Source: Octopus sinensis
Taxonomy: Eukaryota
DNA length: 64,000 bases
NCBI RefSeq assembly: GCF_006345805.1
Contig: NW_021833892.1
Location: forward strand, 124,001-188,000
Direction of reading: 5' to 3'
The notes under the pieces were generated by a model. The model made no database searches. It had not been told where the DNA came from and saw nothing but the letters and a program-made list of their open reading frames with translations. A program made the position numbers and the translations under genes. This document shows positions 1 through 64,000 of the stretch, piece by piece; position 1 is the first letter of the stretch; every line of letters begins with the position of its first letter.

Positions 1-2630
1 GGAATTTGCTATTTTCCTTGAGAATTGCATGTTTATCACTCTTCTCAGTTGGTTCCGATGAAATCGGTCCAAATTGTTCATATCGGTCTTACTGATTCCC
101 CACGTCGATCCATTGTACATTAGGACTGGGACAACAAATGTGTTGTATATTTTAAGTTTTGTCTTTGAATTTAGCTTCTTTAGGCGCCAGATGTTCATAA
201 ACTTATTGTATGTGGCAATTGATAGTATTTTTCTGTGCATAATGTCTTCAGAGTCCCCTAAGAGAGATCCGACTTTTTTTTGTCTTCTCCAGGGCTCATC
301 ATGAGTTCGTTCAGATCGAATAAATTTCGTATGTTCAGTTTTATTGTGGTTGATTGTTAGAAACCATTTGGAAAAAATATCTGGTAATGTTTCGATAATA
401 AATCGAAGGGTTTCAGCATCATCAGATACGAAGTCGACATCATCAGCATATATTATTTCGTTGTATTTAGTGTTGTCCACAAGAGGCCGAAAGTCTCTGA
501 GTGCTGCCTCTAGGTAGACGATAAAGAGAACTGGGGACAGCGAATCGCCTTGTGGTATGCCCCGTGATGTGTAGAAATAGTTTGACACATTTTTACCAAG
601 TTTGGTTGCTAATTGAGTGTTCTGAAGAAGCATTAGGATTATTCTGATGTCGTCATGATTTAAGAAGGTCATAAGTATTTCCACAAGTTTAGTTCTGTGA
701 ACAGAGTCGAATGCTCTGGACATATCGATGCCGAGTATTTCAGTGCAATGTTTATATTTTTGGCATGTGGCAGCTGTCCATCTGTGAGTCCAGATCACAT
801 CAGCAGTGGACCTGCCAGTTCTAAAGCCACTTTGTCCCGGTGACAGAAAGTTTTCCACCTTGGTTCTTATCCTCTCTAATGCGATCAACGACAGTGTTTT
901 CCGAAGCGTCGTTAGCAAAATAATAGGTCTTAGGCTGGATAGGGGTCCTTTTTGTTTTCCAGGTTTCTGTAGAGGAATTAACCATCCTTTGCCGAGGTCT
1001 AATGGGTTGTTCTGCTCAAATGCCTTGTTCAGGATATTTGCAGCGATTTCAGCAAACTTCATTGGCGCATATTTTACTAGTTCAGGTGGGATATTGTCCG
1101 GTCCCCCAGACCTGCCGGTTTTCAGTTTCTTCATTGCCTCCAATATTTCGTAAGTGGTTAATGGGGAACTTAGTGCCCCTACAGTATATGGGTAGGGTTT
1201 GTATCCTGATTCATCCTCCCAGTTAAGCATTTTGTAGTAGTATTCAGATATAGCCTCTACCTTACTCTTGTTGTCAATGATAGCCGCTTCCGTGGTGTCC
1301 CAGACAGTGATCGAATTTTGCCTCTTTTTTTTGCTTAGCAGCCTCATTGCCATGAACATTTTCGTGTCGTCCTTTTGTTTTGTTATGTGTTGAAATTGCT
1401 CTTCTGTTTCTTTGTACATTAGCAATTTCTGTGTTTTCTTGATATTTAGTAATATCATGTTCCGTAATTTTCGGAGTTCTCTTATTTTTTTCGGGTTGCT
1501 GGAGTTTTGTATTTTTAACCTCAAGGTTTTCTGCCTTTCTGAGAGGGAGCAAATCTCGTTATCGTGAAATTTGTGTTTTTTTCGAGTGAGTCCAACAACA
1601 TTTACAGCTGTCTTCTTCATTGCACTGGTCACTGCATCCCAAATCGCATTTGCAGGTTTTGTTGTGTCAATATTGTCGAGTTCTTCCTGTAGTTTGTCTG
1701 CATAGTTCTGTTTGAGTTTTTCATCACGGAATAATTCAAGATTATAGCTTTCTTGTTCATCATGCGTAAGTTTTTTCAGTTTGTTGTATGTCTTGTACAG
1801 TCCGATGCTAGTGATTACTAGTTTGTGGTCACTATTTGTCTCCAGTCCCCCGTATGAACGTGAATCCACAAGTAGATGTTTATGGGCAGCTTTGCAGAGG
1901 ATGTAGTCTATTTGATTGAATATAGGTATGTAATTTCCATTTGAGTCCTTTCTGGTTCCAGTCCATGTTGTTTTGTGCCTGGCTGGATGACGGAATGCCG
2001 TGTTGCATAAGAATAGGTCTAAGTAGGTGCAGAATTGGATCAAGGCAGTTCCAGGCACATTTCTCCGGTTTCTTCCATGGGATCCTATGCATGTTTCTCC
2101 GGGCCTGGCTTTCCCTGCTCTGGCGTTCCAGTCACCAGCAATGAAACACATATACGAGGATCTGAGTGTGTTGTATAAATTTGTGAGAGTGGAATAGAAT
2201 TCATCAAGTTCATCCGGATTAGCAAGGGCTCTGACTCCAGTTGGCGCGTACACATTAATGATTGTGACGAGGGAGTTCGGTTTCGTTCCCCATTTGATTT
2301 GGAGTACCGCAATCCTGTCCGAGACGGACCACACCCGGGATATGTGTTCGTCCAGTTTTCTGTTGATTGCAAACCCAGGCCGTAGTGACGACAGGTAGTT
2401 GGGAGGGTAATTAGTGTGTAATCGCCTATCTTCGAGCTTCCATGTTCAGTTTTTTCGTCTCTTGTAAGCAGCAGATGGACACCTTGCGTTGTTCCAAATC
2501 TCTTGTGAGTTGAAGTTGTTTATACATGGGATTGAGTCCTCTAACGTTTAGAGTGCCAATTGAGAACGGGCCAGCAGATATCAAGTGTGAGAAAGACATT
2601 GGTGCAATAGAGGCACGTCACCACCTCAAC
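1..2630 (-). mobile_element. Degraded APE-endonuclease/reverse-transcriptase non-LTR retrotransposon (RTE-like LINE); 3' end runs off the window
   Basis: Minus strand from ATG at 2599 reads MSFSHLISAGPFSIGTLNVRGL...CCLQET (APE). RT motifs: DMSRAFDSVH (~700-730), GIPQGDSLSPVLFIVYL (~510-565), IYADDVDF (~430-455). Several stops and frameshifts. Confidence 0.9.
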
Positions 2631-3169
2631 CAAAAAAACTTTAAAATTTGAAGATTAACTAATGAAATGTAAACATGTGGTTACAATAATGATTTACAGA
2701 TGCAATCCAGATGCTAATAAATTTTTTAATTGATTTCACAATTTTCTCATCTTTTTGATATGCAAGTCAAAACTCTCGCTATCAAGATAATTAAACGAGA
2801 ATCAAATTGTTTCAAGTTGGATTGATATTTCTTAAGACTAACAATTTGGTTTAAATTTTCAAAAAATATATCAGGTTGTAAAAATTACTAAAAACCCAAA
2901 AAATTTATTCCGAACGTAGTATTATTTGAAATAAAGAAACAAAATTTTAAAAAATTAGGCCATTTCTTACCATTCAGTTAAAAGTCACGTTTTCAATTTT
3001 TTAAGTGGTTGGAGAGAATTTTTAATACAAATCTCATAGTAGTATGAGTCTTTCTGTTTGTCAATGCAAATTTCATTATTGTAAATCTGGTTAAAAATTT
3101 CTTCAAACTTCCAGGATTCCAGATAGTTAAACTAGTAGCACTACGCAATGTCATCATTCATGACAATGA

Positions 3170-3500
3170 ATGTAGAGCAAAATAGGTTAGATCCCTGAAC
3201 ACCTTTCTCCATTTGTTCTATTCCAAGCCGCGTAACATGTTAAGATCCTCTTCATCCTTGAGTACTTTCCTAATGCTTTTAAGATCCTCGTTAAGGAAAA
3301 CAGACAATTATGTCATTGGTTGGCCTCTGATGTGTGGTGCATCGAAGAATAGCAATTTTCCATTGCCATGTTCATCCCGAGGATTTGACCAAGCAGCCTC
3401 CATATTGTCTATTGAATCTCGTCCAAGATTGAAGTGTTTCTGTTTTCTTGTTACAAAAATAATTTGGTGGTCAGTTAAATTGATTATCAAATTATAAATC
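3170..3500 (-). mobile_element. 3'-terminal remnant of an RTE-like LINE
   Basis: Reads IRGQPMT*LSVFLNEDLKSIRKVLKDEEDLNMLR, similar to the tail RERPSFT..VLAKDLNFVGKSLHNGDDLN of the fragment at 33281-33844. Confidence 0.55.
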
Positions 3501-4280
3501 TTCCATTTGGACAAGCTGCAATAATATTGTGATTATCTGCTTCATTGTCTATTTAATTATGAATTGAATATGATTATCTATTGGTGGTCAACTTTGCTAA
3601 CTAGGTCAAATTAGATAATTATTTATTGAACAGTTATTCATACCATTTAATTTGTTACTAAGCGTAAAAATAATCAAAAATACATTTTGCTACAAGAATA
3701 AAACCATAAAATAGAAGAGATGACATGAAAGCTTAAGAGTTAAAGCCTCACGATTGATTAATTAGACAAGTGGTCTGCTCTAATCGTAAAAATAATTTTC
3801 AGCATATTGATAATTGCTATGCTATAATAAAAGCGATCACGCGGTGTCTCAAGAGCCGAACAAAATAATAACGTCAAAGAAATGTGATAAAATTAGTTTT
3901 CATTAGTAACCACTCGAGTTAATTCAAGAGTAGGTTTGTTTTATAATTTGTAGGTGATATTAATTTTTCACTTTTAATATGTATAATACAAATTCGATTT
4001 AGGACATGGTTATGTGTAAGTTTTCGATATTCTAAAACAAATCAAGTCCTACTTTCTATGAAGGAAATTTGGACACGAAATGCAATTATTTTAAAATTCT
4101 AAATGATAATCAAGTAGGTAACAAAATAAATTTTTTGAAAGTAGATCAAAGAATTCACATATAATATTGAATATTGCCTAAGAATATACTTGAATTAATA
4201 CTAACTATCTCAATGACATAATCGATTTATATTTAATTATATTAGCTAAATTTAATATATTACTAATAATCTCTAGAAAT

Positions 4281-6023
4281 ATGCCACCCAAATGGGTAAA
4301 CATATTCATTTTCTGTCACTGGTATTGCATTGGCGACATTTTTCTTGAAATTGAAGAGGAATCAAAACCTGGAACCATTGTTGGAAAAATGGAAAAATTA
4401 GACTCAGAAAATATCAATTTTGTTAAATTAACCCAAGATATGGATAGTAGCTTTTTCAATGTGGACCGAGAAACCGGGCTCATTTCGACATGTTCTGTTA
4501 TTAAACGAGAAAGTTTATTGCGATGTCGACAACAAATTGATTGCCTGGTCACATTCAAAATTGTTTCTTTCGCAAAAAATATATTAAAAGTCGACAAAAT
4601 TATCATTAATATTCTTGATGTGAATAATAACAGACCAACATTTTATCCAGCCTCAATTTTTATAGAATTGACAGAAAACACTGAATCAATAACAAAAAAA
4701 GAACTTCCAACTCCATATGATTACGACAGTCCAAAGAATGGAATTAAATCTTGCTTTATTGATTCCTCAATAAACTGGGCAACTTTATCTGTAAAAAACG
4801 AGGTCAATACGAACTGGACACTTTCACTGCTTATAGAAAATAAAAAAATGAACAGCTTTCGGGAGAGTATCGAGGTACAGTGTATGGATGGTGGAACTGT
4901 TCCACTTATTGGGACTTTGTATGTTGAAATAGTGAAGAAACCTGCCATAAAATGTTTTAAACCATATTTCGACTACAAAATACTCAAAATTTCAGTTTCT
5001 CTAATTAATTCCAAGTGGATTTTTGTTACAAAATTGAAAATGCTCACATCACAAGAAAACTCATCTTATCAGTCACCAAATAGTCTGTTTTCTATTCGTT
5101 ACAGCTTGAATAAAAATGAAACAAATTTTACAATTGAAGAGACAAGTGGTTCTGTTTATGTTTTACGACAAAGTTTGCTAAATATCGACAATCCATTGAG
5201 ACTTAATGTAAGTGCCTGTTGTCAAGATTTGTGTGATTATTGCACTTTATTTATTGAACCAAAAATATTACCAAAAATGCTTCCTAATAGAAATATATCG
5301 AACTATTTTGGCTCAAAATTTCATTTTCTTGTGACCAACGTAAGAGAAGATGGTCATTTACATGTACCCTACAATTCAATGAAAGGGACCAAAATTGCTT
5401 ATATTGTTGTTGAAAGTGAAATTCAAGGAAATATAAAATGTTCTTCAGAAAATCCGGATTTTTTAATGATCCATCCTTTAATTCAGAACACATTTGCTCT
5501 AATCACTGGAGTTGATTTTAATTCAAATCATCGATCTAATAAGATTCAATGTGTTACAATAAATTGTAATATTGAAAATATAACTAACCAAACTAAACAA
5601 GTGTGCATTGCAATGAGTAATTTTTCGGATAAAAATGGCAAATTGATGCCAGAAAATGGGCAAAAATATTATAAAAAAGTTGAATTTTCGTTAAGCCGAA
5701 TTTATTTATTGGTAACTGCAACTTTGCTTTCGATGATGTTCACTATATTTGCTATTTACATGATTTTAAGATGGAAAAGATCTCATTCTGCGCAAACTAG
5801 AAAATCTTTAAATACAATTAATGGAACAAAGAAAGTTTATGTAAATATTACAATTCTCTAGATTTCTATAAAAGTACTTAATCGACAGAAAAAAAACAAA
5901 AACAATATTTTTTCGAATGATTTATTAAATGGGGTCAACTCTGTAAATTATTTTCAAGAAATCTGCACACAATCCGGATTTCACATGGCTTCAGATCAGT
6001 CCAGAGGAATCAATTCCCGATAA
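4281..6023 (+). CDS. Protocadherin-like type I membrane protein, ~573 aa (exons 4281-5840 and 5862-6023)
   Basis: N-terminal hydrophobic segment; cadherin motifs IEEESKPGTIVG, KRESLLRC..C, ILDVNNNRPTF, PYDYDSPKNG, DGG; TM segment IYLLVTATLLSMMFTIFAIYMIL then RWKR. The ORF-track stop lies in a 21-nt GT-AG segment (5841-5861); removing it adds 53 open codons ending at TAA 6021-6023. Confidence 0.8.
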
Positions 6024-6439
6024 TTTTAATATATTAATATTATTAAATCAGCTAATGAATTTTTATTTTTTTACATTTTGTAAATTTATTGTGTTTGTAA
6101 TAAGTTCATTTTACTAAATAATTATTCCCTCAAGAAGTTATTGAAATTTTATTAATAAAAGGACTAGAGAAAAATGATCATTGGCAGATAGCCAGAGTAT
6201 TGCCTCTGACTATTGCTATGGTCCAAAGTAATCCTAACATTGACATTGAAAATAATGATACTCCACGTGAAACTTTATCACTTCATCTGACTATAAACAA
6301 TCAAATACTTAGTGAAATACAGAAATACAGCATAATATGCTCAATTCCAACTGCTCTAAAGTCAAGAATTTCACGCAAAATAAATGCCTCATTTATACTC
6401 GAGTTCAGATATCATGCGGAGGTTCAGATATCATGCGGA

Positions 6440-6896
6440 GTTAATGATCTTACTTCTGTGCAAAAACGTGCTATATGCCAGTAAGATTGGCATTTTTAAC
6501 CAATCTCTGGCTTACAGAACCATTTGCAGTCAACTTCCAAATGGAGCTTGATAAACTGAAATTTTTTGACTTGGATTGCCATCAAACACGACAGGTTGAG
6601 TTACGTCCGTCGGAAATCTTCTTAAATAATATCCCATACTGAGCAAGTAATGGAGAAGTATCTCTCGACGATACTCTCACCGGGATTTAAAGTGGAACGT
6701 TTCATGAAGGCTGGAAAAAACTTACCGATAGGAAAGCAGACTCCTCGAGAAGTGAGGCAATCTCACTAATCCGACTGGGACTAAACATTGACTTCAGAAA
6801 AATTGACTGCAAATGGTTCTGTAAGCCAGAGATTGGTTAAAAATGCCAATCTTACTGGCATATAGCACGTTTTTGCACAGAAGTAAGATCATTAAC
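6440..6896. repeat. Perfect 94-bp inverted repeat (6440-6533 / 6803-6896, 269-bp spacer) with an adjacent 19-bp tandem duplication (6403-6421, 6422-6440)
   Basis: The left arm gttaatgatc...gcagtcaa is the exact reverse complement of ttgactgc...gatcattaac; the unit gttcagatatcatgcggag occurs twice at the left junction. Confidence 0.95.
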
Positions 6897-9330
6897 TTTT
6901 GGCGGTCCTCATGATGGGAAAGAATGCTTAAATCCGAGAGGAAACACAAAATTCTTATCAATTGTGGATCCTTAGAACACTGGGCTACCTACATACGGAG
7001 GCTTCCCCCAGAAGAACAACAAAACTACAGAGGCCAATCCGCTTTCTGATTCTAGATTGTACACGGTCTCTAAGAAAAACTAAAGTATGACCTCAGCCTG
7101 GAAGAAACCCCAAACTTTAACTCCAGTTTGGAGGAATCGTCTGCCAACAGAAGTCCTTAAAAGAAGTGTATCTATTGGAACCCAAACGAGTGAACTTATG
7201 GACGCAAAATATAATGACAACTATACTCAGACTGAGACTATAGATGTGGAAGAAATCTCAAAATTAATTTCGGGAAAAAACGAACGAGGGGCAGGCGACC
7301 TAAAATGAAAGTCCCCCTTAAAATGGAACCAACATTGGATAGACAAGTCACTTAAATTAATTGAGGGGGAAAGCGTTAAATTGGGATCGAAGGATGTGAT
7401 CTCTAACGAAAAAAAGCGATATTTACGGGAGATGGTGGCGCTTCTCGTGGCTTTCCATCGGCCGAATATCTTAGTAGTAAACGAGTCAAAATTAAAACAT
7501 GGAATGATATTTCCCCTGGATGGCTATACTTCATATAGTGTGTGGAAAGATGGTGCGGTTGCTGGCACGGGTACGATCATCTACTATATGAATGGGTTGA
7601 AGATCAAAAATTTGAGAATAGAAAACGAAACCACCTGTGAATTTGTGTCTCTTGAGTTATTATGTGGACAAGAGTGGATTCTGATCGGGGGAATGTACTC
7701 TAAGAAACTAGCTGAAAACAAAAACCGATTGCCGATTTCTTCAAACGCAACCAATTTGCACTAATTGCTGGAGATCTAAACTCTAAATGCTTATCTTTTG
7801 GCTATCGAAAAGAAAATCAAGATGGAAAAATCTTGCAGACTGTATCCGATCAAGCTGGTTTTGACGTTTATACATCGAAAGAACCAAATCATTTTTCATG
7901 CCATGGAGATGATTTTTTAGGCCTGTTTCTAATTTCACCCTAATTGAAGGTCTTATGTAAACCCCCGAGGAAAATCTAAGACATTGGCAATGATCATGCC
8001 TCCAGATGATGACTATAATGTTGTACCCGACATTAATGGAGGATATCTTTTTGCACTATAGAACCGCATAAACGGACTGGGCCTTCTATAAACTATTCAT
8101 TTCTTCTAATCTTGGAAACTCCTGTTTGACAGTTGGTTCAGATCCATCTGCCTCCTTACCAAAGCCTCCTCGAGTAAAATACACAAGCAGATTGGAACGT
8201 TACTCAACTAGTGAGTCTGAAACCCGAGAAGCAATAAGGGCAGCTAAAAATGCGGCAAGATTCTAATGGCCTGTTTTAAGCATGTACCAGATTGTCTAGT
8301 GTCTCTGCTTAAAACCTCTTCAATTCCAGCCTCCAGAGAGGATATGTTCCTAAGTCATGGAAAAAAACCGAAGTTCGAATGGTTCGAAAACCTAAAGAAG
8401 GACCCTCGAGCAATAGGCCTATAGTTTGCTCTACATTAGAGATAATGGAGAAAATCATTTATATAAGGCTAGTGTTGCATATAGAGAAGAATCACCGGCT
8501 CTCTCACGATCAGTGGGGTTTTCGCCTGGGCCGGTTCTGTGTTGACTGCATATATCGACTGAATTCGATAATATCTAAGGCACGGGTTCTGTCTTATTGA
8601 CCAGTATTATCTGCTTGGATGTGTCGAAGTTACTCAGTCTTGCAGGAAAATCTTGAAAATTGTGACATCGATGCAGAAACCCTTGGATGGTTAGCGAATT
8701 TTTTGAATGGGAGGATCTCTTTTGTCTAATATTTTGATCAAGATTCATAAGCCATTCTCCAAAAAAGAGAAGTACCTCAAAGCTCAGTTCTCAGCCCATT
8801 ATTGTTTAACGTGTACATGGCAGACTTTCCAAAACCTGTGTGCATCTCAACGAATGTGCTTATTTATGCTGATAACGTTATTATTACGGACGAAGCAACC
8901 TTCCGAGAACATCGGAAATAAAACTAAAAATCTATTTAGAGCAAATAAAACAGTGGATGGCAGTGAAGTACTTGACTCTGTCAATTGAAAAGTGCACGCT
9001 CACTGGAGTATCAGCAAGAAGTGCAAAAATTTTACCATACACGATAGACTTTATTCGGAAGACCAAATCGTTTTTATACCTGGGAGTTCAATTTTCTGAA
9101 AATGGAATGTGTGACGAAGACATTATTCTAAGGAAAAAACGGCGTACACAAATGATCTTGTGTTTTATTAAATTTTGCCTACTTTCGATTCAATTTCCCG
9201 GTAGTTTTTTTTCCTGTGCTGATGTATGGGCTGGAAGGATAGATTTTGTCCCCTTTCAAGACAAGAATTATTAAACTATTGGAAAAAACAAGGAGATTAG
9301 CGCTCAAGGTGGCCTTTGGCGTAAATCTAC
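6534..9330 (+). mobile_element. Degraded two-ORF LINE (ORF1 zinc knuckles, APE, RT; Jockey/I-like)
   Basis: KCQSYWHIARFCT..GGPHDGKEC resembles CCHC knuckles (~6840-6930). APE ILVVNESKLK...IGGMYSKK (7381-7764). RT remnants SSNRPI, DQWGFRLGR, PQSSVLSPLLFNVYMADF, FIYAD. Many stops and frameshifts. Confidence 0.85.
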
Positions 9331-9510
9331 GAAAGAAAATATCAGTAAGGCCTCATACTGACCCTTAACTTTCTGTCGGGTATCTCTTTGCAAAAATAAA
9401 CTTATCTTATTCTTTGAGTGATTAATTATTAATTTCATTTAAATATTCCGAAAAATTATAATACTATTTTTTAAATTTACTATAATAAACAATTGATTGG
9501 CGGATTTGTA

Positions 9511-10296
9511 ATGACAATTAAGCCTGAATGTGTTGCAACTTTTAAGGTGTCTAAATCTTTTATTTTAATAAGAAAAAATAGCTGGTTGTAATTGGTGATG
9601 GCGGAACAGGGAAAACAACATTTGTTGGTCGTCATAAAACAGGCAAATACGAAAAAAACTACAACCGTATTGCCATTTTCGATGTAAATTTCCAGCAACA
9701 ATTGGAGTCGAAATAACCCCTATCATATTTTACACAAATCGCGGGAAATTCAGATTCAACATTTGGGACACAGCAGGCCAGGAAAAAGTCGGTCCACTTC
9801 GCCGAGGACACTACTTAAATTGTTTCCCAAAACAATAAAATTTTAGGCAATTGTGCTATACTAATGTTTGATGTCAGTTCAAGAATAAGCTACAAGAGCC
9901 TGGAAAATTGGTACCGTGATTTTATCCACGTGTGTCCCGACATTCCAGTCGTAGTTTGCGGAAACAAGGCAGACCTAAAAGAGCGGAAAGTGAAGCCTAA
10001 AAACATGACTTTTCACCGGAAATACAAATTGACTGTTTTTTATTTGATTTTCAAGTTTTTAGTATTTTGACATTTCGGCGAAAAGTAATTTTCAGATAGA
10101 AAAACCATTTCTTCTTTTTATGCGAATTTTGACCGGAGACGAAGGACTGGAACTGGCGATGGCTGCCCCGGTTTATCCGCCTATCCTTACGGTTGACATT
10201 TTGGCTGTTAAAAAATTCGAAAAAGAAATGGAGGTTGGTTTTTTTATCTTTTTTTAGGCTGCCGAGAATGCTTCTCTTCCAAAAGATGAGGATTAA
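9511..10296 (+). CDS. RAN: Ran-family GTPase, divergent, 214 aa, 6 exons (introns 9547-9581, 9667-9695, 9822-9846, 10035-10062, 10234-10257)
   Basis: Spliced product has [58 protein letters not shown] and ends LPKDED*. All five introns are GT-AG and keep the frame. Confidence 0.92.
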
Positions 10297-10974
10297 ACTT
10301 TAATTATTTCCTTTCTTATTTATTTTCTTTTTCTATGATTTATTTTAATAGGTTAGTTATATGTTTTAATTACAAAGTTTTGTGTGATTTTTCGAATTAA
10401 TTTGTTTTGACACGTGAAGTGGCACTTTTATATTTATAAATTTGTGGTACCTCTTGAAATGACAAATTGAATTTTTAGTGGAAATTAATTAATTCACGTT
10501 TTATCTAACACATTTTAATTTAGTATAATGCGATTAAATTATGTCTATTAGGAAATAGAAGCACGTAATTATTTAGATATTATCGTCTTGTTTTTATGTA
10601 TTCTTTAATTCTTCATATGATAAAAGCATGATTTTGTAATTATATTTTAAGTATATGTTCAGACAAATTTATTTATGTGTAAAAATTCAATATTAAAAGA
10701 ATTAATATTGAAATGTTAATTCATGTTTCTGGTTTTCAAGATCACTTATCATCGATTTCAACCTCTTGCAAACAAATCGAAATAAAAGAACTGGTAGGAA
10801 ATCTCCCCATTGTCCTTCGAGAAATTAAAGTCTGCCTCATTCACCACCTGACTCCTCTTCTCTACAAACGAATGATTCCCTTGTCAATTGCGTCATTTTG
10901 TCAAGCCAAAAACTCATTCAGAATTAATCTCTGTTTACTGCATAGACTGAACCTGACGTGAAGGGATGAGACCT

Positions 10975-11118
10975 TTTTCCGACCCATCGACTTTTATTTC
11001 TGGTGAAAGGGAGGACAAATCTCGTGTCCAGAGTGTGCCTTTTTTCCTGGAAACTTTCGGTTTAACAAATCCCTTAGCATTGATCTCGAGAGAATTGATG
11101 ACTTAATAGGGGAATTAT
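10975..11118. repeat. Dispersed repeat, second copy at ~36298-36440
   Basis: tcgtgtccagagtgtgcctttttt..tcggtttaacaaatcccttagcattgatctcgagagaattgatgac is nearly identical to 36345-36430. Confidence 0.85.
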
Positions 11119-11489
11119 TAGAAAACATCAATCCCAAATGGATATTTTTGTTAATAATCCAATATGTACATATCCAAAAAAATTATTTTGTAACAATTTG
11201 TATAAATATAATCAATTTTTATGTCACTAACCTAATAAGTAAGATTTGTATAAATTGAATAAGATTTTGTTAGAGTTTTTAATAAAATAAGTATAGATTT
11301 ATTAAAAATTGAAAATTAATTAAAAATTTATTTTTTTCAAAATTTTTTAATTTTAAATTAACATTAAAAATTTTTAAAACACAGAGCGCCATTCAATAAA
11401 ATATTTCGTGGTTGCGTAAGTTATTAAATAACATCATTTAATATAAAAACTGTCCAATCACCAATAAAATAATTTACCCTTTAGAATAA

Positions 11490-12880
11490 ATGGAAGATAT
11501 AGTAAACAGTTCAAATCCATCTCAAATTCAAACCACTGCTCGCAATTTCTTGCAAAGTTACTCAATTCCCGTTCCATCCCATTCAGAGTATAACCGTCAC
11601 TACAATCAAAAAAAAGTAAAAACACCAACTATATTTCAGTCTCGGGACTCTAATGAGGACTCACGTTCACTTGGGGAACGAATAAAATCAAAAACTCTGC
11701 AATTTTCTGACGTTGAGTCCGTCTTTGTAAAAGATTTCGGATTTGTCCCATCGTAAAAAACAAAAATTCTAATCTTCCAGAATATTAATTGAAATTGTCG
11801 ATTTCTTAAAAACTCAGTGCCGGCATGTTGGAATATTCCGGATTTCTCCCGGAGTGGGAAAAATGGAAGATCTTTTAGTTGAGAAAATGTCCTTTATAAT
11901 ATAGAACAGAATCGGGAATGAGAATTGGATCGAAGGTAGTGGTCCATATGAAGCCAGTGGAGTATTCCTTAAATTTCTTGGAGCATTTGGGGGACCATTG
12001 ATTAGTTTGATTTGGAATTCTGCTATCCATCGTTGCCAACTTGACGACGAAATGTCCCCTTTGGGTGATTCGAATCTTATCTTTATACTTTTGTTGCTTT
12101 TTCCGATCGAAGTGATTTCATTTCTTAGGTTATTTTTGTTTTTTTGTATATTTTTGGTAGATATTCGATGAGTTGTCTTCACTATGTATCCGAAAAAAGT
12201 GCATATAATAAAATGAATTGCTATAATTTGGCGTCAGTTGTACTTCCTACTGTAATTGAATCAAAAGCGAAGTTAACAAATTCATTTCGAGAGACTCTCA
12301 GGGTAAAGTAGTGGCCAATATTGTTAGTGTGAGGGAAGGGTAGTCGAGAGACTCATAAAGGACTGGAAACTCATTGGAATGGTAGATCTTTCTATGCTAA
12401 TACCCAATAAAATGTCGCGTCGAGGTCATAAGTGTTAATATTTTAGGGATTCTGACTATTATGACAAATTCTTGTTCCCGTTTGGTTAAAAAGGCTGCCA
12501 GTCTGTCCAAGTCTGTTTTGTCTTCAGCAAGAATCACCCAACAAGCGAGGGCTTCTACCATGATGAGTTCCAATATTCATTCAGAAAGAACTATAAAATC
12601 CAACACTTTGTATTTTATTTTCAATTAAATGGACAGCAAGGAATGTCGGAGTCCTCTGAATAAAAACCAGTCTCCTCATAGTGGGAAAAAGTGGAAAATT
12701 ACACCTACTGTCAAAACGGAGAAACCTTCTACGATACCTCAGCCATTACCTAATGTCGAGGAAGAGAAAGTTATTCCTGAAATTGATGAATCGGTGTTGC
12801 AAAATGCTATACAAAATGATGTGGGAGTTGGCTCGAAACTTTTTAATTATTCTTCGAGCTCTTCAAATTCTAACGTTTAA
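11490..12880 (+). CDS. RhoGAP-domain protein (about 7 exons, introns 22-32 nt)
   Basis: Removing GT-AG mini-introns (11753-11780, 11878-11904 and four more) gives one frame with VPSILIEIVDFLK..VGIFRISPG (arginine finger), GVFLKFLGAFGGPLI and LHYVSEKSAYNKMNCYNLASVVLPT. The 3' end is approximate. Confidence 0.85.
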
Positions 12881-14289
12881 AATAGTTCTAGTTTTTCAAA
12901 ATATTTTTTCTATTTTTATCATTCTTTACTGTAAAAATGTGTCTTTTGAACTAAAAGAAATCAGTTTGATTATTGTTTTATTGGATCTGAAGTGGCAGTT
13001 AAATTGAGAATTGTTTTAAAATTGTAAATAAAAGACAGAAATTTTATTTGTTTGTTAAAATTTGTTTTTTATTTATCACTGGTATTAATAGAGTTATTTG
13101 AAATTCCAAAGAAATTGAAATCTGTAAGAAATTTATGTAATTGTATAATTTTTGAAGAGGTAATATTATAATAAAGATGTCACTTTAACGATTTATTGTG
13201 GTCAAATAGTTTCATAATATCCTGTAATGTGGAAGTAATTAATTAAATGAGTGTCACGCGGATATACTGAAACGTTAATTACGTTATTTTAATTTAAGAA
13301 AATTCATTTATATGTTCAATTAACGTTTTTAGATTATTCTCAACATGAGATTTGCTAATGTAATCAACGATTTGAATTAATACAAAAATGTTCTGCAATT
13401 TTGCGAAATAATATTATTTCGTGGTATTTAAAAGTTTGCAAATAATAAGATTTTTAGAAAAATCCACGAACTTTCGCTTACTTGAAGATAATTTGCTATC
13501 TAATGTTAGGGATGCTTTATCAAAACGATGTAAGCTGAGATAGTATTACCTTTTTTAGCAAAAAATTGCTAAACGACAAGTAACTAGTTAGTATTCTGAG
13601 TGCAAGCAAGTTGATCCGTATCAGTGATAAATAAATTTTTAAGGAATAAATAAAATAGAAATGCAATAAAAATTTCAGTGTATCTTGATTTCATTAACAA
13701 AGAATCAATAAGATTCAGTATGTGCACAAAAAACAAATCAAATCATATAAAAATTCACTATTCACTGTTAATAATGTTTATTAATTTTTATATTTGTTTT
13801 CAAATCGATTTGTTTGGTTAAAAAAGATTTGAAGACCAAATAAACATAAAAATAGTGAGTAGTGATAAATAATTTGAATAAATAAACTTGAAATTTAATA
13901 TAATTTTCTTCAAAAAGATTTGTTTGGATACAAAAAATGATACATATACTAAATAAATAAAATATAAGTTCAATAAAATGTTCAGGTTCTTGAAATACAT
14001 TTAATATTAAAACGTATTCTTTTCCATTTTGCAACCCCTAAAAGTTGTCGGTCCGTAACGAAAATAAAGCTTTTTATACTAATTCCAGCTAATTAGAAAA
14101 TAACGTGAATCATGCTAATTTAATTAGGGAGTGTTTCACGCCCAGCGGGATTTTAATAATCTTGAAATTATCAATTTAAAAAAATTCCAATATTACTGAT
14201 TTGAGGAAACAAGTTAAGTTCCTCTAAAATCCAGTTAAGTTCCTCTAAATCCAATTAATTCAGTTAGATAATTAATAGTCAGTTTCCGT

Positions 14290-14790
14290 TTTCGTTATTT
14301 GTAGTGTTTTATTCCATCAACCTCACCTTCTTAGGGCCCATGTTCAGTGCACGGATGGGCAGATTCATCTCAACGCGCAGTCTAGATTCAGGGGCTACCT
14401 CTTCAGCAGGCCTTATCTCGGCTTGCATGCTTTCTAAGGTCTTCCGCAACACCAGTGTCTGAATGTATGCCTTCACCCTGTCCTTCACGCCAAGTCTTAT
14501 TTGTGGAACTTTTCCACTTCAACCTGCTTGAGACAATTTTATGAAGTGATCCCCACCTCGATAAGAGTAATTGTGTTGCTCAGTTTGTCATGAACAAATA
14601 TGTTGGCTTGTTATTCGGGATTGCATTATCAGTCGGGAGGCTTTCATCGACTCGGATTTCCACAAATTCATTGGTGATAACAGATTGGACTGAATGAGTT
14701 TTTAATTTTTTGACTTTTTAATTCCATATTGGAGACATAGATGTAAATGCAAGCATTTGACGACTTCGTTATGGCGTATAAAGTAGTTCC
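14290..14790 (-). mobile_element. 3' fragment of an R4/Dong-like REL retroelement
   Basis: RHNEVVKCLHLHLCLQYG, LIEVGITS, KQVEVEK, VKAYIQTLVLRKTLESM; homologous to 23760-24230. Confidence 0.85.
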
Positions 14791-15060
14791 TCTAACATTA
14801 TAGAATTCAATAAGATAAAAAATGTAGAAACGTGAATTGTGTTAATTTCTTGATTAGTGCGAATTAACGTCATATAGTGATTTCGATTTACCAAATCTTT
14901 TCCAATTAATTTTTTTAACTTTATAGCTGATTTTTTTCAAATTCGAATTATGCCTTAATACAATTTTAAGGAATCAAAATTATTATTAACTTTGAAAGTT
15001 TGTGATATATAATATTTTTTCCAAATTTTGACTTTAAGTAGGGTTTGGTGAATATTGGTA

Positions 15061-16491
15061 CAGTCCGACCTTGAATTGGAACACTAAGTGTTCAAAAAAT
15101 GAGGTTTTGTCAAAAAATTAATATCAATATAAATTTAATCAGATTATCAGAAACAACAAATATTTCATTGCCGAAGTATTATCCAAACAATTTGTAATTA
15201 TTTCGGAGGATACATTTTGCCACGATTTCGATACTATTATCAATGATTGGCGTAAATTAATTTTTTTAAGTAAGTCGCAGTAAAAATCTTCTTCATCTAT
15301 ACAACAAATAAATTCAATTAACGCCTTCGAATAATTATCTTTAAAAGCTTTGATTATCCCATTATCCAATGGTTGAGAATTGAAGTGTATTTTTGGGTAA
15401 AAACAGCAATTCGATATTTGAGAGCGATTTATTTTCATGACACCAAGCGTTATCAAGAATTATTGAAATTTTTCGTCTTTCCATTTTCATTCGTCATTCA
15501 CTAAGAATAACCATTGAATAAAAATATCTCTTGTCATCCAGGCATTTTTGGAAGATGAGTACATAGCACCATAATCCTCAGGGTTAAAATTTCTGAAACA
15601 TCTGGGATTTTTAAATTTCCCGATTATTAAAGGATCAATTTTTGGCCTCAATAACTGCAGCAAAAGAGAAAAGAAATTTTTTCCTTATTTATTTTAGACC
15701 CTGACGCTTTTTTATTTTTTTTGTACGAATGATTTTTTTGGGGTCTTTTTTATAAAAGACAAGTTTCATCAATGTTAAAGATATTATTTTTTTCCAAATT
15801 GATCAATTTTTTCATGGAAAACTTTTAAAAGATTGAATTCCATCACGATTACATGAGTTTTTTCGCTGCTAAGGATTTTTGATTTGAGTTCATGTCTTTT
15901 TTAAAAATTCATTAACCAACCATCGATGCTTTAAAGCTTGTAATGTTCAATTTACGCGCAATTTTCAAACCTTAAAACAATCTGAGAAAAGTAAAATTAT
16001 CAATTTTTTTGATAAGAGGACCTGAAACTTGAATATTTTGGAGCCGTAATTGTTTAAGAACGTCGAGAACTTTACTATCCAATGTTTTAAAAATATCGTC
16101 AGTTTTTGTTTCAGTCCGAAAATTTGGAATAATGTTCCCAACAGGTTATTTGCGGCGTAATCGTTTTTTTATTCGAGCAATTGTGCCAATGCTCGTTTCA
16201 TATTTTTGAGCAAGTACTCTGTGTGAATGACTTTTAGTTGTCGAGCAATTTCAACCTTTTTCTCGTAACTGAGACCCATAATGATTTAGCGTGGAGTTTT
16301 TTTTAATCCAAATTAATTAATTTTTTTAATGACTAGAAATAAATAATAACAAATTTGTTCCAAATCGAGGTTTTCATTTAAAAGGAATTATTTATTCTAG
16401 CAGAGATCCTACAAAGTGTTCCAAAAACTGAGGTTGTTCCAAAAACTGAGGTGTTCCAGCCCCGGGTCTGTTCCAAATCGAGGTCGGACTG
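15061..16491 (-). mobile_element. Tigger/pogo DNA transposon, both TIRs present, transposase degraded
   Basis: 23-bp TIRs cagtccgaccttgaattggaaca (15061-15083) and tgttccaaatcgaggtcggactg (16469-16491), 21/23 match, TA flanks. HTH LSYEKKVEIARQL; DDE_1 motifs NIDETCLF, WMT, QPLDNGIIKAFK. Confidence 0.9.
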
Positions 16492-17429
16492 TAGTGAGAT
16501 TTAATAAATTGACAGATTTTCTTTTCAATTTTCAAAGAAATTAAATTTGATATTAGAAAATTAAAATTATTTCTATTATTACAGTTAGAGAGCTAAGAAA
16601 TTTGCTCAAAACGAAAAAGAATAAATTAATACAACAATCAATTTAAATAGTTTATTAATTTAATTTCTAACCTTTACCACGAAAATTTATAATTTCTTTA
16701 TGAATGTTACAATTTTGAAGAGTTTTAAAGATGGAGATGGAGATAGAATAGAACTAAATGTAAAAAAGCTTTCAGGGATTTGACCTATTATGCTGCACAT
16801 GTTTTTCATTACCGATGAGATTGCATAATGCAACTCAATTTTAATTAGTTAATTTAAAACTTATTAATTAGCATGTTACCAGCTGGAAATTAATATCGAT
16901 CTTTAAGAGGAAGTAAAAACTAAGGCCATTCATTTATAATTTGTCTCCAAATCAGTTATGACTCATTTTCCTCATTTTCCATATTATCTTTATACGAATG
17001 ACTTATTTCAATTATGAGGCTAGTGTCTGAATTTATATTCAGTAATTTTGATCACATCTCTGTGCTCGATCATCATACTCTCCAGTGTTTTATTCAACAC
17101 GACTGCCTGTCTGAGTTCCTTATTCGACTGACGAGTTTCCAATATAAAGTAAAACCCTTATAAACCGACTCTTTGGTGTATTAGAATTTTCTTAAAGCCA
17201 GACTAAGCGTCTGGTCCCGATTTACATTATAGGCCTCATAGGCTATTACCAATACTTATTTTTAATATACCGGATGACTCTATTCAGAATACAGGCCGTA
17301 TTTGTGATCCCAACTTGAATTTTCTTTTATCATAAACTAGTCTTCTGACATCAATCTTTGATCTAATCTTATTAATTGTATTTAATCTTGAATTGCGAAG
17401 AACGATAAGGCAAAGAACTCTGTAGAAAA

Positions 17430-17880
17430 TGAAAAACTAAAAGATGATGGCTCACAAAAAGAACGATCACGTTGCGAATTGTCTTTAAAGAAGAAAATTC
17501 AAATAATAAATGAATTGAATCAAACATCTAACAAAGACAGAAATTTCTCAGCAAGAATGAATTGGATGCACTAGTTAAAAGGCTGATATTTAATTTGAGT
17601 ATATGATATAAAGAACAATCCTGAGAACAATACTGTGCATATCCCAAACAAATAGACTAATGGATAATCCAATGACAGAAAAATTTGTAAACTTAGACTT
17701 TGAACTACCCACTGAAAATCCCAAAGGTTAGAAATCATCCCTAGTTGAGAAATACCAAACAGTCTCAGCTTCTGAAGAATGACAGTGAATCAGATTCTGA
17801 ACAAAAACATATAAGCAAACAGAGCCAAAATATTTATAAAATTAAAACGCACAAATGTTCAACAAATTCTAGAACAAGTC
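17430..17880 (+). mobile_element. Possible internally deleted Tigger-type transposase remnant
   Basis: RSRCELSLKKKIQIINEL resembles a psq-type HTH; EKFVNLDFELPTE..DSESDSE resembles the acidic Tigger C-terminus. No TIRs found. Confidence 0.35.
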
Positions 17881-18633
17881 TGCCACTCTGATTCACTTAA
17901 GACCTTGCATTACTCGATCCTGTCAACAGATTGGTAAACCAAATGGTTGAGAATTCGTCCCTGACTGTTATGTTCAGTATCGACGGAAAACCAATAGACC
18001 CAAGAGCCTTTTTTACTGTCATTAAAAGACGAGTTCGAAGGTTTTCCCTTACGCTTTTGACAGAGAGACCATCGGTTCGCTAACGTAAAATTGCTTTCAA
18101 CAATGGTAGCGAAAAATGACACATTTGTATACCAAACATTAAACAAACACTGGTCCGAACTAATTCGTGTCTAGTTTTTTGCTTAATTAACTATCATATG
18201 GAAAGCCAGTAATTATTGGAAAGACATCTACAGACAGACATCTAGTAATTATTGTATTAATAGTAGCTTCCAAAGATCCCGAGCACTGTTCTCTGAAAAG
18301 TCAGGCAATGAAGATGAAGAAAGTAAACCTGACGTCATATTTTAATGAGACACGGTTCTGACTATCCAAAATTCAATTCTTATAAGTTAATTGTACGAAT
18401 GAAGCTGAAATTAATTGTTCGAGTTTTTCTTATTTTTTATGTGTGCTGAAATTTTTTGCCATAAAAAATGATTTTAATTTCAAATTAACTACTTAGTTCC
18501 ACATTTTGATGTTAGTTCCTACCTATATTGATTAACTATTTTTTTTGATATTTCCCAAAAATAATTTTAAAGAACTAACTACAAAAATTAGTCTAAAATA
18601 ACCAAATAAAGAATTTTTTAAGGAACGAAAACA

Positions 18634-19065
18634 TTATTCGCATCGATAAACAATTTCGTATTTGGCTCGTTCTTTTTTGGTTAATTTTTTGGACGGTTTT
18701 TCAAGTTCAAAAACGAAATTTGTGATAAAAGTCTGATCGTTTAAATAGAATTCGAAGCGACCATAGAATTCATTGAATACTGGGACAGTCTAATGAATAT
18801 ATACATTACAGTGAAATTACATTATAGAATTGTTTGAATTCTTTATAATTGATGAATCGACGAAATTTAGGATCTTCGGGATTTACTTTCCAGAAATTTC
18901 CTTCTTCAAAATCGAAGAATAAAAAATGATATTTTCTCTTTTCTATATCTGGCATGTAGGCAGTACTAAAAGCCACACAGGTAGCTAGTAAGTTTTATTA
19001 TGTAAATATACAAGTACTGAACAATCGTCAGGATTGCTTGAAGCAGAATACATATGATCAACCAT
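18634..19065 (-). CDS. Unidentified small 3-exon gene, ~120 aa, absent from the ORF track
   Basis: Exons 19065-19023, 18984-18821 and 18789-18634 joined by GT-AG introns of 38 and 31 nt give MVDHMYSASSNPDDSTCVAFSTAYMPDIEKRKYHFLFFDFEEGNFWKVNPEDPKFRRFINYKEFKQFYNTVPVFNEFYGRFEFYLNDQTFITNFVFELEKPSKKLTKKERAKYEIVYRCE*. The first exon is uncertain. Confidence 0.5.
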
Positions 19066-19208
19066 TTTAACGGCTGCTGGTATAATGTATTTTTATTAAT
19101 AAAAATAGGCTGTCCAAATTAAAATAAATTATGATAAATAAAAACTCATAATAATATATAAAAATTGTTAAAATTTATAATTAATTAAAATAGTTTGATT
19201 ATCTAAAT

Positions 19209-20096
19209 CAGCGGTTCTCAACCGTGGTCCCCAGAAAATTTTTAGTGGTCCCAGGAATTTCAAAAATAAAAAAATATTAAAAGTTAAAACTAATTGTACA
19301 ATTAAGTATAAATCAAAACATTGAAATTAATCAAGCGGTTCTCAATCGTGGTCCCCAGAAAATTTTTAGTGGTCCCAGGAATTTTCGAAAAATAACAATA
19401 TATTAATTTAAAAACTAATGTACAATTAAGTATAAATCAAAACATTGAAATTAATCTGATTTGATTAGCGTGGTTTATCATCTCTAGTTATGGTTAACAA
19501 GAATCGTCGTCTTTGGTCGGATTCTTACGTACAATTGGATTCACTAAATTCATTGCCCAAATAATGAAATAAAGGCAAAATGCATGATTTGCCATAAAAT
19601 TTTGGGAAACAATTCACTGAAACCTTCTCAACTTAGGCGCCACAAAGAGTCTGTACACCCAGAAAATTCTTCCTCACATGAATATTTTAAAGTCAAAAGA
19701 ACGAAGTTTGATTCACAGCCAAAGCTTGAGTGGTTTAATAAATTTCAAGATAAACCGAGATTAGAAGCATCATATGCTGTAATTTTAATTTATATCTAAA
19801 ACTACGGGTACAAGATGATATGCGAGTAGCTTTGTCGAACATAGAGCCTGATATAAATAAAATTATTCTGAGCAAACAAGATCAGAAATCTCACTAAATT
19901 ACTATTAAATTTTCCGTTATTTTCATAATGTTCATGTTATTTTTATAATAAATATTCGAACATGTCTAAACCTGGCCCTGACGAGGCCAAAAATTGTGCG
20001 CTAATACTAAAAAATGTTTATTTTATTTAAGGTGGTCCCCACAAAATTTTATAGTGCAAAAGTGGTCCCCAGTCTAAAAAAGGTTGAGAACCGCTG
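19209..20096 (+). mobile_element. Non-autonomous hAT (Charlie/Buster-like) element, internally deleted, left end tandemly duplicated
   Basis: TIRs cagcggttctcaacc / ggttgagaaccgctg; 8-bp TSD atctaaat (19201-19208, 20097-20104). BED finger CMICHKILGNNSLKPSQLRRH is joined to the C-terminal DDMRVALSNIEPDI. 124-bp duplication at 19209-19332 / 19333-19456. Confidence 0.93.
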
Positions 20097-20649
20097 ATCT
20101 AAATTATCTAAATTTTAGTTTTTTGAACGTTTAGTTTAAAGTTGTAATTTATTATGTCGCGAGCGCAGCGCGCGACCGAGCGCTAGACGCGACTTTGACA
20201 GCTAACAAGCCTGTCATCAACAATATATTTATTAAATTATTTAAAATTTTAACATGATTTAAAATTAAATTGAAATAACTTAAGTTTTCCATTGAATCCC
20301 ATAAAAAATTTATAAGTAGACCTTAATAGAAAAAGTAAAATCAATGAATACTGAACGCTAATTGGTTTAGGTTGTGAGGGGGGTAATAATTTACAGATCT
20401 CATTGCTATTTTTTTCGTTTTAATCTCTAATTAGGTCTTCTAATCAAAAATGAACTGTGCAGACAGGCTTGCTCCTTCAGAAGATTCTGTTTTGACATTT
20501 TAATAAATTATGAAGCATTAGATTTTTTCTCATTATTCTAAAATATCCATTATAAATTTTAAAATATTATTTTGATTTATGAAATCGGTTTTAAAGCTCA
20601 TTCTGCTTTGGCATCGATTTTAAATTTTGTTATCGAATATATTTAAACC

Positions 20650-23600
20650 CAAATACCAGCCGTAGAGCTCGACTGTCCTTGCAGTCGTCTCGTTTAACCT
20701 CGTCCAACCTTTTCACTAAGTCTCTGATTTGCTTACAAAAAACTTTCCATTCAATTCCTCGTATTTGTCAATTTATAGATTGTTGATTGATCGGAATCTA
20801 GAAATTGAGTGGCGCTCCTGCGCTCACATTGACATATTAAATAAATTAATATATATAATGAATTAGTTGTTATGGTGTTGGCATGTAGTTTTGTGGTGTT
20901 GTGCATGTCCGTTCCTAATGATATGAGGAAATCGAATCCTAGGGCCTTCCTGCGAAAAAGGATAAAAATAACATAACAAGTGCAGGAGTGTCGTCTCTGG
21001 GGCTGGATAACAGCACAAGGACTAGTATTCATGACAATCCAATTGCTGGGAATCCTACTATCCCAACTAACTTGCATTCCCTTTCGGCCATTATCGATGA
21101 TGCTATTTGTGTTTCTGAAGCTGAGTGGGTGTCTCAGATTGTTTATGCCACGAAGCAAAGAATTGGGAGGATACCAAGAGGTGGATGGAACCTTATCCGT
21201 GAGAAGTTTAATTAACAAATTCTCGAAGAGTGCAAGTCTCAGTCAACTCAAAGGAATGGTTAAACCAATGAGAGTGGATAATAATTATGGAAGCAATTGC
21301 CATCAGAAGCAATTTCTTGAGAGCTCAGAAATTTCCACTTTTAGAAAGTGTCTAGAAGAGTTGAATATACAAATTAAGAATATTGAATCGATTCCAAGGG
21401 ATTCACGTAAACCAACTCCAAAAATTCAAAATAAATATTTGAAAACTGATATATTGACAGGATTGAATTCGGCGATATATTATATTACGAAAGATAATCA
21501 TCCTAATGATATCAATAGCATTTCTGATATTCTATATGCTGCTCAATGTGCGTATTTATCTCTAACCATGAGAGACAAAGCACAGAGCACATGGGTAGAA
21601 AATATTGAAAAGAAAATTTCAAAATTATCTGCAGAATTGGAAATTGTTAATTCCCATTCCAATCAAACACTACCTCCATCTGAAAAGCAAAAGGTAATGG
21701 ATGTTCTCTGTCGCTATGGGTATAAGAAAACTAAGAAAGGTGAGCTGTCGAGGATTCAGATATTATTGCAAGACCTGATTAGGATTAACAATAAGAAAAT
21801 AGAAGTTCATAATTCAAGGAAGCAATTTCGTAAGGATAATCAGTGCTTTGAATTAAATCGAAAAGATTCTATCGAGACTTAACAAAGAAAGAGGAAGTGA
21901 CGCTGTATGGATTTGATGATGAAGAATGTGTCTCTTTTTGGCAAAAAGTCTGGAGCGAGAGAAATGAGAGGCCTCAATCTTATGACGTTGTTGGAAAACG
22001 AACTACTTGTGCTGAACATATGCTTCCAGAGTTTACGGAAGAGTTTTTTGGAAATGTTATTAAGTATCTTCCTGACTGGAAGGCATGTGGATGTGATGGG
22101 ATATATAACTTTTTCATTAAGAAGATGGAGTCATTACATGGATTTCTGTGTCACGAGATAACCCGAATAATTAATGGAGAGTACATGCCTGAAAGTTGGT
22201 TTTACACTGGAATAACATATTTGATTCCTAAAAAAGATGATTGTGAGACCCCGAAGGACTTACGTCCTATAACGTGTATGCCGACATTGTATAAACTTGT
22301 CACCAAATGTGTTAATGTAAAACTGGCTGATTTTGTCGAGGCATTTGGCCTAATTTCAGACAACCAACTTGGAACGAGGAAGTATTGTCAAGGCGCCAAG
22401 GAGCAAGCTCTCATTAACCAATGTTTGAACAAGGAGTACGGGAATGGCCTTTATTCTGCTTGGGTCGATGTGAAAAAAAGCATATGACTCAGTTGATCAT
22501 GATTTTTTGTTTCACGTTTTGGATTGTTCTGGAATCCCGCTTTGGATCGTAAACTTTGTGAAGAGCGTAGTTAAGAAGTGGGCAGTAAAGCTGCATATGG
22601 AAGGTAGAAGAATTGGATCAGTGAAGTTAAACCGAGGAATTTTACAGGGAGACTCATTGTCTCCTTTACTATTTGTTATGGTATTAGATCCTCTAAGCAG
22701 GATCCTTAATTCCGTGTTTCCAAAACTTGAAATTAACCAGGAAGATCCCAATATGTTAACATATTCTACTAATCATTTGCTATTTATTGACGATCTAAAA
22801 ATCTAAAATATTTGCTCTCAAACAAGACACTTTACTCAAAATGATGGAAGCTGTTAACGGATTTTTTAAAATTGTTGGTTTGGAGATGAATTCAGAAAAA
22901 TCAGCGTCTAATTTGGAATCATTATCATGTTGTAAGACTATTGACGGAATCAATGGATATCGGTATTTGGGTGTACTTGAAGATGGTGGAAGCAATGTTC
23001 TTAAGAATAGAGTTATGGACTCTATCTTTGAGAATGTTAAGAAGAGGATAACTATGCTATCGAAAACAAAACTCAACTCTGTGAATCTGTTTCGTGCTAT
23101 AAATGAATATGCATTGTCACTATATAATTATTATATTGGGCTAATCAATATTGAACCTTCTGAATTTGATGATATTGACAGACAAATACGGCAATTGCTT
23201 ACGTCGCTCAGATTACATCTCAAACCTGCAAATAAAGAGAGACTGTATTTAAACCGGAAGGCTCTTGGAAGAGGGCTTTCATCAGTTACTTTCAAAAGTG
23301 AACTAATGCTCTTTCAGTTCCTTACGAGTCTGGAAAATATGTCAACTATATGCTTACGGAGGGCGGGGATTCTGCGTGTAATTAAAATGAATAAATGGCA
23401 TTTGGCTATGATCGCAGGATTTCTATCCTCCAAATATGCAATTATTGATAAGAAGAGTATTACTATGGAGTCTCTAAAGTCCAGTCAGATACAATATTTA
23501 CAAAAGAAAATTAGTTCTAAAGCACTACATTCTGTGCTTTTCAAATGTGTGGATGAACCTAATGTTGATTTACCTGCATCCTCAGAATGGCTATCTAATG

Positions 23601-24480
23601 GAAATAATGGGCCACGAAGCGAAGCATTGTATTGTCTTTTGCAAGATCGAAACTTGTTCTTTGCATCCGCTGACTCATTATGCAATCATTGTAAGAAAAG
23701 CAAGAAAACTGTTGACCACATGGCTACTCAGTGTGGTAAAATGCTCAACAGTGATTATCTCCGGAGACACAACGAAGTTGTGAAGTGTATTCACCTTAAC
23801 TTGTGCCGAATGTATGGACTCAAAAAAGCAAGACGATTGAAGGGACATTCTGTTCAGTCAACACTGTCGACGGGAAAAGTTGAAATCAGGGTTGATTCTA
23901 CAATCCTCACCGAAACAAAAGTAGAATATAACAAGCCAGATATCTTTGTCCACGACAAAGTCAGAAACGAAATAAATCTAATTGAAGTGGGTATTACTTC
24001 ACAGGATCGCCTCAAGCAAGTGGAGGTTGAAAAGTGTCACAAGTATGACCTATTGGCAAGTGAGCTTTCGCTTCTGTATAGCTGTCAAGTAAAAATAATT
24101 CCTGTGGTTATGACATGGGATGGAGTTGTCTCGAAATGCTTCAAAAATTATATGAAGAAATATCTATTGAAGCAGGAACGAGGACATACATCCAATCCGT
24201 TGTACTGAAAAGAACGCTCGAGAGTATGATGATCGAACACAAGCACGGAATGAAGGTATCTGGTGAAGAATACGCTTCTGCTTCCAACCGGTATGTGGAG
24301 ATGGCATGCAAAAATGAAGACGACCCAATGAATGCTAAAGAAGATGCAATGGTTGAATCAGATGTGGTAGTGGGGAGTAAGAGGCAGCTGGAAGTAGACT
24401 CTTCTTCCAAGAGAAGGAGTGGATATCAGCGAGCTGGAGTGAGATCTGCTTAGTTTCTGATTAACTATTAAGTTATTATT
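20650..24480 (+). mobile_element. Near full-length R4/Dong-like non-LTR retrotransposon (RT, CCHC finger, restriction-like endonuclease) with about five frameshifts
   Basis: ORFs 20988, 20980, 21897, 22507, 22841 and 24115 join into one protein: PDWKACGCDG, LRPITCMPTLYK, WVDVKKAYDSVDH, GILQGDSLSPLLF, LLFIDDLK, YRYLG, CNHC..TVDHMATQC..RHNEVV, KPDIFVHD..LIEVGITS..EKCHKYDLL. Termini approximate. Confidence 0.93.
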
Positions 24481-24512
24481 TTTAAAACGGCTTAACCAAA
24501 TATAGTGAATTA

Positions 24513-26153
24513 CAGTAACTATCATTTAACAGAAAAAGTTAACAAAATTATTCATTTTCTACGAAAGTCAAAATATGTTTTTTACGTTTTTTCCTTAGAT
24601 AAATTCAAAAATAAAATTTTTTTTTCTTTGCATTAGTGAATATTTAAGTATTTAACGAATATTTTAAAACGAAATTAAAATTTTTGTGATAAAATTTTAA
24701 AATAATTTTTTCCTCGCTATTTCTTTGTATAAACCATGTGTGCAAGGGGTGAACAATATGAAGAAAAAAAGAAAAACTTATCAAATTCAACAAAAACTGG
24801 AAGTTATTGATTTCAAGAAAAATAATCCTGCTGTTACTCAAGAAATTTGGCTCAGCGGTTTAATATGCCTATTGGAGTGATCAATTCAACGTTGAAGAAA
24901 ATGCAATTGTATGGATCAAGGCGTCACAAACAAAAAAAGAATGAAATGGTACGCGAAATGGCACTCAAAATTGCTCAACGATTTTATATTGAAAATTTTA
25001 AAGCATCTCACCCATGGATTTCACGCTTTAGGAGAGAGTATAAAATAAAAACACTCACGATTTCTGGAGAAGAACAATTAGTGGATCCCGTTTTGCCTAT
25101 AGATTCATATGAACGCTTTGCAGCCATGTTAAAAATATGGATCGAAAAATTTTTACAACTGTGATGAAACTGCCCTTTTTTTCAAATGTACTCCAAAAAA
25201 TACATTAGTCTTGACTCCGAATCAAGGGCTCAGGAAAATTTCTAAAGAACGATAATACTGTTATTATGCACAAATACTTCGACAAAGTACCGAATAATTG
25301 GGATTCAATATGCAAATAGCAATAAATCTTGGATGACCAGTTAATTTTTAAAAACTGGGTTGAACGGTTAAATTCCAAAATGAGTGTGGAAAATAGAAAG
25401 ATTTTGCTTTTTTAGATAATGCGCCAGTTCACTATTTTGATGGCGAATTCAGTAATATCGAATTGTATTTTCTTCCTCCAAAGACAACCTAAGATTCAAC
25501 TAATTGATCAAGGGATTGTGCATCATTTAATCGTTGTATAAAAAAGGAATGACTAGAAATTTGAGTATGGGAACAAAATATAGGAACATTGTCATATACA
25601 GATGAACTTACCAAATTCAAATTAGTGAATGCTCCCCTTTATTATTGAGGCTTGGAACGAAGTCACAGTGGACACTACCAAAAAGTGCGTTTAACAAGGC
25701 ATTAAATAATTGGGCGAAGATAGATGAAAAAATACTTGAAGAATCCACTGACGAAAAAGGTATTAAATTAAATCACCTACAATTAAAGATAATAAAAGTG
25801 AAATTATGATTGAGTTTCCTGTCTGGTGTACCTGTCTTCTGCGAAGAAAACGCGTATCTTGATACAATACAATGTGAGGAAGAAAATGAGCATGAAGAAA
25901 TAGATAGCACAAATGACAATCCCATTGGTTATGCAGATGCACTTAAATTTTGGAAAATATTGTGAAAAATATTTTTTGCAAGAATCTGGTGAATATTCAC
26001 CTAATTACAAAATTGAGAAATATATTGGCAAAAATTAAAAGAAGGAACCTAAAATTACCGATTACATGACACATTTTTAATTAAACAATTTTTTTCGTTA
26101 AATTCATTTAACGAATGCTCATTTTTCATTTTCGTTAAATGAATAGTCTACTG
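24513..26153 (+). mobile_element. Tigger/pogo DNA transposon, degraded
   Basis: Imperfect TIRs (TA)cagtaactatcatttaacagaaaa / ttttcgttaaatgaatagtctactg(TA). CENP-B HTH FKASHPWISRFRREY; NCDETALFFK, WMT, LDNAPVH, DQGI. Confidence 0.85.
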
Positions 26154-27555
26154 TAATTTTATATTTATAATATTTGTTCATGTTTTAAATTAGTCATTAC
26201 ATGGTCCCAATCATATTTTGGATATGACGTGCACGGGCAACTACTCATATTTGACATCTTCTCGTTTGTTGTATCTTCAGGACAACTTTTGAACAAGTCT
26301 TAGCTTACAAAAAAACCACTACAAACTATTTTTTAGCATCATAAAATTTTCAATTCACTATCTAAAATTTCCTTTAGTAAGCTATTTCGAAAATTTAGGA
26401 ATATCAATATTCTCACAACTTTAGAGAGAATAGATGGAATTTCTTGCGATTAATTAAAAAGACACTTCTTTTATAGTTTTGATATAATTTAAGTTGGATT
26501 CAATTTACTTCAAAGATAGAAATCTAGCGATCGTAGTCTTATATGTTCTTTTTGTTGTAGACTTGGAAGATTTATTTTTCTGATATAAATGTCAGATTCT
26601 GTTTCCAAATTATTGATAAATTCTTTGTCTTTCAATCCTGCGAGCCAGTATTTAAAGCTAGATTTTTCCATTAATAAAAAAATTGATAAATTGAAAAAGA
26701 ATGTTCATGTAATTAAAACTCCTTTCCAGCTTTGTTTGAATAATATCGTCTCTTCGTTAGCCGATTTCAGATGAATTTCATACTCATATAATATATGTCC
26801 AATTTCTAAATAAAATTTGTCAAACTCATTTTGTTCAATATTAACTAATTTAATTAGTATAAAATTTTGTTCATTATAGAACTCTCTGTTTTCTAAAATC
26901 AGAAATATCGATATCTGTTAATTCATTGATATCAGTAGGCAGTAGATTAACCGCATAGTTTTTTATTGCAGTCTTTAAACCAATCGGCAAATTAGTTCTG
27001 ATGATCATCGCCGATCAATGTTTTCAGAGGTTTTAAGTGTTCAGAAAGAGGCCGATATGATTCATTGTTCATACCAGGTGGTTCATGCATGCTAGAGCAA
27101 TAAATCTCACTTTGGGTTGGATATCAACTTCTAACAATTTAGTAGGACGCCCAACAGTATTTGTTTTCATATTTGAGGAAACAGAGACACACTACGCCAC
27201 ATCGAATTAGTTCCACATTTTAGTTTCCTTTCTTTTTCTTTCCTTCCTTGTATAATCTGTTTATTGTTTGAATCTTTTCAAACAAATTTTATAAACAAAA
27301 TATTAATACAGCAGTACATAAGAAATTATTTTAAGCACAATGATTAGGCCTGGTTTATCACTTGGTAGTTTTCTAACTCCTCCTTTGTCATCTCTCTCGA
27401 TCGACCGTGGAGGTCGACAACAAAATTGGTGTAGAAAGTGTGATCATTGAGGTAATGCTCAAACCAAAAAAAATAATCACTATATGTTGGGAAAAAGGAT
27501 TCGATATTCACAATCTGTGGCCCCTTTTCTTTGAAGGGCCAAAGATTGACCATTC

Positions 27556-28880
27556 ATGAGTTCATATCTAACTATAATTGCGGTGAACGCACGCTCTCTA
27601 AAGAGAAGACGTGCAGAAATTGAGAACATGTTATCTACTAATCCCGTGGACCTTTTAATTGTGAATGAAACAAAATTGAAACAACATGATGATTATTATC
27701 TGAATGGCTATTACTCCCTTGATATCAAATGGAAGTCGGGTTTGATAGCTGGAACGGGGACTTCTATATTTTACAAATCAACTTTGAGAGTGAAAAATTT
27801 GAAAATTGTTTCTGAAGAACTCTGTGAATTTGTCACAATCGTTGTTCGACTTGAAAAAACATGGATTAAAATTGGAGGGATGTATTCGAAATATCTTTCT
27901 AAATACCCATCGCTTATCAAGAATTTTTTCGCTGATAAGCACACGTCATTATCAATACTCCTTGGAGATTTGAATGCTAAGTGCTCCTCCTTCGGCTGTA
28001 TGGGGACTAACAGGGATGGTCTCATTTTTAAGAAACTTTCAAAATCCTTTGGTTTTTCAGTCGTCACATCTAAAACTCCAAATCATTACTCTCCAGGAGG
28101 GTGGGACTATTTGGGCTTGGCTTTGGTATCTATGTCTGCCCTTCAACTCTTGGAACAACCGAATACTATCAATGACATTGGGAGTGATCATCTGCCGATC
28201 TTATATAAACTCAACGTCACCCCGTTGGAGGTTACGCCTACTTTCATACGATACAACCCTACTCCCATAAACTGGGATCACTACAGAAAAAGTTTTGCAA
28301 CTTATCTGAACAAATTTGCCCCTCAACTTGGGGATAATTCTCCAGGAGAAGATTTGGAAAAGTCGAGCAATTCTCTTATTGGCTTCATAAAGTCTTATCT
28401 AGAAATACACTCTTCTAAAATCACCTCGAACAGTAAGAAAATTCCGCTGACATGCAAAAATGTTGCAGTCCTTTTAAAGAAAAAACAATGCCTAAGCCTA
28501 AGGAATAAATAAATAAATAATGCCTAAGGAACAAACTTTGTCGTTGTGTGGACTTTCACGACCGATCTGTTCTAAAAAACGAAATATTTGCCATTTCCCA
28601 GGAAATAAGAAGGTCAACAATTGCTGCTAAGAATAAAAAATGGAAAGCTGAGTGCAATAAATTACATAAAGCAAATCCAAACTTTTGGAAAGTTTTCGGA
28701 AAATTATCCACTTCAAAATCCGAGGAAGCAATACCGAAACTGTTAAATCAAGATGGATCCCCTGCTTTTCTTGAAGAAATTCCAAATATATTTGGAAACA
28801 GTCTTAAAGGAACTCAGGAGGTCAACCCGGACTTACAGTTATCTGGCCCAGCACTGTGTCATATGAAAAAAAGAATTTGA
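27556..28880 (+). mobile_element. 5' part of LINE ORF2 (open APE domain), truncated before the RT core; same family as 7381-7764
   Basis: 318-aa ORF with IIAVNARSL, LLIVNETKL, LGDLNAK, IGSDHLPI; matches the 7381 ORF motif by motif (GTGT.I.Y, CEFV, IGGMYSK). Confidence 0.9.
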
Positions 28881-28884
28881 TGGA

Positions 28885-29342
28885 CTCCTCAGCTCGTTGC
28901 ACCAAAAAAAAGGTTGAGAATCACTGCTATTCGGAAACCAAAAAAAAGGTTAAAAGTTTAAATATTCGGAAACATTATGAATCATTTCATTCAGAATTTT
29001 TTTCTAAATTTACGGGCCAAGAAAGAATTAATTAAGTTGAAAAATTCAAACGCAAATTTAAAAGTCAAACTTCATTTTTTCAAAAAAGTTATACCCTAAT
29101 TCATTCTTTCGGCCGTCACGACCTATGTACCTAATATCAATGAACTCTCGAACAATAAACGACAGTATATGAAAAATTAAAAATCAAATTCAATTAAAAT
29201 AAAATTTACTCGTTGTTTGGTTAAATAAAGTTTTACTCAATTAATTAATATTAGCCTTAAATAAGTAAAAAAATTATCTGGCCCGCAGACCAATAATTTT
29301 TTATGATCCGGCCCGTGAAATCGGAAATTCTGCCAACCCCTG
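28885..29342 (+). mobile_element. Two orphan hAT right ends: solo TIR 28912-28926 and a second end finishing at 29342
   Basis: aaaaaaggttgagaatcactg resembles the right end at 20075-20096; ggcccg subterminal motifs, then gccaacccctg followed by atctaaat (29343-29350). Confidence 0.6.
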
Positions 29343-30689
29343 ATCTAAATTATAACAAAATCAATTTTTACAAATAACCAAATCGGATTTTAATTAACTC
29401 TTATTACATCATTATGATTCCCAAATTGACTTATGCTCGATTTGAAAAATACTCAAATAATTCATTTTTGATGGCAAAATCATGTTCATGGAAACATGGA
29501 AATATTTCCATCGACTCGAGTTTTTCTTCTGTAACGAAAGCTGTGACCATTTTGTGAAATGTACAAGTGTGTAAATGACAAGATTGGCAATGTTCTTCTC
29601 AGCAAAATTGTGGCTGAATGAAGTTATTTAGGAGTCTGGAAAGATTTATTGACGGTGGAGACAACCTCGCAATGAAAAGCATTAGTCCTTGCTGACAGAT
29701 GAATATCTTGTATGACTATTCGATCTGAGCGTAGTTTTAGAGAGCTTTTGAAATTCGTTTTATAAACGAAAATTAAGTTACCAAAACATTGTATATATGA
29801 ATAAAAATTATCTCAATGAGACGTCGGATTTTCCCTTGGCCTCTTGTGACCTACGCGTTTGGTTCCAGTCATTTTTAATTATATTTTTTTCAGGAGATTT
29901 CTGAAGACTTTTGGACAAGGCGACGGCTGCTGAAAATTGAGGAAAATTAGAATAGAGGAGCAAGCTCCAATTCATCAAATTTCACTTTAAAGATCAATTC
30001 AGCTTTTGATTTCAGATATTTCTAAAGTTTTGATATGAGATTGGTGTGAAGATACCAAGCAGCGCAGTATGTATAAAAGTTTAGAAACATATAACCTGCT
30101 CTTCTTCAAGAAGAAAGAGACCCGTGAGTTAAGACAAAGGAGATCTTCGTCCCCGGAAGACAGAAATGGCAAAGTGCTTCAGATCAGAGAGGTCAGCTCA
30201 GAAAATAAGCCTCGACCAGTTCGGTAGGAAATAAGCCGAAAAGGCTGTCTAAGATCAACATCCAAACAGCAGGAAAACCAGTCTCAGGGAAGTTGACATT
30301 CATAGTTTCAGCTTTTAAAACGTTTTATTTAAGATTTTTAAAATAAAGTCTGATTAGTTTTTTTAATTTGATTTATTTTGCTTTTCTTACAGATATTAGA
30401 TAGACATAGTTCACGTATTCGATAATTAACTCTTCACTGTTTTAATCATATTACAAAAAAATTAAGTTACCATTGATTCTAATGAAATTGAATTAGTTTC
30501 AAAATCAGAAAGGTTACTGGAAATCTGTCAATGCTCTTGTTCCTTATTAGACGGATTTTGACAGCTATGCTTCCCTGCCCTTATATTTAATTGATTAGTT
30601 CTTTACAATCTGTTATATCGTTCAATAAAAACTTTGATTCATTATCATTCAATTAAAATGAAATTGACATGTGTTAGAAAAAGTTCCTG

Positions 30690-31230
30690 TCAGTTAAATG
30701 GAAACAAAAATATATAAAGTTATTTTATACATCAATCATTTTGGTAGAGATCGACTCTTCAACAAGCTAAATACCAAGTATTGTGGTTTGACTAGAGATG
30801 AAATTGCACGACTAATTAATAAATGAGCGCCCTGGATACAAGGTAGAGGTTGTCTTATGGTTTTAATTTTTTATGGTTCAACCAAATCATAAAACTGTAG
30901 ATATCTTCTGCAAGTAACTCTTGTGTATATTTTGACCGATATTGTACCATAATTAAAGATATTGTTTATGATTTTAATAACACCATGCATTACACAACTA
31001 GAAAAATTCCGTTCTACTTGTTTATGGCTGCTCAAAATTCGAATCCAATAACGGAGCTGGAAATGGAACAATTATTATCTGGAGATGTGGACATGCAATG
31101 CACTAGTAGATGTGCGTGAAGAAGCGTATTCGAAACTTCTTATCGCTGGAGATAAAATGATAGAAAGAAGATGGAAATATGATGAAGATTTCATAAAAGT
31201 CGGAGCTAAAGTATTAAATAGGTAGCAATT
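30690..31230 (+). mobile_element. Ginger/Gypsy-type integrase remnant, internally deleted
   Basis: H2C2-like NHFGRDRLFNKLNTKYCGLTRDEIARLINK* and integrase-core tail IKDIVYDFNNTMHYTTRKIPFYLF; the DDE core is missing. Confidence 0.6.
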
Positions 31231-31286
31231 TTTTAATAAAATTTTAAGACAAGACAACGATGTAATATTCGAAGGCTACCACTATA

Positions 31287-32747
31287 CAGTGGGCGCAAAA
31301 AAAATCCGGTTTTCTTATTTTTCGAATTTTTCAATATAAATTTTATATTATTTTTTTTTAATTTAGTATCATTTTGAAATGTAAATCGAGTATGTTTTTA
31401 ATTTTAAGTATTTTTTTATTTTTCATAGAGATATCTTGAATTAATTTTAAAATGCGCAAAAAAAACTCGGTTTTTTTAATTATTGAGTCTTTTATTCTCA
31501 AAAATTTGAAATTGTTGTCATTTTTGTTGTTGTTGGATGTCGTGTATTTCAGAAATTGTGAAAGGACAAATTATTCAACTTTATTTCCTTAATTGGACAT
31601 ATAAACAAATTCAGAAGAAGTAGAAATTCCCAGATCAACAGTGGGAGATTACATACGTAAATACAAAAAATATGGAACAACACAGAGACTGTCCGGTTCT
31701 GGAAGACCTAGGACATTAAATAATGATGATATAAATACTTTATTGACGCTTGTTTCTGACAATCCGAAAAAATCTTCCCGTTGCCTGTCAAAGGATCTTC
31801 ATTCTTTGACAGGAAAAATCGTCTCAAAACGAACAATTGGGAATTATCTGAAACAAAAGGAAATATATTCACGTGTGTGTCAAAAAAACCGTATCTGTCT
31901 AAAATTAATATCGAAAAACGATATTCCTTGTCAAAAAAATTTATCGCACTGAATATGACGTCATGGAAATCAACTATTTTTAGTGATGAATGCTGTTTCG
32001 AAATTTTTAATCACAAAAAAAGGAATTTTGTTATAGGAAAAACAACACACGTCTAGAAAAATCGCACTTATCTCCAACTGTTAAATTTGGAGGGGGAAAA
32101 ATAATGGTGTGGGGATGTTTCGGGTATTATGGAGTAGGCAATCTAGTTTTATAAATGGAACTATGAACTCAGCAACTTATGTGAACATATTATCAAATAA
32201 TCTGTGGGAGTCCGCTGCGAAAATGTGCTTGAATGAATTCATATTCCAACAAGACATGGCTCCTCCACACACATCAAAGATCACGAAAGATTTCTTTGCC
32301 GAAAGAAGCGTCAAACTATTGGATTGGGCACCGCAATCGCCAGATTTAAATCCAATAGAACATCTTTGGGCATATATTAAAAGTAAATTGTACGAAAATC
32401 CTCCAAAAAATATGCATGAGCTGAAAGATAAAATTATAGAAATTGGGAAAATATGCCGAAAGATCTAATACAGAAACTCATAAACAGCATGCCGAGAAGG
32501 GTGTACGATGTTTTTATGGCTAAAGGACGGCATATAAATATTAATTTGACATTTTTTTAAAAAACCGGGTTTTTTTTGCGCATTGTAAATTTAAATTGGA
32601 AATATCTCTTGAAAAAAATAATGAAAATAATCAAAATAAAAAAATAAGAGTTACTTTTCACTAAAATTTAAGATTAAAAAAAATATTATATCGCACAATA
32701 TAAAAAAATAGAGAAATTAGAAAACCGGATTTTTTTTGCGCCCACTG
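31287..32747 (+). mobile_element. Tc1 (DD34E) DNA transposon with IR/DR-type ends; transposase frameshifted
   Basis: Ends cagtgggcgcaaaaaaaatccggttttct and its reverse complement, TA flanks; inner repeats at 31452-31477 and 32561-32583. GSGRPR, IFSDE, FQQD-34 aa-E (SPDLNPIEHLW). Confidence 0.95.
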
Positions 32748-33229
32748 TAGTATAGTGTGACTATACGATCAACTAACCAATATGTTGTGGTAGATTAACA
32801 AAATGACATGTACTTGGTCGATATTGAGAGATGAGAGGTGAAAACAACTAACGTATATATATCAAGAATACAAAATTGACCAACAATTTTGTTTGAAATT
32901 TTTTCAGCTAAATTTTTTCGTCCAGCTTTGTTTAAGATTTGGTTAGGATTTGAGTTAAGGTTACGGTCTTGTGCCTGGATTGGGAGATATTTATCACCAT
33001 ACTCCATGAATTTATCACCATATCTATCACCATACCGGCAAGATGGGTTTAAATAGCCATCTTGCTCAAAAATGAGATTTAAGAGTGTCCACTTAAACGC
33101 GTGTCTATTTAACCGACTGTGACAGAAAATATACCATGCTCTAAATAAGTTATGTACTCGACATACTAGTGGGAGGTACTAAGCATTAAATCCAACTGGT
33201 CATGGTCTTTACTCTTTATAGTTTTAGTA

Positions 33230-33870
33230 GGAGCATAAACAAAGTTATAATCCCACACGTGTGACAAGCAATACAATCTTTTAATTCAAGTCATCACCGT
33301 TGTGTAAGCTCTTGCCAACAAAGTTGAGATCCTTCGCCAGAACTCTTTGGTGGGTAAAACTCGGTCGTTCACGATATTTATCACAATACTCAATGAAGTA
33401 TTCGTCAATTACAAGATTAGCTGGATTGGCTGGGTTCAGTCTCAGGATGTATCCGAATAATTTACAGCGATCTGCCACAATTTCTGCAGTCAGCGGTGTA
33501 GCGTTATACTGTTTGTAGTGACTGATTATTAATTTTAGATGATCAAAAGGCGCACCTGCCTTCGGCGATTCTATGGTCTTCAATTCAGTATTGGGGATCC
33601 CCCATGTCGAAGAATTACAGGTTTCACGAAGGTGTTGTAAAGCCTTGATCTGAGTTAGCGATTTACAGGCCAGGGATATGTTTGGCGTATTCTGCTCAAA
33701 ACTACGTAACTTTCTGGAGGTAATGTCATCACTGTCTCCCAGCAGAGAGTCATGTTTCTTGACATTCCTCCAAGTTAGATGACAAAGAGCAAATACGAGA
33801 GTCTCCTTGAGGTGTGTTTCAAACCGCCTTGAGAAACACAACAAGAAGAATTCTATCTTAACAAGCTACT
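33230..33870 (-). mobile_element. 5'-truncated RTE-like LINE fragment (post-RT region)
   Basis: 187-codon frame WRNVKKHDSLLGDSDDITSRK..NSSTWGI..LFGYILRL..RERP; similar to the minus-strand translation of 60-330. Confidence 0.75.
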
Positions 33871-33989
33871 TAATAACCAGAGAAACAATCTGAGTTAAAC
33901 AATTCTCGTTTAATTAATACAAATAATCAATAAGACAAGATAAAGTGTATCCAGGAACAGGAATTAGTATTTTAGTATCAGTTTATGTA

Positions 33990-34405
<416 letters not shown>

Positions 34406-35039
34406 TCTAAAAAAGTAATGAAACAAAAAATTAAATTAACAAAAGCAAGCACCAACAAGAAAGATATAACACGCTAGTCGCGTCCGTACTTTTCTCATTA
34501 TTTCATAAAAATAAAAATAACTTAATAAATTAACTATTAATTAAACAATATTAATGCTTTGACAACATAAAACATTATTAGTATTATTAATTTACACATC
34601 TCTAATAAAAAAATGCATTATTATAATCGTTATTTTAAGTTTTTTTGATATTAAATTATTATTTTTTAATTACTTCATTTTTTAAAAAAGCGAATCCACA
34701 GTAATAAGTTTAACCGAATATGTCGGAACGAGTATTTAAAAAATCAGTTTTTTTAGTGCGGTTTTTGAGAGAAACGTTTTGATTGTTCTTCCGAATTGAA
34801 AGTTATTTGTCAATGTCGACCCATCGAAATCACTGACATTGGGAAAACCGATATCACAATCAAGCCACATAAATTTGTTGAATTTAACAGTTTAAAAAGT
34901 TTTAACAAATAGAACCTTTTAGAAATGCTGCATTTTTAGATAGATTTCAAATGCAGGGTAATAAAAAACGATATTAAGGTTATTTCCGGTTATTTTAACT
35001 GGAAATGCTTTTTTGTTGTTACATAACTTCAGACACACA

Positions 35040-36110
35040 TCGGTGACCAGATTTTAAAGGACATTGGGGGAGTGAACAACAAATTTACTGCGGATAAAGA
35101 AAATGACCGATACAGCGGAAAAGGTGATCGGTTGAATGGTCAACACAGCAAAGGTTACAGAAAAGAGAAATTGAGTCGCGGAAGGGTCCGTATTGACAAT
35201 ACTACTTCAAGATCAAGACTACTGCCCAATGGTGTCCCACAAGGCTCCCTTCTATCTCCTCTCCTTTTTAACCTATTTCTACATGACCTACCCATTACTA
35301 ATGACCCGGACATTATGTTCTTATTCTATGCGGACGACCTGATTATCCCAGCAAGAGAAATCTCTTTCTGTGGCTGTCGCAATGGTCCAGTCACACCTCA
35401 ACCGTGTATGTGATTGGCTATCTGCAAACATGTTGTGTGTGTCTGCATCTAAATCCCAATTCACCCTCTTTACTACTGATAGAAGATTCAAGAATGGACT
35501 GGAACTATTCATTGGAGACAATCCTATTTCCTCCTCGCGTACCCAGAAGATCCTTGGCGTGGTTTTCGACTCCTTAATGACGTTCTCAAGTCACGTAGAG
35601 GAGGCCCTAACTAAAGATCTTCGAAAGTGGAACGTCTTGAAAGCGCTGTTAAAGAAGAGTCCCTTCCCCTGAAAGATTGTGTCAGCAAGGTCTACCAACA
35701 AGTGATTGCCCCGACGGTTGAATATGCCTGCTCAGCCTGGAGGTTTGCAATTGCTTGTTCGAAAGCGGAACGTTTGAACTCACTCAGAATGAAGATTATG
35801 CTCCACACTGACACCTCAGTTGGCAGCCTTGCTTCCGAGGAGGCGACGCAGAAGAATGGACAAGGTTTCCTACGTTTCTGCAAGGAACTGGGAAACCCAC
35901 TAAAGGAAAAGGTGGCCCATGCAGAGGAATTTCGGTCGGTTATAAAGAAATGCACTCCAATTGAGTTCCTCTGCAGAAGGAAGAGAAGGCGTTTCCTAAT
36001 TACGGTCGTGTCATTAGAAGATCATGTAAGGAGAGTACGGCTGTTGTTGGGGGCAGGGATCACCTAATTAGTAGTTCTGACCTATCTTTCTCGGTGATCT
36101 TGGAGTTAAT
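35040..36110 (+). mobile_element. 5'-truncated LINE RT fragment with frameshifts
   Basis: GVPQGSLLSPLLFNLFLHDLP..FYADD, KILGVVFDSLMTF, PTVEYACSAW. Confidence 0.88.
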
Positions 36111-36179
36111 AAATAAATTATGTGAGCGTAGTGGTTTAAGAAAATGATGATTTCTATTAAGAATTAATTTAATGATTCT

Positions 36180-38960
36180 TCGCTCGTAAGCCCATCAGAT
36201 GCAGATAACTTCCTTGAACTGCGCCTGCAGCCTCACTCGGGGAATTGGCTAAACGCTCTCTCGTTGGGTCCAACGGTCTACTTTTAGAGAACGAGGCTCT
36301 TCCGACTCATCGACTCTCATTTCTGGCGACAGGGGGACTAAAAATTTCGTGTTCAGAGTGTGCCTTTTTTCCTGAAAACCTTCGGTTTAACAAAGCCCTT
36401 AGCATTGATCTAGAGAGAATTGATGACTTGATGGGAGAAATGTGCTATTGTAATATTCAGAGAATTGTTTTTTGCATTGGTCTTGAACTTGATATATGCC
36501 AACCGTACTGTTGTCAATGTTCATGATCCTTTCAAACGGATTACACTCCTTGTCTTGTAAGAAGAGTGCTGGCCGATATCCACACCATGATCTATTCCAG
36601 TGGTTCTTAACCTTTATTTTTGTATCGCCCCCTTGGAATTTTTTTCGCCCCTCCAATTTTTATATCGCCCCCTTATTTCATTAGTAAAAATTTTTATTTA
36701 AAAATAAGAGTTTTAATGAGATCCTTGTGGTTGATGAAGATTGACAAGTTTTTCAAAATTTGTACTTCTTTTCGTAAGTGTAATTCTAATGTCGCCTCTT
36801 TCTTCTATATTTAGTTTGTTTCTTTTTTTCCGATCTTACTATTCAGAGTGCTGAATCCTCTCTCTACGCAGTATGACGTAGGAAAACCTAATATTATTGG
36901 CATCATTTTTTCCCATAATTTCGGGAATTTCATTTTTATAGATTTTTCTCCCCAGAATTGTGTCAGGTTTTCATTTTTAAATTTTATTTTCAGTTTTTCG
37001 TCGTTTTTTAGTTCTATTAATTCTTCTTGACATTCATCATCAGAATCATAATGAATGGGCAACCAAGGATTAATCATCCAATCAGAAAAGTTTAAATTAA
37101 TTAAATCTTTAATCTTTTTTCAAATCTTGTTCCAAAGATTCTAAATGAAATTCATAAATTTTCAGATCGTTGTCATCAAAAGTGTGGTCATAAAAATCGA
37201 ATTTTCCAAATTTTCTATTACTTAAATTAAATTTGTAACATTGAATTTTTTCAATGAATGTATTTATAATTCGTTTGCAATTAATTAAATTAACATAATC
37301 TCCTTTTTTGCAATTAAATGATGCCGATGTAAAATACAATTGAATTGAAGTGGACATTGGAGATTTTTGTTTTAGAAAAGCTAAAAAAACCACAATATTT
37401 TCCAACCATAGCCATTGCGCCATCAGTTGCGCACGATAAAATATGTTCAATTGGAATATCATTTAAGAATAAATAAGATTCAAACATTTTGAATATTGAC
37501 AATCCTGCAGTATCCGTGACTAAAGATTTTGCAAATAATAACTCTTCTTGCAAAATAGAATCATCATCGAAATATCTTTATAAAAAGTATTTATAAAAGT
37601 AATACCTTACATATGCCATTAAAATTGACTGGTTATCAACGACAACTGATTTGTCAAGTTGGACTGAAAACTTGCGTTCTCTGAGAAGTAAAATTAAGGA
37701 TTGTTCAATTTCTTCTTCGTATAGTGTCGTTGCTTAATAAAATAGTCTTCATAATATTTGAAGAATCTTTTTGTAAAATAAATAAATTTAAGCAAAAACG
37801 GATGACATTTTCTGCAATCGAATCGGCATTACCTATAATCTAAAATAATAATGCAACCAGTTTTTGCGATTATCCCTGCAAATTTATATGAATAAGATAA
37901 TCCAGAGACATTTTGAAATCTATTTTTATTAAAGATTGACGGTAAGGTGTTTTTATTTTCAAAATTATTTTTTAATTCTAGAAAAAAGTCTGGCTTTTTT
38001 CCAATTGAATTATGATGTTTTCGCTTTAAATGTTCAATCAAACGAGACGGTTTCATTGCCTCATTCGAAAAAATTGTACCACATTGAAGACAAAGTGGTT
38101 TAATAGGATCTTGAGGATCTTTAATAAATCCAAGAGAAATATATTCATCTTTATACATTCTGACTTTTTTTTGAACACGACCCATAAAGATAACTAGAAA
38201 TCACGCTTAGAAATTTAAATAAAATTTTATTATATGAACTAATTAAAATGGGGAATAAGTTATACACGAATTAATAAAGAGCCTGGAGGTCAGCTCAAAG
38301 TAGCCGCACTGGGTATCGAGTGGCAGTTTCCGCGGAGCACTGCGACCGAGATTCGCTGGAAGAGCCAGCTCGTCTCCCTCCGGTTTAAATAAAATATAAT
38401 AAAAATATCATATTATTAGACTCGATTATATATCTTTATTTTTTCAAAGATTATCGACTTCTAACATAAGATTTTAATTTTTCAAATATTAGCAATCAGC
38501 CATCGCCCCCCTGGCAAAAAAAATCGCCCCTAGGGGGCGAATCGCCCACCGTTGAGAACCACTGATCTATTCAATGAAGTGATTAAGAGGGCTCTTGATT
38601 CCGTCTATACTGGAACCGGTTGGTCTCTTTCGGGGTAATAGAAAACGTCCCGACGAAATAACGACATTCCTATTCAGTAGGTCTCTCGTTTGTGACCTGC
38701 GTGGATTCCCTGTCGGAGACGTTGTTGTCCATGACGACATGTTTGCCAGGCTATGCTTGCGGAAGGAAAGAAAATGTTGAAATACGCTAATTCTTCCGAG
38801 GCTTATGACTTCGTGCCCCTCGCCTTCGAGACCACGGTAAAGAAACTGAGAAGTTGCTATAAAAATCACATTGAAGACCAATTACCGGAGGGGACTTCCA
38901 GCGCGTCTTAGTCTCAATTCTCCGTGGAAACTGCCTCTCGATTTGCAGTGCGTCGTCGGA
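36180..38960 (+). mobile_element. Degraded CRE-like retroelement remnant (36180-36597 and 38565-38960) split by a hAT insertion and by the 36298-36440 repeat
   Basis: PHSGNWLNAL, then GLHSLSCKKSAGRYPHHDLF / NEVIKRALIPSILEPVGL..KRPD reads across the hAT; matches the 48655-49764 protein. Confidence 0.85.
36598..38564 (-). mobile_element. hAT (Charlie/Buster-like) transposon with decayed transposase
   Basis: TIRs cagtggttcttaacc / cgttgagaaccactg; 8-bp TSD atctattc (36590-36597, 38565-38572). BED finger CLQCGTIFSNEAMKPSRLIEH, FSVQLD, ATDGAMAMVG, FPTSYCVERGFS. Confidence 0.95.
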
Positions 38961-39181
38961 CTGACCATCAAGTCTGCGACACTCAAATTATTTTCTTTTT
39001 TCTTTTGAAAAAATTATTCAATTACAAAAATGATTTGAGTTAAAAATACATATTACGAACCCTTTTAAAACTACCAAAAATGAGATAGTAAAAATTAAAA
39101 AATATATTTGTACTATTATTTTGTGATTTTTTTGCAATTTGATTTTTGAATAAATAGAAATAATTATAATAGGTGCTGTTG

Positions 39182-39629
39182 ATGGATGGTTCATTCGATA
39201 ATTTGGAAAGCGGATATTTTACCTCGTTTGTTACTAATGCTACCAATTCTATTAAAGATAGTTTTCAATCAGTCAGGTTTGTACAATCCACTAGTCAATT
39301 ATTAGGGCAGCCCAGGAAATTCTTAATTCTAGTATCGACGGGGTTTTATCTGGTTTTAATTATATTTATAAAATTAATAGAAATTAATGAAACTAATTCT
39401 GCAATTCCAGGACTTATTGACGTAGAACCATATTTAAAGCGACTTTCTTTAGTAAAAACACGAATATTATCAATAAATACAAATATTCGTAATATTCATG
39501 TAATAATATAATTTATATATTTATCAGACTCGACTTCAAAAGCTACAGATCTCAGTTGAACACGAGTTACATCGTAGAGAAATTGAGTTTGAAAAAGTGG
39601 ATTCTCAAATATTATCTCAAGAAAAATAA
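39182..39629 (+). CDS. SNAPIN: SNAPIN (BLOC-1 subunit) homologue, 120 aa, 4 exons (introns 39277-39305, 39353-39380, 39500-39527)
   Basis: Spliced product ...SVRAAQEILNSSIDGVLSEINE...IDVEPYLKRLSLVKTRILSINTNIRNIHTRLQKLQISVEHELHRRE follows the SNAPIN pattern LDPYVKKL..RRRVVLVNNILQNAQERLRRL. Confidence 0.8.
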
Positions 39630-39633
39630 TTTG

Positions 39634-39683
39634 TTTATTAATAAATCTTTCATACCATTTTAATAACAAAAATAACATTTATT
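39634..39683. promoter_or_regulatory. Candidate poly(A) signals for both convergent genes, including the palindrome tttattaataaa (39634-39645)
   Basis: AATAAA on plus at 39640-39645 and on minus at 39634-39639 and 39678-39683, within the 64-bp SNAPIN-eEFSec gap. Confidence 0.5.
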
Positions 39684-39693
39684 CAAATAAGCA

Positions 39694-41414
39694 TTAGCAC
39701 TGATAGACATGATGATCAGAAATAAACACACGTTTATAATAATTAATACTAAAACCAATTCTTTCAGTGCATTCTTGAGGAGTTTCGCCATCTTTTTGTT
39801 TCCATTTTGGTTTTTTTCTCATTGAATTTATTTTGTCGATGGTTGAAGTAGAAAGCGTATCTATTATGTCATCATTTCTACACTACCAAAACGAACTTTG
39901 ACTTTCCCAGTCGTGCCAAAGGGGTCCTCCACTACCCCATCTTCCCCACTTGTCAGCTTTCCACGGAAAGAAATGAAATTATCCATAAAATCAGACTTTC
40001 TAGTAAACAGCCCATTGCAAATAATCGTTTTTTGATCCTCACAAACTCTCTCGGCCCAACCATTCTTTGTTTTGCGTCTCAAAACCTTAAGTCTTTGATC
40101 GACCTGATCTCCACTTCCACAAAGTATTTGTCCGCTGAGTGCAATACGACATTTTAGGTCATGTCCAGACTCGAAATTAAAACCAATCAGAAAGGCTGAC
40201 TCATAGTAGAGTGTAGTGGAGGTCCCAAAGTCCATCAGACAGTAAAACTGATCCCCCGATGTGACTTGTTCCAAATATTGATAGCTCATATCAAAATTAA
40301 ATGAAAGGCCTGGATTTTCGTCCATAATTTTTGAGGATGTAAAAAAATGGAGAGTTGCTGGATGGATTTGGTTGATGACTGCCACATGAAGATGGCACTT
40401 TGAGAAAAGAGGTCGTTTATAATATGAAAGAGGAGAAACAAGAGCAATAAGATAACGGGACCTTCTGACTAGAGAAGGTGGCCAACATACGAGACCTCTT
40501 TCAATACTTTTTGAGTTGACATTCGGCAGGCAAATTGCTGCCCTGTCACCCTGGAATGAAAAATGTAATTACTTGACAAATCGAGTTAATTGGCTGCCCA
40601 AACGACTGCATAGACACAATTTTTCTGACAATATTTAAAGAAGAGACGTTCACGTTTAAACCGGTTTTCCGACATCCCGAGAGAACTGTGCCTGTTAGGA
40701 CAGTCCCTCGTCCTTTGACAGTAAAACAGTGATCGATGGCCATCAAAAAGTCATCTCTGTCACGACATATAGTCGGCTCAGCCATGTTGTCCATCAAATC
40801 GATCAGTTGGTCTATTCCAATAAACTATAAACAATTGCAGTGGATTTATCTACATTTCCAACATTATTTTTCTTTACAAGGGAAACAGCCACGATCGGAC
40901 ATTGCCTGAACTTGTTTTCTTGATAATTTTCTCCAATTTTGATTTCATCTACAACTTGATGATACACTAAAACTGTGGAAATTGCCTCTTGACAAGCTTC
41001 AGTGATAATGTCGATTTTGTTAAGTACAATTATCAATTTTTGGCATGTCAATTCTGCCAGAATAAGACACTCTGCAGTCTGTGGTTGAATTCCCTTAGTA
41101 ATGTCGATCACCAAAATACAAATACTGATTATGGAAGACCCTGAGGGATGGTAATGTTATAGAATACCACATATGATAGTTTTAAGCAAAGATGCGTGTC
41201 CAGGACAGTCAACTAATGTAAACTGTCGGGTATGTGATCCCTCGATATTTGAAGGACAGAAAAGCCAAGATCAAGGGTTATACCTCGTTCCTTGCTTTGT
41301 GGATTCTTATCAAACGCTGCCGTACTTCCTTTGGTACTCAGAACTTTGCAGAGTGTCGTCTTCCCACAATCAACATGGCCGAGGATCCCCACACCTTACA
41401 TTAAAACTGGCCAT
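39694..41414 (-). CDS. EEFSEC: Selenocysteine-specific elongation factor eEFSec, with apparent frame defects near the 5' end (possible pseudogene)
   Basis: GILGHVDCGKT, STAAFDKNPQSKERGITLDLGF, TLVDCPGHASL, VIDITKGIQPQTAECL, VLNKID, AIDHCFTVKGRGTVLTGT, QGDRA, ERGL, DPFGTTGKVK; C-terminal KRVF; stop at 39694-39696. Confidence 0.9.
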
Positions 41415-41659
41415 TTCAACAACGCTAACGGACAGTAAGTTTATAAATTATTTTTAATATTTAAATTAAATATTCCCAAATAGAAGGTTAACCTTAAGTT
41501 TAATAATAAATGTATTTGCGACGTCGGCATGAAAAAAGCAAAGAGATAGTTTTTCTTTTACTTTTTTATTCGATCCACTGAGCCGTTATTTATCTTAAAA
41601 ATACCTAAAAGTCTCTATAAGACATGAGGAACTTATTCAATCATTTTGACTTCCATCTC

Positions 41660-43700
41660 CTTATTATTGACGATTTAGAGATCATTTCGGCTCCGCAGTG
41701 GAGGACCACTGGTAACGGCGTCACTCGTCAAACCCTTTCTAAACATCGTAGATGCAGGAACACTCCACCGGTAAGGACAACAGCCAGACTCAACCATAAC
41801 CAGGTCACTCTAAATCGACAAAAATGCTAAAAAAATTTATAAGTCAGTGGCTAGTCAAAAGTAATACCTCTCTACGACAAAACTGTAGGACACTGTGTCA
41901 CTAATGTTACATGTGATTATGTAGAAGACATAATAAGTAGTAATTACTCTTTTTTCATTTATGTTGAAAAATTGACTTAAGAATGAAACAAAGTTAAGAT
42001 CTACTATTTTAAACTTTCTGGTGAACGAGTTAGTTTAAATCAGGGGGACACTTTCACAAAAACAAACATAATAGTCGTGCATAACAGATCGATTTTGTTT
42101 TTGACAAGAAGAATTGCATATTCTTGTTGAGGTTATAATAAAATCTTTCTAAACATACAACAAATGGAAGTGGAAAAAGTCATAAGTATGACATTCTTCA
42201 AAAAAGCTGATATACCGTGCATTACTAAAGTTGGGCGGTTCGTTATTTAAACTTCTTGGAGTATTTGAAAGGATTGAATATAAATGAGAAGACACCTGCA
42301 TAACTTAAATCTCAAGAAAACATTGGAAAGTATTGTCTCATATCTGACAGAATGGAGCCATAGCAGAAGGATGCCGAGCTAGACAGGACGATAACGTTTA
42401 TCTACTTCTCATGACTTTACAAAGCTCTCTTTATGCGCTGATACCTCTCAAGCAAAGAGATGGGAACCTTCCCTGGTGTTTTGAATAAAATCTCGGAATA
42501 TAGGGATAAAGTTTCTAAAGGAAGAAAAAGCTCAGATGAGGCTTGAGTAGCTTGTAGACTCGTGAAAACATTTTTATTCACAAATAAGCAACAAGAAACA
42601 GACGAATGATAAAATCACGTGATTCAGAAAGTTTTAAAGGGTCTTCATCTGTGCCGATTACTGCCATATGGCCGCCAATGTGGTCTAACGTGTAATTCTG
42701 GTCTCCGTGATGAATTATATCTCGTCCACGGAGTGCAAAAAGCTTAATGTTTGTAAAAGTTGGACTTTTCTCTACTCTAACGCTCGTGAGTGTAAAAGCT
42801 TTTTCAGGCTCGCCTCGATTTTCAATTGTTGATCCGGAAATTGATTTATCCAATATCTACAAGCGACGAACAACAAGGCTGTATAGTTAGTTACCCGACT
42901 TCTTTAGCATGTAGGAGCCGGGCTGCAATCAGATAGCGAGAAGCAGAGATTGACGCTCCCAGAGATCCAGAATCTCGATAGGTGGTGACAGGTGAGGCGG
43001 TCCAGAACAGAAAAAGGTCTTTAGCGGTTAGCGAGTGATATGTTTCAAAAATGAGTAAATGATGTCCCGAGCGAGTTGTGCAAGCTTGAAACGGAGGTTG
43101 CAAGTGTTCTGAAGGATGGAACAGCGGGGAGAATCAAGAAATTTGTGATTTTTAAACATCCTGATAGCACGAAATGAGATTTAATCATGAACTAGTTTCT
43201 TCCCAATTTGCAATTGTTCGTTAAGAGTATTTTTGAGAGATATCTGCATTGATCAGTCAGAGTAGTGATAATATGCCTTTTTTTCTGAAATAGAGATTTT
43301 GTGGCATGGATGAGATAGTCTTATATTTCGTGGAGCAATTGGAGTCCTCTTGGGAAGTGTTGAAAGCACAATTTATTAAAATTTAGATTTATTCATATTG
43401 TAAATTAATTAAATTAAAATTGATAAGACATACTCGACGTGATGTCTTTTTCTCTGATTCATATACGATCTCCATCTGAAGCAGCTCAAACAATAAGTCT
43501 TGACGAAAACACTGGTTATATATATAAATTACTTTCTAGAAACGGTTTTAAATTCATACAAAGATTTACTAATGAGGGTGGGATTAAATTATACCTCCAA
43601 AGACTCTAATAGATATATATTCTGGTATAAAATACTTATTAACAATCGAGGTACTGCAACGAAGACCGCATACTTCTCTGTGAAGAATCATTCCGGGCAG
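41660..43700 (-). CDS. Candidate unidentified multi-exon gene; model unresolved
   Basis: Consecutive open minus-strand stretches (43103-42891, 42853-42578, ~42570-42420 and others) with GT-AG segments of mini-intron size between some; the plus strand is stop-rich. No family motif recognised. Confidence 0.35.
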
Positions 43701-43813
43701 ACCTTTTTGGTCGGTCCCTCAATTTATTTACTCAAATAAAATTATTCCAAATTCAATCTCATTTAATGAATTTAGTCAAAAGACAAGTTTTGTTTGTCTA
43801 ATAAATATAGAAC

Positions 43814-46800
43814 ATGTCGAGAATATGTTCTTCTCTCTGCAAGCATTGAATGTTGTTACATCGTAATGTTCAACTCCTGTGGGGCTAATCATTCCATTCT
43901 AAACAGCCGACCTGCCTTTTATTCCGGTTGAATGTGACAGGACTGACCTAAGTGGTTGGGAACCACTTTGTTCAACATTTTCCACAAATTCAAAAAATGC
44001 GTTCTTTGGGGCCATTTCGACTGCTTTTAGCAAAATTCATATTTTGTGATTCCTCTGTAAGTGTGAATCTAAATCTGGTGTTTTGAATGAATAAATTTAA
44101 GAATCGTCGCTGCTTTCTGAGTCTTTTAAAGTCGGGATCTCTTTTTATGTGGATCTGTGTTGGTCGACGTCGTATTTTCGAAGGATTTCTAATTTGGTCA
44201 CCTCCAGGTCCTCAAATCGGTCAATTATCCCTTCGGCCTGCCTGTTTATGAATTAAATGGACAAGATTACTTTGCCTGTCTCCACGATGGACAAATCGAG
44301 ATCTGGGAATGCTCCACCGTTGGTCATTTGTCAATAAATTTAAAAGAAGGGGAGACTTGTGGCGAGTTGTAATATATTTGACCTACTGGTGAGTCCGCTG
44401 AGCACTCAGGGGACTCTGAGAACAATTTCCTCGTCAAATCCAGAGGACATAATTCAATAAATGTGAACTATTTGTCCAAGTACGTCTAAAGTCGTCATAT
44501 TGTGTAATATTTTGTTTATTCAATCATTTCGGTAGGTGGCTGCCTTTATGTTATTTTTGGATGAAAATGTCAGTTTAAATTTCGATCGAAGGATCAGTGA
44601 GACACATGTATTTTTGAATTGTCTCATTTTTATAGAACCCTTGTTTATCTATAGTCTCTACTCGTGATTATTACGTACTGATGACTGGAAGTGTTGATCA
44701 TAAAAGTATTGAATTGGTAAGAAGGTAGTGCTTGTTGTATATTGAATATTAGAGAAAATGACTATCCCTGTACTGTAGTGAGTGACAGTCGGTCAGCCCA
44801 TTCAGAGTTGGTGTGTAATGTTATTGGGGATGATGCGAATGATTTGTGTTTAATGGCATTTAATAGTTTTCGTCGGGCACTGAAATCATTCTCTCTTGAC
44901 ACAATCCGTCGATCTATTCTGGTAGCAGTGATTTTGAGGAATGCGTTGTAGTTGGAGGTTGAATGTGGTGGACTTTGTTTTAACGTTGGGAATATTGAGG
45001 CAATGGACTATGCTCAGCTGACAGATTTATGTTCTAAGCTAATTTATGAAAAGGTTATTGTTGTGGAATAAGTTTTAGATTGGCTCTCATGGGGTAGTTG
45101 AGGGGGAAGAGGACTTGTATTTAGAAAACACACATTTTGCAGATATAAAAGCATTTTATTCCACGTGTTTGCTTTGTGATCAACAGGTAGCTTTTGATGA
45201 TTAAATTAAGGAACATAATTTAATTTCCTTTGACTGCATGGAGGATTCCAACGAATTAGTGCTTCTCTCGAAGGTTAGACCTAATTTAAAGGACAGTAGA
45301 GCGGATTGTCATTTCTTGTGAGAAATGTTGGTCAGAATTTGTGCTTTCAGCAGTCTTTTCCAGCCTCTCATGTTGGGGCTGAATTATTCCCTGATTCCGA
45401 AGAGTTAACTTCTCAAATCCTGATTGAAGGATTACGATTAGTAGATTCCGCTGTCATGCACAGCATCGGTTCCTCCACTTTTGACAATTTTATGTTTAAA
45501 TTTATCAAGAATTACTTTAACTGTAAGATACTTGACTCAATTGATCTGTTGAGTCGAATTATCAAAGAAAATCTGTAAAATGAGTGAAATATTTTTAGTA
45601 ATTCACGGGATTATGCAGTACTTGTGAGTCTTTTGTCAAATATGAGTGTCTCTCTGTTGTCGAACTCAATAAAACAACTCGAGGATTTCAGGTTCCCACA
45701 AAAAGAAGATGGTTTTGTGTTTTGTACATAAAATAGTGAGAAAATGCGGAAAATGTGAGATTTCCTCACTCGGTTTGGAGTATTTGACAAAACAATTCCA
45801 ATTATATGTCAGTTCCCACCGCAGATATGTTCGATCCCTCTTCATTCTTTGTTCAATGAGTGGAAATCTACAAGTTTGGCTAGGTTTTACGAATTATTTG
45901 CAGTTTTTGGAAGATGATATGAAAACTTATTTAATCAATCATATTTTGAACTTTTATTGCATTGATTTCTCACTTGGAGCTGCTTGTCTGCCGTCTAACA
46001 AGCTTCCTGATTGCTTGTTTGTACAATAATGATTTAATTCTCCTATTAGTGGACGTATTGACTCATTATACCACGAATATGCCACAATTCACTTCAATTT
46101 TAACAAAAAATATAGTCCAGAACTGAAACTGGTGGCACTGATTTTGGAAAACGGGGTGGAGTTGTGTCAGAATGACTTGAACGTCTGCTCTCAGTCTGAC
46201 ATGTTCGACTCTTTACTGAATCTATGGGGAAATGAGTTTCTTAGTCTGTTTGGGCTGCTGTTGTTTGAGAGCGGATGTCTGAGTGCTGTCGTTGAATATT
46301 CGAATACTCTATCCACGTCTCAGAGACAGATTCCTCCCACACTTTTATTTATCACCTGTCTTGCCAATCTGTATTTTATTTTCATTACAACAAATTTAGA
46401 GTGCTAAATGATGGATGTCTGGGTAGGACATTTAAAATGATTGGAGGAAAAGAGTTTATGAACGAATTGTCTGTGTTTTTTAAATTTTCCAATTGGGAAG
46501 AATATAATTTAATGGTATTATTACAATTTCAAATTGAGGTTGTCACTGCCATGTCTTTGTGTAAAAGACATGAATTGGTCTCCGACTATTGTGAGGATAT
46601 ATTCCAATTCGGGCCATATCCGGATGAATTTGTAGTCAAAGTTGATGTATTGTAGATTCCATTTCTTTTTGACGCCTATCTGCACATCGAACAGTATACC
46701 ACAGCCATTCTACTTCTTGCTGCCTCTAATATTCAGTTCGTATCATATTTGAATATATATAGACCTAAAACCGACCTGATTGCTTCATTTTTGGATTACA

Positions 46801-48247
46801 TTGAAGAACATTATAAATATGAAGTAATGGACACAATTCCTTTGAATTCTCTGAGTATTCAGGTTGAGTGTTTGGCTAAATTGGCCAAGATATTCGATTC
46901 GATGACAGGGAGATTGGCAGGTGTCGACTATTCTAATTTGCTGTACTTTTCGCTCCGCACTATTTCATTTGGAAATAGAATCTATCAATTCCAGAGTGGT
47001 TATTGGTTCATAAATCACGATTCAATAGTGGCTCAAGTTGCCTACAACAGTAGCAGGAAACTTATCAAGCACGACAAAGCTGAATTTGAGGGACCTTGTA
47101 GACTCATGGAGGAAGCATTGAAGGCTTTGGCAAGTCTGCCTGAATATGATCAGTTTATTGTCTGTAACGAAGACACGTGTTTATGTTCACTCGACTTGGT
47201 TGATTTGTATGTTTTATTTAAGCGTATTGCCAATGAACATATTCGCGTGTCGGGCGAGGGAATTGTTCGACTAAAACCAACAAATCTGATTTTGGTAGAT
47301 AGGAAACGGATTGAAGCCGAACTGTTGATTTTGAAGTCAAAAAGAACTCTTTCAGATCTCGATCTGTCAATATCGACTTCAGAGAAAGCCGAAGATTTGA
47401 TTCCAGTCCTTTGCATAGCTGGGCTTTATGACGAAGCATTTCAAGTCACTTCTTATTATTCTATTTCGAATGTGGACATTATTGATAGTTTACTCAAAAG
47501 GTATGCAATGTCAGGGAAATTGGTTAGATGTGTCGAATCAAAGTCCGTCGTCAAAATGAGTCCTGATTTATATCTAGAAAATTCTAAATGGATTCTTCAA
47601 ATTCCATTTTTTGAAACATTTGAGTCAAAAAAGTGTCAAATGATTATTTTATTTGCTTTAGTTACGTCGATTCGTGTATTACTGTTCTGCAGACTCTGCT
47701 TCTCAAATACGACGACACGGATTCTTTCAATCTACACAGACTTTCTATAAATTACTTCTTAAAACATGGAACGTTGCCTCCATTATGCCTGGAGACTCAA
47801 TATATGGTATAATCCTGGATTGGGTTATTCCAGAGCGTATTTCCTGTGTCTCTCCTTCGTATTTATGTCGATAACGAGTTTTATGAACGTGCGGCTGAAT
47901 TGATAATCGAAATGTGCAGAGCATGTTTGGGGGAGGGAGAGAACCCAACTCGATTTGGTGTTAAAGTAAGAAGTGATGTGTATTTGCTTAGAATTGCCTG
48001 CTTTTCAAAGATTCAGAAGTTTGTTTCCCATATTCAGCAGTCGAGGAGTTTTTGTCGCTAATTGGGAGTTTACAGAATAAGGGTCGACTTGATAAAGAAG
48101 TATCATGTGCCATTTGTGTTGTAGTTATTGTCGGAGTTGTCCGAGGAACTTGTTTATTACATGGACACTGTTGAGAAGACGTCGCAGGACATGCAGTATT
48201 ATAGAAAATGGAAATTCAAGTTAAAACAAGATCATTCTTTTGAGTGA
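43814..48247 (+). CDS. NUP160: Nucleoporin Nup160, many mini-introns; start approximate
   Basis: ALKALASLPEYDQFI, AEDLIPVLCIAGLYDEAFQV and FLKHGTLPP..SLLRIYVDNEFYERAAELIIEMCRACLGEG follow the Nup160 C-terminal pattern; stop TGA at 48245-48247. Confidence 0.8.
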
Positions 48248-48611
48248 GTGTTTAGTTTCTTTTTATCTTTTTTTTTATTAATTATACAACTCACTATGAC
48301 AATTAATTAAGGCAAAGGATGATTTACAATGTAAATTTTACATGATCGTGAATTCAATTAATTTAGATTTTGATGATATATAAAAATGAGCATTCTATTA
48401 TTTTTGGTTTACTTGGAATACTGTTTACTTAATCGAAATAGAGCTGTCGATTCTACAATGACTAGGGCGATTTTTTAACCTAAAAGATAAAAAAAAATTA
48501 ACCTAAAAAATTTAATTTTCTTAATTTGAATACGAAAAAAAATACCCCAAAAATTTAACTATAACTAAACAATAGAAACGCTGAAACTCTTTGATACACA
48601 TACAAATTACA

Positions 48612-50560
48612 TTTTTTTTTTTTTTTTTTTTTATATGTAATTAACAAATAGTTATTAACTAACTAAATTCCCGGCATCGTAAATGGAAACACAGTTTCCA
48701 CGTACTATGGCCAAGGAAATCCTTTCGAAAAGCCACTTGGACTCGCGTGGGTCTCCCCGTTTATGGGAGATCATGCGGCCAAGCTTTTTTAGAAAGGAAA
48801 GAGACTTTTCGCCGATGACGCCGGAAGTCTCGACGGCGATGGGAGTGAACAGATACCGTTCAGAGAGCTCCTTGTACTTTCCAATCTTCATCTTCTCGGT
48901 TTTGCGAGAGACTGAGCCAGGCTCGACAGCTGAAGAAGGAAGGTTGAGCTCCGAGAAAGTGTCTGAACACGTCGCATCCCATAACAGAGACTTGCCGAAC
49001 TCAAACGGGAAAGTCGATAGGCCGTCGGGTCTTTTTCCGTCTCCCCTCGCAAGCCCAACGGGTTCGAGGATTGATGGGATCCCAGCGGCCGTGAGCCCCC
49101 TCTGAATAACGTCGTTAAGTGCTGCATGGCGTGGTGCGCGCCCTGCACTGCGACGACAGGAAAGGGGATGTAGACCAAAACGGTCAATGACAGCACCACA
49201 ACGACATTTGTGTATTTCGCAGATTTCCAATCCAAGACGCAATGATAAACCAATTCGTAGGCAATCTTTGTCTAGTAGGTTACCGGTGGAAGGGACAGGG
49301 AGAGCATCCAGCCAGGCCCCACTCCCTGTGCAGCAGCCTGCGCGGAGACATGCAAGTCTGTGCTGATCGAAATTTTTGCGTAGATGTACGTCAAGAGCTT
49401 CACAAGAAATGGCATCCCATTGAGCTTGGATACACGGGTCACTGGGTCTTTTGTTGTACAATGAATCCCAAAAGTCCAGAGCGGCCACGTGATCAACTGA
49501 CATTTTTCGTTCGGGAAGGTTTCTGAGAACGATGTCAGTGAGGGCACGGGATGATGCCAGGGACGAGAGGAAGGCAGGAAGAGCCAGATAAACGGGCGAA
49601 CGAAGGCCAATCCCCCCGAGATTAACAGGCAGGGAAGATTGAAGCCACCCCAGAGCGTCGAAATGGATGTTACACAGATACTCGGCTCCAGACTTCAAGA
49701 TAGAATCGATATCGGATAACAGATTAGGCATGCGAAAACAAGGAGAACTCCTTAGGGTGTACAAAAGCCTCGGAGTTGAGAAATAGTTACGCAGAAGAAA
49801 GAACCCGACGTGGAAATTACATTATTTTCTAAATTTTATATAAAGTGGTCTTGGTGTTTTAATAAAATAAATCAATCAAAAACTACAAGGTTAAAATTGT
49901 TTTGCATTGATGTGGCGGGAAAATCTCAGGCGTATTCAGAAGAGGAAAAGAAAACAGAGTTGACAAAATTAGTGGAATCGGACAACGATGATAGATAGCA
50001 TGGCAAGGATAAATCTCTGCAAGACGGATATCGATGCCCCCGCAACGATTAGGTAAATTGCCACGTAGTATGTCACCAGGTTTGAATATGATATTCACCA
50101 GCAACTCGGGGGTTTTGAAACCAAATTATAAAGACGAGATAGATGTTCTTGCTTGAGAAAGAAAGGCGATGAGTGCATAAGGAAAGTAAGTTTCGGAATA
50201 AAAAATAGTTCTTCATTAGGAAAAGCTCCAGATGAGATTCAAGTTTGCAGATACGTAAGATAAGGATTTCTATTTCTTTTTTGTGGTCACTGAGAGCCTT
50301 TCTAATCTCCTTGCTACTGATTTGGGAACCAAGGCAGCTCAGATTTCGAACCGTTAAGGACAAGCCCAATAAAAGCAAACCCAAAAATAATTTTGTGGAA
50401 ATCGCTTCGCTTCCTAAAGAAGCTTGGACGCTTAGCCACATTAAAAAGCCACGACACACGTGAGACCCGGTGGCTTTTCCAGTTGATCTCCGTTGCTATC
50501 GTGAGAGGCAACGCAACGTCAATTATGTTGGCGGGGTCCACTTCGGACCGGTAAAATTTT
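48612..50560 (-). mobile_element. CRE-clade-like REL retroelement with poly(A) tail; RT core deleted, 3' 369-codon frame open
   Basis: T21 at 48612-48632. QSSLPVNLGGIGL, GAWLDALP, CRCG..GLHPLSC..RHAALND, RPDG, WDATCSDT, KIGKY, PIAVETSG. An AT-rich ~110-bp segment at 49810-49920 replaces the RT core. Confidence 0.9.
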
Positions 50561-50789
50561 CTTAATTAATTCCATAAATTAACTTCTATAAATAAAGTTG
50601 ATTTGAATTTTTGTGACATCATATTTGACGATTTCCGAGGTCCGAATTTTTTTATCAATTAATAAAATGCATTTTTTTTAATTTAAAGACTAATTAAAAA
50701 ATGGAGACATTCACTTCCTTTAAAAAATCAGTATTCTCGTTTTAATACTTGTTTTAATGTTTCAACTAATATTATCAAGATGATAAAAG

Positions 50790-51150
50790 TTCCACAAATA
50801 TGACCTTTTGGAAAATGAATTAGGGGTGATTCATCGGGCTAAAGTGAAAATAATCCCTGTTGTACTTACATGGGACGGAATTGTCTCAAGATTCTTCAAA
50901 AGTCATCTGCATTCTATCGCAATGGAAGACAGAGTGAAGGCATATATCCAAACACTCGTTTTAAGAAAAATATAGAGAGTATGCATGAGGAGACAAGACA
51001 TGGAATATCGGTTCCCGATGAGGAGCAAGCATTGATTGGGTGTCACCGAAGGATTCTTCTGAATCAGGAATACGTGTGGACGAGGACCTCTATGTACCGA
51101 CTATGATTATTGGGCATAAGAGACGAAGATTGTTCTAAAAAGAATATGTA
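50790..51150 (+). mobile_element. 3' fragment of an R4/Dong-like REL retroelement
   Basis: KFHKYDLLENELG..KIIPVVLTWDGIVS..VKAYIQTLVLRK; homologous to 24030-24230. Confidence 0.85.
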
Positions 51151-51299
51151 ATAATAGGGAAGAAAAATAATTCACTTCATTCTTTTGTTTAATAAAAATA
51201 ATTATCAAGGTGATTGAAGACATTTAAATTTACTTCATCTTTCTATATGAAGTATTTCCTAATTATATAGACACTATTCATTACATTGTTCATTTTCTA

Positions 51300-52450
51300 A
51301 AACGACTTGTTCATTCTTTTGTCCTCCACAATCAATGTCCTCATCATAATTTTTATCCAACTTGTCCAGGATTTATTCACTCTCTGTATGCTCGTATAGA
51401 AGATACACTTGCTCTCGAATTGGATCATTTATTTGTAGTCGACACGAATCCCTGATAAGTTTCAGGCGAAGACTCATCATATATTTCTTCAATAAAATTG
51501 TGGGTCCATTTAGATTATTGAAAGCAGTTTATTATTGGTTTATTTTTTACATGCCTCAAATGATGATTTTCCGAGTTCAATTTTTTTAATAATTTCAAGA
51601 AATTTGAATTTATTGACTAGCGTCTTGAATGTCTTAATAGCTCCTTGGTCCATCGGCTGTAAAAACATGTAGCACTTGCCGGGAAAAACATTATTTCAAT
51701 TTGCTGTAAATTTGTAAAAATCTTGTGAGATAGACATTGGTCAATTACGAGTAGTATTTTTGCATTTTTTTAGCCAAACTGATATCTTGGAATCCATCCA
51801 TATTTTTCTGAATTAAGATAGCTTACAAAACTTCCGTATCTAAAATTTTTAATGAAGATAGATTTTTTGATTTTTCCAATTATGAATGATGCTAGTTTAT
51901 TGGTAGCGGTTATATTCGAAAAAAGCATTATTGATAATCGATCCTTCAATAATTTATGCACGTTATCGTTCTCTGGCAATTCTCGCAGATCGAGCTTGTC
52001 TTTCGTCTTGGACTTTTTATCTCTATTACAAAAATATTAAAAATTTATGCCTGTATCTCTTTATGCCTGTACGAAGATTTTAATGAAAAATAAGGATCCC
52101 CAAAAGACTCTTCATCTCTTTCAGTCTTGTTGGGCATCGTCTGAGGACCTGTCAAGGCGTCTTATGAACCGGCAGTTTAAAATAATTTTTGTCCGTGTTT
52201 TCTTTTTTCAAAAAAAGTTGAGAAAAATAATATATATTTCTAAAAATGCGGCTTGGAAGAACATCAGTGTTAAAGTTTTCGCTCTCGTTTTTATTAACAT
52301 GTTGAAAAGAATTCTTTACTTTTTTGCTTATAATATTTAAAGGGATCTTATCATAAAAATCGAAAACATTCACTTTGCTTATTTTAACCAGTATGCAAAT
52401 TTTTTTTTAATTTTCTTGGTGTGAAGTGAAGGTTTTAAGGATCACGTCAT
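51300..52450 (-). mobile_element. Tigger/pogo transposase remnant
   Basis: DDE_1-type fragments NKLASFIIGK and FLQPMDQGAIKTFK plus an acidic tail; TIRs not found. Confidence 0.7.
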
Positions 52451-52716
52451 CGAAGGTATTGTTAATATGTTAGATTTTTGGGTGGAATGTTTTTAAAGGA
52501 CCTCACCTCATCACTTGTTCCTTGACTAATTATAAGGAAAAAGTATTTTCACAATTTATCAGTATCTTGCTAATTTGAAATTGGTGCAGACACACCATAC
52601 CGTTTTATTATTATTTCACTAGAAAGCTTATTTTCTATTAAAAAATCAATGAAAGATGCAATAAAACAATCAATAACAAATGAAACAAATATTCTTAATC
52701 TAAGGATGATAGTATA

Positions 52717-53069
52717 CTATGTATTGTGTTTGAAAGACGAGTATGGCATAAAAGAGTCCTGGTTTAAAGGAGAAAGAATTGACTGATCCAAATTCGAGCC
52801 CACTCCATTTGACATTTTAGGTTTCTAAAGTATAATTCATTTTGATTTACTGATGAGGCTAAACATAAATCAACATTAAGAAAATACAGGGAATCCATTT
52901 AAAAACTGTAATCGTAGTATTCGGTAATAAGCACCACTCCTTAGTCCTAGAAGGATAATTTTTATTTAAAAATCTACCATTTATTTTTTGGGACGTAACT
53001 GGAGAGGATGCTGTAGTTCAACGAGTCCTTAACCTTATTCCTCGATTCTGCACGAAAGCTACGAGACAT
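52717..53069 (-). CDS. BCL7: BCL7-family (SWI/SNF-associated) protein, ~88 aa, absent from the ORF track
   Basis: Exons 53069-52978 and 52946-52888 encode MSRSFRAESRNKVKD...KWTKEWCLLPNTTITVFKWIP, matching the BCL7 N-terminal domain (RSVRAETRSRAKDDIK...KWEKKWV..DTSLRIYKWVP). The 3' exons 52858-52851 and 52824-52717 are less certain. Confidence 0.8.
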
Positions 53070-53365
53070 AAATAGTCGATAAAGCTTATATTTTAATTAA
53101 AAAATATAAAAACAATTTAATATTACAAATAAACAATTCTGGATTAGACGTATAATTACAATTGATAAAATAAATTTAATTCAGAAAGCTCTTCAATATT
53201 TTAGAATTAATTTTTTAATTGTCGAAAAAAGTATTCTGATATTAAATTTATTTAGTTCATAATTTTTGTTTCAATTTCGACTTAAATAGCAGATTACTGG
53301 ACATTTGTTCTTGTTGAGTCATACACGTGTTACCATTTTTGAACAGAATTTAGAGATTTTATAAC

Positions 53366-56300
53366 ATGCAGGCCGAAATTGAAGATAACTTATTTGAATT
53401 ATCTCCATCTGATTTTTGCTTTCATATTTCTCGTAAATTTTTGCCGATTTACATTTCAGGAATTGATAATCATGAACACCAAGAAATGATTTCGTATTTC
53501 AAATCATCTTTATTTAATTCAAGCCACAATTCTGATATAAACCGGAATATTTTTGCATTTATTTGTTTCAAAAACTTGAATATTATGAATCAAATATGTA
53601 CTGTTTTGGCAAATCATGTTGATAAATGGGACACATTCGACGTACCACTGAATGGCGACGAAGCCAATAAAATAATGATTTTAACAGTTAATATAATGAC
53701 GGGAATTGTAATTAATTCAACCGATGAATTTGTCACAGATGTGTTGTATTCTATAGTAAGTAACTACTATAAGTATTTCAGTTTAATATTCAAGCTAAAT
53801 TAGCTTCACATTGCTGTCTTGCCCCTAAATATGAAATGATTTTTCGGACTATGTTAAAATCCCAGTTTACTCAGATTTTCTCTCTGGTTTTATATTTAAA
53901 ATTATTTTTTAGCACAACTCTCCAAAAATTCTCAGCATCAGTATTTTAAGGACATTGTGCAATATGTTCAAAGACGATCTAGGAATTCTTTACTTGATCA
54001 GTCATTTTTGCTCCGTCGCTTCTAATCATCTTCCCACTGAGTCCCAGGTGGGTCATTTATGATTAATTTTAGACTTTAATAGCCGAGTTATTGAGCCATA
54101 AAGTATTTACTATGCAAAAGCTGTTTTCAAAGCCTTCATATCGTATTTTGGTAGCAAACTGTGTCATTTTATTTATAGAATGGGCTGAAGCATGTAATAT
54201 CAATTGTTGGCCGAGATCTCATCTCATCTGTTGTGTTCCCTGCAGTTTTAAGTATGCTAAAGAGATTATGTTAGTTTTTAGTGTCGTTGGCGGAGGAATG
54301 GTGTACGATAAGGAATTCCTCATTTCTCTATCCACTCAATTTATTGGTTGGACATTTTATTTAAACCTGTAGAAAACATGAAGAGTTATCCAACGAACAA
54401 GGAAATGTCAACTAGTGCCCTCGCTGTGCTGTACTCGGCTGGATTTGACGACGAAACAGCCATGTCTCTTTTGACGATGCTGACTAAAAGTCATTTCAAG
54501 TTGCTATAAACCAGGCCTGAAAAATTTGTCGGATGTCAGCAGCAAAGAAAATGTTTTGCTCGCAATATCTCTATTTTCTAAATTAAGGACCCCGACTATC
54601 AAATTATGTGCTCATGTGTTTGACACTCTTCTCCCTCTTCTCATGACTACAAGTAACTCATTACTTTTATATTGTCAGCTTCTCCACGTATTACTGCCGG
54701 TCTTATGGCAGTATTTACTAACTGGACTACAGTTCTTCCCCAAAATGTCAATACTTCTGGTCTAATTCCGACCTTAATCTTCATTATTTGTAGTCTATAA
54801 ATAGACTGATTGTTTAGCCAACACCAAGTTATTCAACTCTCCTGGTTTTTCATCTGTTTTTGTGCGTCTGTCGTTGCATTTATTGCGCAATGATGGTAGG
54901 TTTTTTTGAATATTCTGGATAGGTCGCGACAGAGAATTGACTTCTCGATGTGTTGAGTCTGTCCAGAGTTATATGGAGAAATGCACAACTGAAAAATGTC
55001 CTCAACAAAAATTACTTTCCTTGGCTTATTTGATTACGTAATTAAATTGTAGTGACTGTATAGTACGATTGTGCCCAGTCCGGAACAAGTAAAGAGTTTA
55101 ATTAAAAAATGTAATTTGTTTACTGACAGAGCTCTTGCGTGTTACAATTCTGAAGGTTTTTATTGCCTTGTTAAAGCCAGATTTGACCATTGCTTATAAA
55201 ATGGGATTGCTGTGGGCGGAATTGGATAGTCTGGAGAGAAGGTTGCTTGTATTTATTACTGGCAGTTCTCGCTGTCGTTTTGTTGTTTTGGTAATTTGTC
55301 ACCGCCTTGTTGAAGTCAGTAAACTTTGCGTTGAAATACCCGAATTGTGCATTTCAGAGCTGCTTAATCAGGCCTGTCTTTTTATTGACAACGTGAAAGG
55401 CATTTCGGCATTGCTTTTTGTATTTTGAATTATTTAGACTTTATTGTCGTCCCATTGCATGTTGAAACCATCGCGAATGAGGTTGATTTTTAAGATTATA
55501 TTCTCCCAAATTAAGAAAGATGATATTCCTTCTTTTCTCAAGACTGTGATTCTTTCGCTGACTTGTCCACTAATCTGTTCTTTTATATTTTTATTGTTTT
55601 AGATAATCCGGGCTTTTTATTGTCGAATTTCGATTTTTCTGTATTTTCAGTCGACGAATATCTCACTTTAATATCAAATAATATCAATTCGGAGGCTGTG
55701 GTGAACCTTTGCGACTTATTGTCGAGAATAAAAAATGTACGAATCGCTCTTTCTTCTCTCCTATTGGACTGTTTGTATTTTGTTAATGAAGAAATTATTG
55801 CGTCTACTGTGAGTCTGTCTGATTGTCAAGTGATGGATTCGGCCAAAGTCGGAGATTTGCACGACGTGGGAATGCTTGAAATGTTTGCGTATTTTGGATA
55901 TTTTAGGTTTAATGAAGTAAACAAGAAAATTTCTAAATCAAGAATTGACGAGGTTTGATGAATTTGTTACCCTTGTGCTTAGGATACGTTCAAATGCAGT
56001 TTCATGGGAATTTCCATCACGGAAACGCAATTGTTGAAAATTAAAGACAAATTGGCGGAAGAAGCAGAATTAGCCAACAAACTCCACTCAGTATTAAGCA
56101 TTTATATTGGCTTAGATGGTTGATAGATCTTCGTGGTTTTTTAAAATAATGGAAAAGGTGAATTCTTCTTACACAACGCCACAAAACTTTGTTTTTTTAC
56201 TCAGACATTGTGACCGTCTTCTCAAGGACAACTTAATTTACGATGTCGGGATTAGCTGACTCATTCTCTGGTCAAATATGCATTCCCTGCTTTGTCGGAT

Positions 56301-59300
56301 GCAGAGAGTTCGATTTGTGAGAATTAGATTATAGGAATTCATATCTCTGGAGCAAAAATGGCCTTTTGTTGTCAAAGACTCCCTCCTATTCACCAAACTG
56401 TTTTTGAAAAGAACGTGACGGAATTACTACGAATAATTCGTTCAAAATCAACACTTTTCAATGAATTTGCCATTTTTCAGACGTGCTATTTGATTTTTCT
56501 GATCAAGTCTATAATTACCTGGAAGATATACGATCGTTTTGTTACCACTTCAGTCATTTCATGCAATCATTTCGTGGTTCTACTTTTTGACTATCTTGAA
56601 TTCATCGAATCAGTTTGTCTTCAGGAAGTGGTATTTTTTCTATTTTACTTCTCTAGTCCAGTGTCCATCAGCTTGCTATTGTAGAAATAGTTGAATTAGC
56701 CGCCATGATTTTGAATGATTTTTGCGATATGAACGACGAAGCAGCACGATTGCTAAGATTTGCTGCGTTTTTTTGTGAATTGAAAGAGAATTGTATTTCA
56801 GAAATAGATGAAATTAACAAATTTTTACAAGCTGATAATCTATATTTTAAACGTCTAGGATTTGAGGTTTTTGGTTATCTAATTTGAAATAGACTTTTCT
56901 GAAAATGCCCCTGTCAGTTAATGTTTCAGTACAAAAAGATAGAAGAATGGGGATTGAAATTTTTTGCTCTGTTATTACATCCTTGCATTGCAAAACTAAT
57001 GAAAATATTCGAAATTTGGCACAAGAGTTTGAAAAATCGATTATGTTGTTTATAGGATACTTGATTTGGTTAATTTTGACGTTGATTGGGATGTTTTTGA
57101 TCGCTTGTTAGAACTGGCATTTTCAGAAAACCTACAAGTCCGAGAAACAGCTTCCCAGGCGTTGTGTTATGTGTTTCCAAAACTCCACGGTCGCCCTATA
57201 GATGTGATTTTGGAACAAATAAAACAAATTTACCATCAGAATTTGCCTGTTTTCATATTATCGATAAATTATTGTTAGTATAAAGACCAAAGGAAGGGTC
57301 ACATCAATGTAGTAGTTGTGGACAAATGGTGGATAAGACATGGCTCGGGTCTGGCTATGTTACACCTCAGCAGTTTTTATGGTGATTCTTGCCTCATAAT
57401 GATCGATTTGCTTAAATTTATTCTTACCTTTGCTGTTGACGACTGCTGTTCGGACGTGGAGAGTCTTTTTTTCAACATTGCAATTAATCTTACAGATAAA
57501 CATGGGGGAGTTTGTCCCTTTATATTAATTTGGATAGAAGCATGTCGAAGTTTTGTTGCCATTTCTTAAAGGACTTCTTAACTCGGAAGCCACTGAGCAA
57601 CTTTATACAAAAAAGCACGTTTTAATAACAATAATGGGATCCCTTGCACACCATTTGGATGCTAATGATCAAAGGATGTTGGAGATCCTGGAAAATCTTT
57701 TGGGAGTTTTATCAACGCCTTCTCAAATGGTTATTATGCTGATTTTGATACGAATTATAGGTGCAAGAAAACATTGCTCGATGTTTGCCAACATTTATTA
57801 AGGCGATTAAGGATTCCGAGATCGCCTACATCGATCGAATGAGAAAAGGATTGACCGAATCTACTAAATATGCCGAGAGACGTGGATTTGCGTTTGGATT
57901 AGCCGGACTCTGTAAAGGAATTGGATTGTCCTCCATAAAGAAATACGATATTATAGCATTTCTTACTCAAAATTTCAACAAAAAGGAAAATACCGGACGA
58001 GAAAGTCAATTTTTTGATAAACATGTTATAGACGCCGCCTTTCTTTTTGAGGCACTGTTTATATTGATGGGAAGGACATTCGAGCCGTATACTGTTTTAT
58101 TTCTTCCCAACCTTTTAATTCTTATCGGTGATTCAGCAAATAATGTGAGAAAGGTGGTTTGTTTATTTGAAGGTGTTTAGGCCGCTTCGGATTGTTGTCG
58201 TGTTGTAATGGGAAATCTTAGTTCGCATGGAATGAAACAAATTCTGCCAAAACTATTGGAAGCATTATCAGACCGTTCGTGGAGAACAAGGAGTGGTGAG
58301 TGTGGTGTTTTGAGTGATAGGTTCTATTGAAATTATTTCTACGATTGCGGATTCTTCATCCCCAGTTATGTCTCAAGCCCTCCCTCAAGTTATGCCCAAA
58401 ATTCTACAGACTCTGAATGACATAACTTGTACGGTTAGAGAAAGTGCAGTGAGGACCCTCAATAAAATTGGATCCGTTATCAAAAATCCAGAAATTGCGA
58501 GTTTTTTCTGATTGGTATATTTTCAGAGGTTGTGGATGTTCTTATATCTGCGCTTTCCAATAATGAACTCATTCACAAAGCGTTGAACACCTTGTCACAA
58601 GTCAAGTTTGTTCATGCAATCGACTCTCCCTCACTCTCAATCATTTTTCCTGTTATTCAATACGGCTTCCGTGATCCAGACCCAAAGAACAATTATTTGT
58701 CTGCCCTTATTTTCTCACGACTTGCTTCATTGGCCAACGTTAAAGTCAGTTTTTATTATCCGACATTCTTAGGATCTTTGTGCCTATAGTGAGGAGGTAC
58801 TGCCTAATTTGAAGGCCTGTTTTCACAGTATTAACAGTGAAGTTCGAATAATGACTGCCAAGGCATTCGCAACTGTTGCGCTGACTACCTCGAATATCGA
58901 TGACACTCTGGAATGGTTGTACAATCTCATGACGAGCAAGGATACTGTATTTGACCGACAAGGGGGTGCCAGAGGTTAGTAATGAGAGTAGAAATAGTGT
59001 AAGGATACTACGAAATGATTAAAGTGATGGGGGTAAATAAAGTGGTGAATGTGTTGGATGAACTAATGGAGGCTTTAGTTACAGGTGATGCTGACTTGTA
59101 CAGGGTGGATGGCCTCCTGAGGGTTGCCATGTATATTGTTGTTGATTTCCCGAATGAACTGACTCCGCATATTCCACTGCTCGTGAGTTCTGTAGTTGAG
59201 GTTAATTTTTTTTCTATTTTCATTAGAAATTCAATCACGATAGTCTAAGAGAAACAGCTCTTCAGCTGTTAATGTGCATTTTTGGCCGACTGGGGGATTC

Positions 59301-61982
59301 TTCAGTTCATTTGGTTGTACCTCATATTCAAAAGTCAATGTTTCATGTTGATAAACTTGTACGTAAGTGGTCTGTCCATCTCATCGGACAACTGTTTTGT
59401 CAACTAATTGGTTTCCCTGCTTGTATATTGTGTTAGGAGTGACTGTCTCGACTGACGAAGAGAGCATGGAGATAGTTCGCACAAGTGATGCCAACATTGC
59501 CGTTTGTTAACCTTCTTTAACTTTTAGACTATTCGTACTATATTTGGTGATGATATGTTTGGTCGCGTTCTATCGATTCTATATATTAATCGATTTGATT
59601 CTTCCAATCACGTTTGCCAAGTCTCCGTTCGTGTATGGAAAATTATTGCAACAAACAGCATGAAGACTGTTGCGATCATTTTGGGAGTTTTTTGTCGATT
59701 GGTTCTAGACGTTGTTTCCAATGATCAGTTTGCTCATGTTCATAATGTTTATTTCACATTTTCACATCTTTGTTTAGGCGGCTTTGTCGGCTCTGGCTGA
59801 TATTTGCAGAAAATTCGGCTCGAGAAGATATGAAGAGATTATTGATAAATTATTACCAGAGAGTCTTTGTGAGAACACTCGATTACATGCTGCATTCCAT
59901 GTGGCAATGGGATATATTCTCTCTTCCTTAAATAGAGAACAGGCCGTGTTTATGGCGACTAAATACTCCGACTTTCTCATCTTTGGATTGAAGGATTCTG
60001 CGGAAGTAGTTCGACAAAGTGCTTTTGAGGCATTGCAAAAGTTTTACACTACTTCGGGCAACTTAGCTCTAGAAACTATTTTACCAAGACTTTCCCGATT
60101 TGCCGTTTTATTTGATTCAGATTAATTTTTAGTCAAAAGATAAACAAATCTGCAAAGTACTTGGACTAGTCTGCCAGTTCAAACAATCTGTCTTTTCCCA
60201 GTTCATAATTCCTCTTGTATGTAATATTTTATATTATTTAGTTTTGCGACCAAACTCTAGATTTGGAAGGATTAGTCTGCCTGTCTTTGAATACGGTGAT
60301 TTATTTGGGATCGGAATGTCGACGAATAATGGAAAGGATTGTTTTTGGTTTGTTAGAACGTGATGACATCCTCTTGGTGTTATATATTTGTTTAGTTTTA
60401 GGAAATTACTCGATATGAACATTTTCTGATTAATATTGGCGACAAAGAGAGTTGTGGGAATGTGATAAACTTCATTGTCGACAAGTTGGTCAATCAGACC
60501 ACTACTCGACGACTTATCGCAGCACAATTTTTGGGATTTGTGTGTCAGTGTGCTAATTTCGACTCTTCGCAATTTCCAGTATTTCAAGCATTATTTGAAC
60601 TTCTTTGTGATTCCGACGTTCAATTGCAACATGTCGCGTGGAATTCAATGGATTTGTTTATTAAGACATGTTTCTCTCATTTATTCACAGAACATAGATC
60701 CCGATGTATTCAACCAGTCTTTCAAGAGTATTCGTGGTGTAGTGGACGGAATATTACTTAAGTGTCCTTAATCTGTCATTCACGGGTTTGGTCTCCCCGA
60801 TAAGAGAATTCGATGTTTCGCTTCCATTTTCTGAAATGGGCTTTGTGCAGGAATAAAGAGGATTGCACTGCAGTTTTGCTTGCAATTTTGGTGAAATGTC
60901 CTCCTGGGGCACTTGATTCTTCCGCTATGTCTATAGTTGGGGCACTTATTCGAGCACTGATACACAATCAGTCTTTGCTTACTAAATTAAATTGTTTGTC
61001 TCTCATACGTGAGTTTATTTACCGGGCTGGCAAGTGCCTTTTGCCATTTGCTTCCCAATTCCGTGTTACGTTTTGTGCCACAATTCTCGATGTTAATTTG
61101 AAGGTGAGGGAACTGTCGGTTGAGTGCATTCGGGAAGCTGTGATTTTTGATGGAAATCCCGGTGTTTATGCGGAGAGATTGATGGGCGCTTATTTAGAGC
61201 AGACAAATAGTGGAATACGGTGTTTCCATTGGTTTATATTTTGTAGAGCTTCCATAATTGGGTGGACTGTGTTGTGTTTTTGAATTTTCGAGTAAACCAT
61301 TCTCATTTGATTCTCTGTCGTTCATTAGGGAGCATCTTCTTTCGTATGAAAATGACCCTAATCCTGTCACTTTACAACTGGCCGCAAAGTGTATGGGGTT
61401 GTCATTTTTCTTGATTTCTGATGTGGAGTTTGAGAGTGCGACGGGTCTTTATTTTTTGAGTATTTAAGAAATATTTTAATTTCTAGATTCTGAGTTCGGT
61501 GAGTTTCGTTTACATGCGTTCCAATGGGCTTTGTATTCTAACATTGAAAGGATGAAACCGTTTATTCATCGAGTTGTTACTAAATTGAACAGTCTTTCTG
61601 TAATTTCTGAGGTTTTTATTGCTCTTATACTTTGTAGAAATGTGCTGTCATCGTCTTGGAAATAATTTGTATTATAGTCAGAAATTACACTGATTCCGAA
61701 ATTCTCACGTTTGTTTTTTCGCTAGTTCGGAGAGTAATGGATTGTTAATGTTTATTTTAGAATCTTGAATCGACTTATTTGTTAATTAGAGAGAAGATGT
61801 TGGATGTGGTTCTTGATATGATTGAACGAATTCGTCTTTTAATCAACTGTGATGATATTCTGTCTCTTGCTGTTCGACTGGGGAATGATGAAAATGAGCG
61901 TGTTGCGTCTAAAGCAAGATTATTAGTGGCAACACTTTCTTCAGATAAAATAACATTTCAAAATGTTAATAATTCCATCTAG
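53366..61982 (+). CDS. GCN1: GCN1 (eIF2-alpha kinase activator, HEAT repeats), dozens of mini-introns; start approximate
   Basis: IMGSLAHHLD..LSTPSQMVQENIARCLP, KYAERRGFAFGLAGLCKG, FEPY..LPNLL..GD..NVR, SSHGMKQILPKLLEAL..SWRT, FVHAIDSPSLSII. Introns checked at 57.7-58.5 kb keep the frame. Confidence 0.92.
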
Positions 61983-62789
61983 GATTTTCATTTTAATGAG
62001 TGCTATTTTGAATATAGTGTCTTTAAATTTATTATAATTATGCATTTAATTTTTTATTCCGTAAATGAAAATAGTGTTTTCCTCAACAAACGTTACAATT
62101 TAGACATTTATCTTTGAGTTTAATTGCTTAAATTACAACAAGGTGTTGTAGAGCTTGTCTTCAGTTTAAATATTTTTATGAATAAAGGAGTCTGCCCTTC
62201 GTTTTTTAAACTTTCCTTTCAATCGGCATTTTGAACTTAACCAATTTTGTTCTTTTCAAAGTTAGTTTGAATAGTTTGGGTTGGTAGTTTTTGTTGATAG
62301 GCAATGTTTGAACCTTTGAAATCTAGACCCCCGTAGATTAGTGTCGCCAGAGAAATAAGGAAAGATTAAACTGCTTCAAATTTGTTGAGTTCTTTCATAT
62401 TAAATATTTGTATGAATAAAAACTTTTTTAAAAGTCAGAATTAATTGATAAAAAGTATTGATTCTTTTAATGAGTAAAGCTTTTTCATAACATTATGTAG
62501 TCTTTCATGAGTCAATACATTTTAGCAGTGCCAAAAAGTTTCTTACATAATATTTTATTATCCAGTTACATTATATCTGTCTAGATTCGCATTAAGTCAA
62601 CTTTTTTGCTTAAAAAACTATAAATTGATATTTTAAAACAATTCTTAGCAAGATTCGAATTATTTTTTTTAATTAAAAATCATTTTTTTACTTTCAAAAT
62701 GGGATTTTAACGCAAAATTTAAATTTTTCTGGGCACAATTAATTGGATTTTTTCGTATTTTAATAGAATGAATTAAAATTTAATACGTT

Positions 62790-63130
62790 GACACCCCCCA
62801 CGTGCCTCATAAACTTTTAAGTTTTTTTTCATTGACATAACTAGCTTTTCTAGGTATTTTTTTGGTGGTGGCTCCCATATTGGAAAGAATTTTGTTTCCA
62901 AATCTTTTAAATTTTTGGATGGATTTACTCTTCATCGTATCCAAACATGCTCTATTGAATTTGTCTTTTATATATTCAGTTACTGTTCTTGAAAAATAGA
63001 AAGGGGTATTATCTTGCGAAAAAATTAAAAAGTTTAGCCCCATTTTCGACGTTTATTGTTTCAGATTATTTTTATGCACTTTCGCGATGTCATGGATCAT
63101 GACAAAGCTTTTGCAGCGAAAGAAACAACA
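62790..63130 (-). mobile_element. Tc1/mariner transposase remnant
   Basis: FSQDNTPFYFSRTVTEYIK resembles FQQDNAP.H.S..V.EYL. Confidence 0.5.
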
Positions 63131-63330
63131 AGAGTTATTAGTTTGGTTCATTTCCCTCTATTCTTGGCGGTCTCCATGAAAGTAATCTAGATTCAAATTG
63201 TCCGTATCAGAAAGTCTCCATGTTCCGGAATTATAAAGGAGAATAGGTTTAACCAGAGAATTGTATAAGCGTATCCGTTTTTGTGTACTGAGTCTTTTAA
63301 AATTTAGCTAATTTTTCTTTTTTCTTTAAG
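63130..63330 (-). mobile_element. Short RTE-like LINE fragment
   Basis: RIRLYNSLVKPILLYNSGTW..LDYFH parallels KIYNTFVVPVLMYNGSTW..LDRFH at 60-160. Confidence 0.65.
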
Positions 63331-63500
63331 CTGTGTAGTGCGCTGTTTTCATATTTTTAACCATTTTTTACAAAATAAAGTTAAAAAATTAACAAGTAGT
63401 TTAATTTATTTACTGTTTGATAAAAAAAATTTGTTTCGTTAAAAGAAACCTAACATATATTTCAAACCAATATTGAATTCTTGAATAATTCATTAGTCTA

Positions 63501-64000
63501 ATGCTAAAAATTCTAGCATTTATTCTAATTTCTGCTTGTTGGAGTGAGAGCAGTATTTTAAACAGATAGAAATCAGTTTCACGAGATCTACAGAAGAATC
63601 CAATGAAATCCCACCTTTTTCACCAGGGACTTCACCTGACGCCATGGTCAAGTTAATTAAGCTTATAACACAATTTAGAGAAAATTTAAATTCTCAAGAT
63701 ATGGAACAATACCCATTTAAAGCTGATGTTAAAAATATGATGAACGTCATAATTCGGTCAATCTACAAAGTTCGAGATGTACCCTACTGATCATCAGGCT
63801 AATTCTAGATTTTTGTCCGAGAACTTATATCAAACGGTTCAGATGCTTGTGACAAAATCCGAATGTTAGCTTTAACGGACCCTTCTGTTTTGGACACCAA
63901 TCCTGAACTTAAAATAAGAGTCAAAGTCAATGATTTTAGTAAATTACTTTTTAGGCAAATTTGGAAAATGGGACTCTGACATTTGAAGACACTGGAATTG
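63501..64000 (+). CDS. HSP90B1: Endoplasmin/GRP94 (ER HSP90), 5' part; continues past the window
   Basis: Signal peptide [14 protein letters not shown]; after mini-introns [46 protein letters not shown] (HATPase_c motifs). Confidence 0.93.

What the first reader, a model, noticed from the sequence alone, without database searches (positions are those of the whole stretch)
40900..41414. eEFSec has three frame defects in its GTPase domain: decaying selenocysteine machinery, or record-short introns
Seen: (1) ATG GCC AGT TTT AAT is out of frame with GTG GGG ATC (VGILGH) because of 7 extra nt (41393-41399); the ATG frame stops after 14 codons. (2) DLGFS is out of frame with QFTLVDCPGH (41226-41257). 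(3) Splicing the 25-nt segment 40949-40973 gives the family-like MKSKLEKIIKKT but is then one base short before KFRQCP (~40915); retaining the segment keeps the frame. GT-AG segments of only 13 nt (41395-41407) and 17 nt (41241-41257) would repair (1) and (2) but delete conserved-looking residues. Ran, RhoGAP, ATP-c, SNAPIN, BCL7, the protocadherin and the checked parts of GCN1 show no such defects. Established: eEFSec is essential for Sec insertion and is lost with the Sec pathway in some lineages. Inference: recent pseudogenisation, splicing below the known animal size limit, or local assembly error.
Basis: partly seen in the sequence, partly recalled or inferred. Interest (0 to 1): 0.72.

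Follow-up and report, generated by a model that had tools for sequence, protein, structure and literature searches.

The report
Frame breaks in a parasite eEFSec gene
The selenocysteine elongation-factor gene does carry three one-base frame breaks, but they look most like uncorrected long-read assembly errors in a dicyemid parasite contig hidden inside an octopus genome assembly, not gene decay or record-short introns.

Summary
The gene at 41414-39694 (minus strand) is a genuine eEFSec. It matches human eEFSec at E=1e-94 and carries the Pfam eEFSec_4th domain.

All three reported frame breaks are real. Each is repaired best by a single-base change: drop one base at 41399-41392, add one at 41245-41229, and add one at about 40918-40911 after splicing a normal 25-nt intron. 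These readings beat the as-assembled reading (13-nt and 17-nt introns, 25-nt segment retained) by 11 and 17 bits on family profiles.

The proposed 13- and 17-nt introns fall outside the local intron range, where 60 of 65 are 22-33 nt. The 17-nt one is also compositionally exon-like. About 45% of random one-base indels in this window's exons can be "repaired" by a 10-20-nt GT-AG segment, so the GT-AG ends prove little.

The rest of the gene is intact, with five GT-AG introns of 22-29 nt.

GCN1 in the same window shows two further probable ±1 breaks. The contig belongs to the PacBio Octopus sinensis assembly but has dicyemid gene structure.

Estimated probabilities:
- Consensus indel errors: about 0.6
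- Real recent inactivation: about 0.25
- Ultra-short introns: about 0.04

Read mapping would settle it.

The parts
39694..41414 (-). eEFSec gene, from the ATG at 41414 to the TAA at 39696-39694. Six exons; about 530 aa once the three frame breaks are bridged.
   Evidence: Human eEFSec 5izk E=1e-94. Best database homologues are eEFSec at 34-41% identity. Pfam GTP_EFTU 108.7 bits and eEFSec_4th 71.1 bits. The C-terminal exon aligns with the family.
41392..41399 (-). Break E1: one base too many in GTAAGGTG, between MASFN and VGILGH.
   Evidence: Dropping one base gives MASFNVSVGILGH, against the family consensus LNFNVGVLGH. That reading scores about 5 bits above the 13-nt-intron reading.
41395..41407 (-). 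Candidate 13-nt GT-AG segment GTTTTAATGTAAG. Probably coding sequence, not an intron.
   Evidence: It is AT-rich, but at 13 nt it is far below the local 22-33 nt range. It would leave only MAS before VGILGH, shorter than in all 120 homologues.
41229..41245 (-). Break E2: one base missing between ...DLGFSVLQI (frame 0) and RQFTLVDCPGH (frame 2). GGG and CCC runs lie in this stretch.
   Evidence: The indel reading leaves a 16-aa spacer; the family range is 19-40 aa (one 4-aa outlier excluded, probably a mis-annotated model). It scores 6 bits above the 17-nt-intron reading and 11.6 bits above the 35-nt one.
41241..41257 (-). Candidate 17-nt GT-AG segment GTCCTTCAAATATCGAG. It encodes the family-like strand VLQIS.
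   Evidence: GC 0.41, T 0.29, splice-motif score -3.2. Accepted introns have GC 0.27±0.08, T 0.47±0.10 and motif score 1.6±1.6. Removing it leaves a 10-aa spacer.
41141..41167 (-). Intron 1, 27 nt, GT-AG.
   Evidence: Joins TIICG to SSIISICILVID in frame, matching human TIIGGAQIIDLMMLVID.
40949..40973 (-). Intron 2, 25 nt, GTTTTAGTGTATCATCAAGTTGTAG.
   Evidence: Modal length, with GTT...TAG ends. The spliced reading is gapless against the family and 17 bits better than retention.
40911..40921 (-). Break E3: one base missing in the A-rich stretch AAGAAAACAAG, just before KFRQCP.
   Evidence: MKSKLEKIIKKT|KFRQCPIVAV aligns with the profile consensus lkkklkktlektkfkdapivav only if one base is added here.
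40825..40853 (-). Intron 3, 29 nt, GT-AG.
40551..40572 (-). Intron 4, 22 nt, GT-AG.
39861..39886 (-). Intron 5, 26 nt, GT-AG. It joins GKVKVRF to the C-terminal exon.
   Evidence: The exon ERIGFSINYYKRVFISDHHVYQC aligns with the family's ...LTFKRYVFDP..K..Q.
56254..56255 (+). GCN1 break G1: probably one base missing between ...LIYDVGI and LTHSLVKYAFPALSDAE.
   Evidence: Frameshift-aware parse. The codon score of the downstream 17-codon piece lies in the top 1.5% of stop-free intergenic windows. The alternatives are an 11-nt GT-AG segment or an 83-nt 'intron' whose sequence looks GC-rich next to normal introns (my reading of the sequence).
60854..60854 (+). GCN1 break G2: probably one base too many in CAGGAATAAAGAGG, between ...SEMGFVQE and KEDCTAVLLAILVKCPPGAL.
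   Evidence: The frameshift reading aligns colinearly with Chaetomium GCN1 (8i9x_LR) at 17.4 bits. The 16-nt-intron reading scores 12.9 bits. The 123-nt-intron reading scores 15.4 bits but aligns only over residues 3-83.

Best explanation
The locus is a structurally complete eEFSec gene of a dicyemid parasite. Its contig was co-assembled into the PacBio genome assembly of its host, Octopus sinensis.

The three frame breaks in the GTPase-domain exons are most likely single-base consensus errors that polishing did not correct. One is an extra base and two are missing bases, and all lie in or next to short homopolymer runs.

In the living animal the gene would then read as one open frame of about 530 codons with five ordinary 22-29-nt introns.

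Shown: the breaks, their ±1 nature, the better fit of the repaired readings, the intact remainder of the gene, similar probable breaks in GCN1, and the source record. Inferred: that the indels arose in assembly and not in the animal.
For: (a) Every break is bridged best by ±1 base.
- N-terminal profile of 224 homologues: 144 bits for the ±1 readings, 133 for the 13+17-nt introns, 127.5 for 13+35.
- Mid-domain profile of 89 homologues: 135.2 against 118.2 bits.
- Pfam GTP_EFTU: 108.7 against 101.6 bits.
The out-of-frame pieces therefore still encode family-like peptide.

(b) The remainder of the gene is intact. The P-loop, DCPGH and NKID motifs are present, five GT-AG introns are kept, there is no stop codon, and the eEFSec-specific domain IV is present.

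(c) GCN1 (about 2,500 aa, about 40 normal introns) in the same window has two probable ±1 breaks. That makes roughly 5 breaks in about 16 kb of host coding sequence. All five breaks are indels and none is a nonsense codon. From general knowledge, indels are the typical error of long-read consensus.

(d) Source. An exact-protein look-up places the window on VCDQ01003741.1 of GCA_006345805.1. That record is the O. sinensis assembly made with PacBio sequencing and Hi-C. O. sinensis hosts Dicyema japonicum. The 25-26-nt modal introns here are dicyemid-like.

(e) A GT-AG 'repair' is expected by chance for 44-48% of random one-base indels in this window's exons.
Against: - No reads, transcripts or dicyemid orthologues could be reached, so the errors are inferred, not seen.
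- Three breaks in about 490 nt is far denser than the window average. The Poisson probability is about 0.01 for this gene at the GCN1-derived rate, so errors would have to cluster locally.
- The GCN1 breaks rest on weak homology (E about 0.02) and on codon scores.
- I do not know the coverage or polishing history of this contig.
Confidence: 0.6

Rival explanations
1. The frameshifts are real. eEFSec has very recently been inactivated in this dicyemid, either as a unitary pseudogene or as a null allele in the parasite population, as part of losing selenocysteine decoding.
For: - As assembled, no functional protein can be made.
- The density of breaks in the 5' third exceeds the window's background.
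- The protein departs from 39 of 152 columns that are at least 95% conserved in 120 homologues, against a maximum of 12 for any homologue. That is compatible with relaxed constraint.
- From general knowledge, several parasite, insect and nematode lineages have lost the Sec pathway.
Against: - There is no nonsense codon, no broken splice site and no lost catalytic motif in about 1.6 kb.
- Under neutral decay three indels should not all fall in the first 30% of the gene.
- GCN1 would have to be decaying in the same way.
- The divergence at conserved columns fits the generally fast evolution of dicyemid proteins (PMC2222250).
Confidence: 0.25
2. The assembled sequence is correct and the gene is functional. 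A 13-nt intron (41407-41395) and a 17-nt intron (41257-41241) are spliced, and the 25-nt segment is retained in frame. That would put splicing below the 15-16 nt known from Stentor.
For: - Both segments have GT-AG ends, and removing them yields an open 528-codon frame.
- The 13-nt segment is AT-rich like local introns.
- GCN1 holds an intron-like 18-nt GT-AG segment at 55420-55437.
- All four breaks other than E3 have a GT-AG option of 11-17 nt. For E3 the in-frame alternative is to retain the 25-nt segment.
Against: - 60 of 65 host-gene introns here are 22-33 nt. cDNA-verified Dicyema introns measure 26.2±1.9 nt.
- The 17-nt segment has a GTC donor and a GAG acceptor, GC 0.41, and a motif score 3 SD below the mean.
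- This reading loses 11+17 bits against family profiles. It gives a 10-aa hairpin spacer where the family has 19-40 aa.
- Chance GT-AG repair occurs at 44-48% per site.
- It requires a perfectly normal 25-nt intron to go unspliced.
Confidence: 0.04
3. The breaks are real but bypassed at the RNA or ribosome level, by programmed +1/-1 frameshifting or transcript slippage.
For: One GCN1 site (GAA TAA A at 60854) superficially resembles the stop-codon +1 sites of Euplotes. This is my own knowledge, not tested here.
Against: I saw no classical X XXY YYZ slippery heptamer on reading the -1 sites (E2, E3, G1); I did not run a formal scan. E1 has no stop at the shift point. No such system is known in animals.
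Confidence: 0.02

Closest known systems
Human eEFSec (PDB 5izk/5izl/5izm, 7zjw)
   Same: EF-Tu-like GTPase domain, domains II-III and the eEFSec-specific C-terminal domain IV. E=1e-94; Pfam eEFSec_4th 71 bits.
   Different: Only about 35-40% identical. The switch-I hairpin spacer is shorter (16 aa against 19-40). 39 of 152 conserved columns are changed. As assembled, the frame is interrupted three times.
Residual single-base indels in long-read consensus assemblies
   Same: Only ±1 changes, each in or beside a short homopolymer. No nonsense codons. They affect unrelated conserved genes (eEFSec, GCN1) on a contig from a PacBio assembly.
   Different: Not verified against reads. Three errors within 490 nt is a denser cluster than the rest of the window shows.
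Loss of the selenocysteine machinery in some animal lineages (insects, some nematodes; own knowledge)
   Same: eEFSec would be one of the genes expected to decay.
   Different: Nothing here points to pathway loss. The gene has no lesion other than the ±1 breaks. The rest of the genome could not be searched.
Ultra-short spliceosomal introns (Dicyema about 26 nt; myxobolids 22-27 nt; Stentor 15-16 nt; PMC13644364, PMC2222250)
   Same: The five accepted introns of this gene (22-29 nt) and 60 of 65 in neighbouring genes belong to this class.
   Different: The proposed 13- and 17-nt segments lie below the local range. The 17-nt one does not share the T-rich composition, and the GTA/GTT and TAG/CAG end preferences are only partly met: the 13-nt segment has a GTT start but an AAG end, the 17-nt one GTC and GAG.

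Membership tests
eEFSec (selenocysteine-specific elongation factor) | EF-Tu-type GTPase domain with G1 (GHxDxGKT), G3 (DxPGH) and G4 (NKxD) motifs | tested here: met
   GHVDCGKT, DCPGH and NKID are present. Pfam GTP_EFTU scores 108.7 bits on the bridged reading.
eEFSec (selenocysteine-specific elongation factor) | eEFSec-specific C-terminal domain IV | tested here: met
   PF21131 eEFSec_4th, 71.1 bits against a cut-off of 27. The alignment to human eEFSec runs through residue 499 of the query and the C-terminus aligns with the family.
eEFSec (selenocysteine-specific elongation factor) | Uninterrupted reading frame in the genome after removing introns | tested here: not met
   Three ±1 breaks in the assembled sequence. 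Whether they exist in the organism is untested.
eEFSec (selenocysteine-specific elongation factor) | Binds Sec-tRNA(Sec) and works with SECISBP2 and SECIS | not testable with these tools
   No tRNA and no Rfam family (SECIS included) was found in the window. The rest of the genome is out of reach.
Spliceosomal intron (applied to the 13- and 17-nt segments) | GT...AG termini | tested here: met
   But 44-48% of random one-base indels in local exons offer such a segment by chance.
Spliceosomal intron (applied to the 13- and 17-nt segments) | Length and composition within the genome's intron population | tested here: not met
   The local range is 22-33 nt for 60 of 65 introns. The 17-nt segment is GC-rich and T-poor with a motif score of -3.2. 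The 13-nt segment has intron-like composition but not intron-like length.
Spliceosomal intron (applied to the 13- and 17-nt segments) | Removal yields the family-consistent protein | tested here: not met
   Removal costs 5 and 6 bits compared with the ±1 readings and shortens a conserved hairpin to 10 aa.
Spliceosomal intron (applied to the 13- and 17-nt segments) | Spliced junction seen in transcripts | not testable with these tools
   No same-species protein or transcript product is in the searchable collections.
Unitary pseudogene | Disabling lesions confirmed in the organism's DNA | not testable with these tools
   Only one assembled copy is available.
Unitary pseudogene | Signs of neutral decay beyond the first lesions (stops, lost splice sites, lost motifs) | tested here: not met
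   None in about 1.6 kb. The high divergence at conserved columns is ambiguous, because dicyemid proteins are generally fast-evolving.

The most novel reading that the evidence does not exclude
The assembled bases are right and this dicyemid splices GT-AG introns of 11-18 nt. These would be the 13- and 17-nt segments in eEFSec, the 11- and 16-nt segments in GCN1, and an intron-like 18-nt segment in GCN1. That would be shorter than any intron known in animals and, at 13 nt, shorter than the Stentor record.
Probability: 0.04. Interest if true: 0.85.

Novelty: not a real feature. Interest (0 to 1): 0.22.

Why it matters
If the breaks are assembly errors, the practical lessons are about curation. 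A 421-kb contig filed under Octopus sinensis is really dicyemid DNA. Frame defects on such by-catch contigs should not be read as biology.

It also means dicyemids probably keep a working eEFSec, and so selenocysteine decoding, which the searched literature does not address.

If instead the breaks are real, this would be a newly caught loss of the Sec machinery in another parasitic animal phylum.

If the tiny segments are spliced, the lower size limit of spliceosomal introns would have to be revised.

Tried and rejected
- **Upstream first exon.** I looked for one that would enter the P-loop exon through the AG at 41396-41395. The only upstream ATG ORF with a donor (41530, donor at 41492) is in the wrong phase (manual reading).
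- **A 35-nt canonical-size intron for break 2** (41257-41223). It leaves DLGFS|FTLVDCPGH with a 4-aa spacer, scores 11.6 bits worse, and is GC-rich.
- **An 11-nt GT-AG segment for break 2** (GTTTACATTAG). It deletes the conserved FTLV.
- **Dismissing break 3.** I first treated it as a non-defect because the unspliced reading is in frame. The profile test reversed that.
- **My own exon/intron parser.** With a flat intron model it produced many spurious 10-19-nt introns. Those I inspected (11 and 16 nt in GCN1) were nested inside normal 25-29-nt introns.
- **Searches for same-species or dicyemid eEFSec.** Full-length query, N-terminal query, exon 5 against 1.84 billion representatives, and exact look-ups all found nothing closer than 41%, 71% and 36% identity.
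- **GCN1 C-terminal homologue search.** No hit at E<=0.001. Pfam was uninformative at the GCN1 break sites. The GCN1 N-terminal region gave no PDB alignment.
- **Gene calls on the source contig.** They are sparse: only the cadherin-like ORF.
- **The Nup160 5' exons** (41.5-44.2 kb). They could not be modelled well enough to look for more breaks next to the eEFSec 5' end.

Full report
**What is there**

On the minus strand, from the ATG at 41414 to the TAA at 39696-39694, lies a gene whose conceptual product is a selenocysteine-specific elongation factor.
- It matches human eEFSec (PDB 5izk) at E=1e-94 over the GTPase domain, domains II-III and domain IV.
- The best hits among 5.8 billion proteins are annotated eEFSec at 34-41% identity.
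- Pfam finds GTP_EFTU (108.7 bits) and the diagnostic eEFSec_4th domain (71.1 bits).
- The gene has five GT-AG introns of 27, 25, 29, 22 and 26 nt.

**Check of the observation**

All three frame breaks are present.
- E1: the ATG frame reads MASFNVRCGDPRPC and then stops. VGILGHVDCGKT... is in another frame, which a TAA closes at 41397-41395.
- E2: ...GITLDLGFS and QFTLVDCPGH are in different frames, and the switch must occur between 41257 and 41226.
- E3: I first discounted this break because the unspliced reading stays open. A profile built from 89 homologues changed that. Splicing the 25-nt segment 40973-40949 and adding one base in the A-rich stretch at 40921-40911 gives QEAISTMKSKLEKIIKKTKFRQCPIVAV. 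That is gapless against the family at 135.2 bits. The unspliced reading needs a 7-8-residue insertion and scores 118.2 bits. The segment itself has the modal length and GTT...TAG ends.

**What kind of lesion**

Each break is bridged best by a single-base change.
- At E1, dropping one base of GTAAGGTG gives MASFNVSVGILGH. In 119 of the 120 homologues the sequence just before G-x-LGH follows the pattern N-x-N-[VIL]; the commonest form is LNFNVGVLGH.
- At E2, adding one base gives DLGFSVLQISRDHIPxRQFTLVDCPGH. The spacer is 16 residues. The family range is 19-40, setting aside one 4-residue outlier that looks like a mis-annotated model. The 17-nt intron leaves 10 residues and the 35-nt alternative leaves 4.
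- On a profile of 224 N-terminal homologue segments, the ±1 readings score 144 bits, the 13+17-nt intron reading 133, and 13+35 scores 127.5.
- With E3 included, the sequence read as correct and functional costs about 28 bits compared with three ±1 corrections. Pfam's general EF-Tu model agrees: 108.7 against 101.6 bits.

The out-of-frame pieces therefore still encode family-like peptide. The indels are either very recent or not real.

**Are the 13- and 17-nt segments introns?**

I built a small exon/intron parser and trained it on the window.
- In host genes (GCN1, Nup160, RhoGAP, Ran and a cadherin-like gene), 60 of 65 predicted introns are 22-33 nt, with a mode of 25-26.
- Accepted introns are T-rich (T 0.47±0.10, GC 0.27±0.08). 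They prefer GTT or GTA at the start and TAG at the end.
- Published cDNA-verified Dicyema introns measure 26.2±1.9 nt (PMC2222250). Median values of 27 nt are reported for Dicyema sp. (PMC6543705). D. japonicum is one of only two animal lineages with introns below 30 nt (PMC13644364).
- The 17-nt segment has a GTC start, a GAG end, GC 0.41 and a motif score about 3 SD below the mean. The 35-nt alternative is even more exon-like. Only the 13-nt segment has intron-like composition.
- GT-AG ends are weak evidence. When I put random one-base indels into real exons of this window, 44-48% could be "repaired" by a stop-free GT-AG segment of 10-20 nt.
- Several tiny introns from my first parser runs turned out to be nested inside ordinary 25-29-nt introns.

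**Is the defect specific to eEFSec?**

No. A frameshift-aware parse of GCN1 (about 2,500 codons, about 40 ordinary introns) needs two ±1 corrections unless atypical GC-rich "introns" of 65-137 nt are accepted.
- At 56254, the downstream piece LTHSLVKYAFPALSDAE has a codon score in the top 1.5% of stop-free intergenic windows.
- At 60854, the frameshift reading ...LPFSEMGFVQE|KEDCTAVLLAILVKCPPGAL aligns colinearly with Chaetomium GCN1 (PDB 8i9x_LR) at 17.4 bits. A 16-nt-intron reading scores 12.9 bits. The 123-nt-intron reading scores 15.4 bits but aligns only over residues 3-83.

These two cases are weaker than the eEFSec ones. If accepted, they give about five ±1 breaks and no nonsense codon in about 16 kb of conserved host coding sequence. 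Ran, RhoGAP, the modelled part of Nup160 and the cadherin-like ORF show none.

**Provenance**

- An exact-sequence look-up of the cadherin-like ORF (4281-5861) places the window on contig VCDQ01003741.1 (421,444 bp) of GCA_006345805.1.
- That accession is the Octopus sinensis assembly of Li et al. 2020, made with PacBio sequencing and Hi-C.
- The 25-26-nt introns, GC of about 35% and abundant LINE ORFs fit a dicyemid. D. japonicum has GC 36.7% and 49% repeats.
- O. sinensis is the host from which D. japonicum was sequenced.

The window is therefore almost certainly parasite DNA carried into the host assembly. From general knowledge, long-read consensus leaves mainly single-base indels at homopolymers, and more of them where coverage or short-read polishing is poor. 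I could not check either for this contig.

**Weighing the explanations**

- **Assembly error (about 0.6).** It explains the ±1 nature of the breaks, the lack of any other lesion, the GCN1 breaks and the source. Its weakness is density: three breaks in about 490 nt is well above the window average, so errors would have to be locally clustered.
- **Real, very recent inactivation (about 0.25).** It explains the density in this gene. It does not explain why all three lesions sit in the first third, why no stop, splice-site or motif lesion has appeared, or why GCN1 looks similar. The 39 of 152 deviations at conserved columns fit the generally fast evolution of dicyemid proteins as well as they fit relaxed constraint.
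- **Tiny introns plus retention of a normal intron (about 0.04).** Disfavoured on the grounds given above.
- **Recoding (about 0.02).** Disfavoured: I saw no slippery heptamer at the -1 sites, E1 has no stop at the shift point, and no such system is known in animals.

**Limits**

No reads, transcripts or dicyemid orthologues were reachable. The window holds no tRNA and no Rfam match, SECIS included. The state of the Sec pathway in this organism is unknown, and the searched literature does not address it.

**Verdict**

Read mapping at three named sites would settle it.

Noticed in passing
whole window (record VCDQ01003741.1, about 124,001-188,000, of GCA_006345805.1): The window is filed under the Octopus sinensis PacBio/Hi-C assembly. 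Its genes have 25-26-nt introns, GC of about 35% and many LINE ORFs, which is dicyemid-like. The 421-kb contig looks like renal-sac parasite DNA left in the host assembly.
   Followed up: partly
55420-55437 (+), in GCN1: GTATTTTGAATTATTTAG is an 18-nt in-frame GT-AG segment with two stop codons. Its composition is strongly intron-like (GC 0.17, T 0.56, motif score above the mean). The only alternative is a 45-nt intron starting at 55393 with an exon-like 5' half. If spliced, it would be shorter than the 20-27-nt size classes analysed in PMC13644364.
   Followed up: partly
56254 and 60854 (+), in GCN1 (53366-61982): Two probable ±1 frame breaks in an otherwise intact gene of about 2,500 codons and about 40 introns. 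GT-AG options of 11 and 16 nt exist but are GC-rich. They are used here as evidence that frame breaks are not specific to eEFSec.
   Followed up: partly
44257-48247 (+): A large gene with 18 short introns is Nup160 (Pfam TPR_Nup160_C, 87.7 bits). Its N-terminal exons, expected between about 42.2 and 44.2 kb next to the eEFSec 5' end, could not be modelled.
   Followed up: partly
1-2599 (-), 20872-25164 (+), 27455-29035 (+), 31452-32468 (+), 34720-36526 (+), 36811-38185 (-), 48655-49764 (-): Transposon-derived ORFs fill much of the window. They include a LINE reverse transcriptase (RVT_1, 102 bits), an endonuclease (Exo_endo_phos), and what look like Tc1/mariner-like and hAT-like ORFs (classified by eye, not by a domain hit). 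Most need one to four frameshift corrections in my parse. Whether that is decay or assembly error is not resolved.
   Followed up: no
39694-41414 (-): As assembled, the breaks cancel. E1 (+1) and E2 (-1) return the ATG frame at QFTLVDCPGH. Retaining the 25-nt intron (+1) cancels E3 (-1). The intervening frame has stops, so this looks like coincidence, but it can fool ORF-based checks.
   Followed up: yes
9511-10296 (+): The Ran gene is intact, with four introns of 35, 29, 25 and 28 nt plus a 24-nt one near the 3' end. Its protein looks far more diverged from human Ran than is usual among animals (judged by eye, from a remembered human sequence). That fits the fast evolution reported for dicyemid proteins.
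   Followed up: partly
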